The position numbers were made by a program, and so were the translations under genes. A DNA stretch of 41,555 bases, taken from IMG/VR virus record IMGVR_UViG_2698536372_000033. The stretch is one strand, 5' to 3'. The DNA is from a virus. Lineage: Duplodnaviria > Heunggongvirae > Uroviricota > Caudoviricetes. Positions 1 through 41,555 of this stretch are shown here, piece after piece. A model generated the notes under the pieces. The model did no database searches and had not been told where the DNA came from. It worked only from the letters and a program-made list of their open reading frames with translations. Within the stretch, counting starts at the first letter, position 1. Every line of letters starts with the position of its first letter.

Positions 1-1002
1 TTACCCTCTATTGTCAAAAGGGTTCAATTCAACAGCAGCCTCTAAATGACCTGGAGCAAAATGCGCATAACGCATAGTCATTTTTATATCGCTATGCCCC
101 AGTATTTTTTGCAACACAAGAATATTTCCGCCCCGCATCATAAAATGACTGGCAAACGTGTGACGTAGCACATGAGTTAATTGCCCATCAGGAAGCTCGA
201 TCTTCGCTCTCTTAATTGCAGCGTCAAAAGCCTCATAACATGGTGAAAATAGCGCTCCTCGTTTTTGAGGAAGCATAGCCTGCAATTGAGGTGAAATCGG
301 TACAGTGCGGTTCTTCTTTCCTTTAGTTTTAACAAATGTGATTCGACCGGGCAGTACTTGAGATTGCTTTAATCCTTCAGCTTCACTCCACCGAGCACCA
401 GTCGCAAGCCCAATACGGACAACAACCCCCAAATCTTTATTCCGTGACTCATCACACGCAATCAGAAGGCGTTCAATCTCATCTACATACAGAAACGCCA
501 GTTCCTTTTCTTCCTCACGAAACTTGCGAATACCAGTCAGGGGGTTTTCACCAGACCACTCCCCAAGGCGCTTCAGTTCGGCAAAAACAGCATGTAGATA
601 TGACTGCTCGCGATTAACGGTTGCTTCACTAAGTTTTTTCTTCCCCTTGGGATTCCATTCTCCTGATAGCCTTCTTTCCCGATAAGTAGCAAACATATTT
701 TTGTCAAACTGAGAAGCAAATGGATCCCCCAGCCTGGAACAAATCGCCTCAAGTTTGACTTTGCGCTCTGCACCAGAGGACAAGGTTTTACCGTACATCT
801 CAAACCAACGAGCAATCAACTCAGAAAGACGAGGACCAGAACCATCTTGAAACTCGTCTCCAACTCTACTATTCATTAAACGGCGCTCATAAGAGAGCGC
901 CTCACTTTTTGTCGCAAACTGTTTACGAATGCGTTTTCCCGATGCCCCGTAGGGATAACATTCGCAAAGCCATTTACCTGATGGAATCTTACGAACCGAC
1001 AT
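1..1002 (-). CDS. int: Tyrosine site-specific integrase (P2 Int-like)
   Basis: 333-aa ORF; C-terminal region HVLRHTFASHFMMRGG...MTMRYAHF matches the catalytic R/H-x-x-R/Y region of phage tyrosine recombinases; sits at the prophage end in the same operon as the repressor, as in P2. Confidence 0.9.
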   Translation of the reverse strand: MSVRKIPSGKWLCECYPYGASGKRIRKQFATKSEALSYERRLMNSRVGDEFQDGSGPRLSELIARWFEMYGKTLSSGAERKVKLEAICSRLGDPFASQFDKNMFATYRERRLSGEWNPKGKKKLSEATVNREQSYLHAVFAELKRLGEWSGENPLTGIRKFREEEKELAFLYVDEIERLLIACDESRNKDLGVVVRIGLATGARWSEAEGLKQSQVLPGRITFVKTKGKKNRTVPISPQLQAMLPQKRGALFSPCYEAFDAAIKRAKIELPDGQLTHVLRHTFASHFMMRGGNILVLQKILGHSDIKMTMRYAHFAPGHLEAAVELNPFDNRG

Positions 1003-1007
1003 TTTAG

Positions 1008-1355
1008 TTACTTATCACATAAATCAAATGCAGCCTTAGTGACATCCCCCAGACTCTTTTTTAACCCTGGGGCGGCATCATTATCTAGCCAAAATGGATT
1101 ATTGTTATCTAACGGTAACGCACCAAATGTTTTACCTTTTATTCGAGCTAAACCTGTAAGCGCATATAACTTATTATCGTCAAAATTCATCACATAAGGA
1201 TTACCATCAAGACACTGTAATTGAACCTCATCAGTATTAAATGGCCATACCCCATTGAAACTCTCACGTTCAATAGTTTTAAAAGGCATTGCGACGGCGG
1301 AAAAAGAAAACATAGATAAAAAAGTAACTAATAGTTGAACCTTTTTTACTTTCAT
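1008..1355 (-). CDS. Small secreted/periplasmic protein of unknown function (cargo in repressor-int operon)
   Basis: 115 aa; N-terminal signal peptide MKVKKVQLLVTFLSMFSFSAVA with AXA-type cleavage site, no lipobox; two Cys; AT-rich; 5 bp from int start. Confidence 0.55.
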   Translation of the reverse strand: MKVKKVQLLVTFLSMFSFSAVAMPFKTIERESFNGVWPFNTDEVQLQCLDGNPYVMNFDDNKLYALTGLARIKGKTFGALPLDNNNPFWLDNDAAPGLKKSLGDVTKAAFDLCDK

Positions 1356-1384
1356 ATCATTACCTCAATTTAGCTCAAGTAAGA

Positions 1385-2035
1385 TTACAAATTAAAAAAC
1401 ACCCTAGAAATGGCACCGCCTACCAAAACCCCTACGCAGATAAAGAATATTATTTCTTTTGGATAAAGTCGGATTAATTCTGAAGCACGAAGTCGAACTT
1501 CTGGTAAGGCCGAACTCTCTGTGTGACTTGATGCCGATTGTTGCTCTAACCACGACAATGCAGACTGTAACTGAGAACGAGTAAGATCGTTTAAACGTCC
1601 TGTACCGAAATTGATATGGCAATACCGCAGAAGTTTTTGTCGAAGTCCACAGTCTTCACTGTTACGTAGTAATAAACTTACAAGAGTCTTACAGGCATCA
1701 TGATCTTTACATCGCTCAAGCATTGCATGCAGAAAACTCTCCGCTGTTTTATATTGATTTACTGTCATATCATCAATACCAGCTACACCAATCTCCGCAT
1801 GTACTTTTTGCCAAATAATAAACGCTTCAGTATTGCTAGCTTCTGCAATAGCAGCAACCAAGCTATTTAGCTCCTTACGCTGAGCCTTAAGCAAAGGGCG
1901 ATCGTCATCATCATTATTCGAAGGGATTGCGATATTGACGGTATGAGAACCATCATATCGCTCTATCTGAATATTCTTTTCGTGAAAATCACGCCCAGCA
2001 ACGCGATTGTTTGAACCGTTTGAGTTGACGGCCAT
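1385..2035 (-). CDS. C-terminally membrane-anchored protein of unknown function (cargo in repressor-int operon)
   Basis: 216 aa; hydrophobic C-terminal helix IIFFICVGVLVGGAISRVFF; N-terminus carries motif NNRVAGRDFHE that is also at the C-terminus of the upstream repressor; 15 bp downstream of repressor stop. Confidence 0.55.
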   Translation of the reverse strand: MAVNSNGSNNRVAGRDFHEKNIQIERYDGSHTVNIAIPSNNDDDDRPLLKAQRKELNSLVAAIAEASNTEAFIIWQKVHAEIGVAGIDDMTVNQYKTAESFLHAMLERCKDHDACKTLVSLLLRNSEDCGLRQKLLRYCHINFGTGRLNDLTRSQLQSALSWLEQQSASSHTESSALPEVRLRASELIRLYPKEIIFFICVGVLVGGAISRVFFNL

Positions 2036-2050
2036 GTCACCTCCCTACTA

Positions 2051-2455
2051 TCACCTACCCTTAGTTTCGTTATAGTCACGACCAGCGATACGGTTATTAC
2101 CACCAGAAATATTTAACTCACGTCCTGATGGCTGAGTTTCCTTTTCACTGATCGCACCTTTTAAAGCCCCGATCACCGCGTTTTTCACATCTAACGAAGC
2201 TGCTCGAAAGCGAGTAATCAACTCCTGCTCATCATCGTTATAAGTTTCAGGTGAGTGAATTCCCAACACAACATACTGAACATCAAGGCCAAAACGAGAC
2301 AGCGCTGCCAAATACGCAGCATCAGGAAAGCTATCTCCTTTCTCATATCTAAGCTGAGTTAGCTTTTTGACTCCACCAATGTCGCTCATGGCAACTTGAC
2401 TAAGTCCCAATCTTTCCCTTTCCTCACGCAACCGCTGACCAATATCATTTTTCAT
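2051..2455 (-). CDS. Immunity repressor, XRE-family HTH (P2 C / 186 CI position)
   Basis: 134 aa; N-terminal HTH QRLREERERLGLSQVAMSDIGGVKKLTQLRYEKG; divergent from early operon across a promoter region; first gene of the leftward int operon. Confidence 0.8.
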   Translation of the reverse strand: MKNDIGQRLREERERLGLSQVAMSDIGGVKKLTQLRYEKGDSFPDAAYLAALSRFGLDVQYVVLGIHSPETYNDDEQELITRFRAASLDVKNAVIGALKGAISEKETQPSGRELNISGGNNRIAGRDYNETKGR

Positions 2456-2530
2456 ACAAAAACCTTGACAGGTATCTTTTTTGATACCAAAATGATTTCA
2501 CGAGCTATTAGATGATCACAATATACCACT
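2456..2530. promoter_or_regulatory. Divergent early promoter/operator region (lysis-lysogeny switch, Pe/Pc equivalent)
   Basis: 75-bp gap between divergent repressor and early operon; TTGACA at 2465-2470 with A/T-rich -10 candidates 17 bp downstream; several TGAT-containing repeats. Confidence 0.45.
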
Positions 2531-2737
2531 ATGAAACAAGTTCTTCACGATACCAGATCACGCATTCCGCGTAACACCGCCACAGGTCCAAGACTGGCAC
2601 TTCGGCTGTCCCTCGAGGAGCGAGCCGTCATTGATGAAATGGCAGCTAAAGAACAACGCTCATCCTCTAACATGGCGCGCATGATCTTCCTTCGCGGCCT
2701 AGAGCTAACCCAGAAAGAACAAAACAAATCTTCCTGA
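2531..2737 (+). CDS. Small ribbon-helix-helix-like DNA-binding protein, first early gene (Cox/Apl position)
   Basis: 68 aa; pattern RLALRLSLEERAVIDEMAAKEQRSSSNMARMIF resembles RHH/MobC-type binders; position corresponds to P2 cox. Confidence 0.45.
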   Translation: MKQVLHDTRSRIPRNTATGPRLALRLSLEERAVIDEMAAKEQRSSSNMARMIFLRGLELTQKEQNKSS

Positions 2738-2753
2738 TCAGGAGGCTAGTGGG

Positions 2754-2957
2754 ATGTCAGGTATAACCATCAATATCAATGTGAATGCCCCCTATGTATC
2801 CCTGCAGAAATATGCAGAGATAACAGGTATCCCTCTTAATACATGCAAAAAGATGTTGGCTGACGGTCGAATTATTATCCGCCCCAAACGCGCCAAAATG
2901 GAAAAGCCTGAAGTAAACCTTGTGGCGATGTTAAAAGACGCTTTGGCTAACAGCTAA
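2754..2957 (+). CDS. Small HTH DNA-binding protein (excisionase/AlpA-like regulator candidate)
   Basis: 67 aa; LQKYAEITGIPLNTCKKMLADGRIII looks like a helix-turn-helix; GGAG-containing RBS region upstream. Confidence 0.45.
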   Translation: MSGITININVNAPYVSLQKYAEITGIPLNTCKKMLADGRIIIRPKRAKMEKPEVNLVAMLKDALANS

Positions 2958-2978
2958 AACAATGAACAGAGCATCATC

Positions 2979-3329
2979 ATGAAAAAAAACACTAATAATC
3001 CATACTCCAAATTTCGTAATGGCGTAGAACGCCATGTACACCACGTCGCTACCAGTGCATCACGTAGTAACAGCCGCTATAACCTGAACGAGACGCACGC
3101 AACACCAGATGGGCACGCTGTAAAACAAATCGGCGAACACACCTGGCTGATTGAGAAAGCTGGAATCGTGGTTCACAGATGCCCACACAATCCGTTTACC
3201 GGAAACCGCATTTTTGCATTAAGCAGCGGCGATAATCAGTTCGGGCAGGATTTCACATTGTACGAAGCACTACGCACAGTCGATCGTCTGCTTCGCGGGC
3301 AAAGTTTTATTAAACAGGCTGCTTTATAA
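2979..3329 (+). CDS. Hypothetical early-operon protein
   Basis: 116-aa ORF in co-directional early operon; no recognised motif. Confidence 0.5.
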   Translation: MKKNTNNPYSKFRNGVERHVHHVATSASRSNSRYNLNETHATPDGHAVKQIGEHTWLIEKAGIVVHRCPHNPFTGNRIFALSSGDNQFGQDFTLYEALRTVDRLLRGQSFIKQAAL

Positions 3330-3339
3330 CAGGTGCTTT

Positions 3340-3618
3340 ATGACTAAAGACCATGCACAAGGTGTATTTATCCGCTTTATTGATTTTCGCGGTGAACTGT
3401 TATTACGCGCATCAGCTATTGACGGAGTAGTTCCATCTGAAAAAAACGCAGCTACCTACGTTTATCTGAACGGTACACGCCTGACTGTAGAGCTTCCGTA
3501 CCAGATCATTCGCGAAATAATTAGCGAAGCCGAAAAATCTCGTCAGGTTAATGGCGATGAACCCTATATCGAGATTATCTGCATGGATTCAGAAGCTGAA
3601 ATTCAGAAAGCAGATTAA
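3340..3618 (+). CDS. Hypothetical early-operon protein
   Basis: 92-aa ORF, 10 bp after previous gene. Confidence 0.5.
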   Translation: MTKDHAQGVFIRFIDFRGELLLRASAIDGVVPSEKNAATYVYLNGTRLTVELPYQIIREIISEAEKSRQVNGDEPYIEIICMDSEAEIQKAD

Positions 3619-3629
3619 AGGGTGTTGCG

Positions 3630-3872
3630 ATGGATAAAGAATATAAAACTCTCATCAACAAAGCACTTGAGCGTTTTTATTTTCGTTTAAGCGCATCCGG
3701 CGCTCATTCAGAACGTGCAGCCCGTGACTCATTGACCAGGGCTATCCGGAGTCTGTATGACGTAGCTTTTTACGCTGACGATCTGGATGCACTTAATGAA
3801 CTTTCTGAGCTTATCTGCGCCGCAGAATGCGGGGAGCATATTGAGCCGTACAAACTGGGAAATATCGCATGA
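3630..3872 (+). CDS. Hypothetical early-operon protein
   Basis: 80-aa ORF; stop overlaps start of the next small ORF (ATGA). Confidence 0.5.
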   Translation: MDKEYKTLINKALERFYFRLSASGAHSERAARDSLTRAIRSLYDVAFYADDLDALNELSELICAAECGEHIEPYKLGNIA

Positions 3873-3982
3873 GTATATTTATATCCTGGATTGTTCTTAT
3901 TATTTCGGTGGTTTGTGCAATTGGTATTATGCGAATTATTAATTCAGTAAAAAAGATTGAACGCTTTTTCACTGGCGAATAA
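3869..3982 (+). CDS. 37-aa single-pass membrane peptide (MSIFISWIVLIISVVCAIGIMRIINSVKKIERFFTGE)
   Basis: Not in ORF track (too short); ATG at 3869 overlaps upstream stop by ATGA; hydrophobic helix then basic tail; AT-rich. Confidence 0.35.
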   Translation: MSIFISWIVLIISVVCAIGIMRIINSVKKIERFFTGE

Positions 3983-4068
3983 CCGCATAAATAAAACCCC
4001 AGCTTAAATAAAAAAATGTGAACACAATCTGCATTCGCAGAGGTATTCACACACACCAAGGAGGCGTA

Positions 4069-4272
4069 ATGGCAATTAAGCATTTTCCTGTCGTTCGTTT
4101 CACCTCCAGAGGACGTGAATACGAAGTCGACGAACGTCTGATTACCACAATCGACAAACACCGCTCAGAAAAGGATGCACACCACATCTATCTCACTGAC
4201 GGCACTTACTTTTGCGCCACTAATGTGGCGCGGGTGAATCTTATCCGACAGGTACAGGATCCACGCAAATGA
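4069..4272 (+). CDS. Hypothetical early-operon protein
   Basis: ATG at 4069 preceded by AAGGAGG (4057-4063); 67 aa MAIKHFPVVRFTSRGREYEV...; ORF-track start at 4018 is probably too far upstream. Confidence 0.55.
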   Translation: MAIKHFPVVRFTSRGREYEVDERLITTIDKHRSEKDAHHIYLTDGTYFCATNVARVNLIRQVQDPRK

Positions 4273-4487
4273 GTAGGAGAAGAATCACTCGCAGACATCA
4301 CCGAACACACCTGAGTTCCTCAGCAACGCTAAAGGCACTTATTCAAAGCGAGATCGGTGATTTCTTCGCGGGAGTTGGCTCACCAGGCGAACCAGAAACA
4401 CCAGAAGCGATGCAGCGTGAGCTCATGATACGCATAGATAACACTTTTGATTTCTTCTACAGCATGCACGGAATTAAACAGAAATGA
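4269..4487 (+). CDS. Hypothetical early-operon protein
   Basis: 72-aa ORF, start overlaps previous stop. Confidence 0.45.
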   Translation: MSRRRITRRHHRTHLSSSATLKALIQSEIGDFFAGVGSPGEPETPEAMQRELMIRIDNTFDFFYSMHGIKQK

Positions 4488-4595
4488 ACCTCAAGCCAGC
4501 AATAACTACTCGTAGAACGTCAATTCCTGTAACCGACCGCTTCTGAGTTTTTTGGCAGGAAGCCTTCGCACATCTGTAGTAAAGAGAATTGCAGC

Positions 4596-4985
4596 ATGAT
4601 TGACGCTCATGACTTCACAAGATGGGTGCGCACACAGGACACCCGTCTGGCTCCCGTTCTTCAGGGATTATTTGATCTCTACATCCGTGGTCGTGACAAC
4701 AGAGCACGCACCACAAAACCGGAGAATGCAGACACCCTTTATTTCACAGTAGACGACTGCTACCGCGTGGACTTCACACCACACGGGCTGGCGTTGCACT
4801 GCCTGACACCACACGGCGAATCACTGCTGGCGTATTACGACTCCCCGGCCTCCATATTTGCGGCAATGCTGGCGCATCGCACTGCTGGCGGGTGTGCCTC
4901 GCTGAGTGAATACTCCGCTGAATTTAACCGCCTTTCCGCCCTCTTCTCACAGGAGTGGCAGCGCGTGACGGGATACCAGCCATGA
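4596..4985 (+). CDS. Hypothetical early-operon protein upstream of replication gene
   Basis: 129-aa ORF; stop overlaps ATG 4982 of the replication gene. Confidence 0.5.
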   Translation: MIDAHDFTRWVRTQDTRLAPVLQGLFDLYIRGRDNRARTTKPENADTLYFTVDDCYRVDFTPHGLALHCLTPHGESLLAYYDSPASIFAAMLAHRTAGGCASLSEYSAEFNRLSALFSQEWQRVTGYQP

Positions 4986-7822
4986 GTGCGTTTGCATGGA
5001 GCTGGAATGAACCACGGCCAGCCATTGATCCGGCCAGATTTACGGAGCGCAGGCAGGAAACTGAAACCGACCTGCAACGCGCCATCCGTTACTACCTTGA
5101 GGCAAACAAAAGGGCACAGGAAGAACAGGAAGCGAAGGAAGAAGCCTTTTTCGCACAATCCACCGTGGGTAAAAAACTCATGGCATCCCTTGAGGAAGCC
5201 GGACAGCGTGAAAAGCTGGCACAAAGCATCATCAGCAAGCGTCAGGCAACAGAACAAGACCCGGTGGCCCGTGCTTTTGCCACACTGAAGGTGCTTCCCG
5301 TTTATCTGCGTGAACCTCTGAGCCGCCACCTCTCTTTTCTGCGCAAGAAGCAGGAAGCCGATCGTCAGAAAGGCAAAAAGAGCTGGCAGGCTGAACGCTA
5401 CGCGCGCGGAACCCTGCGCAAAATATTCGAACGTCTGGACCGCACCGACAGCCGCTGGCTGACACCGGGCTATCGCTCCCTTGCCGGACGCGAACGCCTG
5501 GACGATTTGCTTTACCTGCCGCAGCTCAACAAACACCAGATACAGACGCTGGCCACCATGACGGCGGCGATGTTCAGTGGCACTTTTGAAAAACTCTGCG
5601 ATGGCTTTGGCGCGACCGATGGCGAGCTGACCATGGATGTAACGCTGAAGGCGTATCAGATGCTGGCCCGCATGGCGTTACACCTGCACGCTATGCCTCC
5701 ACATTATGACGCTCTGACAACAGACAAAGACCGGAGGAATGAACCGGACACGGAGCTGCTGCCGGGCGCAATCCTTCGCCTGACCTGTGCGGAATGGTGG
5801 AAACGCAAACTGTGGCTGTTACGTTGCGAGTGGAGAGAAGAACAACTCCGCGCCGCCTGTCTGGTTTCCAGAAAAACATCACCCTATCTGAGCCAGGACG
5901 CGTTAAGCGAGTTTCGCGCACAGCGCGAGAAAACACGCGATTTCCTGAAAAGTTTCATGCTGGAAAACGAAGACGGGTTCACGATTGATCTCGAGACAGT
6001 GTATTACGCGGGAGTAAGTAACCCGATTCACCGTAAGGCAGAAATGATGGCCACCATGAAGGGGCTGGAACTTCTGGCCGAAGCCCGTGGCGACAGAGCG
6101 GTGTTTCTGACTGTCACCTGCCCGTCAAAATACCACGCCACAACAGAGAACGGTCATCCGAATCCCAAATGGAACGGGGCCACCATGCGCGACTCCAGCG
6201 ATTACCTGGTTAACACGTTTTTTGCGGCGGTCCGCAAGAAACTGAACCGCGACGGCCTGCGCTGGTATGGCATCCGCACGGTGGAGCCTCACCATGACGG
6301 CACCGTGCACTGGCATATGATGGTCTTTGCTCATCCGGAAGAAATCGACACCATTGTGTCCCACACCCGCGATATTGCCATTCAGGAAGACCGCCACGAG
6401 CTGGGCAATGATATTACTCCGCGCTTTAAGGTGGAGTATGTCGACGGCTCAAAAGGCACGCCAACCAGCTACATCGCCACCTACATCGGAAAGAACCTGG
6501 ACAGCCGCGCCGTGGATGGCATCGACCCGAAAACGGGCAAGCCACGCGTTGACCACGAAACCGGAAAATCAATGGCCGAGAGCGTGGAACGCGCCATCGG
6601 CTGGGCACGCCTTCACCGGGTCCGCCAGTTCCAGTTCTTTGGCATCCCCTCCCGTCAGGTATGGCGTGAACTCCGCCGCCTTGCCAGCCAGATGGCACGC
6701 AACCCGGAAGGCCCACAACGGCTGAAGGATGATGCAATGGATGCGGTACTCGCTGCCGCTGATGCCGGGTGTTTTGCCACCTACATTGAGAAACAGGGCG
6801 GCGTACTTGTTCCACGCAAAGACTACCTGATTCGCACCGCCTACGACCTCGCAGATGAGCTGAACGATTACGGCGAACAGAGCGTACAGATTTACGGGAT
6901 CTGGTCACCACTCATCGGGGAATCCTCCCGTGTGTGCACGCACCCGGATAACTGGAAGCTGGTAAGACGTAAACCGGAAGCGGAAGACAGCACCCGCGAA
7001 AATGGTTTTGACCTTCAGGGCGGCCCTGCCGCCCCTTGGACTCGTGGCAATAACTGTCCCCGTGTACAGGAAACGGACAACAACGGGACAGAACAGCCGG
7101 AAGAAAGGCCAGCACCGTGGCCGCAGCTTCCTGACGGCGTTGACGTGAATGAATGGATGCGCTCACTGAAACGGCACGAACGCCGGGCGCTGATGCGTTC
7201 GCTGCGTGACAAACAGGCAAAAAACAGCAGTGATGAAATGCAGAACTGGACACAGAGCCGCAAACAGCCACGGCCTTTGCCTGATAATCACGAGTTACTC
7301 GCTAAAGAATGGCGGGAGTCTGCTGAATCTCTCGGCCTGCATATCGGTGAACAGCAGATGCAGCACCTGTTACGGGGCGGCAGTCTGTACGTTGACGGCA
7401 GCATCATTGCACCGCAGGGATTTGAAATTGTACGCAAACCAGATACCCGCCCGGACAGCCGAATCACGCAACTCTGGCAGCGCCTGAGCCGTAATCACGG
7501 CGTAAGCAGCACGGAGATCCGCCATAACCCGGTCGCCAGCTATCTGGAACAGCTGGGGGCATCAGACCCCGAAGCCGCCGCACACCTGGCATCCACACTT
7601 CAGCAGGACCAGAACACCATGAAAACCCCCGTTACCGTGCTTTCTGACATGCTGCGCGCCATCCGTGACGCAGTGCACGCACAGAGAATCAGTGAAACCA
7701 CTGAACGCGCCCACCGCAAAGCAGACCTGCTGCGGGGTAGCCTGACCAGTGGAAACAAAAAACAGACAGAAACGGGACTCACAAATCCCGTAAATGAGCA
7801 AAAAACGTGCCGCGATATATGA
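4982..7822 (+). CDS. A: Replication initiation endonuclease (P2 gpA-like rolling-circle initiator)
   Basis: About 950-aa ORF in the P2 gene A position; contains histidine-hydrophobic motif HWHMMVFAH typical of rolling-circle initiators; start uncertain (ATG 4982 or in-frame GTG 4955). Confidence 0.85.
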   Translation: MSAFAWSWNEPRPAIDPARFTERRQETETDLQRAIRYYLEANKRAQEEQEAKEEAFFAQSTVGKKLMASLEEAGQREKLAQSIISKRQATEQDPVARAFATLKVLPVYLREPLSRHLSFLRKKQEADRQKGKKSWQAERYARGTLRKIFERLDRTDSRWLTPGYRSLAGRERLDDLLYLPQLNKHQIQTLATMTAAMFSGTFEKLCDGFGATDGELTMDVTLKAYQMLARMALHLHAMPPHYDALTTDKDRRNEPDTELLPGAILRLTCAEWWKRKLWLLRCEWREEQLRAACLVSRKTSPYLSQDALSEFRAQREKTRDFLKSFMLENEDGFTIDLETVYYAGVSNPIHRKAEMMATMKGLELLAEARGDRAVFLTVTCPSKYHATTENGHPNPKWNGATMRDSSDYLVNTFFAAVRKKLNRDGLRWYGIRTVEPHHDGTVHWHMMVFAHPEEIDTIVSHTRDIAIQEDRHELGNDITPRFKVEYVDGSKGTPTSYIATYIGKNLDSRAVDGIDPKTGKPRVDHETGKSMAESVERAIGWARLHRVRQFQFFGIPSRQVWRELRRLASQMARNPEGPQRLKDDAMDAVLAAADAGCFATYIEKQGGVLVPRKDYLIRTAYDLADELNDYGEQSVQIYGIWSPLIGESSRVCTHPDNWKLVRRKPEAEDSTRENGFDLQGGPAAPWTRGNNCPRVQETDNNGTEQPEERPAPWPQLPDGVDVNEWMRSLKRHERRALMRSLRDKQAKNSSDEMQNWTQSRKQPRPLPDNHELLAKEWRESAESLGLHIGEQQMQHLLRGGSLYVDGSIIAPQGFEIVRKPDTRPDSRITQLWQRLSRNHGVSSTEIRHNPVASYLEQLGASDPEAAAHLASTLQQDQNTMKTPVTVLSDMLRAIRDAVHAQRISETTERAHRKADLLRGSLTSGNKKQTETGLTNPVNEQKTCRDI

Positions 7823-7898
7823 AGCGCGCACAAAACAGGCAAAAGCGGGATTTAAAAATCCTGTAACCGATTAATTAATCAACACAAGGAAAAGCGAC

Positions 7899-8858
7899 AT
7901 GAAAATTTGTATCGACGACGGCTCCACCAACATCAAGCTGGCATGGACTGAGAACGGCGAACGCCGCAACGCCATCAGCCCGAACAGCTTCAAGTCGGAA
8001 TGGTCTGCGCCGTTCGGTGGCACGCAGCCCGCGAACTACATGCTTGATGGCGTGCGCTATGGTTTTGATCCGGTCAGCGATCGCTTTGTCCAGACGACCG
8101 ACACGCAATACCAGTACAGCGATGTGAATATAATTGCCATTCATCACGCGCTGGTCAAATCAGGCATCACACCACAGGAAGTGGATGTGGTTGTCACCCT
8201 GCCACTGAGCGAGTATTTCGATACAAACGCACAGCCGGACATGGCCAACATCAACCGCAAAAAAGCGAACGTCATGCGCCCGGTGGAGTACCAGAACGGC
8301 GAAGCATTCACTATCCGTAACGTACGGGTTATGCCTGAATCCATTCCGGCTGGCTTTAAGGCACTGGCTGACATGAGTCCGTTTGAATCCCTGCTGATTG
8401 TGGATTTGGGCGGAACCACTCTGGATGTGGCAAAGGTTCAGGGGCAACTGGCAGGTATCAGCCAGGTGTTTTGCGATCCACACGTGGGCGTTTCTCTGAT
8501 GGCCGATGCCGTACTGTCGGTGATGGCCACTAACGGTATGCGCACCAGTCACCACATCGCCAATACCATTATCGAACATCGCCATGATGAAGCCTGGCTG
8601 CGCCAGCACATCCACAATGACGCGCATTACGCCAGCCTGATGGCGGTTATTCGTGAAAAGGAAGAAACACTGAAACAACGCGTGATCCGCGCGCTGGCGG
8701 GTTTTTCGGGTTACGGGCGGGTGATGGTTGTCGGTGGAGGGGCGGAGATTGTGGCACCCGCTATCCGCGAAGCCTGCGGAGTTAATGCGACTTTCATCGC
8801 GGACGGGGTGCCACAGTTTGCTCTGGTTAATGGGCTGTACGCAATGGACAAGGAGTAA
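7899..8858 (+). CDS. parM: ParM/StbA-like actin-family segregation ATPase
   Basis: 319 aa; N-terminus MKICIDDGSTNIKLAW and internal VMPESIPAG, DLGGTTLD, VMVVGGGAE closely follow plasmid R1 ParM as I recall it (phosphate-1, phosphate-2 and adenosine motifs of actin fold). Confidence 0.8.
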   Translation: MKICIDDGSTNIKLAWTENGERRNAISPNSFKSEWSAPFGGTQPANYMLDGVRYGFDPVSDRFVQTTDTQYQYSDVNIIAIHHALVKSGITPQEVDVVVTLPLSEYFDTNAQPDMANINRKKANVMRPVEYQNGEAFTIRNVRVMPESIPAGFKALADMSPFESLLIVDLGGTTLDVAKVQGQLAGISQVFCDPHVGVSLMADAVLSVMATNGMRTSHHIANTIIEHRHDEAWLRQHIHNDAHYASLMAVIREKEETLKQRVIRALAGFSGYGRVMVVGGGAEIVAPAIREACGVNATFIADGVPQFALVNGLYAMDKE

Positions 8859-8862
8859 ACCA

Positions 8863-9174
8863 ATGACGACTCCAACCAGACGGATAAGTTTCTATCTGAA
8901 GCCCACCGCCGTCAAGAACGAAGGAGAAGCATGCGCCTGGCTGGACAGCCTTACACCAGAAGCCCGCAAAAGCGGCCAACGCGTGGCTTTTCTGGCCGGG
9001 CTGGCACTTCTGAAAATGAATCCGGCAGAGGCTTATCGACTGGCTGCATGGGCTGGTGATGAAGCGTTATCAGTGACACAAACCAGGACAGAACGCCCCG
9101 CATCACAGCCAGTATCAACCGCACAGATAACCAGTCAGATGGCCGGAAATATCCGGGCGTTATTTCCTGAATAA
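8863..9174 (+). CDS. parR: ParR-like adaptor/centromere-binding protein
   Basis: ATG at 8863, 7 nt after AGGAG and 4 nt after parM stop; 103 aa; RRISFYLKP...LDSLTPEARKS...AFLAGLALLK parallels R1 ParR N-terminus (RRTIAFKLNP...DSIPQGERS...AALTAGLALY); ORF-track start 8728 is too far upstream. Confidence 0.6.
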   Translation: MTTPTRRISFYLKPTAVKNEGEACAWLDSLTPEARKSGQRVAFLAGLALLKMNPAEAYRLAAWAGDEALSVTQTRTERPASQPVSTAQITSQMAGNIRALFPE

Positions 9175-9192
9175 CACAACATCAGGGCGAGT

Positions 9193-9210
9193 TCGCCCTG
9201 CTCTCCACCT
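9193..9210. repeat. Hairpin CAGGGCGA..TCGCCCTG, left copy of a pair flanking gene 9238-9828
   Basis: Inverted repeat read directly; same stem sequence recurs at 9841-9866. Confidence 0.5.
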
Positions 9211-9237
9211 CAGAACATAAACAAGGAGAACGACTTA

Positions 9238-9828
9238 ATGAGCGAAATCAACTATCAGGCATTACGTGAACGTTATTCACCTGTGCCAGTACCGAAATGC
9301 CCTATTTGCGGCGAGGAAATGTCAATTCAGCGAATATCTGGAGCACAGGTTGTTTATGCCTGCTCCGGTTATGGTGATGATGGAGATTTCAAAATTGGCC
9401 GAACTCTTGCCGACGAACATTATGAAAAATCACGCGTAACAGTGTTGGATGTCGGGGATCCTGAAGTATTGGCGCTACTTGATTGGCTGGAAACCAAAGA
9501 CAACCGAATCGCTGAACTGGAAAAAATCGCCACTGACTATGCACTTAAATTCCAGAAAGCACAGGACGCATTAAAGTATGCCGCTTTGCTGCATAGCAGG
9601 ACGGCGCAACAAACAAATAATTTTGCAGTATCGCTTCCGGACATAAGCGAATATTTCATTAATGACGTATTTCAGCCCTTGCGATACGAGCGGGATGTTG
9701 AAAGAGCCATCATAAAGGCTGGCGGAAAAGCATTGTGGCAGGAGAAACACGAGGACAGAACGCATCAGTCCTGCGATGTAAATCGTGGATGGTTTAGCCC
9801 ACTGACGACAGATAAAAATAACACCTGA
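9238..9828 (+). CDS. Hypothetical protein with N-terminal Cys-rich (zinc-ribbon-like) segment and coiled-coil
   Basis: 196 aa; CPICGEE...YACSG; RBS AAGGAGA upstream; flanked by similar hairpins. Confidence 0.55.
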   Translation: MSEINYQALRERYSPVPVPKCPICGEEMSIQRISGAQVVYACSGYGDDGDFKIGRTLADEHYEKSRVTVLDVGDPEVLALLDWLETKDNRIAELEKIATDYALKFQKAQDALKYAALLHSRTAQQTNNFAVSLPDISEYFINDVFQPLRYERDVERAIIKAGGKALWQEKHEDRTHQSCDVNRGWFSPLTTDKNNT

Positions 9829-9840
9829 TCCCCCTCAAAC

Positions 9841-9866
9841 CAGGGCGATAATCGCGCATCGCCCTG
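9841..9866. repeat. Hairpin CAGGGCGAT-N8-ATCGCCCTG, right copy flanking gene 9238-9828
   Basis: Inverted repeat read directly; stem matches 9193-9210. Confidence 0.5.
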
Positions 9867-10266
9867 CTGCACAATAGTGCACAAGTTTGCACAATTTTTT
9901 TGAACGACTTTTTACCCTTCCGGCCCGCATGGCGGCTGGATCCGTCAAGGATCCGTGCGTGCACAAAAAAACGCGCTTTTTCTGCGCGCAGGTGACGGGG
10001 GAACAGCCCGCGTTTCAGGGGGTAAATAGCATCCCCTGAACGATGTCGCAGCGACACAACAGAATGGCTGTATTTCTCACGCTGAGCGTGAAAAAGACGT
10101 GAGGGCTTTTGATTTGATGGGTGGCAGATAAGGCCGTCAAAATCGCACTGAGGCGGCGAGAACATGCAGTCAACGCGGTGGGATTGCGTAAGAGTCTGAC
10201 CGCCGATGATGACAATAAGCAGAAAAGCGTCGTGAAATTATCTGATTGATACAGGAGCTGGAGAGT

Positions 10267-10291
10267 CGGGGCATAAATTTTTTATGCCCCG
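10267..10291 (-). terminator. Stem-loop downstream of portal gene (possible terminator; putative cos region lies in 9867-10317 by synteny)
   Basis: CGGGGCATAAA-TTT-TTTATGCCCCG perfect inverted repeat 27 bp after Q stop on the minus strand. Confidence 0.4.
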
Positions 10292-10317
10292 GCGAAGCAG
10301 CAGACAAGCGAAGCGCG

Positions 10318-11364
10318 TCAGGATGTGGGCTGGGTATCTAGCAGTGCGTAAGGGTTAAAGCGGATCACCTCTTCGCCAAGCCAGTCATTGATGTGCTTCA
10401 TGGCCTCCATAACGGGCATCAGCTCGTTAATTGCGTAAACCCGCGCGGCCTTCTCCACATCACCAAACGCACTTTTTTCGCCCGGCATCGCCCCCATCAG
10501 TTGCGGCGGAACGCGGTGCGCAGCCAGCACATCATCACGGGATGCCGCCTTAACATTCATGAACTCATCCTTTGCAGTGATCTGCTGGAACGGCAAAATT
10601 TGCACACCTTCTTTGCCCCCGTTGGGCGCATGGATGAGTACGTTTTTAAACGCACCACCACCACGCGCGCCCTGTAACGTTTCTTTCAGGGAGTCCATGC
10701 TTTCGCGGTTTACCTGCGCTGCACCGATGTAGATGATGCACCCGGCGTGGGATCCGTTGTCGTAGTACAGTTTTCTGAACATGTCCGCCGAATGAGAAAG
10801 GCTGGCCGAGAGTAATGCGCCAAGATATTCCGGCATGCCGTAGATTTCCTGGTTAATATCCGGATTCATCAGGTGGCACACTTTGCCAGGGCGAAACTGG
10901 AACGCGTCCTTGCCATCCTGCACATACCACCATGATTCAAGATCGCTTCCGCGTCGCATGTATTTCGCCAGGGCGTGCCGTAATTTAAGCGGTTCGCCGA
11001 GCATATTACTTCTAAGCTCAAGGAATGCGTTACCGAACACAAACCAGTCCAGCGCCAGCGCCGAGAAATCCTGCCGGGAAAGCAGCGGGTGCGGGATGTA
11101 GCAACCGAGTAATACATTGCGCTTAAAGTAAAGCGCAGACTGATGCCAGGACGTTTGCCGGGCTGCTCTTGCCAGACCGTACCAGTCCACCGGGGTTTCA
11201 TACCACCGTCCGTTATCAGCACAGTACATATTGTCCAGCAGGTCATGCCCGGTCAGGCGATAAGGACCATCAAATGTGAATGCACTGAGCGATGATTCTT
11301 TCCTGAGCGCATCAGCGAGATCAATGCGTGAACTCATGCGCACTTTTTTATTTTTTCTGCTCAT
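10318..11364 (-). CDS. Q: Portal protein (P2 gpQ-like)
   Basis: 348 aa (P2 Q about 344 aa); immediately downstream of and overlapping the large terminase on the same strand, divergent from the scaffold/capsid operon, exactly as in P2. Confidence 0.85.
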   Translation of the reverse strand: MSRKNKKVRMSSRIDLADALRKESSLSAFTFDGPYRLTGHDLLDNMYCADNGRWYETPVDWYGLARAARQTSWHQSALYFKRNVLLGCYIPHPLLSRQDFSALALDWFVFGNAFLELRSNMLGEPLKLRHALAKYMRRGSDLESWWYVQDGKDAFQFRPGKVCHLMNPDINQEIYGMPEYLGALLSASLSHSADMFRKLYYDNGSHAGCIIYIGAAQVNRESMDSLKETLQGARGGGAFKNVLIHAPNGGKEGVQILPFQQITAKDEFMNVKAASRDDVLAAHRVPPQLMGAMPGEKSAFGDVEKAARVYAINELMPVMEAMKHINDWLGEEVIRFNPYALLDTQPTS

Positions 11365-13115
11365 CAGAACTCCATAACCGTGAAACGCTCGTTTTCTCCT
11401 TCGCCGCCAATCGGTTCGTTAATGACAGCAAGCATGGTTGCCCACGCAAGGTCGCCGTGGCTGATCCCCCTCGCGCGGTCCGTTTCGTAAGTGATAAAGC
11501 CGCCCGGTGTTTTCACCTTACGCACGGCGTTAAAGGCCGCGACCAGCTCGCGTTCGGCGCGATCGTATTCCCACCGCCCGGCACGCATTATTTGCAGCAT
11601 TTTCAGTACCAGCGACCGTTTTGATGACAGCGTGAAGGTGTACGGAATAGCAGCAGGGAAAAACCGTTTCACTATCTGATAAACAGCCTCCCCGTTCCCG
11701 CCCGTCACATCAATGCCGATGTGTTCCACGTTGTAGCGATACGTGAACTCTTCAATGACTCTGGCCTGTTCTTCAAACTCCAGCCCCTGAACGCGTCGCG
11801 TCTCCACCGTTCGAAAACGGCCACCAGGAACAGCCGGAGGAACCACCACGGACACAGCGCCGCTGTCGCCGTTGCCACTACTGCCGTTTGCGTCATACCC
11901 AATCCATACCGGACGATTCCCCATCGGGCGGGGAGCAAAAGGTTTCCAGTCTTTCCAGTCGTCGTATCCGTCAACACCGCAGCCAATCAGGATATTCAGG
12001 TTAAATGCCGATTCCCCTTCGCGGACAAACTCACACATATAGAGATTGAGGAACTCGTCTTCGGTGTTTTCATCACGAATTTCGTCGATATCGGTGTGTT
12101 TCCAGCCGTGATTGACCACATCTTCCAGCGTGACAATTTGCCGCCACGTCCGGTCAGGGCAGATAAGCCCGTTATGCAGCGTTTTCCAGTCCACAGAAAA
12201 ACGCTGGCGTTTATGCGTGGCCTTTTTCTCGTTCCAGCGGTCGCCGTTCCAGTAGGCGTATGCCTCGTGCGTTTCGGTGGATGGCGTGGAGAAGTAGGTG
12301 CGCCGCAGTCCGCTGAGGGTTGCCATAGCGCCAGCCACCTTGCGCAGTTCAGCAAAGCGACTGACCCAGAAAAATTCATCAAAATAAAAATTGCCCGTAT
12401 AGGACTGTGCCGACGCAGCAGAAGTGCCGAGAAAATGCAGCTCTGCGCCGTTGGAGAGGATGATTTTATCGCCCCCTTTCAGCTCCACATCAACTTCAGC
12501 CGCGGCCTTCTGAATAATGCTTTTAAACTGGAACGCCTGACGACGCGACGCAGACAAAAAAATCTGGTTACGCTGGTAAGGTTGCGCCACATCGTCACGC
12601 AGCGCCATCAGCAGAGCTTCCTGTGCAAAATACCAGGTCGCCCCAATCTGTCGGGATTTCAGGATCATCCTGTTACGTATCCCGGCTTCCCTGCAAAGGG
12701 TCAGGGAGTCAAACCAGCCCCGCTGATGCCACTCCAGCCTGCTGATGATTTTTTCCCGCAGTGCGGCAATCTGTTCCGGCGTGAAATGATTTTTGAGTTT
12801 TTTCGCCCGGCCTTTCTTTCCTGTGACCGTCGCATCCGGCTGGCCATCATGCAGTTTTTTAAGCTGCCGGGTCAGCAGGTCTATTTCCTTAAAGTCACCG
12901 CCTGTTTTATTCTGTTTTTCAGTAAGCTGGATGAGGCGCGCATCGATGGACTGCGTGACACGCTGCACGGGTGGCGTTTCATCCCACTGGTCGCGTTTTT
13001 TCCACGCATAAATCGTGTTCGGGTTTATTCCCATCAGACGTGATATTTCTGCGGGCGGATAACCCTGCCAGTAAAGTTGCCGCGCACGCTGGCGCACAAA
13101 AGCGTCCTGAATCAT
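11364..13115 (-). CDS. P: Terminase large (ATPase) subunit (P2 gpP-like)
   Basis: 583 aa (P2 P about 590 aa); N-terminal HTH-like segment LYWQGYPPAEISRLMGINPNTIYAWKKR; synteny. Confidence 0.85.
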   Translation of the reverse strand: MIQDAFVRQRARQLYWQGYPPAEISRLMGINPNTIYAWKKRDQWDETPPVQRVTQSIDARLIQLTEKQNKTGGDFKEIDLLTRQLKKLHDGQPDATVTGKKGRAKKLKNHFTPEQIAALREKIISRLEWHQRGWFDSLTLCREAGIRNRMILKSRQIGATWYFAQEALLMALRDDVAQPYQRNQIFLSASRRQAFQFKSIIQKAAAEVDVELKGGDKIILSNGAELHFLGTSAASAQSYTGNFYFDEFFWVSRFAELRKVAGAMATLSGLRRTYFSTPSTETHEAYAYWNGDRWNEKKATHKRQRFSVDWKTLHNGLICPDRTWRQIVTLEDVVNHGWKHTDIDEIRDENTEDEFLNLYMCEFVREGESAFNLNILIGCGVDGYDDWKDWKPFAPRPMGNRPVWIGYDANGSSGNGDSGAVSVVVPPAVPGGRFRTVETRRVQGLEFEEQARVIEEFTYRYNVEHIGIDVTGGNGEAVYQIVKRFFPAAIPYTFTLSSKRSLVLKMLQIMRAGRWEYDRAERELVAAFNAVRKVKTPGGFITYETDRARGISHGDLAWATMLAVINEPIGGEGENERFTVMEF

Positions 13116-13269
13116 TGCTCCCCCTGAGTAATTACAGGAAGATTACCCGCGCGCGAAACTGTTCTCCTTAACCCCCTGTTCTGGCCGTTTTCTTACAACA
13201 AAATCCCTTTGTATCAGCCTGTTACGCTTTGCCATCATGACTGAAGAACCAGTCAGAGGGGCAAAAACT
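13116..13269. promoter_or_regulatory. Divergent late promoter region (P2 P_P / P_O equivalent)
   Basis: Intergenic between divergently transcribed terminase and scaffold genes; assignment by synteny only, Ogr-box dyad not confidently identified. Confidence 0.4.
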
Positions 13270-14106
13270 ATGGCTAATGAAAAAAAGACATCCCGCAAAA
13301 AGTTTCGCGTGGCTGTCTCCGGATCAACTGTTGATGGCCGCGAAATCAGCCCGGTACATCTGCGTGAAGCCGCCGAGAACTTCAACCCGGATGTTTACGC
13401 TGCCCGCGTGAACGTTGAGCACTATCTCTCGCCATGCCCGTCAAGCGAATTTTCCGCAATGGGCGATGTCACCGCGCTGAGTACGGAAGATATTACGGAA
13501 GGCCCGCTGGCCGGACGTACTGCGCTGTATGCAGAAATCGAACCGACCGAGCGCATGAAGCAGCTTATCGCTGACGGCAAGAAAATCTATTCCAGTATCG
13601 AACTGCACCCGCAGTTCTCCGTTAACGGGCGTGCCTATCTGGTCGGGCTGGCGATGACCGACACCCCGGCAAGCCTGGGCACTGAGCGCCTGAAATTCAC
13701 GGCACAGCAGCGTCAGGCGGTGATGACGTTCAACAGTATCCAGGGTGAAGCACCGCTTATCTCCGAAGCCATCGAGTCTGAAATCATCGAAATGGCAGAA
13801 CAACGCCAGGAAGAAGGCACCCAGTGGTTTAACCGCGTAATGGGGATTATTGGTCGTGGCCGCAAAGCGGATGACGCCAGTTTCTCCCGTATTCAGGAAG
13901 CGGTGGAAGGCGTTGCAACATCACAGGTCGACATTATCGACCGTTTTAATGTGCTGGAAACCCGCCATCAGCAGGACCGCCAGAAAATCACGTCACTGAC
14001 CACAGAGCTGACAGCACTGAAGGAAAAACTGCGCACGCAGGACGGCGATCCGCAGAACCGCTTCACCGCAACGGGCGCAGCCTCCGACCAGCTGGCTGAC
14101 TTCTGA
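13270..14106 (+). CDS. O: Capsid scaffolding protein (P2 gpO-like)
   Basis: From ATG 13270 (MANEKK..., GAGGGG RBS); FRVAVSG..DGREISPVHLREAAENFNP..VNVEHY...YLVGLAMTDTPASLGTERLKF aligns with recalled P2 gpO (FRIGVEG..DGRVISAQDIQEMAETFDP..INLEHL...YLVGLAVTDDPASLGTEYLEF). Confidence 0.9.
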   Translation: MANEKKTSRKKFRVAVSGSTVDGREISPVHLREAAENFNPDVYAARVNVEHYLSPCPSSEFSAMGDVTALSTEDITEGPLAGRTALYAEIEPTERMKQLIADGKKIYSSIELHPQFSVNGRAYLVGLAMTDTPASLGTERLKFTAQQRQAVMTFNSIQGEAPLISEAIESEIIEMAEQRQEEGTQWFNRVMGIIGRGRKADDASFSRIQEAVEGVATSQVDIIDRFNVLETRHQQDRQKITSLTTELTALKEKLRTQDGDPQNRFTATGAASDQLADF

Positions 14107-14129
14107 TAAGACAAAGGAGCAAATTTTTT

Positions 14130-15182
14130 ATGAATCTGGTGATGTCAGATATTACCCGCAACAAGCTGGGTTGCTATATGGCGCAGCAGGCGTCGCTTAA
14201 CAATATCCCGGTATCTGCACTGGTATCGCGATTTACCGTGGAACCCGCGGTGCAGCAGCGTTTTGAAAACGCCTCAAAGGAAAGTACCGAATTTACGAAA
14301 AGAATTAACGTGATCGGCGTGACCGACCAGAAAGGCGAAAAAATCCTCCCGGACACCACCGGGCCAATTGCGCGCACGAATAGCAGTTATGACGGCATCA
14401 AACGCCGTAACCCGAATAACGTGATCGATATGAAGTCTCGTCAGTACCAGTGCGAACAGGTGAACTACGATACCTTTATTTCGTACCCACAGCTTGATAC
14501 CTGGGCGGCCCACAGCGATTTTCAGTCCCGTATCAGTACACAGATCGCCCGGCAGGTAGCGCTTGATCGCATCATGATTGGCTTTAACGGCACATCCCAC
14601 GCCTACGAGTCTGATTTTCACACCAACAAGCTGCTTCAGGACGTTAACGTGGGCTGGCTGGAGCACATCAGAACCGATGCCAGCGAGCGCGTAATGAATG
14701 ACGTGACGCTGACCTCCCGCAACATGGACAACACTGTGGCGCACGCGGGTAAGTATGCGAATGCCGATGCTCTGGTACAGGATGCGCGCTCATCCCTGCT
14801 GGATGAATGGCACAAGGAAGCTGACGACCTCGTGGTGATTATGGGGCGCAACCTGTTTAACTCGCTGCGTCTGCCCGTGCTGAACAGCATCAGCGGCCAG
14901 AATCCCAATGCGGAATTACTTGCCGGGCAGCTCATCCTGTCATCGCGCACCATTGGCGGGCTGGGCGTGTTCCTTGCGCCGTTCTTCCCGGATGCAACGA
15001 TGCTTATCACCTCGTTCAACAACCTGTCGATTTACTGGCAGAAAGGTTCAATGCGTCGTCTGATGAAAGACGAGCCGGAATACAACCGCATCGCCACCTA
15101 CCAGTCCATCAATGACGCTTATGTCGTTGAAGACTATGGCAAGTGCGCGATGGTCACTGGCCTGAAGTTCGCCGACAGCTAA
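14130..15182 (+). CDS. N: Major capsid protein (P2 gpN-like)
   Basis: 350 aa (P2 N 357 aa); follows scaffold gene; synteny. Confidence 0.85.
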   Translation: MNLVMSDITRNKLGCYMAQQASLNNIPVSALVSRFTVEPAVQQRFENASKESTEFTKRINVIGVTDQKGEKILPDTTGPIARTNSSYDGIKRRNPNNVIDMKSRQYQCEQVNYDTFISYPQLDTWAAHSDFQSRISTQIARQVALDRIMIGFNGTSHAYESDFHTNKLLQDVNVGWLEHIRTDASERVMNDVTLTSRNMDNTVAHAGKYANADALVQDARSSLLDEWHKEADDLVVIMGRNLFNSLRLPVLNSISGQNPNAELLAGQLILSSRTIGGLGVFLAPFFPDATMLITSFNNLSIYWQKGSMRRLMKDEPEYNRIATYQSINDAYVVEDYGKCAMVTGLKFADS

Positions 15183-15191
15183 TCAACTCAC

Positions 15192-15210
15192 GGCGGGCAT
15201 CATGCCCGCC
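15192..15210. other. Perfect palindrome GGCGGGCAT-C-ATGCCCGCC between capsid and small terminase genes
   Basis: Read directly; no following T-run, so a protein-binding site or weak attenuator rather than a clear terminator. Confidence 0.4.
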
Positions 15211-15227
15211 TGTAACGGAGAGAAAAA

Positions 15228-16028
15228 ATGATTACTCCTGCACAACAACACTGGCAGAACGTGATGGCACAGCGCGCAGGCCGGGCGAATGAAGGTGTGG
15301 ACCACGCCGCGTGTACCGCGCATGAAGAAGTGCTGTATCGTCTGCGTCTGGCACAGGCCAGGCTAAAGGCCATACAGGCCAGAAGCGCGAAAGCCGCCAT
15401 CAAAAAAGAGTTGTTGCCGGACTTTTCCGGCTGGATTGAGGGAACGCTGGAGGCTGACGGCGGGCAACAGGACGAAGTAATTGCCACGCTGATGGTGTGG
15501 GCGATTGACTGCGGCGATCTTCCGCTGGCGCTGCGTATTGGTGCATATGTGGTCCGTCACAACCTCATCATGCCGGATAACTTTGGCCGTACTGCTGCCA
15601 CGGTACTGACCGAAGAAATCTGCAACCCGGTACTGACGCAGGCTGGGACGGATGCCGACGCGGATTTATCCGCCTTTATCGAACCACTGGACACACTTTG
15701 GGAAATTGTCGCCAACCAGGACATTCCGGACGAAGTGCGCGCCAAATTATGCAAGGCGTGTGCCTTTGCCCGTCGTGGCCTGACCGATGCAGACAACATG
15801 GCCTCATCACTGAAGCTGCTGCGCGAAGCGATGCACCTGAACCCGAACGCAGGTGTGAAACGCGAGATTGCAACCCTTTCCCGCGCCCTGAAAAAAGCCG
15901 ATTCCGCAGCCGAACCAGAAGACGCCAGCGCACAGCAGGCGCAGGACGAAAGCAGCAAAAATAAAAAGACAACGCGGAAGCCTGCAACACGAAAAACCAC
16001 CGCGACGCAGAAGGCAAAGCGCGGTTAA
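15228..16028 (+). CDS. M: Terminase small/endonuclease subunit (P2 gpM-like)
   Basis: 266 aa (P2 M about 247 aa); position after capsid gene; basic C-terminal tail. Confidence 0.8.
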   Translation: MITPAQQHWQNVMAQRAGRANEGVDHAACTAHEEVLYRLRLAQARLKAIQARSAKAAIKKELLPDFSGWIEGTLEADGGQQDEVIATLMVWAIDCGDLPLALRIGAYVVRHNLIMPDNFGRTAATVLTEEICNPVLTQAGTDADADLSAFIEPLDTLWEIVANQDIPDEVRAKLCKACAFARRGLTDADNMASSLKLLREAMHLNPNAGVKREIATLSRALKKADSAAEPEDASAQQAQDESSKNKKTTRKPATRKTTATQKAKRG

Positions 16029-16044
16029 CGACTGACCCCGTCAG

Positions 16045-16115
16045 CGGGCGGCGTGCGCGGTGTTCCGGTTTGACTCCGTGACCGTTTACACCGCGCACCC
16101 ACCGCCCGATTTTTT
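16045..16115 (+). terminator. GC-rich long-range stem followed by T6 run between M and L (terminator/attenuator-like)
   Basis: GGGCGGCGTGCGCGGTG (16045-16061) pairs with CACCGCGCACCCACCGCCC (16088-16106), then GATTTTTTC. Confidence 0.35.
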
Positions 16116-16120
16116 CAGGA

Positions 16121-16624
16121 GTGAACCCCATGAGTATGGTTGCCAGAACTAACCCCGGCCCCGCAGAGGACGACATCACCGATACCGATGATGGCGACAC
16201 TCGCATTTCAGCGGGTGCATTCTGGCCGGATATTGTGCTGCGTGAGCTGCGTCTGGCGGTACGACTGCCGGGCCGCGTGACCACCTCCCGCCTGCTGCAT
16301 ACCGCCACCGGGGCCATAGCACACGTTACCCGCGAGCTGGAAGCATGGCAGCAGGAACAACAGGCGGCTGGCTATCAGACGCTGGCCGATGTTCCGGCCC
16401 CTGTAATTAACGGAGAAAGCGTCAATCTCTGGCACTGGCGCAATGCTGTTTATACCGCCACACGCGCCCTGATTCTGGAGCGTTACCGCGATGCGGACAC
16501 AACGGACAAGGGCGACCGCCGGGCGGACGCACTGGATATACAGACATCGGATTTGTGGCGCGATGTGAGCTGGGCCATCTCTGACATTCTGGGACGACCG
16601 CGAATGTTTGCGGAGCTGTGCTGA
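16121..16624 (+). CDS. L: Head completion/stabilisation protein (P2 gpL-like)
   Basis: 167 aa (P2 L 169 aa); synteny. Confidence 0.8.
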   Translation: MNPMSMVARTNPGPAEDDITDTDDGDTRISAGAFWPDIVLRELRLAVRLPGRVTTSRLLHTATGAIAHVTRELEAWQQEQQAAGYQTLADVPAPVINGESVNLWHWRNAVYTATRALILERYRDADTTDKGDRRADALDIQTSDLWRDVSWAISDILGRPRMFAELC

Positions 16625-16824
16625 TGAAAGTGAAGGCACTGGAAGGCGACACCGTGGATTCGCTCTGTTTCCGGTACTACGGCACGACACGGGGCGTCAC
16701 CGAAAAGGTGCTGGATGCCAACCCCGGACTCTGTCAGCAGGTATTTCTGGACGCCGGGCAGGAAGTGGAGATGCCGGAGCCGGAGAAGAAGAAACGAGAA
16801 ATGATTCAGTTGTGGGGGGAGTAG
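16618..16824 (+). CDS. X: Tail protein X (P2 gpX-like, LysM-like)
   Basis: 68 aa (P2 X 67 aa); overlaps L stop; precedes holin. Confidence 0.8.
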   Translation: MLMKVKALEGDTVDSLCFRYYGTTRGVTEKVLDANPGLCQQVFLDAGQEVEMPEPEKKKREMIQLWGE

Positions 16825-16826
16825 CA

Positions 16827-17150
16827 GTGAGCACCATTCAAACAGGGATCACAGAGCAGGTTATTGCGTGGCTCTTTGACCACCTGCCAACGGTGTATGC
16901 AGTAGGCGCGGCTGTCAGCATTTCCGCGCTGATGAGTCTTTATGACGGACGAACACTGGTTCAGACCGTAACGGGATCGCTGGCGTGCGGCGTTCTTGCC
17001 ATGGCCGTGGCCGGGTCGCTGCGCTTCTTCGGGATCCCTGAGGATGCAGTGACGTTTTTTGGTGCCTCAATCGGTTTTATGGGCGCAGAGAAAGCACGCG
17101 ACAAGGTTATTGCAATATTTGATCGCAGGGTGAAGGAGAGGAACGAATGA
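16827..17150 (+). CDS. Holin
   Basis: GTG start 6 nt after GGGGGGA RBS; 107 aa with hydrophobic segments (AVGAAVSISALM, LACGVLAMAVAG); directly precedes endolysin. Confidence 0.65.
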   Translation: MSTIQTGITEQVIAWLFDHLPTVYAVGAAVSISALMSLYDGRTLVQTVTGSLACGVLAMAVAGSLRFFGIPEDAVTFFGASIGFMGAEKARDKVIAIFDRRVKERNE

Positions 17151-17539
17151 GCAACACATTTAAATTCAGCAGCCGAAGCGAAAAGAATTTGCAGGGTGTA
17201 AATCCTGATCTGGTGAAAGTGACCCGACGGGCGCTGGAAATCTCGGAAGTGGATTTTGGTATCACCGAAGGATTGCGCAGTCGTTATCGTCAGAAGCAGC
17301 TCGTGACCACAGGCAAGAGCCAGACCATGAACAGTCGCCATCTCACAGGGCATGCCGTGGATGTTGTGGCTTATGTTGGCAGCCAGGTGTCATGGGAATG
17401 GCCGCTGTACGAAAAAATCGCAGCAGCATTCAGACAGGCCAGCCGGGAACTGAATATTCCGGTGGAATGGGGCGGCGACTGGAAGACCCTGAAAGACGGA
17501 CCGCATTTTCAGTTACCACACGGAGCCTATCCGGCATGA
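17147..17539 (+). CDS. Endolysin, L-alanyl-D-glutamate peptidase (M15-type) rather than P2 K-type lysozyme
   Basis: 130 aa; SRHLTGHAVDV and metal-ligand-like H/D spacing typical of M15 peptidases; between holin and spanins. Confidence 0.7.
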   Translation: MSNTFKFSSRSEKNLQGVNPDLVKVTRRALEISEVDFGITEGLRSRYRQKQLVTTGKSQTMNSRHLTGHAVDVVAYVGSQVSWEWPLYEKIAAAFRQASRELNIPVEWGGDWKTLKDGPHFQLPHGAYPA

Positions 17540-17943
17540 AGCTCTGGCCCACGCTTGGCGTCGCTTTCCTTCTGATTGCCGCATGGGGAACATCCATGCG
17601 TCTGTCGTGGTCGCTGGGCCGGGAGAACGCCAGAAACGAAGCGCAGGCCAGCACCCTGAAAAGTACCGTCGACACACTGAATATCATCAGCGCCGGGGTA
17701 CAGGATATGCAGCAGGTGCTGGCTCAACTCCGCGCGGACAATCAGCAACGCAATCAGGACGGAGAGGTAAGACGTGAACAGCTACGCAACGATATTGCAA
17801 AAGATGAATGCGCCCACGCTTTGCCTGACGCTCGTTTTACTGACAGGTTGCGCAGGCACGCAGAACGCGCCACGGCCAGCGCCGTCAGTCCGGCTTATAC
17901 CGCAGACGCTGACCATGCCGGTAACGCCTCCCCCCTTCCCTGA
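17536..17943 (+). CDS. i-spanin (Rz / LysB-like)
   Basis: ATG 17536 overlaps endolysin stop; N-terminal TM LWPTLGVAFLLIAAWG then coiled-coil/charged periplasmic domain. Confidence 0.6.
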   Translation: MKLWPTLGVAFLLIAAWGTSMRLSWSLGRENARNEAQASTLKSTVDTLNIISAGVQDMQQVLAQLRADNQQRNQDGEVRREQLRNDIAKDECAHALPDARFTDRLRRHAERATASAVSPAYTADADHAGNASPLP

Positions 17944-18085
17944 CCAACCCACATGGGGAAACCTCGGAATATGGGGCGACCGCCTTCTGGATGCACTGGA
18001 AACCTGTAACGCGGATAAACGGGCCATTGCTGAACTGGATAAGAGAATAGCCGAACTGACACACCAGACGGGAGTAACACAATGA
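17804..18085 (+). CDS. o-spanin lipoprotein (Rz1 / LysC-like), partly overlapping i-spanin in another frame
   Basis: MNAPTLCLTLVLLTGCAG signal with lipobox LLTGC; proline-rich mature part. Confidence 0.55.
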   Translation: MNAPTLCLTLVLLTGCAGTQNAPRPAPSVRLIPQTLTMPVTPPPFPDQPTWGNLGIWGDRLLDALETCNADKRAIAELDKRIAELTHQTGVTQ

Positions 18086-19959
18086 CCAGTAAGAACTTTG
18101 CACTGATTACAGCCATGACACAGGCTGAACTGACTCAAAAGGTGAATGAACATCTTGCGAAAGGGTGGCATCTTCAGGGGGAGACGCGGGTTGCCTACGA
18201 ACCCGGCACCCCGTGGTATCTAATGCAGGCAATGGTGGCCGATGGCACTACAGACATCTCACCTGATTCCCCCCAGCACGGCAGCGTGCCGGAGTGGTAT
18301 TACGTGGTGGTACTTGCTGGTCAATCCAATGCCATGTCATATGGTGAGGGAATGCCGCTGCCGGATTCTTACGATGCGCCCCACCCACGCATTAAGCAAC
18401 TGGCCCGTCGCAACACAGTGACTCCCGGTGGTAAAGCATGCGCATTTAACGACATCATTCCGGCAGATCACTGCCTGCATGATGTTCAGGATATGAGCGT
18501 ACTGAATCACCCGAATGCAGACCTGAGCAAAGGGCAGTATGGCTGTGTCGGACAGGGCTTGCATATTGCCAAACGCCTGTTGCCTTACATTCCACAGAAT
18601 GCCGGGATTTTACTGGTTCCATGCTGTCGTGGTGGTTCGGCATTCACCCAGGGCGCGGAGGGGACATTCAGCGAGTCCACAGGAGCCAGTCAGGATTCGG
18701 CTCGCTGGGGTGTGGGTAAACCTTTATATCAGGACCTGATTTTGCGCACGAAGGCCGCATTGCAGAAAAACCCAAAAAACATGCTGCTGGCCGTATGCTG
18801 GATGCAGGGCGAATTTGACATGAGCGCCGCTACGTACTCACAGCAACCTCCGCTGTTTGCGGCCATGCTGAAACAGTTTCGTGCGGACATTACCGAGTTT
18901 AACACGCAGTGTCATGGAGGCAGAGCGGCAAGTGTGCCATGGATTTGTGGTGACACGACGTATTACTGGAAAAACACCTACGGCACGCAGTACGACACCA
19001 TTTACGGGGCGTACAAAAACAGGGAGAGCGACAACGTTTTCTTTGTGCCATTCCTGACCGATGGTAGTGGCAACAATACCTCCACCAACGCACCAACGGA
19101 AGATCCGGATGCTGCAAGTGAGGGATATTACGGTTCGGCATCCCGAACGAACAAAAACTGGGTATCATCAAATCGCCAGACGCATTTCAGTTCATGGGCG
19201 CGCAGGAGCATTATTCCGGATCGTATGGCAACCGCTATTCTGAACGTAGCCGGTCGCACCTTAGCCTTCATCAGTGGTAAGGCACCGGAAATCAAACCCT
19301 CGCCCGGCGGCAACACGCCATCGGGTCCGTCTGCAGATACGTCCGTTCGCACAATCTCCCTGCTGCCGGCAGCCGGAGAGGCTGCTGCGCAGGGCTGGAG
19401 CATTAAGGATGGCGGAATTCAGTTGTCAGATGGTGTATTTAAGATCACCAAGCAGAGCAATAAAACCTGGTCCCTGACGCATCCGGTGGATGACGCAATT
19501 ACCCTGCTGACACAGGGCGGCAGACTGACCTGTAAGTTCCGCCTGTCAGGCGCACTGACCAACAATCAGTTCGGTCTGGGAATTTATCTGTATACCGATG
19601 TAGCGTTACCTGACGTCGTGGCGATGACCGGGACTGGTAACCCGTTCCTGATGTCGTTCTTCACCCAGACCACAGACGGCAAACTGAATCTGATGCATCA
19701 CAAGAAAGCAGGAAACACAAAGTTGGGCGAGTTCGGGAATTACAGTAACGACTGGCAGACGCTGGAGCTGGTGTTCACCGCCAGCAGTGCCACGGTTACT
19801 CCGAAACTGAATGGAGTGGCTGGCCCGGCATTCCAGGTCATAAAAGACAGTCTGACACTGGGGCTGAATGCACTGACGCTGACGGATATTACCAAAAATG
19901 CAACGTATGGCGTTGAGATAGAAAGTCTGGTGCTGGAAATAAATAGTCCTGCAGCGTAA
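18082..19959 (+). CDS. Prophage NanS-p-like carbohydrate esterase (SGNH/sialate O-acetylesterase family) with C-terminal beta-rich putative carbohydrate-binding domain
   Basis: 625 aa; small N-terminal domain ALITAMTQAELTQKVNEHLAKGWHLQGE, then VVVLAGQSNAMSYGEG (GQSN motif of SASA-type esterases); sits after the lysis cassette as NanS-p genes do in lambdoid prophages. Confidence 0.7.
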   Translation: MTSKNFALITAMTQAELTQKVNEHLAKGWHLQGETRVAYEPGTPWYLMQAMVADGTTDISPDSPQHGSVPEWYYVVVLAGQSNAMSYGEGMPLPDSYDAPHPRIKQLARRNTVTPGGKACAFNDIIPADHCLHDVQDMSVLNHPNADLSKGQYGCVGQGLHIAKRLLPYIPQNAGILLVPCCRGGSAFTQGAEGTFSESTGASQDSARWGVGKPLYQDLILRTKAALQKNPKNMLLAVCWMQGEFDMSAATYSQQPPLFAAMLKQFRADITEFNTQCHGGRAASVPWICGDTTYYWKNTYGTQYDTIYGAYKNRESDNVFFVPFLTDGSGNNTSTNAPTEDPDAASEGYYGSASRTNKNWVSSNRQTHFSSWARRSIIPDRMATAILNVAGRTLAFISGKAPEIKPSPGGNTPSGPSADTSVRTISLLPAAGEAAAQGWSIKDGGIQLSDGVFKITKQSNKTWSLTHPVDDAITLLTQGGRLTCKFRLSGALTNNQFGLGIYLYTDVALPDVVAMTGTGNPFLMSFFTQTTDGKLNLMHHKKAGNTKLGEFGNYSNDWQTLELVFTASSATVTPKLNGVAGPAFQVIKDSLTLGLNALTLTDITKNATYGVEIESLVLEINSPAA

Positions 19960-19982
19960 GGATGAACAGGAGAGCAAAACAG

Positions 19983-20450
19983 ATGCTTAAGACAAACAGC
20001 CTCCGGAAGGGCATGATTCATGGGTGTCGCTGGTGTCAGGCCAACCCGGAAAAATTCACCATTTTCGTGGAGAGCGGCAACATTGAAACGACCGGAGAAA
20101 CGCCCTCGTTTGTTTACCGCTATCAGATGGTGATGTTTGTCATGGATTACGCCGGGGAGCTGGACGACCTCACGCTGCCGCTACTGGCGTGGTTATCCGA
20201 AAATCAGCCGCAATTGTTGCTTAATCCGGAGCGTAATCAGGACATCAAATTCTCCGCCGTTATCAATGACGATGACAGCGCCGATCTCCTGTTTACGCTC
20301 CCTCTGCGGGAACGCGTTCGCATCACGCGCAGCAGTCAGGGGGCACCGCAGGCAGAACACCTGCAGGAGCCAAAACCCCGTCTGCCATCTTCCGAAGGCG
20401 ACTGGTCGCATGTATTCCAGGATGTGACGTGGGGTGAAAGCGATGGATAA
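19983..20450 (+). CDS. R: Tail completion protein (P2 gpR-like)
   Basis: From ATG 19983 (AGGAGA RBS) gives 155 aa, the same length as P2 R; synteny. Confidence 0.75.
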   Translation: MLKTNSLRKGMIHGCRWCQANPEKFTIFVESGNIETTGETPSFVYRYQMVMFVMDYAGELDDLTLPLLAWLSENQPQLLLNPERNQDIKFSAVINDDDSADLLFTLPLRERVRITRSSQGAPQAEHLQEPKPRLPSSEGDWSHVFQDVTWGESDG

Positions 20451-21078
20451 GGCATTCACCCGCGTGGATGAAACCTTTGAGGCTATCCGCGACAGCCTGA
20501 ATCAGCAGGCCATCAATAACATCGCCAGAAAGCTGGCACAGGATTTACGCCGCGCCCAGCAGGCGCGTATCCGGTCACAGAAAGCGCCGGACGGGACCGC
20601 GTGGACACCACGCAGACGCCGCGTAACCCGGATACAGGAGCGCATTCGCTTTATCTGGAATAACGAAGCACGCACGCTGAAAAACTGGCATCACGACACG
20701 GGGAAATACGGGCGAACCATTACCGGGTGGGATGAGGATAAAAACAATATCCGCACGTTTTACCGGGATGACATCGACCGCTTTCTGGAAATACGCACCC
20801 GGCGCATCAACCAGGACAGCACAAAGCGCGTCCCCATGTTCGTAAAACTGCGCACCGCCCGCTACCTGAAAGCCCGTGCAGATGCTTCCGGTGTGACGGT
20901 GGGTTACAGCGGCGTGGCCGCACGTATTGCCCGCGTTCATCAGTTCGGTGAGCGCGATCAGGTTGCGCCGGGCATTTTCACCGATTACCCGGTACGTGAG
21001 CTGTTGGGCATCAGTCAGGCAGATGAACGCCTGATTTATAACACGGTGCTGGGCCGGATTGCGGAGGCTGTACGGTGA
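20434..21078 (+). CDS. S: Tail completion protein (P2 gpS-like)
   Basis: Overlaps R; synteny; 214 aa. Confidence 0.7.
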   Translation: MKAMDKAFTRVDETFEAIRDSLNQQAINNIARKLAQDLRRAQQARIRSQKAPDGTAWTPRRRRVTRIQERIRFIWNNEARTLKNWHHDTGKYGRTITGWDEDKNNIRTFYRDDIDRFLEIRTRRINQDSTKRVPMFVKLRTARYLKARADASGVTVGYSGVAARIARVHQFGERDQVAPGIFTDYPVRELLGISQADERLIYNTVLGRIAEAVR

Positions 21079-21656
21079 GCGCAGAACTCATGCGACTGCT
21101 GAGCAACATCATCCGCACTGGGATCATCTCTGAAGTTGATGAGAAGTCCTGGTGCGTGCGCGTTCGCAGCGGCGAACTGGAAACAGGCTGGTTGCGCTGG
21201 AACACCACGCGCGCGGGAGCCTTCAATGTGTGGCTGCCGCCATCACCCGGCGAACAGGTGGTAATTGCCTGCATTGGCGGCAACCCGGAAACCGCCATGA
21301 TAATTGGCAGCCTGTGGAGTGATGCCAATCCGGCCCCCGGCAAAAGCCTGAAAGAAATCGTGGTCAGCGCGCCGGATGGCGCGGTGTTCCGCTACGACGC
21401 GGACGCAGGCGCACTGAGCGCCAGCGGCATGAAAACGGCCACCCTGCAGGCATCCGTCAGTGTGACACTGGACACGCCCGTCGTGGAATGCACAGACCTT
21501 CTGAGAACGGCGACGCTTGACGTCACAAAAGGGGGAAAGATGAGCGGCAATATCACGCACAGCGGCGGCAATTTCACCTCAAACGGCATCACAGTGCATA
21601 CGCATAAACACGGTGGCGTTAAAGGTGGCAGCGATTCGACAGGAGGCCCGCAGTGA
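21075..21656 (+). CDS. V: Baseplate spike/hub protein (P2 gpV-like)
   Basis: 193 aa (P2 V 211 aa); ATGA overlap with S; first gene of baseplate cluster. Confidence 0.8.
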   Translation: MSAELMRLLSNIIRTGIISEVDEKSWCVRVRSGELETGWLRWNTTRAGAFNVWLPPSPGEQVVIACIGGNPETAMIIGSLWSDANPAPGKSLKEIVVSAPDGAVFRYDADAGALSASGMKTATLQASVSVTLDTPVVECTDLLRTATLDVTKGGKMSGNITHSGGNFTSNGITVHTHKHGGVKGGSDSTGGPQ

Positions 21657-22003
21657 CAACCCGCTACACAGGAATGAACCCGGACGGAACGGGAAACCTG
21701 AACGATATGGAGCATCTGAAACAGTCAGTCAGGGACATCCTGACCACCCCGCTGGCAAGCCGGGTTATGCGACGGGAATATGGCAGCCTTGTGCCCGATT
21801 TAATTGACGAACCCATGAATAACACCACTCGTCTGCAATGCATGAGTGCTGCCGTGATTGCGCTGACACGATGGGAACCCCGCATTGCCCTGGACGCCAT
21901 CGACGTTGTCTGGAAGGCAGGAGGCCGCGCCGGGGTGACGCTGTCGGGCACTGTCATGCAGACCATGCAGAATGTTGAATTAACCATCACGCTGAGGGAG
22001 TAA
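21653..22003 (+). CDS. W: Baseplate wedge protein (P2 gpW-like, GPW/gp25 family)
   Basis: 116 aa (P2 W 115 aa); synteny. Confidence 0.85.
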   Translation: MTTRYTGMNPDGTGNLNDMEHLKQSVRDILTTPLASRVMRREYGSLVPDLIDEPMNNTTRLQCMSAAVIALTRWEPRIALDAIDVVWKAGGRAGVTLSGTVMQTMQNVELTITLRE

Positions 22004-22006
22004 ATC

Positions 22007-22903
22007 ATGCCTGCCGTTGACCTTTCCCAGTTACCGGAACCCGCCATCATCGCGGAGCCTGACTTTGAGGCAATTCTGGCTGACACAAAGGCCATGATGA
22101 TTGCGTCCTATCCTGCCGAACAGCGTGAAGCCGTCTCCGCCGCGCTGGAGCTGGAATCGGAACCCCTGAACGTTATCGCCCAGACAACAGCGTTTCGTGA
22201 AATGCTGTTACGCCAGCGGGTCAATGAGGGGGCACGCGCCTGCATGTTAAGCCACAGCGCCGGGACAGACCTGGACAACCTCGCGGGCAATATGAACACA
22301 AAGCGCCTGACCATCACTCCGGCAACGGATACCACCGACGCAGTGATGGAAAGTGACACCTCGCTGAGACTGCGGGCGCAGCGGGCGTACGATGGCCTGA
22401 GTGTTGCTGGCCCGTCAGGTGCATACGAGTATTTTGCCCGCAGCGCCAGCGGTCTGGTGCGTGATGCGCGGGCTATCAGTCCGTCTCCGGCAAATGTGAC
22501 GGTTTCCATCCTGTCCACTGAAGGCGACGGCACAGCAACGGAGGCGTTGCTTAATACCGTTCGCGCCGTTCTGAATGCAGAGGATACCCGCCCGGTGGCC
22601 GACCGCCTGACGGTACAGAGCGCCAGAATCGTGACATGGCGGCTGAATGCAAAACTGTACTTTTACCCCGGCCCGGAATCCGAACCTATTCTGGCGGCGG
22701 CTGAATCGTCGTTCAGGAAGTGGCTGGCTGAGCAGGGGCTTATCGGTCAGGACGTGGCGTTGTCCGCCATTGCTGCCGCACTGCATGTGCACGGTGTGCA
22801 ACGCGTGGAGATAATCGAACCCACACAGAATATGGCCATCAGCGACATACAGGCGGCGCGCTGTGAGTCGTTCACCATCAGCGAAGGTGGGCGCAATGAG
22901 TAA
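22007..22903 (+). CDS. J: Baseplate wedge protein (P2 gpJ-like)
   Basis: 298 aa (P2 J 302 aa); synteny. Confidence 0.85.
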   Translation: MPAVDLSQLPEPAIIAEPDFEAILADTKAMMIASYPAEQREAVSAALELESEPLNVIAQTTAFREMLLRQRVNEGARACMLSHSAGTDLDNLAGNMNTKRLTITPATDTTDAVMESDTSLRLRAQRAYDGLSVAGPSGAYEYFARSASGLVRDARAISPSPANVTVSILSTEGDGTATEALLNTVRAVLNAEDTRPVADRLTVQSARIVTWRLNAKLYFYPGPESEPILAAAESSFRKWLAEQGLIGQDVALSAIAAALHVHGVQRVEIIEPTQNMAISDIQAARCESFTISEGGRNE

Positions 22904-23426
22904 TTCACTGTTACCACCATCAGCCAGCAGTTTCATGCGTTGTGCCGAAGCTGTCGGAACGCGCATTACAGACATCCCGGTAGACCTCAACACGCTGTGG
23001 TCGCCGGACACCTGCCCGGTGCACCTGCTGCCTTATCTCGCCTGGGCATTTTCCGTTGACCGCTGGGATCGCAACTGGCCGGAAGAGACAAAACGACAGG
23101 TGATTCGTGATGCATGGCTGATACACCGACACAAAGGGACCATCAGCGCACTGCGCAGGGCCATTGAGCCGCTGGGATACCTCATTCGCGTGTCTGAGTG
23201 GTGGGAGTTCGGCGGAGAACCGGGAACATTTACCGTTGAAGTCGGCACACTGGACAGTGGCGTGACGGAGGAAATGTATCTGGAAATGGAGCGGTTGATT
23301 GCTGATGCCCGTCCGGTCAGCCGCCACATGACAGGGCTGAATATCATTCAGGAAATTCCGGGGGATATTTTTGCAGCGGCGGCAACTCATGACGGTGAAG
23401 TTATTACCATTTATCCGGACGATTAA
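22896..23426 (+). CDS. I: Baseplate protein (P2 gpI-like)
   Basis: ATG 22896 overlapping J stop gives 176 aa, the same length as P2 I. Confidence 0.8.
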
Positions 23427-23428
23427 GC

Positions 23429-25561
23429 ATGAGTACCACAACACGAAAATTTAAAACCGTTATCACCGATACAGGTGCCAAAAAATTAGCTCAGGCAGCC
23501 GCGCCAGATGGTAAGCCTGTCCGCCTGACTCATATGGCCGTGGGCGACGGTGGCGGCGCGTTGCCCACACCAGACAGTAAGCAGACCCGTCTGGTGCATG
23601 AGGTGTGGCGACACACTGTTAATCGCGTCATCCTGGACGCAACACATCAGAACCGCATTATTGCGGAGCTGGTTATTCCTCCAGAAACGGGCGGATTCTG
23701 GATCCGGGAAATTGGTGTGTTTGATGAGCACGGCGATTTAATCGCGGTGGGCAATACTGCCGAAAGTTACAAGCCAGCCGTTGCCGAAGGGTCCGGACGT
23801 GCACAAACATTTCGCACCATTCTGACCGTATCCAGCACTGCCACTGTGGCGCTTACCGTGGATAACACCATGGTGATGGCCACAGTGGATTACGTGGATA
23901 ACGAACTGAAAGAGCATGAACAGTCACGATGTCACCCGGATGCCTCGCTGACCGCAAAAGGCTTTGTTCAACTCAGTAGCGCCACTAACAGCGATTCTGA
24001 AACGCTGGCTGCAACGCCGAAAGCGGTTAAGGTCGCGTATGATCTTGCTAACGGAAAATATACAGCGCAGGATGCCACAACAGCGCGAAAAGGCCTTGTC
24101 CAGCTTAGTAGTGCAACCAACAGTACATCTGAAACGCTGGCGGCAACATCAAATGCAGTAAAAGCTGCCTATGACAATGCTGAAAAACGTCTGCAGAAAG
24201 CTAAGAATGGTGAGGATATCTCTGATAAAGACACCTTTACAAAAAATATCGGTGCCTGCCGTGCATATAGTGCAGAGCTGAATATTGGTGGAGATAGTGA
24301 AGCATGGACAACTGCGCAGTTGATTTTTTGGCTAGAGAGTCAGGGGGCATTTAACCATCCTTACTGGATGTGCAAAGGCTCATGGGCTTATGCAAATAAT
24401 AAGGTCATTACAGATACAGGTTGCGGAAGTATTTGTCTTGCAGGTGCTGTTGTGGAAGTTATTGGCACCCGCGGCGCAATGACCATACGCATTACCACAC
24501 CGAGTACATCCAGCGGTGAAGGCATCCCTAATGCTCAATTTACTTATATTAATCATGGTGATGCTTATGCTCCTGGCTGGCGAAGGGACTATAACTCCAG
24601 GAATAAGCCAACAGCATCAGAGATCGGGGCGTTACCGTCAGATGGGACAGCAGTATCGTCAGTTAATCTGGCTTCAAAAGGTCGGCTGACCGCCCTGACA
24701 GATAATATGCAGGGGGCCACAGGTCTGGAGTTATACGAGGCGTATAACAACGGATATCCAACAACGTATGGAAATATCATTCACCTGAAAGGGATGACAG
24801 CCGTTGGCGAAGGCGAATTACTCATCGGCTGGAGTGGTATAAGCGGTGCTCATGCTCCGGCATTTATTCGTTCACGACGGGATACGCCCGACGCAAACTG
24901 GTCGCCGTGGGCGCAGCTTTACACCTCGGCTCATCCTCCTGAAGAGTTTTATCCAGTCGGTGCACCGATTCCGTGGCCATCAGATACCGTTCCGTCTGGT
25001 TATGCCCTGATGCAGGGGCAGACTTTTGACAAATCTGCATACCCGAAACTTGCAGTCGCTTATCCGTCAGGCGTTATTCCTGATATGCGTGGCTGGACGA
25101 TTAAGGGCAAGCCCGGCAGTGGTCGTGCCGTATTGTCTCAGGAACAGGACGGCATTAAATCGCACACCCACAGCGCCAGCGCATCCAGTACGGATTTGGG
25201 GACGAAAACCACATCGTCGTTTGATTACGGTACTAAAACGACCAGTTCATTTGATTACGGCACAAAAACTACGAATAGCGCTGGAAATCATTCACACAAT
25301 ATACCTGTTGGTCACACTGGCGCGGGGAATGGTGTATCAGCCGGTTATAACGCTGCGTTAGGTACTGGTACCACGTCGAGCGCAGGCGAGCATGCTCACA
25401 ATGTATATATCGGTGCCCATAACCACACTATCGGCATTGGTGCTCATGCCCATTCTGTCATTATTGGTCCCCACGGACACACCATCACCGTTAACGCTAC
25501 GGGTAACGAAGAAAACACCGTAAAAAACATCGCATTTAACTATATTGTGAGGCTTGCATAA
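23429..25561 (+). CDS. H: Tail fibre protein (P2 gpH-like) with His-rich C-terminal tip domain
   Basis: 710 aa; N-terminus [20 protein letters not shown]...MAVGDGGG...HEVWRH...[13 protein letters not shown]...AESYKPA.AEGSGR matches P2 H anchor domain; duplicated [21 protein letters not shown] blocks; C-terminal HxH-rich tip. Confidence 0.9.
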
Positions 25562-25902
25562 TGACATTCAGAATGAGTGAACACTCACGGACCATAAAAA
25601 TTTATAATCTACTGACCGGAACCAATGAGTTTATTGGTGAAGGTGATGCATACATTCCACCTCATACAGGTCTGCCTGCAAACAGTACCGATATTGCCCC
25701 GCCAGATATTCCGGCTGGCTTCGTGGCCGTTTTCAACAGTGATGAGGCATCGTGGCATCTCGTTGAAGACCATCGGGGTAAAACGGTTTATGACGTGGCA
25801 TCAGGGGACTCGTTATTTATTTCTGAACTACGGTGCACCGATTCCGTGGCCATCAGATACCGTTCCGTCTGGTTATGCCCTGATGCAGGGGCAGACTTTT
25901 GA
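25561..25902 (+). pseudogene. Truncated tail fibre assembly chaperone (tfa, copy 1) interrupted by a duplication junction
   Basis: First about 90 codons identical to tfa copies 2-4, then reading frame runs into a second copy of the H 3' region at about 25831. Confidence 0.55.
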
Positions 25903-26434
25903 CAAATCTGCATACCCGAAACTTGCAGTCGCTTATCCGTCAGGCGTTATTCCTGATATGCGTGGCTGGACGATTAAGGGCAAGCCCGGCAGTGGTCGTG
26001 CCGTATTGTCTCAGGAACAGGACGGCATTAAATCGCACACCCACAGCGCCAGCGCATCCAGTACGGATTTGGGGACGAAAACCACATCGTCGTTTGATTA
26101 CGGTACTAAAACGACCAGTTCATTTGATTACGGCACAAAAACTACGAATAGCGCTGGAAATCATTCACACAATATACCTGTTGGTCACACTGGCGCGGGG
26201 AATGGTGTATCAGCCGGTTTTAACGCTGCGTTAGGTACTGGTACCACGTCGAGCGCAGGCGGGCATGCTCACAATGTATATATCGGTGCCCATAACCACA
26301 CTATCGGCATTGGTGCTCATGCCCATTCTGTCATTATTGGTCCCCACGGACACACCATCACCGTTAACGCTACGGGTAACGAAGAAAACACCGTAAAAAA
26401 CATCGCATTTAACTATATTGTGAGGCTTGCATAA
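25833..26434 (+). repeat. Duplicate of H C-terminal tip module (about 600 bp, about 99% identical to 24960-25561) with no start codon of its own
   Basis: Nucleotide repeat read directly; encodes [15 protein letters not shown]...NYIVRLA with only two substitutions (Y to F, E to G). Confidence 0.7.
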
Positions 26435-27006
26435 TGACATTCAGAATGAGTGAACAATCACGGACCATAAAAATTTATAATCTACTGGCTGGAACCAATG
26501 AGTTTATTGGTGAAGGTGATGCATACATTCCACCTCATACAGGTCTGCCTGCAAACAGTACCGATATTGCCCCGCCAGATATTCCGGCTGGCTTCGTGGC
26601 CGTTTTCAACAGTGATGAGGCATCGTGGCATCTCGTTGAAGACCATCGGGGAAAAACCGTCTATGACGTGGCTTCCGGCGACGCGTTATTTATTTCTGAA
26701 CTTGGCCCATTACCGGAAAATGTCACCTGGTTATCCCCGGAAGGGGAGTTTCAGAAGTGGAACGGCACAGCCTGGGTGAAAGATGCAGAAGCAGAAAAAC
26801 TGTTCCGGATCCGGAAGGCGGAAGAAACAAAAAACAGCCTGATGCAGATGGCCAGTGAGCATATTGCGCCACTTCAGGATGCCGTAGATTTGGATATTGC
26901 GACGGAGGAAGAGGCATCGTTACTGACTGCATGGAAGACATATCGGGTATTGTTGAATCGTGTTGATACAACAGTAGCATCGGATGTTGAGTGGCCAGAG
27001 TACTAA
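26434..27006 (+). CDS. Tail fibre assembly chaperone (tfa, copy 2, full length)
   Basis: 190 aa; start overlaps tip stop (ATAATG) as for H-G in P2. Confidence 0.75.
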
Positions 27007-27331
27007 AACGACCAGTTCATTTGATTACGGCACAAAAACTACGAATAGCGCTGGAAATCATTCACACAATATACCTGTTGGTCACACTGGCGCGGGGAAT
27101 GGTGTATCAGCCGGTTATAACGCTGCGTTAGGTACTGGTACCACGTCGAGCGCAGGCGAGCATGCTCACAATGTATATATCGGTGCCCATAACCACACTA
27201 TCGGCATTGGTGCTCATGCCCATTCTGTCATTATTGGTCCCCACGGACACACCATCACCGTTAACGCTACGGGTAACGAAGAAAACACCGTAAAAAACAT
27301 CGCATTTAACTATATTGTGAGGCTTGCATAA
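26996..27331 (+). repeat. Third, shorter copy of the H tip module (from AGTACTAAAACGACC onward)
   Basis: Identical to 25237-25561; begins at the same nucleotide as the tip segment fused into gene 30641-32149. Confidence 0.7.
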
Positions 27332-27909
27332 TGACATTCAGAATGAGTGAACACTCACGGACCATAAAAATTTATAATCTACTGACCGGAACCAATGAGT
27401 TTATTGGTGAAGGTGATGCATACATTCCACCTCATACAGGTCTGCCTGCAAACAGTACCGATATTGCCCCGCCAGATATTCCGGCTGGCTTCGTGGCCGT
27501 TTTCAACAGTGATGAGGCATCGTGGAATCTCGTTGAAGACCATCGGGGAAAAACCGTCTATGACGTGGCTTCCGGCGACGCGTTATTTATTTCTGAACTT
27601 GGCCCATTACCGGAAAATGTCACCTGGTTATCCCCGGAAGGGGAGTTTCAGAAGTGGAACGGCACAGCCTGGGTGAAAGATGCAGAAGCAGAAAAACTGT
27701 TCCGGATCCGGAAGGCGGAAGAAACAAAAAACAGCCTGATGCAGATGGCCAGTGAGCATATTGCGCCACTTCAGGATGCCGTAGATTTGGATATTGCGAC
27801 GGAGGAAGAGGCATCGTTACTGACTGCATGGAAGACATATCGGGTATTGTTGAATCGTGTTGATACAACAGTAGCATCGGATGTTGAGTGGCCAGTCGCC
27901 CCGCAATAA
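27331..27909 (+). CDS. Tail fibre assembly chaperone (tfa, copy 3, full length)
   Basis: 192 aa; near-identical to copy 2. Confidence 0.75.
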
Positions 27910-27916
27910 AAGGATA

Positions 27917-27944
27917 AAGCCATCGATAGAAATATTGATGGCTT
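27917..27944. terminator. Bidirectional hairpin between convergent tfa and acetyltransferase
   Basis: AAGCCATC-N12-GATGGCTT inverted repeat. Confidence 0.45.
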
Positions 27945-27952
27945 CATGTACT

Positions 27953-28525
27953 CTATTTATACAATACAACACCGCTCTTTTTTGTTATATATGTGCAGTT
28001 CGATGGTATATCTTTATTTATAAAAGACATTGCACCTATTTTTACATTATCCCCAATTTTACGTGATAATCCAATGATGCAACAATTAGCTCCGATATCA
28101 ACGTTACTACCAATTTTTACTCTTGAACCAGGCATGTCACCATCTACCTGTCCAATGGTAGTATTCTGTCGCAAAACCAGATTTTCACCAGCATCAACAG
28201 CAAAATGAACAACAATTCCAGTATGATGGGGAATTGTTAAACCTTTTCCAATATTTGCGCCCAATCCAATTTCGCAACCAAATCTGTTAATTATATTATT
28301 GTTTAACTTTCTGGCTGCTTTCTTATGTAATTTATTGCCATTAATATACATTTCATTAGCCAGTCTCCACCAGAAAAGGAAATTCCGATTGCGCTGCTTC
28401 TTCTCTCTTAATAGTCGCCAAACATCCATTTTTTCACGCCTGATGATTTCAGCCATCCAATAGCTCAATAGAGCTTTTGAATTCCCGAAGATGACAAAGT
28501 GAATAGCTATTAAGTAACATAACAT
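27953..28525 (-). CDS. Hexapeptide-repeat acyltransferase, serine O-acetyltransferase (CysE)-like, copy 1
   Basis: 190 aa; GANIGKGLTIPHHTGIVVHFAVDAGENLVL...IGSNVDIGANCCIIG...IGDNVKIGAMSFI matches left-handed beta-helix hexapeptide repeats and the CysE-type GxxIxH region; AT-rich. Confidence 0.75.
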   Translation of the reverse strand: MLCYLIAIHFVIFGNSKALLSYWMAEIIRREKMDVWRLLREKKQRNRNFLFWWRLANEMYINGNKLHKKAARKLNNNIINRFGCEIGLGANIGKGLTIPHHTGIVVHFAVDAGENLVLRQNTTIGQVDGDMPGSRVKIGSNVDIGANCCIIGLSRKIGDNVKIGAMSFINKDIPSNCTYITKKSGVVLYK

Positions 28526-28992
28526 ATTGCAACTGCCTATATTTTTGGGTTTCTATGGTTATATATTGACATTATAATTAAAACAATAATCATCAGTGTG
28601 TTACTGCGTTCCTGCTAAACTAAATCAACGCACAATGTAAACACAAATGTTAATTTTAAACTGAGCGCTAAAGGGATGTCAATATTGTATTGATAATGAG
28701 TTGCAAGATTGCCAACACTTTCTATATTTTTGGATGTAATAATTTATATTTTATCTATTTAGTGTTTCTTTAGACTTATTAAGGATGTCATTATTAATTT
28801 ATGGCTTGCCATTTCTATACATATCTGTTAAAAATTTTGACTTGTTTGTTGAAAATAGATTTAATTGATTGGTTTATTTTTTACATGACGCTCTTTAATA
28901 TAGCTTCAGGTATATATAAGCACAATGCATTATTTCCAGAGGAAATTAACAAAATTGTTAGCTCTTATTTGTTGAGCTTATAGATATTAATT

Positions 28993-29012
28993 AAGGCCCG
29001 ATTCCGGGCCTT
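28993..29012. terminator. Hairpin AAGGCCCG-ATTC-CGGGCCTT with flanking T/A runs (bidirectional terminator-like)
   Basis: Read directly; at the end of the 490-bp AT-rich spacer. Confidence 0.45.
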
Positions 29013-29280
29013 TCCTCATTCCGGCTTTTCGGGAAACGTTACTGGAAGGATGGAGGTATCCGTGGATTCGACTTTCTGCGCATAGAGAATCCACTCGGTT
29101 AATTTTTGTTTACCCTGAACGGAAATAATGCCTAGCCGTAACTGTGAGTCCCAGAGCTGAGTTTTATCCCTGACGAGCTGTAGCAGGCTTTGCTTTTCTT
29201 TTTCCGCTTGTTGTCTTTGCATGACCGGTTGAGAAGTTACTTTGCATACCATTACCTCCTGACAACGTAGGAGGGAACTT

Positions 29281-29610
29281 GTGCTTGACACACAGGAATT
29301 AGCTCCAGTTGCTATTGCGCTCCTGCTTTCAGTAATTGGTGGGATAGGCACGTTCCTGATGGATGTCCGAGACGGTCGCCAGTCTGGCAATTTGTTGGGA
29401 TTGGTTACGGAGATCTTTGTTGCAGTGACAGCTGGCGCGGTGGCGTACCTATTGGGGCAACACGAGGGCTGGGAGTTATCAATTACGTACTTAATGGTAA
29501 CGATAGCCAGCAATAACGGTCATGAGGTGATTTCAGGGATGAAACGAGTGAATATCGATAGCATTCTGAATGTTCTTACAAGTTTGGTGAAAAAGGGAGG
29601 TGGGAAATGA
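29281..29610 (+). CDS. Small two-helix membrane protein (holin-like topology), gene 1 of novel operon
   Basis: 109 aa; GTG start 5 nt after TAGGAGGG; hydrophobic helices LAPVAIALLLSVIGGIGTFLM and IFVAVTAGAVAYLLG; basic C-terminal tail. Confidence 0.5.
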   Translation: MLDTQELAPVAIALLLSVIGGIGTFLMDVRDGRQSGNLLGLVTEIFVAVTAGAVAYLLGQHEGWELSITYLMVTIASNNGHEVISGMKRVNIDSILNVLTSLVKKGGGK

Positions 29611-30050
29611 TTGGCTGGGGTGTATGCGCTCTTGCGTTAGCCTTAGCCGATCGCTATTTGCTAAAACGCAAGGACATCACGCATTTAGAACTTGGTGATG
29701 TGGAAATTAAACCGGGTTTCATCCGGGTGCCGTTCAAATACCGGTCTAAATTCCCGTTTTTGCGCGGCGCAACGGTCAGATATTGGATCCGCGATGTTCA
29801 GAAGCCAACGACAGTGATTGAAGGCGAACAACGTTGTCTGACGTCGGCTGAACAGGGCGAAAACAGTGAATGGTTGTACATACCCACTGAATATATGGGT
29901 AAAGGAGAACGGCTGTGGCATTTCAACGTCATGGTTACGCATGGCGACTCGTTCATTAACCCGTTGTATCGGATTTTCCCTGTTACTCAGCAAATCCGCA
30001 GAAGTTACGTAATAAATCTCGCACAGGATGTGTCAGATGACGAAAAATAA
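29607..30050 (+). CDS. N-terminally membrane-anchored protein of unknown function, gene 2 of novel operon
   Basis: 147 aa; start overlaps previous stop (ATGA); N-terminal hydrophobic MIGWGVCALALALA. Confidence 0.5.
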   Translation: MIGWGVCALALALADRYLLKRKDITHLELGDVEIKPGFIRVPFKYRSKFPFLRGATVRYWIRDVQKPTTVIEGEQRCLTSAEQGENSEWLYIPTEYMGKGERLWHFNVMVTHGDSFINPLYRIFPVTQQIRRSYVINLAQDVSDDEK

Positions 30051-30639
30051 GTATGCAACGGTCGATTTTGACCAGGTTAATGAAAAGGGGCTGAAATCCC
30101 TTATCGCGGCGATCAATAAAACCGGTGTTACGGTAATTGAGGTTGACTCCAGCAACCGCGCAACAACGAAAGATGGCGTTAAAGTTAAAACCGCAAAGCT
30201 GGTTCTTAACGACGGACAAATTCTTGCCATACAGGTAAACGATACTGGCGATATATCGTCTGTGAGGCTGAATGGAAAAGCTATTCCTAACGCTCAGTCG
30301 CCGGATATCAAGACGCTTGGTACCGTCATGGGGCAAGCGGCCCGCAAAAACTCCGCAAAATTCCAGAAATCACTGATCGCCAAAGCGAAACGTGTTGCCA
30401 ATCCGGTAGACAAGAAACCGGCAGTAAAATCCAACTTTCAGCGCCTGCAAGAGGCAAAACAGCGGAATGCTCAGGTGGTTGCCGCTTATAAATCAGCGCA
30501 GAACTCGGTGTCTTTCAATCAACAGCAGATCACTGATTTGCGGGCGAAGCTGGATAAGGAGACAGGCCGACTCAATAACGAAAAGGCCCGAAATGGCGAA
30601 CTCAAACGCCGTCTTAAGCAACTGAAAGCAGGAAATTAA
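30028..30639 (+). CDS. Coiled-coil protein of unknown function, gene 3 of novel operon
   Basis: 203 aa; overlaps gene 2 by 23 nt; contains motif KNSAKFQ then basic/coiled-coil tail; a 23-nt stretch is near-identical to one in gene 4. Confidence 0.5.
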
Positions 30640-30640
30640 C

Positions 30641-32149
30641 ATGGAACAGTTCAATATCAATAAAGGGGTGACGATCAAGCCTGGGCTTGACGTGCTTCCC
30701 CCGCCAGTGACTGATGATGAATATCGCGCATTAATGGCCGGTGAGGACCGCTATCTGATGACGGAATCCAACACCCTGGAGGAAATCGAGGCTACGTTCT
30801 TCTATGACACGCCGATCCACTGGTGTGCTACGGATTTACTGGAGGCGATTAGTTCTACTCGTTTGCAGCTACACCGGACCATGCAGGCATTTGTCCGGGC
30901 ATTGAACCAGAAGCTGAATGGTACCGGAATCTCTGCGGGGAGTGATAAAACGGGGGACGTGGCCCAGAACGGTGCACGCGCGATCGGCGGGGCTGAAATT
31001 GGCCGGGCACGTAACGTTAACGGGCTGCCGGTCCTGCCAGCCATTATTCCGCTCAGTGATGGTCAGACTATCAGCATTCTGTTTCATAGCCCGACAGCGG
31101 AAAACCGGATCACCAATAGCGATACGCTGATTGCTTTCCAGTTCTTACTGAATAAAAAAGACGTTACTCATACCGTTGCTCCGATGAGTGGACGTGATAT
31201 GACGCTGGCGCAGGTCACCATGAAACTTGCCAACCTTGCAGAGAAAAACTCGGCAAAATTCCAGCGTGCGCAGAAGAAGAAAAAAGCCCTGGTTGATGAA
31301 ATAACCCAACTACAGGCTGACAGTGACCAGAAAGAGGATGCCATGAGCGACCTCGCGGATCAGGTGGCAGCGGTAGAAGGGCAGAAGGTAGATCTGGAGC
31401 AGAAAATTAACGCTGTTGCATCGGAAGCGGATTCTCTTTATGAAGAGAATGAGCGTTTGCAGACGGAGATTGATCAGCTCAATCGAACTGGTGGGCGCGA
31501 AACCATTGCTCCTGCGGGGATGACTGGTAGACACTCTCGCGCGATGACGGATCGCCTTGCAAGTATCAAAAATCGTATGCATATGAACGGGGAAGTGACG
31601 CTCAGTAATGGTGCATCAATGAAGCAATTCATTGAGGACGGTGAAGGGTATATCCAGTTAACCGATTCGGATGGCAGCGTGTACATGATCAAGGCTAAAT
31701 CCATACAGGGTGTGGACATGGCAGATGCGATCGGCAAGCTGTTTAAAGCCTATAAAGCGGGTAATGTATCGGAATATCTGGTCCAACCAGAAGAACATAA
31801 ACCGGAAAACGTCGAAAGTACTAAAACGACCAGTTCATTTGATTACGGCACAAAAACTACGAATAGCGCTGGAAATCATTCACACAATATACCTGTTGGT
31901 CACACTGGCGCGGGGAATGGTGTATCAGCCGGTTATAACGCTGCGTTAGGTACTGGTACCACGTCGAGCGCAGGCGAGCATGCTCACAATGTATATATCG
32001 GTGCCCATAACCACACTATCGGCATTGGTGCTCATGCCCATTCTGTCATTATTGGTCCCCACGGACACACCATCACCGTTAACGCTACGGGTAACGAAGA
32101 AAACACCGTAAAAAACATCGCATTTAACTATATTGTGAGGCTTGCATAA
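30641..32149 (+). CDS. Chimeric protein: novel 390-aa N-terminal region (with coiled-coil) fused to the tail-fibre His-rich tip module, gene 4 of novel operon
   Basis: 502 aa; start 2 nt after gene 3 stop; last 115 aa ([10 protein letters not shown]...NYIVRLA) identical to the H tip from the AGTACTAAAACG breakpoint; followed by a tfa copy. Confidence 0.6.
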
Positions 32150-32728
32150 TGACATTCAGAATGAGTGAACACTCACGGACCATAAAAATTTATAATCTAC
32201 TGACCGGAACCAATGAGTTTATTGGTGAAGGTGATGCATACATTCCACCTCATACAGGTCTGCCTGCAAACAGTACCGATATTGCCCCGCCAGATATTCC
32301 GGCTGGCTTCGTGGCCGTTTTCAACAGTGATGAGGCATCGTGGCATCTCGTTGAAGACCATCGGGGTAAAACGGTTTATGACGTGGCATCAGGGGACTCG
32401 TTATTTATTTCTGAACTCGGTCCATTACCGGAAAATGTTACCTGGTTGTCGCCGTATGGAGAGTATCAGAAGTGGAACGGCACATCCTGGGTGAAAGATG
32501 CAGAAGCAGAAAAACTGTTTCGGATAAGGGAGGCGGAAGAAACAAAAAAACAGCCTGATGCAGGTAGCCAGCGAGCATATTGCGCCACTTCAGGATGCCG
32601 TAGATTTGGATATTGCAACGGAGGAAGAGGCATCGTTACTGGCTGCATGGAAGACATACCGGGTATTGTTGAATCGTGTTAATACAGCGGTAGCAGCGGA
32701 TGTTGAGTGGCCAGTCGCCCCACAATAA
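32149..32728 (+). pseudogene. Tail fibre assembly chaperone (tfa, copy 4) with +1 frameshift in an A7 run
   Basis: A7 at about 32550-32556 versus A6 in copies 2 and 3; ORF terminates early at 32682 while the shifted frame continues to the normal stop at 32726-32728. Confidence 0.55.
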
Positions 32729-32734
32729 AGAGAA

Positions 32735-32764
32735 AAAGCCATCGATTGAAATATAGATGGCTTT
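32735..32764. terminator. Bidirectional hairpin between convergent tfa copy 4 and acetyltransferase copy 2
   Basis: AAAGCCATC-N12-GATGGCTTT inverted repeat, paralogous to 27917-27944. Confidence 0.45.
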
Positions 32765-32771
32765 ATGTACT

Positions 32772-33377
32772 CTATTTATACAATACAACACCGCTCTTTT
32801 TAGTTATATATGTGCAGTTCGATGGTATATCTTTATTTATAAAAGACATTGCACCTATTTTTACATTATCCCCAATTTTACGTGATAATCCAATGATGCA
32901 ACAATTAGCTCCGATATCAACGTTACTACCAATTTTTACTCTTGAACCAGGCATGTCACCATCTATCTGTCCAATGGTAGTATTCTGTCGTAACACCAGA
33001 TTTTCACCAGCATCAACAGCAAAATGAACAACAATTCCAGCATGATGGGGAATTGTTAACCCTTTTCCAATATTTGCGCCCAATCCAATTTCACAACCAA
33101 ATTTGTTAATTATTTTACTGTTTAACTTTTTGGCTGCTTTCTTATGTAATTTATTACCATTAATATACATTTCGTTAGCCAACCGCCACCAGAAAAGGAA
33201 ATTCCGGTTACGCTGTTTTTTCTCTCTTAAAAGCCTCCAGATATCCATACGTTTCCGCCGAATTACTTCATATTTCCAGAAGTTTTTTAAATTAGTAGAG
33301 TCCCCAAATAAAACAAAGTGAATTGCCATTAAGTAAGACAGCACGATAATCTCCTTAATTATTATTTCAGACCACAC
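32772..33377 (-). CDS. Hexapeptide-repeat acyltransferase, serine O-acetyltransferase (CysE)-like, copy 2
   Basis: 201 aa; same architecture as copy 1 but clearly diverged in sequence (many substitutions), unlike the near-identical fibre-tip copies. Confidence 0.75.
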   Translation of the reverse strand: MWSEIIIKEIIVLSYLMAIHFVLFGDSTNLKNFWKYEVIRRKRMDIWRLLREKKQRNRNFLFWWRLANEMYINGNKLHKKAAKKLNSKIINKFGCEIGLGANIGKGLTIPHHAGIVVHFAVDAGENLVLRQNTTIGQIDGDMPGSRVKIGSNVDIGANCCIIGLSRKIGDNVKIGAMSFINKDIPSNCTYITKKSGVVLYK

Positions 33378-33500
33378 ATATTATAAGGTTAAGAGATTAT
33401 AAAATCCTGTTGTTTGTTATTCAAAAACAATTTTCTGAGAAGGACATACAACAGCAAGTCGCCAGTCACCTTCATCAGGAAATTGGCGACATACGTTAAA

Positions 33501-33995
33501 TCAGAGCAGCCCCTTAACTGAGCTGGTCGCGCTATTAAGGGATGATGTCACCTTATCTTTGAAGCCGGACAACATATCGCTGAACGATGAGGATTGCAGG
33601 CGCTCCCGCAAATCCTCATCACAGCGTTCAAGAGTCAGTGAAAATTCTATCTTTTTCGACTTACCGTAGCGATCAAACTCGGAGCGGGTCGTATTCGTTT
33701 CGGTCAGGACATACATGCCGTAAATCTGCCCGACGCCATCAATCAGAGGCCAGGGCCGTCCTGTATACGCCTGCGTGGTCAGCAGAGACAGCGACACTTC
33801 GCCACCTGTAATTTCAGGATAAAGCACACCAGAAAGAACGATGCGATCATCACCTGCACCGATATACTGCCAGCTTGCTGAACGGTTAACGCGTTCATTT
33901 TTCACATGCCGCCAGCTTTTGTTTTGCTGTAACTGCTGATGCGGCAGCGTGCGCAGCTCAAAAACAAACATGCCATAGATCATCATCATGGCCAT
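33501..33995 (-). CDS. U: Tail protein (P2 gpU-like)
   Basis: 164 aa (P2 U 159 aa); immediately downstream of tape measure gene on the minus strand. Confidence 0.8.
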   Translation of the reverse strand: MAMMMIYGMFVFELRTLPHQQLQQNKSWRHVKNERVNRSASWQYIGAGDDRIVLSGVLYPEITGGEVSLSLLTTQAYTGRPWPLIDGVGQIYGMYVLTETNTTRSEFDRYGKSKKIEFSLTLERCDEDLRERLQSSSFSDMLSGFKDKVTSSLNSATSSVKGLL

Positions 33996-34001
33996 GACTC
34001 C

Positions 34002-36845
34002 TCAATCTTTATCGTAAAAACTGCCACGCCCGGCACGGGCGCGCCGTTCCATTTCTGCCCTGACCATTTCACCGACCAGTTTCGCCAGTTCGCGGGGATT
34101 CTGCGTAACAACGTTATGCAGATGAACATGAATTTCACCGCCAAATCTGGAGACAGCAGGCTCCCGATTACGGGAAGCTGCAGGAACTGATGCCACTGGC
34201 GATCGTATGGCCTCCGCCACCGGGCGGGAGCTGGCCGCAACAACAGGGACCAGCGCCGGAGGCAGCGGAGCCGGGACTACGGGTGTGATATTAATTGCGG
34301 GGGCAGGCTTACTGACCTGCGCAATCTTCCGCTCCTGCCACTCCCCACGAACAGCAAGTGCGCGGGGCAGGTTCTTAAAGACAATATCGCCAGGGCCAAT
34401 GCGTTTTTTCGTCTCATCAACCAGCTTACCTGTGTTATCAGCAATTTTGCTGAGTCTGCGTAGCGTCCCGGTATTGCTGTCTGTGAGCGGTTTGTTGTCT
34501 TTGGGTTTATCACCTCCGGTGCCATTGCCATTTTCCACAGGCTTCGGCGGATTGATTTTCGCCAGGTCCCCCTGAAGTAAGGCAACCTTATCCTGAAGAA
34601 TGGCCGCACGCTGTGCGTCTTCGATTTTCTTGCGCGCCCTTTCCGCTTCATCCGGAAGGACGCCAAGTTTTTCAAGTATCCACGCCAGCGTATCCAGTAG
34701 CATTTTTGCAGGTGTCAGAACAAGTTGTAACGCACCGCCAAGAACGTTACCGAATATCTCGCCAGCACTGGTACATTTATCCAACGTTTCCTTGCTGGAC
34801 TCCATCGGTGACAGCAGCGATTTAAACCAGTTAAACACCTGGCTGATCCCGCTTCCGATTGCGTCAAAAACAGGGCCAAACCGTTCAAAGGTTTCACGCA
34901 ACGGGTTCAGCCTTTCCATAATCCCGCTGAACACCCCGGCAAAAAATGCCCTGATGGGATCCCAGTATTTCCAGATAAGGACGGCAGCTCCGGCAAGCGC
35001 AGCCACGATAAGACCAACCGGACTGAACAGCGCCCCGATAGCGCCTCCCAGTAAAGAAACGGAACCCGTCACCATTCCCCATAGTGCTGGCAGGACCCTG
35101 ACAGCATTCATTGATCCGGTCAGGAGAGAAAAACCAAGACGCAGTTTTGCCAGCGGACCAGCAAGCACACCAATAGCCAGCGACAACGAGCCAACCGTTG
35201 CAGTCATTGCCAGCAACGCACCGCCTGCTATCAGTAGCTGGCGCGTCAGTGCCGGATGGGCCTGCGCCAGCGCCGTCACCCTTGATACCACCCGCGTGAG
35301 CCACTGCGTGACAGAACGCAGCGGACCGTCAATCAGATCTGCAATGCGGATGCGCAACCCTTCCCATGCACTGCCGAGTGATTTCAGATCGCCGTCAAGG
35401 TTGTTGGCCATAACCTTTGCTGTGCGTTCAGCCTCACCGCGCGCGCCTTCAAGTTCTTTTCTCAGTTTGGGTAAGGAACCGTCACCCACTGCATCAACGA
35501 GCGCCATAAACGATGTGAAAGCCTCTTCTCCGGCAATGTCCTTAAAGAACGATACCCGGTCAACTTCCCCGTATTTGCGGGTGGCTTTATAAAGGTCGGC
35601 CAGCACATCCTCCATCGGGCGCATTTTACCCCCGGCATCCGAGACGGACACGCCCAGCTCTTTCAGAGCTTCTGCCGCCGCCTTTGGCGGTGATGCCAGA
35701 CGAGCCAGGCTGGCACGCATTGCCGTCCCGGCATCACTCCCTCTGATGCCCATATTCGCCAGCACACCAGCCATCGCTGCGGCCTGCTCCAGCGATATTC
35801 CCAGCTTACCCGCCACCGGACCTGCATATTTCATGGTTTCGCCCAGTGCGCGAAGGTCAGTGTTGGTACGGGTAAACGCTGCGGTGAGTGTGTCACCGAC
35901 CCGGTCCATCTGGTCAGCAGAAAGGCCGAACTGCGTCAGGATATTTGAGCCAATATCTGCCGTCTCGCCGAGATCCATACCGCCAGCCGTTGCCATGCTC
36001 AGCACTCCGGGAAGCGCAGCCTGAATGGCCTGCGGTGTGAAGCCTGCCATTGCAAGAAATGCCTGCCCACTGGCGGCATCGCCTGCGGTGAACTGCGTTT
36101 CAGAGCCAAGTTTTAACGCCTGCTCACGCAGCGCCTTAAACTGCGGGCTGTTCTGGTCGATTCGCGTCAGCGCCTGAACGCGGGACATCTCTTTGCCGAA
36201 CCCGATCGCGGGCTGCAAAAAACGCCCGGCAGCATAGCCGCCCGCCGCTGCCGCACCAATTGCCAGCGCACCACCTGTTTTCAGTTTTCCCGCGGTTTCC
36301 TGCGCGCGCGAATACCACTTACGCGCCCGCGTTACACGCGCAAGCGCCTGCCGTTCGCGTTCAAGCTGGTTGTTGTACTGTTCGGTGCGTCTGATGGCCT
36401 GCTGGATGGTGTTATCGCTGCCTGTCAGGGAAATGCCGTGGCGTTTCAGCTCTCCGCCAAGCTCCCGCATTTTCTGAATTTCCCGTGTGCGCGATTCATT
36501 CAGGCGTTCAAGCCGGGTGCTTAACTGCTGCATCAGCTTTTGTTGTTTTTCGCTGAGCACTGTACCCGTGCGTTGTAACTGATTAAGGGCGTTAAGCTGG
36601 CGTCGTGCTTTCACGATACCCGCATCCGCTTTACTGACAGCGTCGCGGGCGCGCTCAAATGAACGAGCCTGACGCTCGAGATTTTTAATCGCCCCCTGCG
36701 TTCGCTGGATGGAGTCACCAAACTGCCCCATCAGGCGGCGGGCGTTTTCGGCAGGCCGGGTCAGCCTGTCAACGGCGCTGAAAGCGACCCGGATATCAAG
36801 AGTCTTCATTGTCTGCATTCCCGCTGCGAAGTGCCGCCCGCTCAC
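34002..36845 (-). CDS. T: Tail tape measure protein (P2 gpT-like)
   Basis: 947 aa; long helical N-terminal half, Gly/Ala-rich hydrophobic central segments; follows E/E'. Confidence 0.85.
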   Translation of the reverse strand: MSGRHFAAGMQTMKTLDIRVAFSAVDRLTRPAENARRLMGQFGDSIQRTQGAIKNLERQARSFERARDAVSKADAGIVKARRQLNALNQLQRTGTVLSEKQQKLMQQLSTRLERLNESRTREIQKMRELGGELKRHGISLTGSDNTIQQAIRRTEQYNNQLERERQALARVTRARKWYSRAQETAGKLKTGGALAIGAAAAGGYAAGRFLQPAIGFGKEMSRVQALTRIDQNSPQFKALREQALKLGSETQFTAGDAASGQAFLAMAGFTPQAIQAALPGVLSMATAGGMDLGETADIGSNILTQFGLSADQMDRVGDTLTAAFTRTNTDLRALGETMKYAGPVAGKLGISLEQAAAMAGVLANMGIRGSDAGTAMRASLARLASPPKAAAEALKELGVSVSDAGGKMRPMEDVLADLYKATRKYGEVDRVSFFKDIAGEEAFTSFMALVDAVGDGSLPKLRKELEGARGEAERTAKVMANNLDGDLKSLGSAWEGLRIRIADLIDGPLRSVTQWLTRVVSRVTALAQAHPALTRQLLIAGGALLAMTATVGSLSLAIGVLAGPLAKLRLGFSLLTGSMNAVRVLPALWGMVTGSVSLLGGAIGALFSPVGLIVAALAGAAVLIWKYWDPIRAFFAGVFSGIMERLNPLRETFERFGPVFDAIGSGISQVFNWFKSLLSPMESSKETLDKCTSAGEIFGNVLGGALQLVLTPAKMLLDTLAWILEKLGVLPDEAERARKKIEDAQRAAILQDKVALLQGDLAKINPPKPVENGNGTGGDKPKDNKPLTDSNTGTLRRLSKIADNTGKLVDETKKRIGPGDIVFKNLPRALAVRGEWQERKIAQVSKPAPAINITPVVPAPLPPALVPVVAASSRPVAEAIRSPVASVPAASRNREPAVSRFGGEIHVHLHNVVTQNPRELAKLVGEMVRAEMERRARAGRGSFYDKD

Positions 36846-37325
36846 GCCAGCTAACCACTTCGCCGGGCGTCATCATGAAGATTTCGGCGGGCGACCAGTT
36901 AAAAATAACGGCAATATCTGCCACAAAGTCTTCTATGTGCTCAAAGCACACAACCGTGATCAGGCTTCCGTCGCCTGTTCGTTCTTCCCGCCAGAGTCCG
37001 CACCGCTCAAAAAATTTACGGCAACCACACATAACTGAATAAAGTCACGGGATGCCATTTTTTTGATCGTCACTTCATCCAGTCGCGGTGATGTCACGCG
37101 TGACAGCAGCGTAAACATGGATTCCGCTTTCAGATTCAGCACATCAGACAGCGACAAATCTCGCAGAGATCCAGCCTGCTCAATAGCCCCGGTGATCTCC
37201 ACATACGTGATTTTTTCGCCGCCTCGCTCAATTGGTTGGGTAAGTTTTACACCACGCTCACTGGTTTCTTTCACAGTGTCAGCAACTACCGTGTTTTCGG
37301 TATCGATGTTTTTCGTCTCTTTCAT
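36796..37325 (-). CDS. E: Tail assembly chaperones E and E' (E' made by programmed -1 frameshift)
   Basis: E ORF 36960-37325; slippery heptamer T-TTT-TTG on minus strand (plus coords 37008-37014) links to the -1 frame ORF ending at 36796. Confidence 0.8.
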
Positions 37326-37379
37326 CAGGAAACTCCTTTCAGTCAGAGGCGACGCACTGCGCCGCCTGCATATTACTTA

Positions 37380-37892
37380 TCAGCCAAGCCCGAGCGCGGA
37401 ACGGATGCGATCGGGCACAATGTCCTTGCCGTCCTTCCGGTAAATGAAGTTCAGCAGGTCAATCTCCCACAACGGGCGATCGTTAACACTCAGCTTGTAG
37501 TAGGTGTTTTTAATGGCGTAAGTGTGTGATGTGGCTTCGCCCTGTTTGGCTTCCCCCATATCAATTTCCGTCACACGTCCGCGCATTTCGACTTCATACA
37601 GGTCGCTTTCTGCATCGGTGTAATATTCACCCGCAAAACGCAGCAGCGTGCCGTCAATCGTGCCGCCATACTTAAGGAACAGCTCACGAACTGCGCCCCC
37701 CATGACAAAGCTCGCATCAAGCGCGGAGTCGTCCAGACCGAGATCAATACTTACCGCACCCATCATGCCACCACCCCGGTAGCTGTCGGTTTTGCGCGTC
37801 AGCTTAGGCAGAGTGACGGACGTCACCTTACCCACTTCGTTTTCACCATCCACAAACAGCGTAAAAAAGCGAAGATGTTTTGGTACAGCCAT
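37380..37892 (-). CDS. FII: Tail tube protein (P2 gpFII-like)
   Basis: 170 aa (P2 FII 172 aa); synteny downstream of sheath. Confidence 0.85.
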   Translation of the reverse strand: MAVPKHLRFFTLFVDGENEVGKVTSVTLPKLTRKTDSYRGGGMMGAVSIDLGLDDSALDASFVMGGAVRELFLKYGGTIDGTLLRFAGEYYTDAESDLYEVEMRGRVTEIDMGEAKQGEATSHTYAIKNTYYKLSVNDRPLWEIDLLNFIYRKDGKDIVPDRIRSALGLG

Positions 37893-39076
37893 CAGGCACC
37901 TCCCAGCACCGCAAATGCGGGTTCAAAGTATTCATCAGTAAACGTCTGGTAAAGCTCCATGTCTTCCAGTGGCGGAACGGGCGTATATTTGTAGCGAATA
38001 CGCACACGCCCCTGACGTAAATCCGTGGTGCTGTTATCCACCACGTCATACCAGCACTCCGCGCCAATCAGTTTCCCGGCAGTAACCAGCGAATCCAGTT
38101 TTGCCCTGATGGCACTGATAACATCCTTCACGTTCGCAGGCGTCAGTGGACTGTCGATGGTTTCAAACTGCGCTTCCGCAATTGAATCAGCCAGCACCTG
38201 TGCGGTTCGGGTATACACCTCAAAGATGTAGGCGTTCGTTTCCGGTGTGCGGTTGCCCCAGAAGCGGAACCCGTTGCGACGAATAATGGTCGTGATTTCT
38301 TTGTTGTTGAGGCTGTTGGCATCACTGTCTTCGGCCTGCAACGACCAGAAAACATGCCTGGACATCCCCAGCACATTTTTAACAGGAACGTTGGACAGCG
38401 ATTTGTGCCAGCCCTGCTCATGGTCAATGTACGCACGAAGGCCGCACGCATAGGCAGGCGCGGGGAACGTTTCGTTTTTGCCACTTTTCGGGTTGTAGGC
38501 GATGAAGTCCGGCCATAAGAGCATCACCTCACGTTCGTTGAATTTCTGGCGGTAGGTAATTGCCTCAGCCATCGTGTTACAGTCATGACATGAGGCATAC
38601 ACAAACGCGCGCAGTTTACCCGCAATCACGCACAGGGATTTTGTCACCGCCTCCGTGTCCAGCTCCGGCGCGGCCAGAATACGCGGACGGTATCCGATGC
38701 TTTCATCCTGCTCTGCAACAAGCAGCGCATACATCCCCGTATAGCTGCCGTCAGATTCAGAACCACCGATAACCAGTTGATCCTGCGTCTTACCGCCTTC
38801 TTCTTTGTGTTCAGCCACGCGAACGACGATCACTTTTGTGCTCACCTGGTCTGCAATAGCCTTAAGCGCACGATAAAGCGTCCCCGTAGTCCCGCATTTT
38901 CCCAGCACGTCATTGACGCGGGTCAGCAGTGTGGGCTTGTTCAGCGGGAACAGCTCCGCGTCCGCATCATCCGCCGTTGCCACGATACCGATAACACTGG
39001 AATCAACATCATTAATCGCTGTTACCAGGTCGGTACTTTCCGTAACACGGGCACCATGAAAACGAGTTTCACTCAT
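37892..39076 (-). CDS. FI: Contractile tail sheath protein (P2 gpFI-like)
   Basis: 394 aa; FPLNKP, LRAF.Y, QGWHKTLSNV, RRNGFRFWGNRT, YTRTAQV, YTPVPPLE blocks match recalled P2 FI. Confidence 0.9.
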   Translation of the reverse strand: MSETRFHGARVTESTDLVTAINDVDSSVIGIVATADDADAELFPLNKPTLLTRVNDVLGKCGTTGTLYRALKAIADQVSTKVIVVRVAEHKEEGGKTQDQLVIGGSESDGSYTGMYALLVAEQDESIGYRPRILAAPELDTEAVTKSLCVIAGKLRAFVYASCHDCNTMAEAITYRQKFNEREVMLLWPDFIAYNPKSGKNETFPAPAYACGLRAYIDHEQGWHKSLSNVPVKNVLGMSRHVFWSLQAEDSDANSLNNKEITTIIRRNGFRFWGNRTPETNAYIFEVYTRTAQVLADSIAEAQFETIDSPLTPANVKDVISAIRAKLDSLVTAGKLIGAECWYDVVDNSTTDLRQGRVRIRYKYTPVPPLEDMELYQTFTDEYFEPAFAVLGGA

Positions 39077-39233
39077 AGCTTCAGCCCCTTGTATCCGTTA
39101 AATGATTCGGCAACAATCATCACCCACCACGCGCGTAATCTCACCCCTGCGCCGTTCTCCCGCCACGGCGACAACAAAAAGCAGTAACCCCCTATGCACG
39201 CACATGCGACCATGCCGCACAGGGAGGGAACAG
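39077..39233. promoter_or_regulatory. Divergent intergenic region between inverted sheath operon and gene D (must contain promoters for both)
   Basis: Inferred from gene orientation only. Confidence 0.35.
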
Positions 39234-40334
39234 ATGACCGATACCACCATGCAATTGCTCAGTCAGAGCACAGACCCCGTGAAAATGCCGGATTTTGATA
39301 TTCTCGCGGAGGGGGAAACACTGTCCGGCGTGGCAGAGCGCCTGATGAGCCTGTCACTGACCGACAACCGGGGATTTGAAGCGGACCTGCTCACCATCAC
39401 GCTGGATGATGCGGATGGTCAGTTGCAGCTACCGCCACGGGGCGCGCGCCTGACGGTTCTCATTGGCTGGAAAGGAGAACCGCTGACAGAAAAAGGCACT
39501 TACATTGTTGATGAAATCGCTCACGAAGGACCGCCGGACAGGCTGACTGTTTCAGCCAGAAGCGCAGATTTTCGGGATGAATTTAACGTTAAACGTGAGG
39601 TGTCCTGGCATGATGTGACCGTTGAGCGCGTGGTATCCGCCATCGCTCATCGGTACGGTCTGAAACCACAAATCAGCGAAATGCTGATGGATATTGAAAT
39701 CGACCACGCCGACCAGACCGAAGAAAGCGACATGTCCTTCCTTACGCGCATGGCGGAAATGCTGGGCGCAATCACTACGGTAAAAAGCAGTAATCTGTTA
39801 TTCATCATGCCAGGCGGTGGCGTGAACGCACAGGGCCAGCCGTTGCCATCGTTCGCCATCACGCGCAGCAGTGGCGATCGCCATCAGTTCCGCATTGCTG
39901 ACCGCGAAGCGTATACGGGGGTACGTGCTTACTGGCTTGATCTTAATTACGGGAAAAAGAAAAAAGTCAGCGTGAAACGCCGCAAACCGAAAAAGGAGAA
40001 AAGCAGCAGCCGTGAAGGTGACTATATGGAAGGTGCGGAAGGCAACGTGTTTGTGTTACGCAAGACTTATCAGAACGAGCAGGCAGCAAGACGTGCAGCG
40101 GCGGCAAAGTGGCAGCAGCTACAACGCGGAGCCGCATCATTCTCCATCACGCTGGCGCGTGGACGCGCAGAACTCTATCCCGAAATGCATGGCACGGTGA
40201 CAGGCTTCAAAAGTGACATCGATAATCAGGACTGGATTATTGCAAAAGCCGAGCACACCATTGATAACAGCGGCTTTACCACACAGCTTGAGCTTGAAGC
40301 AAAAATCCCGGAATGGATAGCAGAAACAGAATGA
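39234..40334 (+). CDS. D: Tail protein D (P2 gpD-like)
   Basis: ATG 39234 after AGGGAGGG; 366 aa (P2 D 387 aa); position at the right end of the tail cluster. Confidence 0.8.
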   Translation: MTDTTMQLLSQSTDPVKMPDFDILAEGETLSGVAERLMSLSLTDNRGFEADLLTITLDDADGQLQLPPRGARLTVLIGWKGEPLTEKGTYIVDEIAHEGPPDRLTVSARSADFRDEFNVKREVSWHDVTVERVVSAIAHRYGLKPQISEMLMDIEIDHADQTEESDMSFLTRMAEMLGAITTVKSSNLLFIMPGGGVNAQGQPLPSFAITRSSGDRHQFRIADREAYTGVRAYWLDLNYGKKKKVSVKRRKPKKEKSSSREGDYMEGAEGNVFVLRKTYQNEQAARRAAAAKWQQLQRGAASFSITLARGRAELYPEMHGTVTGFKSDIDNQDWIIAKAEHTIDNSGFTTQLELEAKIPEWIAETE

Positions 40335-40733
40335 GCAAATTAGATGTATTGACTCAAACCAGAACTGACACACTCACAGCACAGTGCCAGACCCAATCTG
40401 GCAGCCCGCTTTGTGCCTAGAGCAGGTGTTGCTTATGTAACAGTTAATCCACGGATAGTGGTCATGAATGCTGGTTGAAGTTGTATTGCCATGAGTGGTC
40501 AATTAGGGACTCACTTATTATCGCGTGCTCACCATTGATGGGTAAGATCATGCATTTCGGCTACTGTACTTCGCGAATCCTCCGCACACAGGCAACACCT
40601 GATTTAAGAACAGAGGGAGATGATGACGCAAGGAAGATTTATTATCGTGCATGTGGCAGATGATCTTTTAGCTGCCGGAGTGATAAATTACACCTATTTT
40701 CGATAAGTGTTTTTGTTATAGAACATTAATTTC

Positions 40734-41555
40734 GTGGGAAACAATAAAGTGAAATTAGGAAGAAATGATAAGTGCTGGTGTAATTCAGGACTTAAGTATA
40801 AAAAGTGCCATCTTGGTCGAGATCGTGAAACTCCGGTATCCAAAGCCGAGGCACTGAAATTTTCAAAGTCTCTCTCGCAGAGAAAGGCATGTTATGCGCC
40901 AGCATCCATGCACGAAGATTGTGATAAACGCATCGTTCAGGCGCATACGATATCTAAGAGCAGTAGCCTTAAGGCGATCGCCGACTCCAGCAATCACGTC
41001 ATGGGGGTGATAATGAACTTAGCAAGCCTGATGAGAAACAACGGAAAATGGCTTCCCGAGAAGATCGGTATCAATCAGGCATCCACTTTTACAGGATTTT
41101 GTGCAGTTCATGACAGAATCTTATTTTCATGCCTAGAGAACGAAAAATTTACAGGCACGGACGAGCAGTGCTTTGCCTTAATGTTTCGTTCATTGTCTAA
41201 AGAAATTTATGCCAAAGAAGGGGGAGTGCTATCTTCTGATTTTGCTAAAAATGCCGATAAAGGAAAGCTACAAGTTGAACAGTATTATATTCAGAAATTA
41301 ATCGACCAGCACCAAAGTGGCTTAAATGCAGCAATAATTGAATTAAATAATCTTAAAACTAGCCTCGACCGCATCCTACTTAGCAGGCAATTTTCAGAAA
41401 TTGAAAGTGTTATCTTCACTTTTGCAGAGCCTTTACCAATTGTAGTTTCGTCAATTCTTTCACCGGAGAGGGATTTCGATGGGACCAAAATTCAGGATTT
41501 GAGCGATCTGAGGTGTACTGGCAATAGCGGACACTACCATTTGTTCTTTTTTTAA
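40734..41555 (+). CDS. SEC-C metal-binding motif protein of unknown function (AT-rich, at or beyond prophage right end)
   Basis: 273 aa; N-terminal CWCNSGLKYKKCH matches the SecA C-terminal zinc-binding (SEC-C) motif; GTG start with weak RBS; stop is the last codon of the window. Confidence 0.5.
   Translation: MGNNKVKLGRNDKCWCNSGLKYKKCHLGRDRETPVSKAEALKFSKSLSQRKACYAPASMHEDCDKRIVQAHTISKSSSLKAIADSSNHVMGVIMNLASLMRNNGKWLPEKIGINQASTFTGFCAVHDRILFSCLENEKFTGTDEQCFALMFRSLSKEIYAKEGGVLSSDFAKNADKGKLQVEQYYIQKLIDQHQSGLNAAIIELNNLKTSLDRILLSRQFSEIESVIFTFAEPLPIVVSSILSPERDFDGTKIQDLSDLRCTGNSGHYHLFFF

What the first reader, a model, noticed from the sequence alone, without database searches (positions are those of the whole stretch)
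1008..2035. Two cargo genes inside the repressor-integrase operon (lysogen-expressed position)
Between the repressor and int, on the same strand, lie a 216-aa C-terminally membrane-anchored protein and a 115-aa signal-peptide protein. P2 has no genes here as far as I recall. Genes co-transcribed with the immunity repressor are expressed in the lysogen, the classic location for exclusion or defence functions (as with lambda rexAB), and both products are envelope-targeted.
Basis: partly seen in the sequence, partly recalled or inferred. Interest (0 to 1): 0.6.

Follow-up and report, generated by a model that had tools for sequence, protein, structure and literature searches.

The report
Repressor's membrane partner plus swappable cargo gene
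Between the repressor and integrase of this P2-like E. coli prophage, one gene is ordinary swappable cargo (a secreted YebY-like protein), while the other is a membrane-anchored protein that always accompanies this repressor type and copies its tail peptide, suggesting an undescribed part of the lysis-lysogeny switch.

Summary
Two real genes lie between the HTH repressor (2051-2455) and int (1-1002), all on the minus strand with gaps of 5-29 nt and no terminator. P2, P88, PhiR44_2 and Shae_phiSM have nothing at this position.

The two genes have different status.

The 115-aa gene (1008-1355) encodes a Sec-exported YebY/DUF2511 protein. It keeps that family's Trp37 and Cys48-Cys113. It sits in a hypervariable slot that in related prophages holds at least 9 unrelated genes, or none. 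It is true cargo, positionally like the periplasmic exclusion protein Glo of Vibrio phage K139.

The 216-aa gene (1385-2035) is not free cargo.
- It is a tail-anchored, cytoplasm-facing protein with a Flk_N helical domain, remotely like the C-terminal domains of Ant antirepressors and Red-beta.
- Wherever its upstream neighbour was examined (about 126 loci in P2-like and Mu-like prophages), that neighbour was this repressor family.
- Its disordered N-terminal peptide copies the repressor's disordered C-terminal tail (NRxAGRD[YF]xE). The two change together across lineages.
- The one tail-less repressor context examined lacks it.

I infer a membrane-tethered regulator that pairs with the repressor tail or competes with it. 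No transcription, binding or phenotype data exist. I found no description of this pairing.

The parts
1..1002 (-). Tyrosine integrase (333 aa), last gene of the presumed lysogenic operon
   Evidence: Pfam Int_N 5e-32 and Phage_integrase 2e-22. The prophage lies next to yecA in E. coli.
1008..1355 (-). 115-aa YebY/DUF2511-family protein, the occupant of the variable cargo slot
   Evidence: Pfam DUF2511 scores 28.4 bits against a cutoff of 21. phrog_2950 8.7e-40. PDB YebY 7n0j E=0.0027. Trp37, Cys48 and Cys113 are invariant. dN/dS 0.05-0.11. The slot holds at least 9 alternative families.
1290..1355 (-). Sec signal peptide (residues 1-22, MKVKKVQLLVTFLSMFSFSAVA; no lipobox cysteine)
   Evidence: Read from the sequence. 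The YebY family is periplasmic (PMC8689200).
1385..2035 (-). 216-aa tail-anchored Flk_N protein, the constant partner of the repressor
   Evidence: Pfam PF27202 Flk_N is precomputed on the 99%-identical cluster. NCBIfam Flk 8.9e-16, but 58 bits against a cutoff of 353. phrog_5825 3.7e-102. Always the gene after the repressor.
1979..2029 (-). N-terminal 'head' peptide VNSNGSNNRVAGRDFHE (residues 3-19), a copy of the repressor tail, in a predicted disordered segment (residues 1-45)
   Evidence: Invariant S5 G7 N10 R11 G14 R15 D16 E19. pLDDT about 50. Smith-Waterman score of tail versus head is 62 against a shuffle mean of 20.5, sd 4.6. Codons differ synonymously.
1511..1900 (-). Flk_N helical domain (residues 46-175, five helices)
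1394..1453 (-). C-terminal transmembrane anchor (about residues 195-214), with only a few residues beyond it
   Evidence: Hydrophobic segment with invariant G202 and G206. Modelled as a helix spanning 184-215. Many homologues end directly after it.
2051..2455 (-). 134-aa XRE-type HTH immunity repressor, first gene of the operon
   Evidence: HTH_31/HTH_3 and phrog_8/phrog_4. AlphaFold2 model: HTH 1-65, helical hairpin 74-105, disordered tail 106-134.
2066..2116 (-). Repressor C-terminal 'tail' peptide LNISGGNNRIAGRDYNE (residues 114-130)
   Evidence: Invariant G118 R122 A124 G125 R126 D127 Y128 N129 E130 although the HTH domains are only 40% identical. pLDDT 46-50.
2038..2045 (-). Shine-Dalgarno GGGAGGTG for the 216-aa gene, in the 15-nt gap after the repressor stop codon
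   Evidence: Intergenic length varies from 8 to 25 nt among loci, so read-through fusion is excluded.
2465..2493 (+). Pe-like early promoter (TTGACA-17-CAAAAT) carrying the perfect palindrome GGTATC-N6-GATACC (2471-2488), a candidate operator
   Evidence: The position relative to the repressor start matches P2 Pe.

Best explanation
The interval holds two lysogenic-operon genes of different status.

(a) The 216-aa protein is a tail-anchored inner-membrane protein. Its cytoplasmic part has a disordered N-terminal peptide followed by a Flk_N helical domain, a small protein-interaction fold also found at the C-termini of Ant antirepressors, GemA, ORF6C, Red-beta and Erf.
- It is the dedicated partner of this family of XRE repressors, not cargo.
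- Its N-terminal peptide is a copy of the repressor's disordered C-terminal tail, and the two are kept alike by selection.
- Most likely the two peptides either pair with each other or compete for one phage-encoded binding site, plausibly the Flk_N domain itself.
- The membrane protein would then capture, titrate or buffer the repressor (or its antagonist) at the membrane. That would set the threshold of the lysis-lysogeny switch and might couple it to envelope state. The closest working analogy is SinI/SinR-type mimicry of a repressor's interaction element.

(b) The 115-aa protein is a Sec-exported, disulfide-bonded periplasmic YebY/DUF2511 protein. It occupies a hypervariable moron slot just before int. 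It is a lysogenic-conversion gene, most likely protecting the envelope, either by superinfection exclusion as with K139 Glo or by binding a toxic ligand as with MlbQ.

Shown: the gene order, the linkage, the shared co-varying peptide, the fold and the slot variability.
Inferred: co-transcription, physical interaction, the direction of the regulatory effect, and any exclusion phenotype.
For: Linkage:
- The Flk_N gene follows the repressor after 8-25 nt in 13 genome loci from Escherichia, Klebsiella, Serratia, Rosenbergiella, Mixta, Izhakiella, Enterobacter, Erwinia, Hafnia and Symbiopectobacterium.
- The same holds in 80 of 80 IMG/VR loci.
- It holds in 29 loci of the class-B survey, which are contigs of about 35 kb. 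In 27 of them the repressor carries the matching tail.
- It holds in Mu-like transposable prophages of Pseudomonas, Pectobacterium and others.
- A homologous repressor without the tail (P0374) is followed by unrelated genes instead.

Shared peptide:
- Tail and head are alike in every pair. Smith-Waterman scores are 37-67 against a shuffle mean of about 19, sd 4.
- Two motif classes exist: A, G..NR.AGRD[YF].E, and B, F.G.VGQ..AGD[IV]NN. Class-A tails go with class-A heads and class-B with class-B. Cross-class scores are 14-28 except for L026/L029 (33).
- In L193/L194 both termini are replaced together.
- The codons differ synonymously, so the constraint acts on the protein.
- Both peptides are predicted disordered (pLDDT about 50) next to confidently folded domains.

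Fusion hint: phrog_17822 matches the repressor over profile positions 5-103 and Flk_N proteins over positions 135-263.

Cargo slot:
- At least 9 families or nothing occupy it.
- The YebY membership features are met.
- The YebY paper had already noted yebY between a recombinase and a CI repressor in Enterobacteriaceae.
- K139 provides the cI-orf2-glo-int precedent.

Operon: tight spacing and no terminator.
Against: - No experimental data of any kind exist for these proteins. There is no transcription evidence for this prophage, and literature and accession searches found nothing.
The physical interaction is therefore inferred only from co-variation and linkage.
- The co-variation rests on a few deep lineage splits (two classes plus one replacement). 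Within class B the cognate pair is not always the best-scoring pair.
- Linkage could also reflect inheritance of the immunity region as a block.
- dN/dS of the 216-aa gene is relatively high, up to 0.57.
- Among 50,697 sequenced phages, only one prophage-derived record carries the gene.
Confidence: 0.5

Rival explanations
1. Both genes are lysogen-expressed exclusion or defence effectors. The 216-aa membrane protein would block DNA entry or trigger abortive infection, in the manner of RexB, SieB or Sie2009. It would travel with the repressor only because the immunity region is inherited as a block.
For: - The position downstream of the repressor is the classic place for sie and rex genes.
- K139 Glo sits in the same operon and excludes phage.
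- Both proteins have a membrane or periplasmic location.
- phrog_6521, a 'moron, membrane protein' family, hits the N-terminal half at 8.8e-10.
- Neighbouring slot genes include defence-like domains: BRCT and TIR.
Against: - A free defence gene would be expected to vary, as the adjacent slot does. Instead this gene was constant in every locus examined, across P2-like and Mu-like backbones.
- This reading does not explain why the N-terminal peptide copies the repressor tail and co-varies with it.
- It does not explain why the one tail-less repressor context examined lacks the gene.
- There is no PADLOC hit.
- Nearly the whole protein is cytoplasmic.
Confidence: 0.2
2. The shared peptide is a recognition signal for a host factor, for example a degron or adaptor site for FtsH, ClpXP or Lon. 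The membrane protein would act as a decoy or adaptor that sets repressor stability, much as lambda CIII protects CII from FtsH.
For: - The terminal, disordered position of both peptides is typical of degrons.
- The membrane location would place the protein next to FtsH.
- CII of the P2-like phage 186 is degraded by FtsH and RseP (abstract of PMC7708051).
Against: - Two very different motif classes, each matched within its own pair, occur in the same host groups. Pectobacterium has both class A (P0309, P0324) and class B (P0321).
- A conserved host protease would not select for that pattern.
- No known degron resembles NRxAGRDY. A PDB search with the N-terminal 45 residues found nothing.
Confidence: 0.15
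3. The 216-aa protein is a phage copy of Flk (Fluke). It would act on the flagellar type III export gate, changing motility or flagellin display in the lysogen.
For: - NCBIfam Flk 8.9e-16 over residues 37-166.
- It shares Flk's tail-anchored, cytoplasm-facing architecture (PMC13344023).
- True Flk proteins are retrieved by the family profile at about 1e-15.
Against: - The score is 58 bits against the equivalog cutoff of 353.
- It has one Flk_N unit where Flk shows two matched stretches.
- It is abundant in prophages of Klebsiella pneumoniae (P0096 is indexed in 1,158 blocks of the collection). That species is non-flagellate (my own knowledge).
- This reading does not explain the repressor linkage or the shared peptide.
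Confidence: 0.05

Closest known systems
Vibrio phage K139 lysogenic operon cI-orf2-glo-int (Nesper et al. 1999, J Bacteriol 181:2902; annotation in NC_003313)
   Same: It is a P2-like phage (Peduoviridae). Two extra genes lie between the repressor and int on the mapped lysogenic (PL) operon. The gene next to int encodes a small periplasmic protein (Glo) involved in phage exclusion.
   Different: Glo is not homologous to the 115-aa protein (BLASTP E 7.5). K139 orf2 is a BRCT protein, not Flk_N. K139 cI is a different, 215-aa repressor in which no shared tail has been noted.
E. coli YebY (DUF2511; PDB 7n0j) and Microbispora MlbQ
   Same: Same Pfam family. Signal peptide, Trp37 and the Cys48-Cys113 disulfide pair are conserved at identical positions, and the size is similar.
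   Different: It is not in a yobA-yebZ-yebY copper operon but in a prophage immunity operon. The match to 7n0j is distant (phmmer E=0.0027 over about 80 aligned residues). The function of the phage copy is unknown.
Flk / Fluke (RflH) of Salmonella and E. coli
   Same: Flk_N domain homology (E about 1e-15). C-terminal tail anchor with the bulk of the protein in the cytoplasm.
   Different: 216 aa versus about 333 aa. It scores far below the equivalog cutoff. It is prophage-borne and repressor-linked. It carries the N-terminal repressor-tail peptide, which Flk lacks.
SinI/SinR of Bacillus subtilis (antagonist that carries a copy of the repressor's interaction element)
   Same: An XRE-type HTH repressor and an adjacent gene whose product shares the repressor's non-DNA-binding terminal element. 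This is a working analogy for how a shared peptide could mediate hetero-association (own knowledge).
   Different: There is no sequence relationship. The shared element here is a short disordered peptide, not a helical hook. The partner is membrane-anchored and has its own folded domain. The interaction has not been demonstrated.
Phage antirepressors of the Ant type (phrog_245, phrog_2127), ORF6C, Mu GemA, and the Red-beta/Erf/Sak C-terminal domains
   Different: Only the small C-terminal helical module is shared. The Ant, Bro-N or KilA-N N-terminal domain is absent. No antirepressor is known to be tail-anchored or encoded in the repressor's own operon.

Membership tests
DUF2511 / YebY (PF10709), for the 115-aa protein | Profile score above Pfam's gathering threshold | tested here: met
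   28.4 bits against a cutoff of 21, covering profile positions 2-87 of 87. PF10709 is also precomputed on homologues.
DUF2511 / YebY (PF10709), for the 115-aa protein | Export signal plus the conserved Trp37 and the Cys48-Cys113 disulfide pair | tested here: met
   The signal peptide is read from the sequence. W37, C48 and C113 are invariant in 11 homologues, at the same numbering as in YebY. Disulfide formation itself was not tested.
DUF2511 / YebY (PF10709), for the 115-aa protein | AZY (yobA-yebZ-yebY) copper-operon context of the E. coli prototype | tested here: not met
   The gene lies between the Flk_N gene and int in a prophage. It is therefore a family member but not a YebY orthologue.
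Flk (NCBIfam NF007987 equivalog), for the 216-aa protein | Score at or above the curated equivalog cutoff | tested here: not met
   58.1 bits against 353.
Flk (NCBIfam NF007987 equivalog), for the 216-aa protein | Protein of about 330 aa with two Flk_N-like stretches and a C-terminal anchor | tested here: not met
   216 aa with a single matched stretch. True Flk representatives (320-410 aa) show two stretches. The anchor is present.
Flk (NCBIfam NF007987 equivalog), for the 216-aa protein | Holds the flagellar type III export apparatus in early mode | not testable with these tools
   This needs genetics.
Flk_N domain family (PF27202), for the 216-aa protein | Pfam domain assignment | tested here: met
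   PF27202 is precomputed for the 99%-identical cluster P0001 and for nearly all homologues. The model is absent from the local Pfam copy.
Known anti-phage defence systems (PADLOC 2.0) | Match to any defence-protein model | tested here: not met
   No hit for either protein at E up to 0.1.
Superinfection-exclusion genes of the repressor-int interval (K139 Glo type) | Position in the lysogenic operon next to int, with an exported product | tested here: met
Superinfection-exclusion genes of the repressor-int interval (K139 Glo type) | Homology to Glo | tested here: not met
   BLASTP E 7.5.
Superinfection-exclusion genes of the repressor-int interval (K139 Glo type) | Exclusion phenotype | not testable with these tools
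   This needs plating assays.
Ant-type antirepressors (phrog_245) | Full-length match including the N-terminal Ant, Bro or KilA-N domain | tested here: not met
   Only profile positions of about 141-283 of 319 are matched, at weak E values.

The most novel reading that the evidence does not exclude
A widespread family of phage repressors in P2-like and Mu-like prophages of Enterobacterales, Pseudomonas and relatives is controlled by a dedicated tail-anchored membrane protein. That protein recognises or mimics the repressor's C-terminal tail peptide. It would tether or titrate the repressor at the inner membrane and so link prophage maintenance or induction to the state of the cell envelope. 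This would be a switch component and signal route distinct from RecA/LexA cleavage and from soluble antirepressors.
Probability: 0.3. Interest if true: 0.8.

Novelty: new variant of a known kind. Interest (0 to 1): 0.6.

Why it matters
P2-like prophages with this immunity module are very common. 507 of 5,426 complete E. coli genomes carry at least 80% of this region, and the Klebsiella version is indexed in more than a thousand blocks of the assembly collection.

Many P2-like prophages are not inducible by SOS (own knowledge), and I found nothing published on how this module's repressor is switched. A repressor-specific membrane partner with a matched peptide would give a concrete, easily testable candidate for how these prophages set or sense their switch.

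The shared-peptide signature could also be used to find similar partner pairs in other phages.

Separately, the slot before int is a well-defined cargo hotspot. Its occupants include YebY-like, BRCT and DUF8087 proteins and membrane proteins, and a TIR-domain gene lies nearby in one Mu-like phage. It is worth screening for exclusion or defence functions. It differs from the P2 defence hotspots I recall from the literature (own knowledge).

Tried and rejected
1. Complex modelling. There is no heterodimer model.
2. Programmed read-through or fusion of the two ORFs. Rejected, because the intergenic lengths are 8, 9, 11, 15, 17, 18 and 25 nt, not consistently in frame.
3. The shared motif as a DNA or RNA repeat or a product of gene conversion. 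Rejected, because the two copies use different synonymous codons within and between loci.
4. Homology of the 115-aa protein to K139 Glo. None.
5. PADLOC defence models. No hit.
6. PDB sequence search for the 216-aa protein and for its N-terminal 45 residues. Nothing significant.
7. BFVD fold search. No hit at E up to 0.001, only weak ORF6C, RecT and Bro tails. The AlphaFold database library was unavailable.
8. tblastn of distant Flk_N proteins against 50,697 phage records. Only Escherichia phage 520873 was found.
9. Literature. Searches on Flk with prophage, on the accession numbers, on P2-like sie genes and on tail-anchored antirepressors found no description. The K139 paper is not held. The 2011 survey of P2-like regulatory regions mentions only heterogeneous 'less common' regions.
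10. A sigma-70 Pc promoter was not detected by the consensus scan. Its position is inferred from P2.
11. Fine-scale one-to-one matching of tail and head within class B is not strict. Only class-level co-variation is claimed.
Full report
**What is there**

The window is a complete P2-like prophage of the P88/Xuanwuvirus type. It is 100% identical over 1-3400 to prophages next to yecA in E. coli O26:H11 11368 and many other strains. 507 of 5,426 complete E. coli genomes carry at least 80% of this stretch.

On the minus strand lie four genes, with gaps of 5, 29 and 15 nt:
- int, 1-1002;
- a 115-aa ORF, 1008-1355;
- a 216-aa ORF, 1385-2035;
- a 134-aa XRE-type HTH repressor, 2051-2455.

No terminator-like site lies on that strand between 2455 and 1002. 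Both middle genes have Shine-Dalgarno sequences. Both are conserved across genera under purifying selection: dN/dS is 0.05-0.11 for the 115-aa gene and 0.26-0.57 for the 216-aa gene.

P2 has int and C adjacent. So do the closer relatives P88, PhiR44_2 and Shae_phiSM, which share the early genes from about 3010 onward but carry a P2-type C repressor. That module also has its own Arc-like (2531-2737) and Cox-like (2754-2957) early genes.

**The 115-aa protein**

It has a typical Sec signal peptide (MKVKKVQLLVTFLSMFSFSAVA|MP, no lipobox). Three results place it in the YebY/DUF2511 family:
- It passes Pfam's threshold for DUF2511/YebY, 28.4 bits against 21.
- It matches the solved E. coli YebY structure 7n0j.
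- It keeps Trp37, Cys48 and Cys113, the residues that define YebY's fold and disulfide, invariant in 11 homologues.

YebY is periplasmic. Its only characterised relative, MlbQ, binds a lantibiotic for self-protection. The YebY paper already noted that some yebY genes lie between a recombinase and a CI repressor in Enterobacteriaceae.

The phage subfamily was found only in this position, after the Flk_N gene and before int.

**The slot is variable, so the 115-aa gene is cargo**

In otherwise collinear prophages, the position between the Flk_N gene and int holds one of the following:
- the YebY-like gene;
- a 288-aa BRCT-domain protein;
- an 81-108-aa acidic DUF8087 protein;
- a 291-298-aa protein;
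- a 242-244-aa membrane protein;
- several singleton genes;
- two or three genes;
- nothing.

That is at least 9 unrelated families in 69 IMG/VR loci.

The closest precedent is Vibrio phage K139, also in Peduoviridae. Its mapped lysogenic operon is cI-orf2-glo-int, and Glo is a periplasmic protein involved in phage exclusion (Nesper et al. 1999, cited in PMC4870250). Glo is not homologous to the 115-aa protein.

Its actual function is untested, and PADLOC has no match.

**The 216-aa protein is not free cargo**

It is a Flk_N-domain protein:
- PF27202 is precomputed on its cluster.
- NCBIfam Flk gives 8.9e-16 but only 58 bits against the cutoff of 353, so it is not Flk itself.

AlphaFold2, with 47 sequences and mean pLDDT 85.5, gives:
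- a disordered N-terminus, residues 1-45, pLDDT about 50;
- a five-helix domain, residues 46-175, pLDDT 96-98;
- a C-terminal helix, residues 184-215, that contains the hydrophobic anchor.

Many homologues end right after the anchor. The protein is therefore tail-anchored with its bulk in the cytoplasm, like Flk.

In every locus where the upstream neighbour could be examined, it is the gene immediately after a repressor of this family:
- 13 genome loci from ten genera;
- 80 of 80 IMG/VR loci;
- 29 loci of a second lineage;
- Mu-like transposable prophages of Pseudomonas, Pectobacterium and others.

The HTH part of the repressor varies: two HTH types occur that are only about 40% identical. The repressor's C-terminal helix-plus-tail and the partner gene stay constant.

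**The shared peptide**

The repressor ends in ...LNISGGNNRIAGRDYNETKGR. The 216-aa protein begins MAVNSNGSNNRVAGRDFHEKN.

- The core G..NR.AGRD[YF].E is invariant or nearly so in both proteins across genera.
- The codons differ synonymously. The constraint is therefore on the proteins, not on a DNA repeat.
- The variable intergenic lengths rule out read-through.
- In both AlphaFold2 models the peptide lies in a disordered terminal tail.
- The similarity of tail to head is far above shuffled controls: Smith-Waterman 37-67 against a mean of about 19, sd 4.

A second lineage uses a different peptide, F.G.VGQ..AGD[IV]NN followed by about 10 more matching positions, again in both partners. Examples are TFHGSVGQSVAGNVTNKSGVTFNVGD versus DFHGDVGQAAAGDINNYGVSISLVD. 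Cross-class scores are mostly at background, 14-28, with 33 for L026/L029.

Three further observations fit a link between the two termini:
- In two loci (L193, L194) the repressor C-terminus and the partner N-terminus are both replaced by other sequences.
- A homologous repressor with no tail (P0374, common in E. coli) has unrelated genes downstream and no Flk_N gene.
- PHROG family 17822 matches the repressor over profile positions 5-103 and Flk_N proteins over positions 135-263. This suggests natural fusions, but the evidence is weak, E 1e-4 to 3e-3.

**What the domain resembles**

- 30 of 47 family members also hit the Ant antirepressor PHROG (best E 8e-7). 11 hit a second antirepressor PHROG, 10 hit Mu GemA and 4 hit ORF6C.
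- These are weak, domain-level resemblances to a common protein-interaction fold. They do not establish membership.

**Mechanism**

Shown:
- a conserved repressor-partner gene pair;
- a disordered peptide shared by, and co-varying between, the repressor's C-terminus and the partner's N-terminus;
- a membrane anchor;
- an interaction-type helical domain.

Inferred:
- The two peptides either pair with each other or are alternative ligands of one phage-encoded site, plausibly the Flk_N domain.
- The membrane protein therefore captures, titrates or buffers the repressor or its antagonist.
- It works like SinI/SinR-type mimicry, but tethered to the membrane.

The direction of the effect, stabilising or antagonising lysogeny, cannot be decided here.

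Rivals:
- A Rex/Sie-type effector inherited with the immunity block. This does not explain the peptide or the constancy next to a variable slot.
- A host-protease degron with the partner as decoy. This is hard to square with two matched motif classes in the same host groups.
- A Flk mimic acting on flagella. This is unlikely given the score, the architecture and the abundance in Klebsiella.

**Limits**

- There are no transcription, interaction or phenotype data.
- Complex modelling was not possible.
- The co-variation rests on a few deep splits.
- Only one record among 50,697 phage genomes, a prophage-derived one, carries the gene.
- I found no published description of this pairing.

**Verdict**

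- The 115-aa gene is an ordinary though uncharacterised moron of a known kind.
- The 216-aa gene is the more interesting find. It appears to be an undescribed, membrane-anchored partner of a widespread repressor family. I rate it a new variant of a known kind (an immunity-region accessory or antirepressor-like regulator), with interest of about 0.6.

Noticed in passing
window 7899-9174 (+), then 9238-9828 (+): A ParM/StbA actin-like protein (Pfam 3.7e-82 and 1.3e-68) and an overlapping StbB/Plasmid_stab_B protein (7.8e-23) form a plasmid-type partition pair inside an integrated P2-like prophage. An Ead/Ea22-like gene follows. They lie between the replication gene A (4955-7822) and the portal gene.
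   Followed up: partly
window 2471-2488 (within 2465-2493): A perfect palindrome, GGTATC-N6-GATACC, sits between the -35 and -10 of the Pe-like promoter. A further GATACC(A) lies at 2549-2555. These are candidate operators of the repressor.
   Followed up: partly
window 2531-2737 (+) versus 2545-2682 (-): The plus-strand 68-aa ORF is a strong Arc-like repressor match (phrog_3431, 9.8e-29). RefSeq instead annotates a 45-aa hypothetical protein on the opposite strand in O26:H11 11368. This is a probable misannotation.
   Followed up: partly
L006 5647-6513; L020; L032 (K139) 2194-3099: The slot before int holds a 288-aa BRCT-domain protein in Klebsiella and Enterobacter prophages (Pfam BRCT 5e-05). 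K139 orf2, between cI and glo, is also a BRCT protein with local similarity (E 5e-04). BRCT proteins therefore recur in repressor-int operons of Peduoviridae.
   Followed up: partly
L030 3990-4862: A TIR_2-domain protein is encoded two genes downstream of the repressor/Flk_N pair in a metagenomic contig whose neighbouring genes resemble those of the Mu-like loci. It lies just before the holin.
   Followed up: no
PHROG family phrog_17822 (profile of 267 positions): The repressor matches profile positions 5-103 (1.3e-10), and several Flk_N proteins match positions 135-263 (1e-4 to 3e-3). The family looks like a natural fusion of the two partners. Its members could not be retrieved.
   Followed up: partly
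L193 and L194 (IMG/VR contigs): The HTH family is the same, but the repressor has a different helical C-terminal domain of about 80 aa and no tail. The adjacent Flk_N protein has a different N-terminal extension of about 50 aa. Both termini were replaced together.
   Followed up: partly
L033 3857-4632; L025 4606-5254: The tail-less repressor variant (P0374) is followed by a 117-aa Cys-rich protein and a 140-aa protein with a hydrophobic C-terminus instead of Flk_N. A similar-looking pair, judged by eye and not aligned, follows the Flk_N gene in L025.
   Followed up: no
H10, NZ_AP042519.1 (E. coli OkiPb01684): An IS1A element is inserted within the region corresponding to window 1-3400 in this strain. 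The match is split into two pieces with an IS1 transposase under it.
   Followed up: no
L002 (Escherichia phage 520873, NC_049344) 1039-3065: This is the only phage-database record with these genes. Its int is split into two CDSs. Both middle genes are unannotated and match only as three frameshifted pieces. The record also starts in host yecA, so it is a prophage-derived, error-containing sequence.
   Followed up: partly
L022 (Candidatus Symbiopectobacterium) 3605-4631: In this symbiont genome the Flk_N gene is split by a frameshift. The motif has also decayed in both partners: AGNNFHE in the repressor tail and AVRDF in the head.
   Followed up: no
L081 versus window: Mosaicism: the repressor is 94% identical and int 90% identical to the window, but the Flk_N protein is only 67% identical and the slot gene is different (DUF8087). 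This indicates recombination breakpoints inside or next to the Flk_N gene.
   Followed up: no

Follow-up and report, generated by a model that had tools for sequence, protein, structure and literature searches.

A ParMRC-type partition cassette and its candidate palindromic centromere in P88-like prophages of Escherichia coli

Why should a phage that integrates into the chromosome of its host keep a partition motor of the kind known from plasmids? The question arises at positions 7899–9174 of a 41,555-nucleotide stretch of Caudoviricetes DNA (IMG/VR record IMGVR_UViG_2698536372_000033, the whole of which is referred to here as the window), where genes for an actin-like ParM ATPase and a small ParR-like protein lie side by side. 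It is a real question, as the cassette is under strong purifying selection, yet its carrier is almost always found in the chromosome.

The presence of the cassette is already known from databases and the literature. Public phage and RefSeq records annotate “plasmid segregation protein ParM” and “partition protein” in these phages, and the cassette was noted by both Rousset 2022 (PMC9122126) and Pfeifer 2021, who suggested that it might serve plasmid maintenance, hence both the puzzle and the plasmid hypothesis have been published. No experiments on this cassette were found in the searchable literature. New here are the assignment of a candidate centromere, the finding that ParR is conserved in modules, an estimate of how strong selection is, and a genome census that speaks against a plasmid lifestyle. 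This work removes the stable phage-plasmid as the default explanation and defines a compact, testable centromere candidate at 7756–7866. Workable experimental systems for the cassette are provided by phage P88, which is inducible, and phage phiSM, which is spontaneously active and for which the gene was listed as a fitness factor (Magaziner et al. 2019).

The parMR cassette and its host prophage

The host element of the pair is P88-like (Xuanwuvirus), a P2-like temperate prophage of E. coli. The cassette shows 99.7% DNA identity to that of Xuanwuvirus P884B11 and 94–97% to those of Escherichia phage P88, Citrobacter phage phiSM and other Peduoviridae, and the same cassette is found in CP-933T-type prophages (94–99.7% for these relatives taken together), the window being one more copy of it. 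Compared with the chromosome of E. coli O103 RM8385, the window is 99.9% identical except for approximately 6 kb of additional tail-fibre cassettes, and this near-identical RM8385 prophage shows P2-family gene content. It is integrated between tRNA-Leu (leuZ) and yecA and is bounded by a 121-bp direct repeat. No att junction occurs within the 41,555-nt window, since one end of it is the integrase stop codon and the other lies within a YecA-family gene carried by the prophage.

On the plus strand, the pair follows the P88-type replication gene A (4955–7822, approximately 946–955 aa, Phage_GPA match 8.9e-130). Downstream of parR is an Ead/Ea22-like ORF (9238–9828), and beyond this are the portal gene (10318–11364, minus strand) and terminase genes, on the opposite strand to parMR. 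The pair therefore lies between gene A and the portal gene, in the gpA–gpQ accessory locus, which was defined as a hotspot by Rousset 2022 (PMC9122126) and which in P2 holds old and tin. The sequence-only reading, which had proposed a ParM and ParR-like pair at 7899–9174 replacing tin/old at this P2 accessory locus, is borne out on both counts, by the gene coordinates and by the published hotspot. Directly 3′ of parR, a GC-rich stem-loop, CAGGGCGAGTTCGCCCTG (9183–9200, plus strand), marks where the conserved cassette ends on its right side; homology to P88-type relatives stops at window positions 9174–9200 (query positions 1475–1501). This stem-loop has no T-run on the plus strand, and in the terminator scan it was picked up solely on the minus strand.

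The first gene, parM (7899–8858, plus strand), encodes 319 aa and has a ribosome-binding site, AAGGA, at 7888–7892. Its product matched the Pfam families StbA_N (3.7e-82) and ParM C-terminal domain (1.3e-68) as well as PHROG 691 “partition protein” (7e-90), and residues 2–316 align with 1mwk, the sequence of the plasmid R1 ParM crystal structure (E 1.2e-92). The nucleotide-binding motifs DDGSTNIK, MPESIPAG, DLGGTTLD and GGGAE are all intact, and the protein is a full-length ParM, the actin-fold ATPase of type II (ParMRC) partition systems. Its nearest plasmid counterparts are the ParMs of IncL/M (pOXA-48-like) and related enterobacterial plasmids, with 52% protein and approximately 66% nucleotide identity.

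The second gene, parR (8863–9174, plus strand, 103 aa), is of stbB type and encodes a candidate centromere-binding adaptor. Its ATG at 8863 lies 4 nt past the parM stop codon, in the same direction, and its ribosome-binding site, AAGGAG (8850–8855), immediately precedes that stop codon. A TTG start at 8728, as given in the ORF list, was rejected in favour of this ATG because it overlaps parM. The ParR sequence matched Pfam PF10784 (Plasmid_stab_B, the StbB/ParR family, 3.1e-23) and PHROG 2515 “partition protein” (1.7e-57). A search of PDB with the single sequence gave no match. With a profile of 25 ParR alleles, the best PDB match was pB171 ParR (2JD3, “StbB protein”), which was weak (E 0.014) and covered the entire DNA-binding domain. 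For both proteins, then, profile searches uphold the family membership that had first been read from the translations. An AlphaFold2 model of the ParR monomer, built from the 25 alleles, had low confidence (pLDDT 53.5) and does not confirm the fold; a helix is predicted at residues 86–100 of this low-confidence model.

An alignment of the 25 alleles, taken from a large protein collection, divides ParR into three parts. Residues 1–66 form a conserved N-terminal domain, assigned as ribbon-helix-helix, in which the strand RRISFYLKP is invariant, residues 67–95 form a hypervariable linker, and the C-terminal sequence NIRALFPE is nearly invariant despite the linker before it. The N-terminal domain is 24–25% identical to the StbB/ParR encoded beside an R1-identical ParM (locus L008) and to the IncL/M ParR, and the tail lines up with the C-terminal tails KKNAMKLIN (R1-type) and KNVQHLFP (IncL/M). 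In R1, the C-terminal peptide of ParR is the part which binds ParM; NIRALFPE is a putative ParM-binding tail of the phage protein. Directly downstream of parM there is, from the Pfam, PDB-profile and alignment results, a small ParR adaptor of the ribbon-helix-helix type.

The parR gene is furthermore mosaic. Two allele classes, with approximately 51% protein identity to one another, occur behind parM genes that are at least 97% identical, the break lying near 8917. Neither class has lost the DNA-reading strand, the tail or the sites upstream of parM, which are the same in both. Searching PLSDB by tblastn with ParR matched only 7 records, all of which bear the prophage itself, hence no plasmid donor can be named from ParR.

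A candidate centromere upstream of parM

Two 38-nt direct repeats, 79% identical and 73 bp apart, are found upstream of parM, each with a GGGAYT-N4-AATCCY palindrome. Repeat unit 1 (7756–7793, plus strand) falls within the last codons of gene A and has an A/C-rich arm, CAAAAAACAGACAGAAAC, and then the palindrome CGGGACT-CACA-AATCCCG (7773–7790). Repeat unit 2 (7829–7866, plus strand) lies within the 76 bp that separate gene A from parM and has the palindrome CGGGATT-TAAA-AATCCTG (7846–7863). When up to one mismatch was allowed, CGGGATT-N4-AATCCCG had two matches in the 41.5-kb window, against zero in each of 100 shuffles. The motif is likewise present exactly twice, and solely upstream of parM, in all 23 of the related phage-type loci that were scanned, which include stretches of 21–48 kb and a Hafnia-like relative, and it was absent from the two plasmid loci scanned.

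The Hafnia-like relative is informative as to what is being conserved. It keeps both units, their palindromes and the 73-bp spacing, its gene A has diverged at the 3′ end and has its stop codon within palindrome 1, hence the conservation of unit 1 is not a by-product of gene A coding. Furthermore, the invariance of the ParR DNA-reading strand among the 25 alleles fits the invariance of the DNA sites. From these repeats and their conservation, 7756–7866 is the probable parC, the predicted target of ParR, and is probably also an operator. A scan of genome contigs with the ParR alignment returned 3 loci only, too few for an analysis of covariation between ParR and its sites.

The sequence-only reading had mentioned two short hairpins here, had seen no iteron array and had not counted the hairpins as a centromere. 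Both hairpins do exist (7773–7790 and 7846–7863), and there is no R1-type array. The hairpins set aside in that reading form the cores of the conserved repeat pair and are the best candidate for a centromere at this locus. An iteron matrix built from the ten 11-bp iterons of the R1-type parC (L008) found no array of that kind, with two overlapping matches near parM out of 84 in the whole window. The hairpins were also considered as terminators, which was rejected because they have no plus-strand T-run and match the terminator pattern only on the minus strand, where there is no gene to terminate.

In its overall layout the phage cassette is the same as ParMRC of R1/NR1 (parA/stb), with the order candidate centromere–parM–parR, repeat blocks upstream of parM, a full-length ParM alignment (E 1e-92) and a ParR homologue (25% identity) whose N-terminal strand region and C-terminal tail align with those of the R1-type protein. 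The DNA sites differ, as R1 parC has two blocks, each with five of its ten A/C-rich 11-bp iterons, whereas the phage has two 38-nt units with palindromes of 16–18 bp. That only two putative binding units are visible in the phage, against ten iterons in R1, is an observation that counts against an active cassette. The replicons differ as well, R1 being a low-copy plasmid and the carrier of the phage cassette an integrating phage. The IncL/M plasmids resemble the phage in other respects, in that repeats upstream of their parMR are 72–73 bp apart, like the 73-bp spacing in the phage, and the KNVQHLFP end of their ParR is similar to NIRALFPE. These repeats are however unrelated in sequence, being T-rich and without the GGGATT palindrome, and the IncL/M ParR is longer (147 aa) and only 24% identical to the 103-aa phage protein.

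A standard promoter scan detected no plus-strand sigma-70 promoter for parMR, and under relaxed settings the sole match was a weak sigma-70-like sequence, TTTAAA-17-ATTAAT (7851–7879, 8 of 12), which overlaps repeat unit 2. The lack of a convincing sigma-70 promoter in these scans is a further point against an active cassette. The cassette may have a weak promoter overlapped by the putative ParR site, or may be transcribed by readthrough from the early operon. Nothing specific to parMR expression in lysogens was found in the O157 proteome and ciprofloxacin transcriptome papers.

Distribution of the cassette and selection upon it

Among 5426 complete E. coli genomes, 1303 (approximately 24%) carried parM, always at 90% identity or above, including lineages such as O157, O26, O103 and ST131. 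The gene occurred at 1441 chromosomal places and at 2 on records labelled as plasmids. Its distribution follows that of the neighbouring replication gene, as the 3′ end of the P88-type gene A was found at 1533 places compared to 1443 for parM, and parM accompanies approximately 94% of P88-type gene A copies. In the phage database, the 3′ kilobase of gene A was found only in 14 phage records, all of which have parMR. The cassette behaves as near-core in the P88-like lineage, and not as the shuffled cargo of a hotspot.

Within this lineage the cassette is present across at least three integrase/att types and several genera, and the ORFs and both DNA sites were intact in all loci examined. It also persists in degraded prophage remnants, for example those of O157 type. 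When compared with P88 and phiSM, dN/dS was 0.016–0.028 for parM and 0.18–0.22 for parR, and the higher value for parR is consistent with a freely drifting linker. The parMR cassette is best read as complete and selectively maintained.

Possible roles in an integrating phage

Since virtually all sequenced lysogens carry the element in the chromosome, we infer that the cassette acts in the extrachromosomal phases of the phage. The best explanation, to which we give about an even chance of being right, is an active ParMRC cassette that serves transient circular phage genomes. In such a system ParR dimers would bind both repeat units (7756–7793 and 7829–7866) through the N-terminal ribbon-helix-helix strand, the region upstream of parM serving as centromere and probably as operator, and the conserved C-terminal tail of ParR would capture the ends of ParM filaments, which, driven by ATP, would push two DNA copies apart. 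The circles concerned would be those present between infection and integration, or those formed by excision, while they are in early replication. The cassette would thereby place phage copies in both daughter cells, and would not support a stable plasmid prophage.

A ParM spindle requires at least two DNA copies, such that a single non-replicating circle gains nothing from it, and P2-type rolling-circle replication is bound to lytic development; the time in which partition is useful may hence be short. A bolder reading is put forward tentatively, as less likely than not. In it the plasmid-type actin machine, near-fixed and strongly constrained in this integrating, rolling-circle-replicating lineage, would act on short-lived phage circles, either by making it more probable that the phage passes to each daughter when an infected or excising cell divides, or by organising the circles as they replicate. 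If true, ParMRC would have a part in the life cycle that is new for tailed phages, and its palindromic centromere, with two units, would be minimal and different from the iteron array of R1. The best functional analogy is srpMRC, likewise a type II partition system on a normally chromosomal element, which in SXT/R391 elements stabilises the excised circular form as well as a partition-defective test plasmid (Carraro 2015, PMC4489591). It differs in that SrpM and SrpR are distant from R1 ParMR, whereas the phage ParM is closely R1-type, and in that its host element is conjugative.

A different use of phage circles is considerably less probable, though it is the likeliest of the rival explanations. 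In this case ParM and ParR would have been co-opted for the lytic cycle, positioning or spreading replicating circles for replication or packaging with no role at cell division, in the manner of AlpC/AlpA. The linkage of the cassette to the P88-type gene A would suit this, as would the arrangement of the genes, parM following gene A in the same direction after 76 bp; as there is neither a plus-strand terminator nor a clear promoter of its own, parM may be cotranscribed with the early genes for replication. There is also a precedent (PMC4446434, PMC5539076), since AlpC/AlpA/alpS of the Corynebacterium glutamicum prophage CGP3 similarly combines an actin-like protein of a prophage, an adaptor that binds DNA and the DNA sites cognate to it. 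AlpC, however, comes from another actin-like family and from a Gram-positive host, where it functions in replicating and transporting viral DNA. Against a lytic-cycle role, the phage proteins described here are an ordinary R1-type ParM and ParR, 50–52% identical to plasmid ParMs in the case of ParM, with no phage-specific changes. Moreover, most P2-like phages replicate well without such a cassette, approximately three quarters of them lacking it (Rousset 2022).

The published proposal of a true phage-plasmid (Rousset 2022, Pfeifer 2021), which the sequence-only reading had also raised, would have the integrated state alternate with a stable plasmid state, for example where the attachment site is missing or occupied, with ParMRC maintaining the plasmid. 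Gene A, a probable origin and parMRC do together resemble a replication-plus-partition module. Extrachromosomal upkeep in lysogens, as in phage-plasmids of the P1, N15 or SSU5 kind, is nevertheless not what the genome census shows, with its 1441 chromosomal places against 2 labelled as plasmid. The junction expected in a circle was constructed by joining the integrase end, through the 121-bp att core, to the hok side, and this contiguous attP junction was found for the lineage in 0 of the 5426 E. coli genomes. Ten contigs encoding the identical ParM were sampled; in all ten the integrase is flanked by host genes, and three integration sites are represented among them.

The search of sequence records for an episome, which had been suggested as a check, produced candidates that were mislabelled, linear or doubtful. 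One of the two “plasmid” places in the E. coli set was traced, and this record, pNJS001-2 (NZ_CP114132.1), was rejected because the prophage is at its usual site amid fliC, uvrC, tRNA genes and yecA, the presence of which shows that it is mislabelled chromosomal DNA. The Shigella “plasmid” NZ_CP049283.1 is a linear, IS-ridden prophage fragment and was likewise rejected as an episome. A further candidate is NZ_CP148288.1, a circular PLSDB record of 34,461 bp which comprises a whole P88-like genome and is the only phage-sized circular record there. Its gpD, sheath, tape-measure and portal genes are however frameshifted and the RefSeq E. coli set does not include it, so that its status as an episome is doubted; the record is probably either an assembly of low quality or an excised circle that happened to be captured.

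The gene content points the same way. The integrase is kept in all copies, and no copy-controlled plasmid-type replication module was detected beside the cassette, where the sole replication function is gpA, the P2-type rolling-circle initiator of the lytic cycle, the rest of the window beyond this neighbourhood having been screened in part. Given chromosomal residence in the census and the lack of an attP junction, the sequence record gives no support to a stable phage-plasmid lifestyle, which we regard as improbable, whereas transient circles of the phage genome may exist within what that record allows.

Slightly more improbable again is a lysogenic-conversion trait, in which ParR, parC and ParM expressed from the chromosome would hinder related phages or plasmids, through centromere incompatibility or exclusion, or would affect the handling of the host chromosome. 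The gpA–gpQ locus is a hotspot for exclusion and defence genes expressed from the prophage (Rousset 2022, PMC9122126), and the diversification of the ParR linker and helices to approximately 51% identity behind a nearly identical parM is a pattern that can reflect conflict. The DNA-reading strand of ParR and the DNA sites are nonetheless invariant, hence the specificity of ParR is not diversifying, and as tblastn found no plasmid homologues of ParR beyond the 7 prophage-bearing records there is no obvious plasmid target. PADLOC models searched against ParM, ParR and the Ead/Ea22-like neighbour also gave no match at E ≤0.01, which leaves the cassette outside the defence families covered by these models.

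It is very improbable that the cassette is an inert passenger, captured once from a plasmid at the hotspot and carried without function. For this reading speak the known hotspot for cargo and the persistence of the cassette in degraded remnants. Against it, parM shows the low dN/dS given above, the ORFs and both DNA sites are intact in all loci examined, ParR has kept its functional modules while the linker between them drifts freely, and the cassette has not been lost in at least three integrase/immunity backgrounds and several genera.

Gene A and its association with the parMR cassette

The P88-type gpA extension and parM travel together. P88-type gpA proteins (~946–955 aa) are longer than P2 gpA, and their C-terminal extension, encoded by the 3′ part of gene A (window 7120–7750) and covered by no Pfam domain, is restricted to phage records which also carry parMR (14 of 14). 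Across E. coli genomes, the P88-type 3′ part of gene A was detected at 1533 places, compared with 1443 for parM. A second segment inside gene A (~7016–7087) showed 81–91% nucleotide conservation in P2-like phages of Klebsiella, Salmonella and Yersinia, and within the gene's final kilobase no other stretch was nucleotide-conserved in these phages. This segment, which may be a replication origin or nick site, precedes the candidate centromere (7756–7866) by ~700 bp.

Variability and genomic backgrounds of the cassette

The parR gene (8863–9174, plus strand) is a mosaic with a breakpoint near 8917. Two allele classes were observed with protein identity of only ~51% (dS ~1.26), behind parM genes sharing no less than 97% identity (dS 0.03). 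Both classes have the first 18 and last 8 parR codons in common. The exact 319-aa ParM protein encoded at 7899–8858 was indexed in 13,414 blocks of the sequence collection. In the sampled contigs that encode this identical ParM (L018–L027), the prophages carrying it differed in integrase and in integration site, at least three of each being represented; the sites were yecA-leuZ, a FecCD/GSHPx/ABC-transporter gene cluster and a 2-hydroxyacid-dehydrogenase/semialdehyde-dehydrogenase region. The immunity genes of these prophages also differed.

Several cassette-carrying “plasmids” in the databases were found not to be plasmids. pNJS001-2 (NZ_CP114132.1) was ruled out as core chromosomal genes were present, and Shigella NZ_CP049283.1 is a linear prophage fragment riddled with IS1. 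The cassette-carrying record CP061244.1 is probably not a plasmid either, given its size of 1.41 Mb. In O157-type remnants, including pNJS001-2, head genes have been lost but gene A, parM and parR are still intact, and an IS3-family element directly adjoins parR (L006, 2710–3618; pNJS001-2 locus L017, 26353–27356).

Attachment site, putative cargo and tail-fibre region

Near one end, the prophage encodes its own YecA-family gene with a SEC-C motif, and it integrates adjoining the host yecA (window 40734–41555; locus L012, 45073–45738). In E. coli O103 RM8385, the 121-bp att repeat takes in the 3′ end of tRNA-Leu.

A gene of 625 aa (18082–19959), inserted between the lysis and tail genes and with SASA/DUF6645 domains in related loci, appears to be cargo, as a number of relatives lack it. 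The window also contains ~6 kb (25838–31817) additional to the RM8385 prophage, which is 99.9% identical elsewhere. This surplus is made up of tail-fibre and tail-fibre-assembly cassettes present in repeated copies of 95–97% identity, and could be a genuine multi-cassette host-range region or else an assembly duplication. Each tail-fibre cassette possessed an Rfam IS009 match (26777–26975, 27674–27872 and 32492–32691).

Follow-up and report, generated by a model that had tools for sequence, protein, structure and literature searches.

Gene content of the locus

The stretch of DNA analysed here, which we call the window, is 41.5 kb long and is a P88-like prophage (Xuanwuvirus, Peduoviridae, P2-family). 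The gene order around the locus is gpA, parM, parR, a hairpin (L), one open reading frame, a second hairpin (R1), TGCACAA repeats, a presumed cos site, portal and terminase. The coordinates of these features are collected in Table 1. ParM is the annotated name in P88 and its relatives as well. The parR-like gene (312 nt) has the identical position in all related loci and is the last conserved gene to the left of the slot, as we call the variable interval that follows. No evident iteron array was seen in the gap of 76 bp upstream of parM. In a blastn-level search for plasmid homologues of parR, every match that was examined, or that could be judged by its coverage, was a P88-like phage genome or prophage.

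To the right of the slot, the TGCACAA repeats with their T7 run are the first conserved backbone, and they are kept in every related locus whatever the cargo. The terminator scan marked a weak terminator-like site at 9877-9892. The cos site is presumed to lie between 9901 and 9960, and the linear P88_4B11 record opens at window position 9912|9913. According to the list of open reading frames, the neighbours of the slot are parR and the portal gene, and no dedicated recombinase adjoins it. An Rfam search of positions 8700-10400 gave zero matches at E values up to 1.

Table 1. Features of the slot and its flanks, in window coordinates.
Feature	Position	Strand	Basis or remark
gpA, replication endonuclease	4955-7822		list of open reading frames; annotation of relatives
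parM, actin-like plasmid segregation ATPase, conserved left backbone	7899-8858	+	Pfam StbA_N (E 3.7e-82), ParM C-terminal domain (E 1.3e-68)
parR-like gene (StbB / plasmid stability protein)	8863-9174	+	Pfam Plasmid_stab_B (E 3.1e-23); PHROG 2515, partition protein (E 1.7e-57)
Left hairpin L, left slot edge, CAGGGCG-AGTT-CGCCCTG	9183-9200	.	pattern match and RNA fold
Leader of the cargo gene, Shine-Dalgarno AAGGAG at 9223-9228	9201-9237	+	direct sequence reading
Ead/Ea22-like protein, 196 aa, ATG start, current cargo of the slot	9238-9828	+	Pfam PF13935
Right hairpin R1, right slot edge, CAGGGCGAT-AATCGCGC-ATCGCCCTG	9841-9866	.	pattern match and RNA fold
Three TGCACAA repeats with 10-bp phasing (9868-9894), then T7 run	9868-9901	+	
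Fourth TGCACAA copy	9960-9966	+	
Strong intrinsic terminator, downstream of the portal gene	9989-9971	-	
Portal protein gene (gpQ), right-hand backbone of the hotspot	10318-11364	-	list of open reading frames; portal in the annotation of all relatives

The slot is currently occupied by an Ea22-like gene

The open reading frame between the hairpins gave a strong match to the Pfam family of lambda Ea22 and P22 Ead (PF13935; E 1.1e-31, 110.7 bits against a cutoff of 27, residues 2-140), and RefSeq names its product an ead/Ea22-like family protein. The protein carries an N-proximal zinc ribbon (CPICG...YACSG), which sister variants do not have. An alignment of the Ea22-like variants found in the slot revealed a mosaic: the N-terminal peptide and the C-terminal part are conserved, a coiled-coil region is present, and the middle (residues 11-80) is swapped. 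The cargo has a GC content of 45-47%, against 53-57% in the flanks. The protein has no match in PADLOC and is thus not a recognised defence gene, and its comparison with the PDB sequences returned no match to any solved structure, the C-terminal domain of lambda Ea22 included.

The leader of the gene has the motif ACATAAACAAGG in common with the leader of the P88-type cargo. A promoter scan of the plus strand from 7700 to 10400 found no site, so there is none between L and the ATG. This implies that the gene is reached by read-through from parMR.

Lambda Ea22 is described as a pro-lysogenic protein of the exo-xis region (PMC7093339, PMC10834534). This activity is known only from experiments with lambda and Stx phages (PMC7093339). 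The mosaic build of the slot variants fits the 'high sequence diversity' named in the title of PMC7093339. The present gene differs from lambda Ea22 in its location, a P2-family hotspot as opposed to the exo-xis region, and in the zinc ribbon. It is the slot's current, ordinary occupant.

Two matching hairpins flank the gene

A preliminary description of this DNA had placed the same hairpin on both sides of the open reading frame, and we could confirm this. The pattern CAGGGCGA-N(2-12)-TCGCCCTG has exactly two matches in the window, at 9183-9200 and 9841-9866, and it occurred in none of 100 dinucleotide-preserving shuffles. The left copy reads CAGGGCGA-GT-TCGCCCTG (full sequence CAGGGCGAGTTCGCCCTG) and is a perfect 8+2+8 palindrome, and the right copy reads CAGGGCGA-TAATCGCGCA-TCGCCCTG (full sequence CAGGGCGATAATCGCGCATCGCCCTG). 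Both are trailed by CT, which gives them a common 3' decamer, TCGCCCTGCT, at 9193-9202 and 9859-9868. The two hairpins, 658 bp apart, thus have ten identical bases, the 8-bp arm and CT. The word CAGGGCGA is found 8 times in the window, where 1.3 occurrences are expected, and the hairpin arms account for four of them. Some of the earlier measurements had to be corrected: position 9193, which had been taken as the start, belongs to the 3' arm of L, and L itself begins at 9183, 9 nt after the parR stop codon. From the end of L to the ATG we counted 37 nt (35 nt when the trailing CT is included) and not 28, and R1 starts 12 nt, rather than 13, after the stop codon of the open reading frame.

Folded as RNA, the left copy forms a 7-bp stem with a 4-nt loop (-13 kcal/mol, z = -3.5), and the right copy forms a 9-bp stem with an 8-nt loop within a structure of -22.5 kcal/mol (z = -4.6). 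The spacing between the arms is 2-4 bp in L and 8-10 bp in R1. Both have the GC-rich stem-loop of an intrinsic terminator, and neither has the 3' U-tract on the plus strand, where CTCTCCACC follows L and CTGCACAAT follows R1. Since both stand after plus-strand genes, the missing plus-strand U-tract means that neither L nor R1 is a canonical intrinsic terminator of the transcript that it ends. On the minus strand L is followed by ATGTTGTGTT, and it passes a simple terminator scan only on this strand. R1 has no U-tract on either strand and passes the terminator scan on neither.

Beyond the arms, local alignment of L with R1 gave no clear similarity. The sole match of their upstream flanks is AATAACAC (p ~0.04 against random windows). 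An extended duplication of L and R1 is unproven, since the local alignment returned the arms only and the flank match is weak.

The slot is hypervariable among related phages

We gathered about 85 related loci from INPHARED phages, from IMG/VR by way of the ParR protein and from one Salmonella genome. The stretch that varies among them runs from the parR stop codon to the TGCACAA repeats, and at least 20 different layouts were counted in it, with genes on either strand. Between identical flanks, the size of the cargo ranges from a 19-codon remnant to 3.7 kb. The cargo of sister loci includes defence matches to IetA/IetS, AbiL, an RmrA-like system and PDC-M04, where the RmrA-like cargo contains a second open reading frame that lay outside the defence scan.

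Rousset et al. 2022 (PMC9122126) described the gpA-gpQ interval beside cos in P2-like phages as a hotspot of anti-phage systems. The slot of the window lies in this interval, adjacent to the presumed cos, and its gene content varies among syntenic relatives, in which, as in the published hotspot, many unrelated gene sets are found and anti-phage systems are among them. Defence content is thus present in the sister loci and not, by PADLOC, in the window's own cargo. Here, the slot differs from the published hotspot in that parM-parR lies between gpA and the slot, in that the edges carry short conserved stem-loops, and in its Ea22-like cargo. Neither PMC9122126 nor its 2026 NAR follow-up (PMC13586616) mentions terminators, hairpins or palindromes at the hotspot edges, and both leave the mechanism of cargo exchange open. 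A definition of the slot edges at base-pair level in P88-like phages has apparently not been described before.

L belongs to the partition module and R1 to the right-hand backbone

In most loci L sits after the parR stop codon regardless of the cargo. It was found with Ea22-like, ClpX-zinc-finger, IetAS, toxin-antitoxin-like (TA-like), RmrA-like and other cargo. Besides the present type, it stands ahead of at least nine other cargo types, and it belongs to the parMR side. Across 11 classes of left junctions, the majority match was 0.99 in the arms, 0.66 in the loop and about 0.58 in the next 40 nt. Since the arms are conserved and the sequence downstream falls to about 0.58, the homology between cargo classes ends at the 3' edge of L.

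L exists in ten sequence variants with a near-invariant stem and the loops AGTT, CATC, TATC, TATT, GGTT, AACT and GAAAC. The stem has one compensatory change, from G-C to A-T, in loci of the TA type. The eighth pair can be A-T, G-C or a mismatch, and one G-U variant is also present. A covariation test found only this single compensatory pair, and 38 of 500 shuffles reached the observed covariation score, so that covariation lends the stem little support. L was also kept in the Salmonella relative, and a ParR-based search of genome contigs yielded only 3 loci, not enough to extend the covariation test. The arms are constant in E. coli, Salmonella and Citrobacter relatives and the loops drift, which argues that this stem in particular is constrained. 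A given parR allele can be found next to different loops and cargo, and vice versa, indicating frequent recombination at the slot edge. L is missing in some loci in which parMR is intact (L002, L005, L007 and L126), hence it is not essential to the partition module.

R1 is directly followed by CTGCACAATAG in all 31 IMG/VR copies, and because of this constant fusion we count it as part of the right-hand backbone. Several Ea22-like variants end at R1, as do a three-gene cargo whose last gene is Ea22-like, an unrelated two-gene cargo with a toxin-antitoxin-like layout (L024/L041) and loci without L. At least four alternative hairpins can occupy the right end; besides R1 these include the sister alleles R2, R3 and R4 at the same position. 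R2 reads AACGCCCT-CTTCC-AGGGCGTT-TATTT, and the stems of R3 and R4 use GCGCC/GGCGC. All three are canonical terminators with T-runs.

The hairpins are not the two ends of a cassette

Across the related loci L and R1 assort independently. The change in the L stem of the TA-type loci L024 and L127 has no mirror change in the R1 of the same loci, and most cargo is found with L and a non-matching right end, or without L. In the multi-gene cargos (L001-L008) there are no internal hairpin copies, only those at the junctions.

We looked for an empty site, composed of parR, one hairpin and the TGCACAA repeats, and found none in IMG/VR, the JGI metagenomes and 5,426 E. coli genomes. In the E. coli genomes a synthetic junction query was used, and its best full-length matches were two-piece, 93% identical joins across short cargo. 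A near-empty slot is present in E. coli ETEC1701, where a 19-codon remnant lies between L and the R2 terminator. Here the edges persist without cargo, and the hairpins therefore belong to the backbone and are not carried along as the ends of a cassette. A mobile cassette with both hairpins is ruled out by the independent assortment and by the fixation of R1 to the TGCACAA repeats.

The matching stem-loops had been proposed to mark a cassette boundary or a shared regulatory or recombination site, which a comparison of related prophages should reveal. The boundary stands insofar as the hairpins coincide with the edges of a segment that differs between prophages, and the comparison did find unrelated cargo that ends at the same R1. 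The same comparison produced no empty site with a single hairpin, and the segment is not a discrete cassette with both hairpins. As for a recombination site, nothing shows that the hairpins act as such mechanistically. The matching hairpins thus form part of the backbone, as edge elements of a hotspot already known, and do not belong to a mobile cassette as its ends.

Integron attC sites measure about 57-141 bp, have paired R and L boxes at each cassette end and come with an adjacent IntI integrase. The slot resembles an integron in that palindromes stand at the ends of exchangeable genes. However, its stems are perfect and only 18 and 26 nt long, have no R/L boxes or extrahelical bases, and are accompanied by no integron integrase. 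There are only two copies, at fixed backbone positions, and multi-gene cargos are without internal sites. We rejected an integron gene cassette on the stem size, the neighbours (parR and portal) and the missing internal copies.

Each hairpin occupies one place per E. coli genome

The preliminary description had set a search of the host genome as its own test, with a repeat scattered through that genome as the adverse outcome. L was found in 441 and R1 in 181 of the 5,426 E. coli genomes, each at one place per genome (median 1, maximum 2-3 for the hairpins). Among the E. coli matches of L that were listed, every one overlaps a partition-protein gene. Since each hairpin occurs once per genome, a dispersed host repeat is ruled out, and the claim passed this test. 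REP and BIME elements are short GC-rich extragenic palindromes with many dispersed copies per host genome and can stabilise upstream mRNA. L and R1 are likewise short GC-rich palindromes without U-tracts, but they are confined to one place per genome, this prophage locus. They are thus not REP/BIME-type dispersed repeats.

Discussion

We propose that L and R1 are conserved edge elements of the cos-proximal accessory and defence slot of P88-like phages, and that they probably serve as transcript-end insulators at which cargo-swapping recombination resolves. We assign this reading a probability of roughly 0.55. L would close the parM-parR module, and R1 would belong to a set of alternative stem-loops, each of which ends the slot just ahead of the TGCACAA repeats and the presumed cos. 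Both would most likely work in the RNA, by forming transcript ends or insulators. L could shield the partition operon from the slot contents, that is, from antisense or read-in transcription. For leftward transcription it would be terminator-like, and for rightward transcription a 3'-protective stem-loop that allows read-through, so it may stabilise the 3' end of the partition operon. The cargo gene on the plus strand, with its ribosome-binding site and no detectable promoter, would still be reached by read-through across L. R1 would cap rightward cargo transcripts at the position where its sister alleles have canonical terminators.

Cargo would be swapped between co-resident P2-like phages by homologous recombination in the conserved flanks, the route suggested by the hotspot papers (PMC9122126, PMC13586616). 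This would explain why the homology breakpoints fall at the hairpins, as the stems are the last bases common to genomes with different cargo.

An insulator role does not explain why the 8-bp stem and the trailing CT are identical in L and R1. For this identity an old duplication of a single backbone hairpin seems to us more likely than a binding factor or function common to both, or than chance, although the flank homology (p ~0.04) does not suffice as proof. That L and R1 are two independent, ordinary gene-end stem-loops, whose stems match by coincidence or by convergence of GC-rich terminator-like stems, seems to us rather unlikely. Such an origin would suit their separate assortment without co-variation, the restriction of the similarity to the arms and the similar GC-rich words in other right ends (AACGCCCT/AGGGCGTT in R2, GCGCC/GGCGC in R3 and R4). 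It has to contend, however, with ten identical bases 658 bp apart, with shuffles that did not contain even one pattern match, with the excess of CAGGGCGA in the window, four copies of which are the arms, and with arms that, unlike the drifting loops, are fixed in E. coli, Salmonella and Citrobacter relatives.

The hairpins could also be active recombination sites, where a stem folded in single-stranded DNA or as a cruciform is used by a recombinase, by an HUH nuclease or in template switching, in an attC-like exchange that would insert, excise or replace genes exactly at the stems. The identical 8-bp stem with CT, which is unlikely by chance, speaks for such sites, and so do the breaks in the homology of cargo classes within a few bases of the stems. 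One hybrid junction (L151) joins a P88-type loop to an Ea22-type downstream sequence, and in L156 the loop is exactly inverted, from GT to AC, as template switching within a palindrome predicts. The gpA of this phage, which we take to be an HUH-type replication nickase, could supply an enzyme, and the exchange mechanism left open in the hotspot papers gives room for one. Against this speak the lack of a single-hairpin empty site in the three collections, a near-empty slot that retains two different hairpins (L and R2), the independence of L and R1 with most cargo lacking a matching pair, and the confinement of the hairpins to this one locus. The multi-gene cargos without internal copies, the slot without a dedicated recombinase beside it and stems of 18-26 nt without attC-type boxes argue in the same direction. 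We consider active recombination sites improbable, and slightly more so the specific version in which the CAGGGCG/CGCCCTG stem serves for structure-specific recombination or template switching and so mediates gene insertion and replacement at the cos-proximal hotspot.

Very improbable, finally, is that the palindromes are double-stranded binding sites of a phage protein, such as a ParR centromere (parC) or an operator of the slot. The position of L, 9 bp after parR in most loci, the lack of an evident iteron array in the gap upstream of parM and the perfect palindrome in the window would agree with a binding site. The known targets of type II ParR proteins are arrays of direct iterons, not a single inverted repeat. 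L and R1 each consist of one inverted repeat, and their arm spacing is unequal, which does not fit a type II parC. Their spacing (2-4 bp against 8-10 bp) is incompatible with one dimer geometry, the bases at the centre vary freely, and several loci with intact parMR have no L. The phased TGCACAA repeats are a better centromere-like candidate than L.

As backbone edge elements, the hairpins invite a comparison with the morons of Juhala and Hendrix, accessory genes between backbone genes which reportedly have, as a rule, their own promoter, a factor-independent terminator and a base composition unlike that of the backbone. The slot of the window likewise holds a single accessory gene of lower GC content between backbone genes, followed by a GC-rich stem-loop. 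It differs in that there is no promoter-like site, that the stem-loop has no U-tract and that the downstream hairpin is fixed to the backbone and not to the gene. As a kind of feature the edge hairpins are ordinary, because conserved stems that resemble terminators are familiar where the modules of mosaic phage genomes meet. With a flanked gene of a known family, the result is tidy and unsurprising.

The cos-proximal hotspot of the P2 family is an established reservoir of anti-phage systems. If true, stem-directed recombination would give this defence hotspot a defined mechanism of cassette exchange in place of generic homologous recombination in the flanks. In the P88-like lineage the edges of the slot are now placed at base-pair resolution, on the left by a conserved stem-loop that follows parR and on the right by a hairpin joined directly to the TGCACAA repeats. 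With these anchor points, cargo can be mined precisely from thousands of prophages, and exchange experiments gain a pair of elements to mutate.

Cargo variants and hairpins at the slot edges

The window carries an Ea22-like gene (9238-9828) in the variable cargo slot, which extends from parR to the TGCACAA repeats. When its product was compared with the Ea22-like slot proteins of four related loci (L014, L065, L169 and L170), the first ten residues (1-10) and a C-terminal part of ~110 residues were common to all of them, whereas residues ~11-80 were replaced. The CPICG...YACSG zinc ribbon was present only in the window's variant.

In E. coli ETEC1701 (locus L182, 1518-1670) the hotspot is nearly empty: all that remains in the slot is a 19-codon ORF, which is still flanked by the left hairpin L and by R2, a canonical terminator that occupies the position of the right hairpin R1 in sister loci. 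This ORF appears to be a fusion in which the 5' end of a ClpX-zinc-finger gene is followed by the 3' end of a different cargo gene.

The P88-type right-end terminator, found at the right junction of phage P88 (L001) and at 1641-1670 of L182, has the form AACGCCCT-CTTCC-AGGGCGTT. Its arms contain the AGGGCG/CGCCCT hexamers that also occur in L and R1, but the arm order is swapped. Therefore, in P88 too, the hairpins on the two sides of the cargo are made from one and the same pair of hexamers.

At the left junction of another related locus, L156, at the position of window 9183-9200, we observed the hairpin CAGGGCGA-AC-TCGCCCTG, with the loop AC where the window has GT. This is an exact inversion of GT, a signature of template switching or of inversion within a perfect palindrome.

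The region around the presumed cos

The TGCACAA repeats stand on both sides of the presumed cos, and they are kept in all P88-like loci compared, independently of the cargo. No enrichment of the heptamer was observed at other places in the window. The repeats could be a terminase-binding (cosB-like) site or a parC-like centromere. The terminator just ahead of the presumed cos probably marks the end of the leftward late (terminase-portal) operon.

Repeats and terminator around the presumed cos
Feature	Window position	Strand	Location	Remarks
TGCACAA x3 and T7 run	9868-9901		left of presumed cos	repeat phasing exactly 10 bp
TGCACAA, fourth copy	9960-9966		right of presumed cos	
Canonical intrinsic terminator, strong	9971-9989	minus	downstream of portal gene	GCGCGCAGAAAAAGCGCGT then TTTTTTT

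Four IMG/VR loci with TA-like cargo (L024, L041, L127 and L130) lack 82 bp between the second and the fourth TGCACAA, corresponding to window 9885-9966, and the genome ends of P88_4B11 fall inside this missing stretch. These loci are probably cos-less, defective prophages which arose by recombination between the TGCACAA repeats.

P88-like sequences in other records

ParR proteins 91-94% identical to that of the window were found in two Firmicutes-labelled contigs, from Vagococcus sp. WN89Y (L169) and Fredinandcohnia humi (L171), the former with the complete L / Ea22-like / R1 arrangement. The P88-like sequence in both assemblies is probably contamination.

Two plasmid records also matched. NZ_CP148288.1 (L180), a circular, non-mobilizable 'plasmid' of 34,461 bp, carries gpA, parM, parR and terminase genes of the P88-like type, and its length is that of a full P88-like genome. 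The 26.7 kb Shigella boydii plasmid record NZ_CP049283.1 also matches this region. Such phages, which encode ParM/ParR, may persist as phage-plasmids.

Follow-up and report, generated by a model that had tools for sequence, protein, structure and literature searches.

A NanS-p-family sialate O-acetylesterase gene carried as polymorphic cargo between lysC and gpR of P2-like Escherichia coli prophages

P2-like (Peduoviridae) prophages carry a nanS-p gene as polymorphic cargo. In the window analysed here, the whole 41,555-nt stretch of IMG/VR record IMGVR_UViG_2698536372_000033, the carrier is an intact P2-like E. coli prophage. Its 625-aa product is probably a functional NanS-p-family sialate O-acetylesterase, encoded in the late operon between lysC and gpR and combining a payload exchanged with other phages with a DUF1737 domain restricted to P2-like phages. 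Pathogenic E. coli are believed to use NanS-p esterases for feeding on the O-acetylated sialic acids of mucin, and studies of these enzymes have dealt mainly with Stx prophages and other lambdoid ones. About 7% of complete E. coli genomes have an additional copy within a P2-like prophage. Since RefSeq labels this copy only as a 'DUF6645/DUF1737 domain-containing protein', a survey directed downstream of stx will overlook it.

A single long open reading frame with an ATG start makes up the gene (Table 1). The antisense open reading frames within it are all of 123 aa or fewer, except one of 129 aa at the 5′ edge, and reading them as real genes is unsupported. The protein (RefSeq label 'DUF6645 domain-containing protein') is identical in O26:H11 strain 11368 and matches PHROG 143 from end to end with 1075 bits; an NCBIfam search with it gave no match. 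Three Pfam domains score past their cut-offs, namely DUF1737 (PF08410) at aa 4-53 (E=1.1e-6; 28.8 bits, cut-off 24), SASA (PF03629) at aa 75-271 (E=2.3e-11), and DUF6645 (PF20350) at aa 476-586 (E=2.6e-19). This HMM search, proposed as a check in the original prediction, and the PDB match to NanS bear out the three-domain architecture of a NanS-p-type sialate O-acetylesterase that had been put forward. The gene is a genuine, full member of the NanS-p family, far beyond chance (NanS match, E=6e-124).

Table 1. Features of the esterase gene and its surroundings (window coordinates).
Feature	Position	Strand	Evidence
M15-family endolysin	17147..17539	+	Pfam Peptidase_M15_4, PHROG 465
LysB-like i-spanin (DUF2570)	17536..17943	+	PHROG 214 Rz-like spanin; RefSeq annotation
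lysC, Rz1-like o-spanin	17897..18085	+	Pfam LysC; RefSeq annotation; sequence
DNA differing from empty-site relatives	18030..20025	.	Alignment with empty site of strain PEC148
nanS-p-type gene, 625 aa, RefSeq WP_000202151.1	18082..19959	+	ORF, Pfam, PHROG
N-terminal DUF1737 domain, aa 1-55, P2-type, hairpin loop Y39-EPGTPWY-46	18082..18246	+	Pfam, AF2
Linker 1, aa 56-70, Ser/Pro-rich, TTDISPDSPQHGSVP	18247..18291	+	Alignment, sliding-window nt identity
SGNH/SASA catalytic core, aa 71-390	18292..19251	+	phmmer against PDB 3PT5
Recombinant tract, 93-100% nt identity to phage 434 allele	19160..19550	+	Sliding-window nt identity
Linker 2, aa 391-430, Pro/Ser-rich	19252..19371	+	Alignment; 98% identical to 434 allele
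C-terminal DUF6645 lectin-like jelly-roll domain, aa 431-625	19372..19956	+	Pfam, PDB 6YP6
P2 gpR tail completion/terminator gene	19983..20450	+	Pfam P2_Phage_GpR PF06891, E=1.2e-37; RefSeq annotation

The catalytic core matches E. coli NanS (PDB 3PT5) over aa 69-388 (phmmer, E=5.8e-124), with 183 of 320 aligned columns identical (57%). GQSN occupies aa 80-83. Ser82 (codon 18325-18327) and His368 (codon 19183-19185) are invariant and align with the Ser and His of NanS, so that the Ser and His of the catalytic arrangement to be checked on an alignment are present at the NanS positions. NanS itself is not known to have the Asp of a classical triad and probably uses a Ser-His dyad. Across 93 homologues, GQSN, R183-G184, Q242-G243-E244, GDTT290-293, and R365/H368 are invariant or nearly so. 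Among the SASA/SGNH blocks I-IV, which run from GQSN to R-x-x-H (PMC10462455), block IV reads RQTH in this protein. Through its NanS-type Ser82/His368 machinery, the SGNH core would remove O-acetyl groups from mucin sialic acids of the Neu5,9Ac2 type. The C-terminal domain matches the 'NanS-p' C-terminal domain of PDB 6YP6 (E=3.2e-31), and this jelly-roll most likely directs the enzyme to glycans. The aromatic site residues Y510, Y515, Y540, and F611 of vb_24B_21 (PMC10462455) correspond here to F497, Y502, F527, and L593; one of the four proposed sugar-binding aromatics is replaced by Leu.

Overall, the protein is 82% identical to the alleles of Stx1a phages and phage 434, and lambdoid alleles at this level of identity are annotated as, or known as, 9-O-acetyl-Neu5Ac deacetylases. 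The O104:H4 copy of the P2-borne allele, at 1681594-1683474 of NZ_CP011331 (strain C227-11), is probably among five alleles reported active (nanS-p1 to nanS-p5), and was probably assayed by Saile et al. in 2018. All tested NanS-p proteins of EDL933 and O104:H4 are active (summarised in PMC8065619), and close NanS-p relatives de-O-acetylate both free and mucin-bound sialic acids (PMC8065619, PMC8319020).

Pfam and PHROG matches identify a P2-type capsid (gpN, 14130-15182), gpO scaffold, gpL, gpX, gpR, gpS, the V-W-J-I-H baseplate and fibre genes, sheath and tube, and ogr. For the identical prophage of strain 11368, the annotation in RefSeq agrees with a P2-like backbone, as had been predicted, and the nearest phage records are classified as Peduoviridae. 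Upstream of the esterase gene, the order is gpX, holin, M15 endolysin, LysB-like i-spanin, and LysC o-spanin; downstream, P2 gpR is followed by gpS, V, W, J, I, and H. The predicted location between the spanin genes and gene R therefore holds, with lysC on the 5′ side and gpR on the 3′ side. The accompanying idea that NanS-p genes of lambdoid phages typically follow the lysis genes is wrong. In 434, PPyecE_EH1910, 933W, and three further lambdoid loci, nanS-p sits between Q/stx and holin S, a position upstream of the lysis cassette (PMC10462455), and in the loci compared, only P2-like phages have nanS-p after the spanins.

The ATG of the esterase gene (18082-18084) overlaps the TGA of lysC (18083-18085) in the sequence ATGA (18082-18085), with GGGAG ahead of it at 18070-18074. 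At the other end, the TAA (19957-19959) is followed 23 nt on by the gpR start at 19983. A promoter scan gave a single weak site where chance alone predicts 2.6, and no terminator on the + strand was found flanking the gene. Because the start is coupled to the lysC stop and there is no convincing sign of a separate promoter or terminator for the gene, we infer that the esterase would be expressed only when the late genes fire. Inspection by eye upstream of gpO found no clean Ogr-dependent TGT-N12-ACA motif, so membership in the late operon rests on gene order and coupling. The protein has no signal peptide and would exit the cell at phage lysis.

About 370 of 5,426 complete E. coli genomes carry nanS-p in a P2-like prophage, among them O26:H11, the O104:H4 outbreak clone, O103, O111, and ST131, and many O26:H11 genomes share a 6-kb region at 100% identity. 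In another 679 genomes, a prophage of the same lineage has this site empty. The DNA that differs from the empty site also takes in ~52 nt at the 3′ end of lysC and ~43 nt at the 5′ end of gpR, which are replaced. The same slot is occupied in a second P2-like lineage, which has a K-type lysozyme; as a candidate source of the altered lysC 3′ and gpR 5′ ends, this lineage gave no convincing nucleotide match. The arrangement is common rather than rare, and NanS-p copies within a genome are numerous, with up to 19 nanS-like places in one genome. A scan of genome contigs returned five loci (Escherichia sp., E. albertii, Proteus, and one MAG), none of them P2-like, and the distant IMG/VR loci L035-L042 (39-41% identity) have no context recognisable by Pfam.

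The N-terminal DUF1737 is a distinct type that has been seen in P2-like phages only. By tblastn, it occurs in only three phage records, all P2-like, and in P2-like phages it is always found in the lysC/gpR slot. Its DNA is present in 376 of 5426 complete E. coli genomes, 367 of them at 99% identity or above, where it adjoins lysC. The domain is 100% identical in the O104:H4 P2-like allele, 30-35% identical to the 434 and Stx1a alleles, and 22% identical to that of 933W. An AF2 model (pLDDT 82) has a beta-alpha-beta-beta arrangement with a hairpin at residues 40-45. The hairpin loop is the most type-specific segment of the domain, and its motif EPGxP[WF]YLMQ is kept in at least five diverged P2-like sublineages. 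A Foldseek search of the PDB with this model gave no significant match (best E=0.095), and a homologue search with the first 72 aa yielded nothing but pieces of the same allele. HMMER over 1.84 billion representatives gave 11 matches, mostly stand-alone DUF1737 proteins of 57-87 aa, with no usable context around them.

The remainder of the gene has a different history of exchange. Nucleotide similarity to lambdoid alleles starts at about 18290, and identity to the phage 434 allele is 30% in the N-terminal domain, 85% in the core, 98% in the linker, and 92% in the C-terminal domain. Across backbones, cores are up to 98% identical and N-terminal domains at most 35%. The recombinant tract that so closely resembles the 434 allele, with 100% nucleotide identity at 19341-19520, has only 73-93% nucleotide identity to the P2-like allele of O104:H4. 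P2-like phages have also acquired DUF1378, a lambdoid neighbour gene. Beyond these two groups, the esterase-lectin payload is found fused to a lambda-type side-tail-fibre N-terminus beside a tail-fibre assembly gene, and in a Mu-like prophage adjoining an invertible tail-fibre segment. The original prediction of modular transfer between phage families thus stands for the core and C-terminal part and fails for the gene as one unit. Sequence comparison supports a real but partial exchange that involves the catalytic and lectin part, the only part shared with lambdoid alleles. This payload recombines freely with nanS-p of lambdoid prophages resident in the same host.

The same enzyme could also be viewed as the product of a soluble conversion gene whose DUF1737 has no P2-specific role, acquired once long ago and then homogenised by gene conversion only in its lambdoid-homologous parts, an account that we rate at slightly below an even chance. 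The left flank (lysC) is P2-specific and shares no homology with lambdoid DNA, which confines double crossovers and gene conversion with lambdoid alleles to internal segments. The association of DUF1737 type with backbone could therefore be purely historical. From one P2-like lineage to another, the N-terminal domain has diverged (48-61%) about as much as the backbone proteins MCP (57-60%) and gpR (54-59%), as expected for simple vertical descent, and chromosomal NanS works without DUF1737 (3PT5 is the core only). However, the domain is intact in at least five diverged P2-like sublineages though dispensable for catalysis, and a homologous domain serves as a capsid anchor in phi24B. Illegitimate right-end events also happened, as in the import of DUF1378, yet none of the P2-like loci examined had an N-terminal domain of lambdoid type. 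That the gene is a decaying passenger with no current function in this prophage is very improbable. Its absence from about 65% of related prophages implies that it is dispensable for the phage, but the open reading frame is intact with all catalytic residues, the N-terminal module is at least 99% identical in 367 genomes, intact segments are still exchanged with other alleles without disturbing the frame, and the gene is tightly packed and translationally coupled.

A virion enzyme that modifies receptors by acting on an O-acetylated polysaccharide of the bacterial surface, be it O-antigen, capsule, or polysialic acid, is also unlikely, though less so; the original prediction had named surface polysaccharide as one of two substrate options. 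Such an enzyme would aid adsorption or stop progeny from being trapped on debris, rather than letting the lysogen feed on mucin sialic acids. The tail-fibre contexts of the payload, both the side-tail-fibre fusion and the Mu-like prophage, are in keeping with this role, as are two hexapeptide acetyltransferase-like open reading frames in the window, and LPS de-O-acetylation has been raised as an open possibility in a review (PMC8065619). Against it, Neu5,9Ac2 is the substrate of NanS, with which the core shares 57% identity, the close relatives act on free and mucin-bound sialic acids (PMC8065619, PMC8319020), and nothing in this analysis ties the enzyme to any E. coli surface glycan.

Returning to the preferred reading of a NanS-p-family esterase acting on mucin sialic acids, a further and speculative step is that the P2-type DUF1737 would probably tether the enzyme to the capsid of its own phage, as gp84 suggests by its example in phi24B. 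The T=7 capsids of P2-type phages have no flat central hexon as in T=9, which counts against an anchor. In phi24B, gp84 is a processed capsid-decoration protein of a T=9 podovirus; its DUF1737 assembles as a hexamer that attaches to capsid hexons by way of a hairpin 'tooth' and sits on the flat central hexons only (bioRxiv 10.64898/2026.04.10.717836). The elements of the AF2 model of the P2-type domain appear to correspond to the verbal description of the phi24B domain in that preprint. Because the phi24B esterase is fixed to its capsid by DUF1737, a role as an anchor specific to P2 capsids is plausible. N-terminal domains of the K-lysozyme lineage are only 66-75% identical beside a capsid protein at 98%, so the domain does not track the capsid protein closely. 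The more general proposal that DUF1737 may be a capsid-type-specific anchor, and NanS-p a modular 'anchor plus payload' for which each phage family supplies its own virion-attachment domain, is accordingly tentative and in our estimate rather doubtful; it would fit a payload that circulates among P2-like, lambdoid, Mu-like, and tail-fibre contexts. If true, the capsid of a P2-like phage would bear a sialate O-acetylesterase, which would be the first case of a P2-type phage encoding its own decoration protein, and P2-like coliphages would gain a mucus-interacting virion surface. A backbone-specific N-terminal domain set against a freely exchanged payload offers a simple genetic prediction bearing on the claim that DUF1737 is a capsid anchor.

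Among known systems, the lambdoid NanS-p proteins (Stx1a phages, 434, H-19B, YYZ-2008) share the three domains and a late transcript adjoining the lysis cassette, but differ in a DUF1737 with only 30-35% identity and another hairpin loop. Their genes lie upstream of the holin under Q control, whereas the present gene lies downstream of the spanins in a P2-type late operon. The best-studied NanS-p, 933W L0105 or phi24B gp84 (vb_24B_21), likewise combines DUF1737, SASA, and a lectin-like C-terminus, with identical catalytic blocks and a homologous C-terminal fold (6YP6, E=3e-31), although the N-terminal domain is 22%, the core 67%, and the C-terminal domain 39% identical. The gp84 protein decorates the capsid of a T=9 podovirus. 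Chromosomal NanS (YjhS; 3PT5) has a core 57% identical with aligned Ser and His positions, but it lacks DUF1737 and DUF6645 and belongs to the nan regulon rather than to phage cargo. P4 Psu, a decoration protein on the gpN hexamers of P2-type capsids, offers a precedent for an accessory protein at P2-family capsid hexamer centres; it has no sequence relation and no enzymatic payload, so the analogy is one of function. Unlike other P2-like cargo such as cdt-V, which occupies different insertion slots, nanS-p is here embedded in an essential late operon. The cdt-V operon, listed as cargo of P2-like prophages (PMC8065619 table), is a different gene set but, like nanS-p, an accessory of the P2-like prophages of pathogenic E. 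coli.

The window carries a single long ORF with an ATG start, encoding a protein matched end to end by PHROG 143. With Pfam domains counted only above curated cut-offs, DUF1737, SASA and DUF6645 are all recovered. The small N-terminal domain, GQSN motif and C-terminal domain of the original prediction are confirmed in full, and its assignment to the NanS-p family proves right. No NCBIfam model is matched by the protein. The core aligns with the crystal structure of Escherichia coli NanS/YjhS (3PT5, E=5.8e-124; 183 of 320 aligned columns identical) and the C-terminal part with the solved NanS-p C-terminal domain (6YP6, E=3.2e-31). The serine and histidine of NanS align with Ser82 of GQSN and His368 of RQTHFSS, both of which are invariant across a 93-member family alignment, as are the rest of G80-Q-S-N83, R183, G184, W240, G243, E244, G290-D-T-T293, R365 and F369. 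The N-terminus is formed by the DUF1737 domain rather than a signal peptide. In vb_24B_21, four aromatic residues make up the proposed sugar-binding site (PMC10462455); three are still aromatic in the window allele (F497, Y502 and F527), and the fourth is Leu593. Given the invariant motifs, the two structural matches and DUF1737, all sequence features that define NanS-p are present.

Coordinates of the esterase, its domains and associated features
Feature	Sequence	Position	Strand	Remark
Esterase ORF	Window	18082-19959	+	625 aa
DUF1737	Esterase	aa 4-53		Pfam
SASA	Esterase	aa 75-271		Pfam
DUF6645	Esterase	aa 476-586		Pfam
GQSN	Esterase	aa 80-83		
Match to 3PT5	Esterase	aa 69-388		Core
Match to 6YP6	Esterase	aa 430-622		C-terminal part
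parM and partition genes	Window	~7899-9174		L001 (identical prophage, strain 11368) 9900-11175
Acetyltransferase-like ORF	Window	27953-28525	-	Hexapeptide type, low-GC DNA
Acetyltransferase-like ORF	Window	32772-33377	-	Hexapeptide type, low-GC DNA
lydB	Window	29607-30050		P1-type block
Two DarA_N proteins	Window	30028-32149		P1-type block
DUF1378 gene	L019	11036-11200		K-lysozyme P2-like lineage
DUF1378 gene	L021	11046-11213		K-lysozyme P2-like lineage
DUF1378 gene	L023	11105-11257		K-lysozyme P2-like lineage
P0093 gene	L015	1015-3768		917 aa
P0112 gene	L017	7001-9070		

The gene is preceded by gpL, gpX, a holin, an M15 endolysin, a LysB-like i-spanin and the LysC o-spanin, and followed by gpR, gpS, V, W, J, I and H, which bears out both the P2-like backbone and the predicted placement between the spanin genes and gene R. 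Many O26:H11 genomes, such as strain 11368, contain a prophage with 100% identity to window 16000-22000; in 11368 RefSeq annotates an intact P2-like prophage adjoining yecA, spanning integrase to ogr, and names the esterase gene merely "DUF6645 domain-containing protein". Esterase copies that end at the record end occur in three Peduoviridae-type phage records (97-99% identical over the portion present). An ATGA overlap joins the lysC stop to the esterase ATG, with GGGAG 7 nt upstream; gpR, with its own AGGAGA, starts 23 nt after the esterase TAA. One weak promoter-like site, straddling the start codon, emerged from a consensus scan in which chance alone would give 2.6; the gene is flanked by no + strand terminator, and inspection by eye revealed no clean Ogr-type motif. 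In P2, one late operon spans the scaffold gene, the lysis genes and R and S, and we infer that the esterase gene is transcribed within it. Elsewhere in the annotated identical prophage, plasmid-type parM and partition genes follow the replication endonuclease gene, and a hok/gef gene lies close to ogr.

Downstream of tail-fibre gene H, window 25561-33400 differs from strain 11368, containing an additional Collar-domain fibre cassette and four Caudo_TAP (tail-fibre-assembly) ORFs on top of that strain's single annotated tail-fibre assembly gene, together with the two acetyltransferase-like ORFs and the P1-type block listed in the table. At the DNA level this region best matches P1-like plasmids of ~95 kb from O26 strains, and 58 genomes have a place covering at least 80% of the 8-kb stretch.

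The insertion is polymorphic. When both flanks were joined as one query against 5,426 complete E. coli genomes, the prophage lineage was found in 1,051, with the flanks contiguous in 679 and split by the esterase gene in ~370. Carriers include the O104:H4 outbreak clone, O103:H2, O111 and ST131; being common, already sequenced and annotated, the arrangement is unsurprising in itself. In the empty-site strain PEC148, lysC directly overlaps gpR. Homology between PEC148 and the window breaks down over ~52 nt at the 3' end of lysC and ~43 nt at the 5' end of gpR, which places the variable module, as judged from this comparison, at about 18030-20025. A search for the source of the two short replaced flanks found none.

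The type of N-terminal domain follows the phage backbone. The P2-type DUF1737 domain bears a conserved loop, EPGxP[WF]YLMQ. Apart from the window, it is present in the O104:H4 prophage, four other assemblies, one metagenome contig with a frameshift and seven IMG/VR contigs; all of these sources, the window included, are P2-like and have the gene between lysC and gpR. Among them is a K-type lysozyme lineage whose capsid protein is just 57-60% identical to that of the window. In a tblastn search of 50,697 phage records, this domain matched only three, all P2-like, and none of the ~350 lambdoid records carrying NanS-p. At the DNA level, 376 E. coli genomes contain the domain (367 with at least 99% identity), and in nearly all sampled rows it adjoins lysC. 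All seven alleles with the lambdoid-type domain (KHYD...EGWQPxG) are in lambdoid surroundings or on fragments compatible with such surroundings; one adjoins lambda-type gpD and gpE head genes, and another sits on a 3.7-kb contig whose sole visible neighbours are an upstream methylase fragment and a downstream DUF1378. The payload also occurs behind two non-DUF1737 N-termini, a side-tail-fibre type and a ~110-aa unknown domain. A backbone-specific DUF1737 is cleanly separate from an exchangeable esterase-lectin payload. The homologue P0093 joins a lambda-type side-tail-fibre domain (PF08400) to SASA and DUF6645, its gene following a tail-fibre assembly gene at the prophage end. In P0112, P0069, P0031 and P0124 (682-759 aa) the ~110-aa domain replaces DUF1737; the P0112 gene follows a gin-like resolvase in a Mu-like prophage and precedes DUF1378 and DUF826 genes. 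P0013 (752 aa), a near-identical homologue with an added phage tail Collar domain, probably reflects a fusion created during assembly or gene calling.

The modular transfer between phage families that had been proposed holds for the core and C-terminal domain and fails for the N-terminal domain. Identities between the window allele and that of lambdoid phage 434 are 30% in the N-terminal domain, 85% in the core, 98% in linker 2 and 92% in the C-terminal domain (933W: 22, 67, 32 and 39%; O104:H4 P2-like allele: 100, 88, 85 and 91%). Nucleotide similarity to lambdoid alleles is absent before ~18290, and over positions 19341-19520 the window allele has 100% identity to that of 434, compared with 73-93% to the O104:H4 P2-borne allele. 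In a larger set, P2-borne and lambdoid-type alleles reach 98% identity in cores and 97% in C-terminal domains and never exceed 35% in N-terminal domains. Transfer, as read from these alignments, is real but partial. In the K-type lysozyme lineage, a small DUF1378 gene lies between the esterase gene and gpR; since some lambdoid phages have DUF1378 after nanS-p, it was evidently carried along with the esterase as a footprint of lambdoid DNA. Across the complete E. coli genomes, 4,518 of 5,426 contain nanS-like DNA, in a median of two places and a maximum of 19, a plentiful source of donor DNA for the gene conversion that the window allele shows.

The best-supported reading is that the gene would encode an active sialate O-acetylesterase, synthesised late in the lytic cycle and freed from the cell by lysis, which would deacetylate sialic acids as its NanS-p relatives do. 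These relatives de-O-acetylate sialic acids, both free and bound to mucin, and enable growth on Neu5,9Ac2 (PMC8065619, PMC8319020). Five nanS-p alleles are summarised as active in a strain of C227-11 background (PMC8065619). By blastn, the C227-11 chromosome contains five nanS-like places, with the P2-borne allele among the genes carried; given this presence and the agreement in number, the P2-borne allele has probably been assayed already.

A capsid-bound role has been described for phi24B gp84, a processed capsid-decoration protein whose DUF1737 forms a hexamer on hexon centres through a hairpin "tooth" (2026 preprint, bioRxiv 10.64898/2026.04.10.717836). The separation of DUF1737 from the payload gives this structural claim a genetic prediction by which it can be tested. 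An AF2 model of aa 1-61 (pLDDT 82) predicts a strand, a helix and a beta-hairpin, and phage types differ most in its hairpin loop (aa 40-45), which would fit a capsid-specific anchor but falls short of proof on three counts. The non-homologous left flank would by itself exclude lambdoid N-terminal domains; near-identical capsid proteins are paired with N-terminal domains just 66-75% identical; and the P2-type capsid is T=7, in which the T=9 hexon used in phi24B has no counterpart.

The prediction that a post-lysis position is typical of lambdoid NanS-p genes was wrong. In phage 434, the Stx1a-type PPyecE_EH1910 and 933W, nanS-p is preceded by the Q antiterminator (or stx) and followed by the holin, which puts it upstream of the lysis cassette; Pascal et al. 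describe this order as conserved (PMC10462455). The holin is directly 3' of nanS-p at lambdoid loci L024 and L026, and an antiterminator lies upstream at L025, where the contig stops short of the lysis genes. The post-spanin position is found in P2-like phages only.

Follow-up and report, generated by a model that had tools for sequence, protein, structure and literature searches.

Is the H tail-fibre gene of this prophage followed by a genuine tandem array of fibre-tip and tfa cassettes, or was the array made during assembly? The question arises from a sequence of 41,555 nucleotides assigned to a virus of the Caudoviricetes (IMG/VR record IMGVR_UViG_2698536372_000033), referred to below as the window, which means the whole stretch of DNA analysed at its full length. 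The preliminary description of the window noted several copies of the H tip and tfa in series, took them as the outcome of recent unequal recombination and possibly as a reservoir of cassettes for host-range switching, and kept an assembly artefact as a fallback.

As a description of the letters in the window, the repeats are confirmed and lie far beyond chance. Self-BLAST and a repeat search detected direct repeats between 24958-25829 and 25831-26702 (98.6%, 872 nt), between 26103-26998 and 27000-27895 (99.3%, 896 nt) and between 25230-25829 and 27000-27599 (98.7%), so that the identity of about 99% first given for the copies agrees with the 98.6-99.3% measured among the first three. These three copies occupy 24958-25829, 25831-26998 and 27000-28429. 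All copies are in direct orientation, and no inverted repeat (0) was found within 22000-30500. The layout as first described is incomplete, and a fourth copy at 31818-33248, which had been overlooked, is to be added. This copy consists of the tip, tfa and the 5' part of an acetyltransferase gene, and is 95.5% identical to 26999-28429 by self-BLAST, while its first 600 nt are identical to 25230-25829 (100%, 0 mismatches).

The open reading frames also agree with the serial arrangement of tip and tfa copies, including a second tip without its own start codon and a third, shorter tip. Besides the domains of the H protein listed in Table 1, the Pfam matches in the locus were Caudo_TAP for tfa, a hexapeptide acetyltransferase, LydA, LydB and two DarA_N proteins. 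The tfa said to be cut at about codon 90 is indeed seen as an ORF, but it is a product of the first join, at which an N of the original record is written as A (see below). Two full tfa genes had been reported after the second and the third tip: the latter stands, whereas the former is 4 codons short and has 2 altered final residues. In the 502-aa ORF the N-terminal 392 residues of DarA appear to be in frame with a fibre tip. The DarA-tip fusion, the codon-90 tfa and the 190-aa tfa are all products of joins at which N was turned into A.

Table 1. Joins, constituent pieces and open reading frames of the fibre-tip and tfa region, with positions in the window.
Feature	Position	Strand	Remarks
Piece a	up to 25829	+	chromosome L002: 1 mismatch and one 1-nt gap in 2835 nt
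End of piece a	24958-25829	+	chromosomal tip and first 269 nt of tfa; right-hand contig end
Scaffold gap 1	25830		N in record (position 10270 of compared segment), A in window
Piece b	25831-26998	+	1168-nt contig; plasmid L001 6009-7176, 99.4%
Scaffold gap 2	26999		N in record (position 11439 of compared segment), A in window
Piece c	27000-31816	+	4817-nt contig; plasmid L001 6281-11097, one piece, 99.7%
Scaffold gap 3	31817		N in record (position 16257 of compared segment), A in window
Piece d	31818 onward	+	chromosome L002 2826-5507, 0 mismatches, one 1-nt gap
H tail-fibre ORF	23429-25561	+	Pfam Phage_tail_fib, Phage_fiber_2, Collar
Truncated tfa ORF	25561-25902	+	113 aa, across first join
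Second tfa ORF	26434-27006	+	190 aa, 4 codons below the 192-aa form
Third tfa ORF	27331-27909	+	
DarA-tip fusion ORF	30641-32149	+	502 aa, spurious; in frame through third join
Fourth tfa ORF	32149-32682	+	177 aa, A7 frameshift

The region was split by BLAST against two references, the chromosome of strain 20.1 (L002) and a P1-like plasmid of Shiga toxin-producing E. coli, STEC (L001). It falls into four collinear pieces, a to d, with one base between neighbours (Table 1). Piece b carries the whole tip and tfa without its last 4 codons, and its best matches are P1-like plasmids (99.5%). Piece c carries the distal tip, tfa, the acetyltransferase gene (- strand), a U' remnant (- strand), lydA, lydB, hdf and darA up to its nucleotide 1176; it is also collinear at 99.7% with other STEC P1-like plasmids and stops in the middle of darA. 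Piece d begins, over the span of the fourth copy, with the distal tip, tfa and a fragment of the acetyltransferase gene, and runs on through gpU into the remainder of the prophage. Piece a ends with the same 600 nt with which piece d begins (0 mismatches), and a and d merged at this overlap give the layout of the reference chromosome apart from one 1-nt indel. Pieces c and d start at the same position of the tip (unit position 273).

The bases between the pieces were then followed back to the public record, CYEF01000013.1 (132,309 bp), of the draft assembly GCA_001283205.2. Over the span compared base by base, window 15561-35902 (20,342 bases), the two sequences align with no gaps and with three differences, each an N in the record and an A in the window, and the gene layout of the record is the same as that of the window. 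Since 25830, 26999 and 31817 are N in the record, each repeat junction is a scaffold gap of a single N. These three positions coincide with the breakpoints that had been located beforehand, and independently, by BLAST against the reference chromosome and plasmid, and the A at each of the three joins is templated by neither partner. The window is thus CYEF01000013.1 with N rendered as A, and the copies are joined by no determined sequence. A single N means that a join is unsequenced and does not by itself show that the pieces are not adjacent. An exact look-up of six ORFs related to the junctions in a collection of 15 billion proteins found two of the six, the 113-aa ORF over the first join (CTX53303.1, encoded on CYEF01000013.1) and the 177-aa frameshifted tfa. 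The 113-aa protein can be matched exactly because the first join sits in a CTN codon, which is Leu for any base, while the proteins over the other joins remain unmatched because the translations of the record carry X there. A literature search found no papers citing the assembly accession GCA_001283205.2. When undetermined bases are shown as A, scaffold gaps pass for junctions and fusion ORFs appear; for sequence from draft assemblies, the original record should be searched for Ns before repeat structures are read.

Several origins of the junction sequences had been considered and were set aside. Ligation of dA-tailed fragments or cloning joins at ScaI sites (AGTACT, as read at J3 and J5) is moot, the A being a placeholder, and so is microhomology-mediated template switching, for which J2 has CGGT on both partners, possibly by chance. 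A natural variant of the tip with one 36-nt repeat unit fewer, which would template AGTACT, was considered while the A was taken as real. Crossover sites like cix/gix/hix or the shufflon sfx showed weak resemblance by eye, the breakpoints having no common core, and for cleavage by the type III restriction enzyme EcoP1I no AGACC was seen by eye at the right distance.

How the locus is arranged in related genomes was examined for both the prophage and the plasmid. The two flanks of the region (1-24957 and 33249-41509) each align in one piece, at about 100%, with many STEC chromosomes, including that of O26:H11 strain 11368; the left flank is covered to at least 80% in 212 genomes, and the top matches carry both flanks at about 100%. 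In the chromosome of strain 20.1, the single reference read through, the flanks are separated by 1702 bp as against 8291 bp in the window, and these 1702 bp hold the tip, a single tfa and, on the - strand, the 5' part of the acetyltransferase gene. The prophage is P88-like (Xuanwuvirus, P2-related). The match of phage P88 to 33495-40345 is in one piece (97%), indicating that the U-T-E-FII-FI block on the minus strand, with D and ogr after it, has the normal P88-like layout; no inverted repeats flank the minus-strand U-to-FI block. In STEC P1-like plasmids the order is S fibre, tfa, acetyltransferase (- strand), U' remnant (- strand), lydA, lydB, hdf and darA. Homology to the plasmid S gene begins at 24950 in the window, and the H tip from 24958 is common to the P1-like plasmids. 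The tip, tfa and part of the acetyltransferase gene thus form a module of 1.7 kb that is about 95% identical between the P88-like prophage and the P1-like plasmids, with sharp borders of homology at 24950 and 33248.

The comparison with related prophages was extended to 5,426 complete E. coli genomes, none of which carries any of the junctions. The first two joins are present in one piece in 0 of the 5,426, the best matches coming in three pieces, and for the third join none of these genomes covers even 80% of the 441-nt query. The best coverage of the 10-kb region among complete E. coli genomes is 83%, every such match being a plasmid, and P1 DNA within this prophage was found in 0 of the 5,426. 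These figures bear on the idea that piece c alone was truly integrated by homologous recombination, the remaining duplication being artefact. A single crossover within the 1.7-kb module would place plasmid DNA between two copies of the module, and this resembles the order of module (c), plasmid and module (d) in the window. Such a crossover, however, is expected to bring in the whole plasmid of about 95 kb and not 3.4 kb ending in the middle of darA at an N, and the integration is absent from all 5,426 complete genomes, which makes this origin of piece c highly improbable.

The differences between the copies were then assigned to their sources, using the 79 sites at which chromosome and plasmid differ over 1710 nt (the 1702-nt module and 8 nt). 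Piece a (24958-25829) has the chromosomal allele at all 17 of its informative sites, and piece d is purely chromosomal in the gapped alignment to the reference chromosome. Piece b is a mosaic, with chromosomal alleles at five sites, plasmid alleles at four, a chromosomal allele at one and plasmid alleles at 31, in this order. Piece c has four chromosomal alleles followed by plasmid alleles, except for one chromosomal allele at unit position 1380. The differences between copies are therefore almost entirely chromosomal versus plasmid alleles in mosaic patterns. No 100% match to the haplotype of piece b or of piece c exists in the 5,426 complete E. coli genomes.

The array is best explained as a short-read scaffolding artefact and not as a feature of the genome, a reading to which we give a probability of about 95%. 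The P88-like prophage of the strain shares its 1.7-kb module, about 95% identical, with P1-like phage-plasmids; the strain very probably carries such a phage-plasmid as well, and pieces b and c would come from the plasmid resident in this strain. A short-read assembler is unable to resolve such a near-repeat and leaves several contigs with overlapping ends; repeats of this kind, 1.7 kb long and about 95-99% identical between chromosome and plasmid, are apt to be broken up in short-read graphs, with read pairs linking the fragments across. On this reading a scaffolder then used read-pair links to order four contigs, of which a and d are chromosomal, b is mixed and c comes from plasmid DNA; pairs that map across between the chromosomal and plasmid copies would supply these links. 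Each join was left as a gap and finally reduced to a single N, and with the Ns written as A in the window the joins mimic real junctions and give rise to spurious ORFs. Pieces a and d are the two sides of one chromosomal locus, each end having grown into the repeat so far that 600 bases became common to both, and yet they were left unmerged. The true chromosome corresponds to a overlapped with d, in which H and tfa are each present once, together with the fragment of the acetyltransferase gene and gpU. The fallback reading of the preliminary description is thus the one borne out by the Ns at all joins, by the overlap of a and d and by the canonical layout in relatives; more precisely, scaffolding or gap filling set P1-like plasmid contigs and duplicated contig ends within the prophage.

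Judging from this pattern and from the style of the accession and annotation, the pipeline was probably of the SSPACE/GapFiller type. According to the published description of a widely used pipeline, both programs work greedily and can join contigs falsely, each join being entered as a gap of Ns to be filled in iterative rounds (PMC5320598). GapFiller extends both edges of a gap base by base through k-mer overlap, with a majority vote at ambiguous positions. A gap is closed only if the two edges come to overlap and the insert agrees in length with the size estimated for the gap; those left open lie mainly in repeats (PMC3446322). This procedure would yield mosaic alleles and overlapping, unmerged ends. 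The window resembles the false joins of such pipelines in its single-N joins, in contig ends that run into the repeat and overlap without being merged, in allele mosaics as from majority-vote k-mer extension, and in a plasmid contig that a shared repeat has drawn into the scaffold of the chromosome. The mosaics in b and c fit k-mer extension with majority voting across the near-repeat, and the shared start of c and d may reflect a deterministic extension that stalled at the same k-mer context.

For a real array, the prophage would have had to recombine repeatedly with a P1-like plasmid in the same cell, the junctions being left unassembled. That the scaffolder chose the order a-b-c-d suggests that some linking read pairs existed, the mosaics in b and c might in principle have come from gene conversion between plasmid and chromosome, near-identical copies would in principle also assemble badly, and STEC strains with both a prophage and a P1-like plasmid do exist (EH2252 and 2013C-3252). 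Against this, no continuous sequence runs over any of the junctions, a and d overlap perfectly and restore the canonical locus, and the partners at the junctions are non-homologous (mid-tfa with tip start, tfa end with mid-tip, and mid-darA with mid-tip). Three illegitimate joins would be needed in one isolate, all exactly at unsequenced bases, and neither the array nor an intermediate is present in the 5,426 complete E. coli genomes. We therefore consider a real tandem array very unlikely. A similarly slight chance is left to a scaffold order that records an isolate-specific capture of P1-like DNA with an extra tip and tfa, that is, an intermediate of recombination between phage-plasmid and prophage. 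The proposal of recent unequal recombination finds no footing in a locus without a sequenced junction and without a related genome that has the array.

Cassettes of fibre tip and chaperone gene are what the switching systems of P1, Mu and p15B shuffle. The locus resembles the invertible C segment of P1 with Cin, the G segment of Mu with Gin and the p15B system with Min in the kind of genes concerned (fibre tip and tfa/U chaperone), and it further resembles the P1 segment in that the plasmid piece comes from a P1-like element and has kept the U' remnant. A programmed host-range switch could accordingly be imagined, of the Cin/Gin/Min invertible type, as a shufflon-like store or as the target of a diversity-generating retroelement, and both the type of cassette and the survival of the U' remnant (- strand) in the plasmid piece speak for it. 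Unlike the systems of P1, Mu and p15B, in which an invertase acts on inverted cassettes with defined crossover sites and divergent tips, the copies here are direct and near-identical and no invertase accompanies them. Gene calls and Pfam matches in the locus include no invertase, Rci-type recombinase or reverse transcriptase, and between tfa and lydA the STEC P1-like plasmid has the acetyltransferase gene and the U' remnant and no invertase gene. With the copies direct and the span 22000-30500 free of inverted repeats, with copies 99% identical so that switching would change nothing, with differences that are chromosomal or plasmid alleles and not adenine-directed, and with junctions that are Ns, a programmed switch has hardly any likelihood. 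The suggested cassette reservoir for host-range switching is likewise not supported, the copies being no diversified alternatives but the chromosomal allele twice and plasmid-like alleles twice with no recombinase, and there is no evidence here of either a reservoir or switching.

The real feature under the artefact has been known for long, namely that host-range determinants are exchanged as modules, and nothing in it is new. Horizontal exchange of tail-fibre modules involves H and G of P2, S and U of P1 and of Mu, and stf and tfa of lambda, and the first account of exchange among unrelated phages reportedly concerned P2 and came from Haggård-Ljungquist and colleagues in 1992. As in this known exchange, the P88-like prophage and the P1-like plasmids share the tip, tfa and part of the acetyltransferase gene. 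Lambdoid stf and tfa genes match the module at 88-90%, and hundreds of sequenced STEC genomes contain it.

The real feature at this locus is a module that is common to the P88-like prophage and the P1-like STEC plasmids. It consists of the fibre tip, tfa and a 5' segment of the gene for a hexapeptide (serine) acetyltransferase. The two types of element showed about 95% identity over this module, and the homology ended abruptly at the borders of the module. On the chromosome, the acetyltransferase ORF runs beyond the homology border with a different N-terminus. Within the tail-fibre gene H, two sets of repeats were detected (see table), and the plasmid-type piece c and the chromosomal piece d, the last two of the four segments composing the window, both start immediately after the first 30-nt unit of the repeat in the tip.

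Features of the window
Feature	Position	Strand	Description
Internal repeat in H tip	25170-25260		about 2.5 units of 30 nt, 10 amino acids encoded per unit
Phage_fiber_2 repeats in H	23956-24181		two, 94 nt each, 132 nt apart, 73% identical
Shared module, true locus	24950-25561 plus 31818-33248		counterpart at 6001-7710 of L001 (reference P1-like STEC plasmid)
gpU, tape-measure gene, gpE, tube gene, sheath gene	33501-40334	minus	between tfa and gpD/ogr
625-aa ORF	18082-19959		domains DUF1737, SASA (sialate O-acetylesterase-type) and DUF6645

At positions 25830, 26999 and 31817, where the four segments meet, the public record CYEF01000013.1 carries N, while the window carries A. These A residues seem to be substitutes for undetermined bases, introduced when the window was prepared, and similarly masked scaffold gaps may be present in further windows taken from draft assemblies. 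One consequence is an apparent fusion ORF (30641-32149), in which the N-terminal 392 aa of DarA, including the DarA_N domain, are joined in frame with the final 109 aa of the fibre tip. This ORF owes its existence entirely to the reading of N as A at 31817, and the join of DarA to the tip at this position was found in none of the 5,426 complete E. coli genomes.

The chromosomal tfa (ORF 32149-32682) contains a run of seven A (32544-32550) in contrast to six in the reference genomes, leading to a frameshifted product of 177 aa in place of 192 aa. The identical protein was identified in two further assemblies, AIAG01000084.1 and JAOWNW010000001.1; the A7 run is due to recurrent slippage in the homopolymer or, alternatively, to an error in sequencing.

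Downstream from tfa, the gpU-to-sheath block is aligned in the direction opposite to that of gpD/ogr, which lies on the plus strand, and this arrangement is the reverse of the order in classical P2. One-piece matches to this block occur in phage P88 and in other genomes of Xuanwuvirus, so the minus-strand orientation is the normal layout for the group. The 625-aa ORF, flanked by prophage lysis genes and gpR, has the appearance of a cargo or accessory gene, comparable in type to the NanS-p esterases found in STEC prophages. At the right end, no alignment was obtained between the final 46 bases (41510-41555) and the reference chromosomes matching all of the sequence upstream. As the window ends, by coordinate arithmetic, about 30 bp short of the end of the source contig, these bases may represent the border of a further repeat or mobile element.

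Follow-up and report, generated by a model that had tools for sequence, protein, structure and literature searches.

Two alleles of a CysE-like hexapeptide acetyltransferase gene, each convergent on a tail-fibre chaperone gene, in a mosaic P2-like prophage

Introduction

Temperate phage DNA assigned to the Caudoviricetes (IMG/VR record IMGVR_UViG_2698536372_000033; 41,555 nucleotides, hereafter the window) contains two genes for CysE-like acetyltransferases (AT1 and AT2), each facing a copy of the tail-fibre chaperone gene tfa. The locus raises two questions, namely why the gene is present twice and what such an enzyme does next to a receptor-binding module. The gene family is already annotated, and its name in the databases is "serine (O-)acetyltransferase". 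The initial annotation of the window regarded the two genes as paralogues, either older than the adjacent tip and tfa genes or under diversifying selection, and proposed a role in the acetylation of surface polysaccharides.

Organisation of the two units

Both hexapeptide (LbH) acyltransferase reading frames are present on the minus strand, and both contain the core GIVVHFAVDAGENLVLRQNTTIGQ (Table 1). AT1 shares 99.7% nucleotide identity with pO26_98E11_1 and corresponds to RefSeq WP_001369353.1 ("serine acetyltransferase"). AT2 is 99.9% identical to the sequence of O26:H11 11368 and corresponds to WP_000954196.1 ("serine O-acetyltransferase"); the RefSeq start of the AT2 orthologue is at 33344, giving 190 aa.

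Table 1. Positions of the features discussed, in the numbering of the window.
Feature	Position	Strand	Description
Tail-fibre tip fragment	27000..27330	plus	last 110 codons, HxH-rich; precedes tfa copy 3
tfa copy 3	27331..27909	plus	intact, 192 aa; convergent on AT1
Hairpin tfa copy 3/AT1	27917..27944		12-bp stem, GAAA loop, then minus-strand U-rich tract
AT1	27953..28525	minus	190-aa LbH acetyltransferase, ATG start; P1-like phage-plasmid allele
Predicted sigma-70-like promoter, AT1	28653..28682	minus	TTGACA-18-TAAAAT, 11/12; about 130 nt upstream
U' remnant	29016..29252	minus	alternative tfa of the P1-type invertible C segment; upstream of AT1, same strand
P1-like lydA, lydB, hdf, darA 5' 1176 nt	29281..31816	plus	plasmid-derived segment between the units
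Second tip fragment	31818..32148	plus	identical to the tip at 27000..27330; precedes tfa copy 4
tfa copy 4	32149..32728	plus	convergent on AT2; frameshifted
Hairpin tfa copy 4/AT2	32735..32764		9-bp stem; homologous to the AT1-side hairpin
AT2	32772..33377	minus	201 aa from GTG 33377; chromosomal P2-like prophage allele
Predicted sigma-70-like promoter, AT2	33396..33424	minus	TTGAAT-17-TATAAT, 10/12; just upstream
P2 gpU-like tail gene	33501..33995	minus	last gene of the inverted FI-FII-E-T-U operon

Each acetyltransferase gene converges on tfa across a homologous hairpin, as first described; the two spacers are 43 nt long and 95% identical to each other. Their hairpins of 9–12 bp are stable relative to shuffled sequence (z = −4.3; 0 of 200 shuffles folded as well), and the one beside AT1 is a putative bidirectional terminator. 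The reading frame of tfa copy 4 is shifted by an extra A in the run 32538–32544 (A6 to A7 relative to the O26 reference) and stops, as read, at 32682. The tip fragment preceding tfa copy 3 begins at junction J2 (26999), and the one preceding tfa copy 4 is fused in frame to a truncated darA at junction J3 (31817).

Judged from sequence signals, the acetyltransferase genes appear to be transcribed from promoters of their own and to end at a bidirectional terminator that also serves tfa. Promoters were called by consensus matching only, with 18 found against 14.4 expected. AT2 has the orientation of the tail operon and lies 124 nt downstream of U, the gpU-like gene, so that late expression by read-through, in place of expression in the lysogen, is possible; between U and AT2 there is only a weak terminator-like site. 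Phase-variable tandem repeats were found neither in nor upstream of AT1 and AT2.

Origin of the two copies

AT1 and AT2 are alleles from two phages and not paralogues that diverged within one phage. Mapping of the mosaic window by blastn against the chromosome and the plasmid (pO26) of O26 assigns the AT2 allele to a P2-like prophage on the chromosome of O26:H11-type E. coli, and the AT1 allele to a co-resident P1-like phage-plasmid. Reference O26 genomes carry one acetyltransferase gene per replicon, each in the order tfa → ← AT, which is also the order in O157:H7 and O104:H4. In the window, AT1 is accompanied by a 4.8-kb P1 fragment comprising the U' remnant, followed by a GC-rich hairpin, as well as lydA, lydB, hdf and the truncated darA. 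Both genes occur in one stretch only because the P2-like prophage contains a piece of a P1-like plasmid. Copy 3 of tfa is of the chromosome type at its 5' end and of the plasmid type from about 27526 on. Homologous recombination between the P2-like prophage and the P1-like phage-plasmid has exchanged the tip-tfa-AT block, which explains the mosaic identity of the units. With the 4.8-kb plasmid fragment joined to the prophage in the window, the two alleles are 4.8 kb apart.

Whether the two-unit arrangement belongs to a phage lineage is close to an even call, since an assembly or chimeric-read artefact, or a rearrangement confined to one isolate, is only slightly the less probable reading. Non-homologous sequences meet at the junctions at 25830, 26999 and 31817, and two of these coincide in their right breakpoint and their extra A. 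The P1-fragment junctions occur in no other sequence searched. For the darA-tip junction, the search covered 5426 complete E. coli genomes, IMG/VR, GTDB representatives and JGI metagenomes, and no record of a darA-tip fusion protein was found. The A6 to A7 homopolymer frameshift of tfa copy 4 lies near the junctions, and the closest genomes carry the two units on separate replicons. However, a graph assembler would need shared k-mers for such joins, which the junctions lack, and the points at which chromosome-type sequence switches to plasmid type differ between the copies, as expected of real recombination between plasmid and chromosome. The two replicons have 1.4 kb in common at 95–100% identity, and a cointegrate followed by a deletion would yield junction J3. 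If real, the P1 fragment in the P2-like prophage would represent direct exchange of DNA between a phage-plasmid and an integrated prophage via common fibre modules.

Divergence and selection

The contrast originally drawn between near-identical tip/tfa copies and acetyltransferases differing at many positions holds in part. The AT1 and AT2 proteins are 88% identical (168/190). Their 22 differences are not distributed throughout, as 16 of them fall within the first 35 residues and 21 within the first 102. Between the units, identity is 100% over the tip and the first ~170 nt of tfa but only 90–94% over the remainder of tfa, a divergence equal to that in the middle of the acetyltransferase gene. 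The last 100 nt at the 3' end of the acetyltransferase genes are again 100% identical. Divergence between AT1 and AT2 is thus mosaic, with a dS of 0.048 in the 3' half and saturation in the first 45 codons. A uniformly greater age of the acetyltransferases is not supported, given that they are alleles from two phages with mosaic ancestry and a recently shared 3' half. With an overall dN/dS of 0.19, selection on the acetyltransferase genes is purifying, which argues against the proposed diversifying selection.

Fold, family and active site

The AlphaFold2 model (pLDDT 95.5) consists of five N-terminal helices followed by the LbH, and this combination of a globular helical domain and an LbH is the CysE fold. 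All top Foldseek matches in the PDB are serine acetyltransferases (SATs), with a TM of about 0.7, 20–30% identity and a probability of 1.0. The Pfam Hexapep profile scores 24.5 bits, slightly below its gathering score of 27; the model and the Foldseek matches place the proteins in the hexapeptide-repeat LbH superfamily. Both proteins match PHROG 2154 (function unknown) with E = 2e-83 and 2e-87 over profile positions 3–181 of 185.

NCBIfam ranks EpsC above CysE and WcaB, with LacA, NeuD and MAT far lower. AT1/AT2 score far below the cut-offs of all three leading families: EpsC (NF041874) with 76.2/75.2 bits against a cut-off of 150, housekeeping CysE with 64.5/61.5 against 210.65 (TIGR01172) and 41.4/36.7 against 397 (PRK11132), and WcaB (TIGR04016/PRK10191) with 53.9/54.7 against 194.65/196, the genes moreover being located in prophage fibre regions outside wca. 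A membrane acyltransferase of the Oac/NeaT type is rejected, since PF01757 (Acyl_transf_3, multi-pass membrane) has no match in either protein and the model is a globular helical domain with an LbH. The defence models of PADLOC-DB 2.0 contain no family matching at E ≤ 0.1.

The catalytic His100 (CysE His158) is retained in 60 of 61 homologues, and the acidic residue 85 (CysE Asp143) is Asp or Glu in all 61. The substrate-binding positions differ from those of CysE, in which published SAT structures assign the binding of ʟ-serine and cysteine to Asp157, Arg192 and His193 (E. coli numbering); Asp92 was not alignable. The position of Asp157 is occupied by Pro in AT1 and AT2 and by Asp in none of the 61 homologues, His193 has no counterpart, and an equivalent of Arg192, although aligned in both alleles, is found in only 15 of the 61. 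Both the profile scores and the absence of Asp157 and His193 separate the proteins from housekeeping CysE, with which they do not cluster. The C-terminal tail of CysE beyond the LbH is responsible for feedback inhibition and CysK binding; AT1 and AT2 end about 10 residues past the LbH and lack this regulatory tail. The family has motifs of its own, an invariant WWR and QNxTIG. The enzymes are probably soluble, trimeric-type LbH acetyl-CoA-dependent O-acetyltransferases of the short CysE/WcaB/EpsC-like branch.

Genomic slot and linkage to receptor-binding genes

The acetyltransferase gene is low-GC accessory cargo, a "moron" (35% GC compared with 51% for the window), in the slot following the tail-fibre chaperone gene. 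Around AT2, the genes follow one another as tfa → ← AT ← U-T-E-FII-FI, both in the window and in prophages of O26, O157 and O104. The gene is flanked by tfa (G), to which it runs opposite, and by the tail-sheath operon, and its composition is atypical, as in P2 hotspot 2 (Z/fun). The moron slot of P2 between G and the tail genes was defined previously (PMC3573123). In P1-like phage-plasmids, the gene sits centrally within the Cin-invertible C segment. Phage JL22 carries the gene within the Cin segment between 602-nt inverted repeats, co-oriented with the alternative Sv'-U' set, and the reason for its presence was given as unknown (PMC9603915).

The linkage to receptor-binding modules noted at the outset is real and deep. 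A convergent tfa is present at 63 of the 69 IMG/VR loci with enough flank, and it lies 19–90 nt downstream at 70 of 80 loci; the convergent pairs include ones that have diverged to 42–66% (acetyltransferase) and 34–54% (tfa) identity. The same HxH tip family occurs at 60 of the 80 loci. Homologues in phiNP and Hafnia yong2 are likewise convergent on tfa. In Streptococcus thermophilus 987-group phages, the homologue adjoins the receptor-binding protein (RBP), and the L096 homologue is flanked by a tail fibre with its chaperone on one side and a tailspike on the other. The gene is present in about 10% of complete E. coli genomes, with alleles at least 97% identical across O157, O26, O111, O104 and O22 strains. 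None of the contexts examined contained a polysaccharide gene cluster around a homologue.

Proposed role

The most likely role, to which we give an even chance, is acetylation of an envelope glycan tied to the receptor of the adjacent fibre. Acetyl transfer would take place on a sugar acceptor while this glycan is being assembled in the cytoplasm. The glycan is expected to be common to several O serogroups, with the LPS core, ECA and other Und-PP-linked precursors as examples. The surface that fibres of the linked type encounter would be changed by this, and lysogenic conversion or superinfection exclusion could result. Seroconversion or superinfection exclusion, as originally suggested, may thus reasonably be expected but is unproven: we infer the acceptor, expression in the lysogen and the effect on adsorption. 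Klebsiella prophages often carry acetyltransferases (PMC13123978). Against the proposed role stand the lack of a homologue in a polysaccharide cluster, the homologues without an adjoining RBP and the prospect that the receptor of the linked fibre could be a protein. The S. thermophilus 987-group homologue, apparently a late gene, argues against a role in the lysogen.

A more specific and rather speculative version is that tip, tfa and acetyltransferase form a co-inherited "bind-and-mask" cassette. The tip, its chaperone and a matching receptor-modifying acetyltransferase would move as one recombination unit between unrelated temperate phages (P2-like prophages, P1-like phage-plasmids with the cassette inside the Cin-invertible segment, and others), the enzyme acetylating a serogroup-independent glycan (LPS core, ECA) that this tip family uses as its receptor.

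Among the alternatives to glycan modification, the strongest, although itself unlikely, sees the gene as generic cargo functionally unconnected to the fibre, a moron for fitness, virulence or defence with an unrelated substrate. Its place after tfa would then reflect only that recombination is tolerated where the fibre operon ends, at the Z/fun hotspot or the prophage end, and the gene would hitch-hike with tip-tfa swaps. The slot is indeed a known mixed-purpose hotspot for defence genes, toxins and RBP swaps (bioRxiv 10.1101/2024.10.15.618418; PMC3573123). Some homologues are located away from any RBP, on an EAF-type plasmid, in islands next to integrases and on an N15-like element, and the phiNP copy comes after the cargo genes dinI and hicAB, with which it shares a strand. 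Against hitch-hiking stand a convergent arrangement and a 19–90 nt gap that survive divergence of both genes to ~40% identity across P2-like, P1-like and other backbones. In addition, the gene recurs beside other types of RBP, and the PADLOC search returned no match to a defence family.

It is improbable that the enzyme serves the virion, being expressed late and either acetylating the fibre or chaperone, or modifying the surface of the dying cell against re-adsorption of progeny to debris. The position of AT2 past U, with the weak terminator-like site between them, the co-orientation with Sv'-U' in JL22, and the S. thermophilus 987-group homologue between RBP and holin on the late strand are in line with such a role. 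By contrast, O157:H7 retains the gene in a degraded P2 remnant without a tail fibre, it is absent from many P2-like and P1-like phages whose fibres are related, and the gene has its own promoter-like sites and an A+T-rich, foreign composition. Furthermore, we know of no LbH enzyme that acetylates fibre proteins.

That the gene encodes a genuine serine O-acetyltransferase and serves, as an auxiliary metabolic gene, to raise cysteine synthesis is very improbable: CysE enzymes are the closest solved structures and sequences, the catalytic His/acidic pair and, in both alleles, the Arg are kept, and RefSeq uses this product name, but the profile scores, the serine-binding positions, the missing tail and the length of 190 aa, compared with the 232–309 SAT-chain residues covered by the Foldseek alignments, speak against it.

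If the enzyme does modify the glycan that the linked fibre uses as its receptor, a surface-modifying gene of lysogenic conversion would have gone unrecognised in about 10% of complete E. coli genomes, including those of the main EHEC lineages O157, O26, O111 and O104. The gene could then affect phage susceptibility, host range in phage therapy, serology and possibly host interaction, and the "serine acetyltransferase" label spreading in databases would be corrected. The conserved tip-tfa-AT synteny offers a simple, testable handle on this role.

Comparison with known systems

CysE (TIGR01172/PRK11132; PDB 1T3D, 3GVD, 7RA4) is the best match in sequence and structure among solved proteins, with the same N-terminal helical domain, LbH and catalytic pair. 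AT1 and AT2 differ from it in their shorter, tail-less chain, their substrate-binding positions and scores of about one third of the cut-off or less; furthermore, CysE is encoded by a core gene and the acetyltransferases by mobile low-GC cargo. WcaB and EpsC (TIGR04016, NF041874), encoded in exopolysaccharide loci, are comparable in size and architecture, and EpsC is the best NCBIfam match. Like them, the phage enzymes would presumably act on a cytoplasmic sugar. They differ in scoring below both cut-offs, in their location outside polysaccharide clusters in the contexts examined and in their WWR and QNxTIG motifs.

The seroconverting O-acetylases, Oac of Sf6 and its relatives, are also temperate-phage acetyltransferases with a proposed change of the receptor glycan. 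Enzymes of the Oac type are membrane AT3 proteins acting at the membrane or on its periplasmic side, with genes usually near int/att, in contrast to a soluble LbH enzyme encoded beside tfa. NeuO of prophage CUS-3 is likewise prophage-encoded, soluble and of the LbH type, and O-acetylates a polysaccharide of the surface, polysialic acid (PMC3046976). However, none of the 32 PDB sequence matches at E ≤ 1e-3 is a polysialate O-acetyltransferase chain, which places NeuO on a different LbH branch. In addition, AT1 and AT2 lack the phase-variable tandem repeats, and their host strains are not K1.

NeaT, from phi-b0847, which is a P2-like prophage of CFT073, occupies the same moron position 2 opposite to G, has an unameliorated GC content of about 30% and is a predicted acyltransferase affecting the cell surface, with a demonstrated role in systemic virulence (PMC3573123). 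It is an integral-membrane Acyl_transf_3 protein (PF01757) of unrelated fold. The products of P2 Z/fun, T5 llp and phi80/N15 cor are unrelated to the acetyltransferases too. Llp and Cor block the protein receptor FhuA directly, without enzymatic modification of a glycan. What these genes have in common with AT1 and AT2 is an accessory position directly after the fibre or RBP module and a proposed masking of the receptor class of the linked RBP.

Organisation of the two units

The window is a P2-like prophage. Downstream of its tail-fibre gene H, it carries a series of partial and complete repeats of tip, an HxH-rich C-terminal tail-fibre fragment, and of the tail-fibre chaperone gene tfa. Among these lie AT1 and AT2, two CysE-like LbH acetyltransferase (AT) genes. 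Both have a GC content of 35%, compared with 51% for the window, and the GC minimum of 32% is found around AT1. As described in the initial annotation, each AT gene and its neighbouring tfa copy converge on a homologous hairpin, and this anatomy is real. The tfa-AT spacers measure 43 nt in each unit and are 95% identical to each other. The hairpin comprises 9-12 bp, with a plus-strand z of -4.3 and 0 of 200 shuffles folding as well, and on the minus strand a U-rich tract follows the stem. It is predicted to act as a bidirectional terminator common to tfa and AT.

The tail operon beyond AT2 is inverted relative to classical P2, while D is encoded on the plus strand, divergent from FI. Thus, AT sits where two late operons converge. 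The inverted layout is also present in O26, and likewise in O157:H7 and O104:H4 prophages, where the AT-U-T-E part was examined.

Coordinates of features in the window (nt)
Feature	Position	Strand	Remarks
DUF6645 protein gene	18082-19959		625 aa; likely cargo, between lysis and tail genes; name from O26 reference annotation
Block, chromosome-type	23000-25834		H, start of tfa; 99.9% to E. coli O26:H11 11368 chromosome
H	23429-25561		tail-fibre gene, 710 aa
Extra partial units	25561-27331		tfa cut at nt 272; ~600-nt tip; tfa minus last 14 nt; 332-nt tip
Joint	25830		tfa nt 272 to tip start
Block, plasmid-type	25831-26998		tip, tfa; 99.4% to P1-like phage-plasmid pO26_98E11_1
Joint J2	26999		tfa 3' end to tip
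Block, plasmid-type	27000-31816		tip, tfa, AT1, U' remnant, lydA, lydB, hdf, first 1176 nt of darA; 99.7% to pO26_98E11_1
AT1	27953-28525	minus	small ORF among tip/tfa repeats
A+T-rich spacer	28526-29015		~490 nt, very A+T-rich, between U' remnant and AT1; strong promoter-like site
AT1 promoter	28682-28653	minus	sigma-70-like, predicted
60-aa ORF	28801-28983	plus	in the A+T-rich spacer upstream of AT1
Hairpin of U' remnant	about 28990-29015		GC-rich
darA-tip fusion ORF	30641-32149	plus	502 aa; first ~392 DarA residues fused in frame to last 110 of tip
Joint J3	31817		darA to tip
Block, chromosome-type	31818-34500		tip, tfa, AT2, U; 99.9% to O26:H11 chromosome
A7 run	32538-32544		in tfa adjoining AT2
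AT2	32772-33377	minus	small ORF among tip/tfa repeats
AT2 promoter	33424-33396	minus	sigma-70-like, predicted
Region of FI-FII-E-T-U operon and D	33501-40334	minus (operon), plus (D)	operon inverted
U	33501-33995	minus	
T	34002-36845	minus	followed by E, FII, FI
YecA-family gene	40734-41555		likely cargo, between D and ogr; name from O26 reference annotation

Protein family, fold and active site

Judged by sequence, the AT proteins are not housekeeping CysE. In the NCBIfam ranking, EpsC reaches 76 bits (cut-off 150), CysE 64 (cut-off 211) and WcaB 54 (cut-off 195); LacA, NeuD, MAT and WbbJ score well below these, and no cut-off is reached. The Pfam Hexapep score is slightly below its cut-off as well. 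With 64 bits against a cut-off of 211, the proteins do not cluster with CysE, the outcome that the initial annotation had named as its refutation. Both are assigned to phrog_2154, labelled as function unknown (PHROGs, E = 1e-83). A match to a known defence system was not obtained with PADLOC.

An AlphaFold2 model built with 61 homologues (pLDDT 95.5) consists of five helices (residues 2-82) followed by the LbH. The first 32 residues are part of the modelled fold, which supports the long ORF. The top Foldseek matches are serine acetyltransferases only, with a TM of about 0.7 and 20-30% identity. A HMMER alignment to Yersinia CysE, together with that of the 61 sequences, served to map the active site. 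The catalytic His100, corresponding to CysE His158, is retained in 60 of 61 homologues, and the acidic residue 85 (CysE Asp143) in all 61. In contrast, CysE Asp157 is replaced by Pro in AT1 and AT2 and is never Asp among the 61 homologues, His193 has no counterpart, an equivalent of Arg192 is present in only 15 of 61, and the C-terminal tail of CysE is absent. From model and alignment it is concluded that AT is probably a catalytically active, acetyl-CoA-dependent transferase that shares the fold of CysE but differs from it in the acceptor pocket.

Divergence and selection

The AT1 and AT2 proteins are 88% identical (168/190), without gaps over the full length. Of the 22 differences, 16 fall within residues 1-35 and a single one lies past residue 102. 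In 100-nt windows, the two units are 100% identical across tip and into tfa up to about nt 170, and 90-94% identical across the remaining tfa and the hairpin. Identity is again 100% at the AT 3' end, and falls through 97, 95, 90 and 63 to 50% towards the AT 5' end and the promoter. The contrast originally drawn between near-identical tip/tfa copies and diverged AT genes therefore holds for tip and the start of tfa, and fails for the rest of tfa and the AT 3' end. After frameshift correction, 11 of the 192 residues distinguish the two tfa proteins.

Codon rates were estimated according to Nei-Gojobori. Diversifying selection had been suspected but is rejected: dN/dS is 0.19 over all codons and 0.09-0.19 where dS is unsaturated. 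In codons 96-190, dS is 0.048, which indicates recent common ancestry of the 3' half; it rises to 0.35 in codons 46-95, and in codons 1-45 synonymous sites are saturated (pS 0.86) with a pN of only 0.21. A greater age of the AT genes can hence be upheld for the 5' third alone. On these rates and identities, the pair is a recombinant mosaic under purifying selection.

Origin of the two copies

Blocks were assigned by blastn against two annotated references, the O26:H11 11368 chromosome and pO26_98E11_1. Each reference replicon contains exactly one convergent tfa-AT pair, in the order H, tfa, AT (WP_000954196.1), U, T on the chromosome and S, tfa, AT (WP_001369353.1), U' remnant, lydA on the plasmid. 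AT1 and AT2 are thus alleles of two different co-resident phages. Paralogy within one phage, as assumed initially, is ruled out by blastn and informative sites, which show unit 1 to be plasmid-type and unit 2 chromosome-type. In copies 2 and 3, the switch from chromosome-type to plasmid-type occurs at different points, as homologous exchange inside the block common to both should produce. Flanked by direct tip-tfa-AT repeats, a 4.8-kb P1-like fragment interrupts the P2-like prophage, an arrangement seen in none of the complete E. coli genomes.

All three joints link non-homologous sequence. J2 and J3 have the right breakpoint in common, and also an extra untemplated A (AGTACTAAAACG...), creating a ScaI-like AGTACT. 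A Cin/cix-like site was looked for at this breakpoint, which by eye shows no convincing match to hix, gix or cix half-sites. Exact scans of IMG/VR gave no match for J2 or J3, nor did those of GTDB representatives and JGI metagenomes for J3; no BLAST hit spans J3 in 5426 complete E. coli genomes, and the exact DarA'-tip fusion protein is absent from a 153-billion-gene index. The joints could be scars of illegitimate recombination or assembly artefacts. Deletion from a plasmid-chromosome cointegrate would account for J3, yet would leave the extra partial copies unaccounted for. The tfa adjoining AT2 is frameshifted by its A7 run, which is A6 in the O26 reference; either slip-strand mutation or a sequencing error at the homopolymer could be responsible, and the shift hints at error-prone sequencing. 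The chimeric two-unit arrangement may be a real one-off recombinant or an assembly artefact, which bears only on the presence of two copies in one phage, not on the nature of the AT genes.

Distribution and neighbourhood

Of 5426 complete E. coli genomes, 530 carry the AT gene, which occupies 533 sites on chromosomes and 66 on plasmids. Near-identical alleles are found in O157:H7, O26, O111, O104:H4 and O22:H8. In O157:H7, AT persists beside tfa in a degraded P2 remnant, while the AT-bearing prophage of O104:H4 is intact. In the P1-like phage JL22, AT is named 'sacF' and lies between tfa and an alternative U', flanked by 602-nt inverted repeats (3402-4003 and 8264-8865, 99% complementary). The 4260-nt unique part between them contains Sv', U', AT, tfa and Sv. 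This places AT inside the Cin-invertible C segment, with which it flips, in the same orientation as the alternative Sv'-U' set. The JL22 authors state that they do not know why the gene is there (PMC9603915).

Convergence with tfa is also seen for distant homologues, at 43% identity in Citrobacter phage phiNP and at 35% in Hafnia phage yong2, and in 987-group phages of S. thermophilus a homologue (31%) lies between the receptor-binding protein (RBP) gene and holin. Among 80 IMG/VR loci, AT is followed after 19-90 nt by a convergent tfa-like ORF in 70; where the flank exceeds 700 nt, the count is 63 of 69. Some of these pairs show only 42-66% (AT) and 34-54% (tfa) identity to those of the window, and the same HxH-rich tip family is present in 60 of 80. 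One exception is IMG/VR UViG_2654587985_000006, in which a 54% identical homologue (2977-3537) has a same-strand tail-collar fibre and DUF4376 chaperone on one side and a convergent P22-type tailspike with Head_binding and pectate-lyase-like domains on the other. The RBP linkage of AT therefore reaches beyond tfa-type chaperones. AT is a conserved low-GC accessory gene under purifying selection, located in the P2 Z/fun hotspot (moron position 2, PMC3573123; also bioRxiv 10.1101/2024.10.15.618418) and physically tied to receptor-binding modules.

Proposed function and comparison with known systems

A soluble LbH enzyme would reach glycans solely during their assembly in the cytoplasm. This limited access, together with the same allele in several O serogroups, suggests that the enzyme probably acts on a widely shared envelope precursor, for instance LPS core, ECA or some other Und-PP-linked unit. 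Its acetylation would alter the surface met by fibres of the linked type, leading to lysogenic conversion or superinfection exclusion. There is about an even chance that AT acetylates a common envelope glycan and thereby changes the surface recognised by the fibres. No AT homologue was located in a polysaccharide gene cluster among six genomic contexts examined.

The main rival, in which AT is cargo with no tie to the fibre and is merely carried along in a recombination hotspot, is possible though rather unlikely. Another exception among the IMG/VR loci, an N15-like element, carries AT without a nearby RBP gene, and further homologues are stand-alone cargo, either adjoining integrases, at the end of a prophage or on a plasmid of the EAF type; the synteny with tip and tfa points the other way. 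A virion-directed late function and a true serine acetyltransferase role are both very unlikely, below the glycan and the cargo reading.

Databases already list the AT genes under the name 'serine acetyltransferase', and literature searches for a characterised function turned up only brief mentions of them as cargo whose role is not known. The present analysis demonstrates that the proteins are not CysE, provides evidence that the alleles stem from one P1-like and one P2-like phage and have a mosaic ancestry under purifying selection, and shows how deep the tip-tfa-AT synteny goes. NeuO-like phase variation was rejected, as tandem repeats are present neither in nor upstream of AT1 and AT2. Phage-borne acetyltransferase morons beside RBP genes are already known as a class, and the proposed role of AT is modelled on NeuO (PMC3046976), on NeaT, which occupies the same slot, and on receptor-blocking genes beside RBP genes.

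Follow-up and report, generated by a model that had tools for sequence, protein, structure and literature searches.

In the 41,555-nucleotide stretch of DNA analyzed here (IMG/VR record IMGVR_UViG_2698536372_000033, hereafter the window), the P2-like tail genes FI, FII, E/E', T, and U form a reversed block on the minus strand (33501-39076, 5,576 bp), between the fibre/cargo region and gene D on the plus strand (39234-40334). An earlier sequence-only reading took this as the outcome of a 5.6-kb inversion. Did the block invert in this genome or was the layout inherited, and from where is D transcribed once it is cut off from U? The reversed layout is very probably the standard inherited arrangement of a subclade of Peduoviridae (P2-like phages), with nothing inverting today. 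Overall, it is an ordinary trait that matters little.

Gene content and strands of the tail block

Pfam and PHROGs matches bear out that U, T, E/E', FII, and FI are minus-strand genes flanked by the fibre/cargo region and a plus-strand D. The features of the block and its left flank are as follows.

32772-33377, minus strand: hexapeptide-repeat (serine O-acetyltransferase-like) cargo gene, copy 2 (weak PF00132; phrog_2154, E = 1.7e-87)
33456-33491, minus strand: hairpin GUCGCCA...UGGCGAC with a moderately U-rich tail (RNA fold -23.9 kcal/mol, z = -3.9)
33501-33995, minus strand: gpU-like tail protein (PF06995 Phage_P2_GpU, E = 2.9e-38; phrog_76)
34002-36845, minus strand: gpT tape measure (PF10145, E = 3.7e-58; phrog_28)
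36796-37325, minus strand: E/E', the -1 frameshift extension of gpE reaching 36796 (sequence reading)
36960-37325, minus strand: gpE (phrog_103, E = 3e-35; the RefSeq 'GpE family' ORF)
37380-37892, minus strand: gpFII tail tube (PF04985 Phage_tube, E = 7.5e-47)
37892-39076, minus strand: gpFI tail sheath (PF04984, PF22671, PF17482; phrog_23, E = 1.7e-127)
39234-40334, plus strand: gpD baseplate hub / late control D protein (PF05954, E = 8e-18; phrog_52, E = 1.4e-162)

These genes make up a complete P2-like (Peduoviridae) contractile tail module, with homologues of FI, FII, T, gpU, and gpD whose Pfam scores are all above the cut-offs. The reversed operon opens with FI and closes with U (RefSeq, in annotating strain 11368, starts U at 33989 and T at 36809). 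The operon is intact, including the tail chaperone pair E and E+E': a P2-type slippery heptamer, T_TTT_TTG, lies in the E frame at 37014-37008, upstream of T, and from it the -1 frame is open to a TGA at 36796, overlapping the start of T at 36809. D, which is transcribed away from FI, had been correctly assigned to the plus strand; its start is 39234, rather than 39233 or 39102. A 410-aa ORF from 39102 was considered as D and rejected, as the start at 39234 agrees with P88 and RefSeq and has a Shine-Dalgarno-like GGGAGGG ahead of it (39222-39228). The resulting protein of 366 aa has the length of P88 D.

On the left, acetyltransferase copy 2 follows U immediately and shares its strand, as had been noticed from the sequence; E. 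coli O26:H11 strain 11368 has this arrangement natively. A promoter scan gives the gene its own sigma-70-like promoter (TTGAAT-17-TATAAT, 33424-33396). The hairpin directly after the U stop codon may be a weak terminator of the reversed operon, judging from its predicted fold, and it belongs to the cargo side because homology to P88 stops at 33495. The conserved unit runs from 33495 to 40344 and adjoins variable cargo loci on either side. The fibre/cargo region just left of the block is visibly rearranged in the window, and the junctions of region 25561-31817 are present in no complete genome; this region, with a darA/fibre junction at ~31817, may be either a true recombinant of P1 plasmid and P2 prophage or a chimera of the assembly. 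When the YecA-like protein, the acetyltransferase, a DUF6645 protein, and Ogr were run through PADLOC, the output held only weak SEC-C-motif matches and no defence assignment.

Distribution and origin of the reversed layout

A probe for the FI/D junction was covered over at least 80% of its length in 1,389 of 5,426 complete E. coli genomes, or about one quarter, and these genomes carry the same layout at 95-100% identity. A synthetic P2-type junction leading from U into D, which looks for the other orientation in the population, was covered in none of the 1,411 E. coli genomes carrying these genes. We compared 80 species-representative loci sorted by sheath identity: at 56% or above, all 18, from other Enterobacterales genera, are reversed, and at 51% or below, all 62 have the canonical, P2-like order, which is also that of SopEPhi. 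The reversed loci are monophyletic in neighbour-joining trees of both FI and D. The subclade comprises Xuanwuvirus/P88, Senquatrovirus/SEN4, and their kin in Serratia, Kosakonia, Morganella, Pectobacterium, Xenorhabdus, Yersinia, and Citrobacter, with Klebsiella relatives counted in by sheath similarity only. The departure from P2 gene order, with FI through U on the minus strand and J, H, and D on the plus strand, is a defining trait of this subclade and not a fault of this genome.

Because the layout is fixed in the lineage and identical in the viable phages P88 and SEN4, it is not a strain-specific inversion. The 5.6-kb inversion proposed from the sequence is accurate as a comparison with P2 and wrong as an event of this genome or strain; a lineage that always has this arrangement, which that reading had itself named as what would refute it, is what P88, SEN4, and all 18 related loci display. 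Comparison with P2 and related prophages, one of the checks it had suggested, finds the reversed layout clade-wide. The intergenic regions 33378-33500 and 39077-39233 are not fresh breakpoints either, given the same layout in P88, SEN4, and the 1,389 E. coli genomes.

Three readings would make the reversal recent or artificial. The first, that the block inverted recently in this genome or strain and broke in those two intergenic regions, would account for the reversed order relative to P2 and would fit with the rearranged fibre/cargo region to the left of the block; it has a vanishingly small probability, since the layout recurs at high identity in independently isolated phages as well as in E. 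coli chromosomes and extends across genera, the alternative junction is absent from all 1,411 genomes, and the FI/D spacer holds a conserved regulatory dyad rather than a scar. Hardly more credible is a programmed segment flipped by a serine invertase of the Gin/Cin/Pin type. P88 does encode a DNA invertase immediately beside U, and the fibres of P2-like phages often sit on invertible segments, but the window has no such gene (the best tblastn match of the P88 invertase has E = 7.9, and the neighbours are hexapeptide acetyltransferases), SEN4 has the layout without any invertase, and a single orientation occurs in the 1,411 genomes. The earlier reading had seen no inverted repeats at the breakpoints, and rightly: among the 25 longest of 66 inverted-repeat pairs in 33000-39600, none links 33378-33500 to 39077-39233, as crossover sites at the block ends should. 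Flipping would also detach FI from its promoter, or attach D to one, in ways that are not viable. An assembly artefact in the form of a mis-oriented contig join is the least credible of all: the unmatched junctions in 25561-31817 do suggest that the window may have assembly problems elsewhere, but 31818-41509 is collinear at ~100% identity with many independent finished O26, O103, and other chromosomes, and the tail block agrees with phage genomes.

How the lineage acquired its layout is a separate matter. We infer that an ancestor of the subclade underwent an inversion in place, in which pF-FI-FII-E/E'-T-U would have been turned around as one unit while D and ogr kept their former orientation. 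Alternatively, a heterologous pF-FI...U cassette from another contractile-tail phage may have been inserted in reverse in an ancient mosaic replacement. With protein identities of only 45-56%, the two histories are indistinguishable. The mosaic reading draws on the mere 45% identity of FI to P2 FI and on the ends of the unit, which abut cargo loci where recombination is frequent. Yet D, which lies outside the block, gives exactly the same clade as the FI tree, the pF dyad is at the ancestral distance from FI, the cassette has the gene content and E/E' frameshift of P2, and no donor lineage with a closer sheath was found among the 80 loci. Replacement therefore seems quite improbable. An in-place inversion would have left FI-FII-E/E'-T-U to be read leftwards from the old pF, with its Ogr-type dyad travelling along with the block, and the leftward operon and V-W-J-I-H-G would be transcribed towards each other from opposite sides of the variable cargo locus.

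The FI/D spacer and transcription of D

D no longer has its translational and transcriptional coupling to U if this history is right, and the sequence-only reading had remarked that D would need its own promoter. We agree: transcription of D must arise within the FI/D spacer, and D probably has its own promoter there. Three features bear on this question.

39077-39233, no strand: divergent FI/D spacer, 157 bp (sequence; alignment of 12 divergent spacers)
39154-39175, plus strand: GTTCT-N12-ACAAC dyad, a candidate Ogr-type activator site (spacer alignment, motif scans)
13178-13199, plus strand: identical GTTCT-N12-ACAAC dyad in the P/O (terminase/scaffold) divergent late spacer (motif match)

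Late promoters of the Ogr/Delta/B type carry TGT-N12-ACA centred ~55 nt upstream of the transcription start and ~80 nt upstream of the first ATG. The FI/D dyad has this form with one deviating half (TCT for TGT; the core TCT-N12-ACA is at 39156-39173), and relatives carry the exact TGT-N12-ACA at the aligned spacer position. No other element of the spacer is as strongly conserved among 12 aligned divergent spacers from ~10 genera, and motif scans found the dyad in 17 of 17 reversed-type loci as well as in the locus L021. It lies midway between the two genes, its centre 88.5 nt from the start codon of FI and 69.5 nt from that of D; across genera, the spacer keeps its length and the dyad its place at the centre. 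In the reversed loci, the centre is 74.5-88.5 nt from the FI ATG and ~68-85 nt from the D ATG, with varying leader lengths. The distance to FI fits the 82.5 nt of P2 pF and the 79.5-84.5 nt of 19 canonical loci.

The exact extended motif, with 10 specified bases, occurs three times in the window against an expectation of 0.06. The copy in the P/O spacer serves as this phage's reference for a late-promoter site; its centre is 73.5 nt from the ATG of P and, with the start taken from P88, 81.5 nt from that of O. The third copy falls within T (34724-34745), where one would expect no promoter, and so the motif by itself is no proof of function. This copy could be a late promoter within T for the transcription of U and of the acetyltransferase after it; we rejected it as a promoter for its unconvincing downstream -10 region and its lack of conservation outside Xuanwuvirus. 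A search of the window for exact TGT-N12-ACA returned two matches, neither within a late spacer, and missed the FI/D site because the Xuanwuvirus site has TCT on one half. We dropped this null result as a case against Ogr-type sites once the multi-genus spacer alignment had revealed the TCT half.

The prophage of strain 11368, identical to this one, carries an ogr/Delta-like zinc finger gene after D and a YecA-family gene, beyond the right end of the window. From the sequence comparisons, we infer that this phage's Ogr binds the dyad and that the dyad drives promoters in both directions. D would then most likely be read rightwards from a second activator-dependent promoter on the other face of the dyad that serves FI, making the FI/D spacer a pair of back-to-back activator-dependent late promoters. 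Alternatively, the dyad could serve FI only, with D read from a promoter independent of it, either constitutive or responsive to another factor. The weak putative -10 on the D side (GCGACC) and the short and variable distance from the dyad centre to the D ATG speak for this possibility, but the promoter scan found no sigma-70 consensus promoter in the spacer, and the conserved spacer length and central dyad are as in P2 pP/pO, with its single site for both promoters; an independent promoter for D is on the whole unlikely. As for how a shared site might have arisen, we tentatively suggest promoter capture: the ancestral inversion may have set D back-to-back with pF, and the dyad symmetry of the Ogr site may have allowed it to become a second bidirectional late promoter. 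If so, the hub protein D would have a dosage and a timing no longer tied to those of the sheath and tube genes, and the convergent operons would form a transcriptional pocket sheltering a cargo hotspot.

P88, SEN4, and P2 as points of comparison

Recognizing the layout as inherited guards against reporting it as a structural variant or mobile inversion when it is normal for the lineage. It also means that P2 is not safe as a synteny reference for every member of Peduoviridae, since the operon from the sheath to U is reversed in a multi-genus subclade of Enterobacterales phages, and annotation or "intactness" tools that expect P2 order could misjudge such prophages. The layout is visible in deposited annotations only: we found no explicit description of the reversed operon, nor any remark on its orientation, in the P88 paper, a 2026 survey of P2-like diversity, the P2 phylogeny of Nilsson, the papers on SEN4 and Citrobacter PhiSM, and two papers on tailocins. 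P88, PhiSM, and SEN4 are viable phages (PMC5285337, PMC6456863, PMC5261728).

The closest known relative is P88 (Xuanwuvirus P88, Peduoviridae; NC_026014 / KP063541), with 97.1% nucleotide identity to 33495-40344 and the same order and strands, U-T-E'-E-FII-FI on minus and D on plus. The remaining core genome is collinear at ~96%; in local blastn, collinear blocks of 87-97% identity to P88 cover 24.7 kb of the window, with gaps at cargo or fibre regions. The tail block aligns as a single collinear piece to P88 and other Xuanwuvirus-type records, or as two where IS100 has inserted. The window represents a prophage of the P88-like type (Xuanwuvirus) from O26-type E. coli. It differs from P88 in its cargo: P88 has an invertible fibre segment, a DNA invertase adjoining U where the window has the acetyltransferase, and a hok-like gene after D where the window has the YecA/SEC-C gene. 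Salmonella phage SEN4 (Senquatrovirus, Peduoviridae; NC_029015) has the same reversed FI-U block and divergent D, with like TGT-N12-ACA dyads in both its FI/D and P/O spacers. SEN4 differs in having neither invertase nor acetyltransferase, an ogr on the opposite strand after D, and a sheath ~56% identical to that of the window (55% by protein alignment, 55.9% by tblastn).

In P2, the order is H-G-fun(Z)-FI-FII-E-T-U-D-ogr, which the sequence-only reading had described as co-directional; this is true of all but fun(Z). The P2 F operon (pF-FI-FII-E-E'-T-U-D) shares with the window its genes, at ~45% protein identity, and the E/E' -1 frameshift heptamer, and has an activator dyad of the same type ~82 nt upstream of FI; in P2, too, D is followed by ogr. 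It differs in that D overlaps the U stop codon, and in that the F operon, D included, is co-directional with H-G, whereas in the window FI-U is reversed and D stands alone. The closer likeness to the FI/D spacer is P2 pP/pO, where a single annotated activator site serves divergent promoters with transcription starts 111 bp apart; in both, back-to-back late operons lie ~150-175 bp apart around one central dyad. The FI/D spacer thus resembles a second copy of the pP/pO-type shared-activator architecture, which P2 has at P/O only and of which the P88 clade would have a putative second instance at FI/D.

A reversed tail block in a P88-like prophage

According to the ORF map and family searches, the window is a complete P2-like prophage. 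From the integrase on the far left it runs through replication gene A, Q/P (divergent from O/N/M/L), the lysis genes, and R/S/V/W/J/I/H to the tail genes. By megablast it belongs to O26-type STEC chromosomes of E. coli, and 32700-41509 is ~100% identical to many finished genomes, including that of O26:H11 strain 11368. Escherichia phage P88, a Xuanwuvirus in the family Peduoviridae, comes nearest among phages and is collinear with the window at 87-97% identity over 24.7 kb in local blastn, with breaks confined to the cargo and fibre regions. Pfam and PHROG families bear out all gene identities and strands named in the sequence-only reading:

32772-33377, minus strand: acetyltransferase, following U
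33501-33995, minus strand: U (PF06995)
34002-36845, minus strand: T (PF10145; annotated start 36809)
36960-37325, minus strand: E (phrog_103)
37380-37892, minus strand: FII (PF04985)
37892-39076, minus strand: FI (sheath domains)
39077-39233: divergent FI/D spacer, 157 bp
39234 onward, plus strand: D (PF05954; 366 aa)

The P2 record runs H, G, fun(Z) (minus strand), pF, FI, FII, E/E', T, U, D, and ogr, with D overlapping the U stop. Relative to this order U-T-E/E'-FII-FI is reversed over 5,576 bp, as that reading had proposed, and acetyltransferase copy 2 does lie directly downstream of U on the same strand. D starts at 39234, in agreement with P88 and RefSeq, and not at 39102 or 39233. The programmed -1 frameshift of E/E' is intact, with the heptamer T_TTT_TTG read in the E frame at 37014-37008 and no stop in the -1 frame before the TGA at 36796.

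One inherited rearrangement

P88, a viable and annotated phage, has the same layout (a plus-strand invertase, minus-strand U, T, E', E, FII, and FI, and a plus-strand D, in that order), and that of Salmonella phage SEN4, from a different genus, is identical to the window's, whereas P2 and the Felsduovirus SopEPhi follow the canonical order. A sheath-profile scan of one genome per bacterial species gave 80 loci, in which J, FI, FII, T, U, and D were placed by tblastn. In all 18 loci whose sheath reaches or exceeds 56% identity to that of the window (Salmonella, Serratia, Kosakonia, Enterobacter, Yokenella, Morganella, Pectobacterium, Xenorhabdus, Citrobacter, Yersinia, and Chania), D lies upstream of FI and diverges from it, and J lies downstream of U and converges on it. 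All 62 loci with a sheath at most 51% identical, Burkholderia, Pseudomonas, Acinetobacter, Stenotrophomonas, and Shewanella among them, are in P2 order. Neighbour-joining trees were built for FI, which belongs to the block, and for D, which does not; in both, the reversed loci make up a single clade free of canonical members.

A recent inversion belonging to this strain is contradicted: the FI/D junction (a 757-bp probe across the divergent junction, coverage at least 80%) is present in 1,389 of 5,426 complete E. coli genomes, and the P2-type join, sought with a synthetic junction of the last 400 nt of U and the first 400 nt of D, occurs in 0 of the 1,411 holding both halves. The missing join also speaks against a programmed invertible segment, which we consider extremely improbable: a search of the window with the P88 invertase found no invertase (best E = 7.9), and among the 25 longest of 66 inverted-repeat pairs none links the two block ends, in agreement with the earlier failure to see such repeats at the breakpoints. 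Given the match to finished genomes, the probability of an assembly error in the tail block is negligible. At this divergence, an old exchange of the cassette for one inserted backwards keeps a small probability; a simple inversion is favoured by the agreement between the FI and D clades and by the conserved pF geometry. Since the layout is shared by named phages, E. coli genomes, and all 18 loci, and falls in one clade in the trees, the rearrangement is one old event passed down to the entire subclade; an arrangement constant throughout the lineage is what the sequence-only reading had named as refuting its inversion. Every distant lineage has the canonical order, which points to the reversed state as derived.

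Some individual records deserve comment. One locus (L006, NZ_JBQPOM010000071.1), labelled Vagococcus sp. WN89Y, a Gram-positive, has a prophage tail block of this E. coli type, 98% identical in protein sequence, and the same assembly holds a second P2-like locus (L070); this assembly is probably contaminated or mislabelled. The reversed-type layout is also found in Pectobacterium, Xenorhabdus, and Kosakonia loci (L014-L019, L009-L011, and L020), genera with P2-like R-type tailocins (carotovoricin, xenorhabdicin, and kosakonicin). For the Xuanwuvirus-type phages 520873 (NC_049344.1) and 503458 (NC_049341.1), the tail-block match is in two pieces with IS100 (IS21 family) annotated beneath; tail sheath and tape measure are each annotated twice in the 520873 record, a sign that a gene may be interrupted, and both prophages may be tail-defective.

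The FI/D spacer as a candidate promoter pair

Because U no longer leads into D, D is out of reach of transcription from U and, as the sequence-only reading anticipated, needs a promoter of its own, which must be within the 157-bp spacer. A promoter scan found no sigma-70 consensus promoter there, as expected because P2-family late promoters depend on an Ogr-type activator, a dependence that the P2 record annotates as well. The identical prophage in strain 11368 has an ogr-family gene downstream of D, a short way past the window end. When the spacers of 12 divergent clade members are aligned (mean column identity 47%), the sole sharply conserved element is T[G/C]T-N9-G-N2-ACA, the TGT-N12-ACA dyad of P2-family late promoters. 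Its extended form, GTTCT-N12-ACAAC, has three exact matches in the window (0.06 expected), two of them in spacers:

13178-13199: P/O-spacer dyad, extended motif identical to the FI/D copy
39154-39175: FI/D dyad, from the spacer alignment

The FI/D and P/O spacers of SEN4 likewise hold a matching pair. The FI/D dyad is mid-spacer, ~68-85 nt from the D ATG, and across the 17 reversed-type loci scanned its centre always falls 74.5-88.5 nt from the FI ATG; the corresponding distance is 82.5 nt at P2 pF and 79.5-84.5 nt in 19 canonical loci with an exact dyad. This likeness indicates that the FI/D dyad is the old pF activator site, carried along with the block. In the P2 record, a single activator site serves the divergent pP and pO, whose transcription starts are 111 bp apart. 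From this precedent and from the conservation and position of the dyad, we infer that the FI/D spacer would be a second back-to-back late promoter pair, with the activator binding one dyad that serves both genes and starts predicted near 39109 (FI) and near 39220 (D). It is somewhat unlikely that D is instead transcribed from a dyad-independent promoter.

The third exact copy (34724-34745, minus strand) is inside the T coding sequence, ~720 nt before the stop; it is kept in P88, has one mismatch in two close relatives, and is missing from more distant clade members, and we found no convincing -10 element downstream of it. A degenerate dyad, TGT-N12-AGG, at 21002-21019 within the 3' end of S has its centre 79.5 nt ahead of the V start annotated in RefSeq (21090). 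Clearer dyads, GTTGT...ACA(A/G)C, occupy the aligned position before V in relatives from Kosakonia, Pectobacterium, and Yersinia. The degenerate one may be the pV site embedded in coding sequence, as only 11 nt part S and V.

Cargo regions and known relatives

Homology to P88 in the tail unit begins at 33495, six bases beyond the stop of U, and ends at 40344, ten bases beyond that of D. On the left P88 has an invertase where the window has the acetyltransferase, and on the right a hok-like gene where the window has a YecA/SEC-C gene. The intervals 33378-33500 and 39077-39233, at first read as inversion breakpoints, are cargo junctions and a regulatory spacer rather than fresh breaks. U is followed by a stable hairpin (-23.9 kcal/mol, z = -3.9), beyond which a sigma-70-like promoter (TTGAAT-17-TATAAT, 33424-33396) precedes the acetyltransferase; the latter is thus a typical cargo gene with its own promoter, although late read-through might also reach it. 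The YecA-family/SEC-C-motif gene between D and ogr (40345-41555, running past the window; 379 aa in strain 11368) is cut by the window end and has only weak SEC-C-motif matches in PADLOC. The window stops short of this prophage's ogr, of a hok/gef gene, and of the attR side beside tRNA-Leu/Cys/Gly genes. Between the lysis genes and R, a 625-aa DUF6645 gene (18082-19959), whose protein has no PADLOC match, is another late-region cargo insertion; P88 lacks a counterpart, its homology breaking at 18029-20025.

In the fibre region, the strain 11368 prophage has H, tfa, one acetyltransferase, and U, whereas the window has, in 25561-31817, two extra tandem units of a fibre C-terminus and tail-fibre assembly gene and a stretch of plasmid-prophage type. 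The repeat copies here are ~98% identical:

25229-25528: repeat copy
26102-26401: repeat copy
26999-27298: repeat copy
31817-32116: repeat copy

The plasmid-prophage stretch, some 4 kb long, matches P1-like plasmid prophages from O26 strains in collinear order and comprises tfa, acetyltransferase copy 1, lydA holin, lydB, a DarA-related gene, and darA. At ~31817 darA is cut short and joined to a fibre C-terminus, a junction absent from all complete E. coli genomes searched; chromosomal homology restarts at 31818. Either this is a genuine recombinant between a P1 plasmid and a P2 prophage, or the assembly is chimeric through the shared repeats.

The literature searched contains no published remark on the reversed orientation, and the shared-dyad promoter model would be only mildly new. 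KSP20, PhiSM, and Klebsiella phages were matched by similarity alone. Phage genomes that are deposited, annotated, and classified by ICTV show the reversed layout (P88 and other Xuanwuvirus records, and SEN4); the window's block is an ordinary member of this P88/SEN4-type lineage, and so we count its layout as already known.
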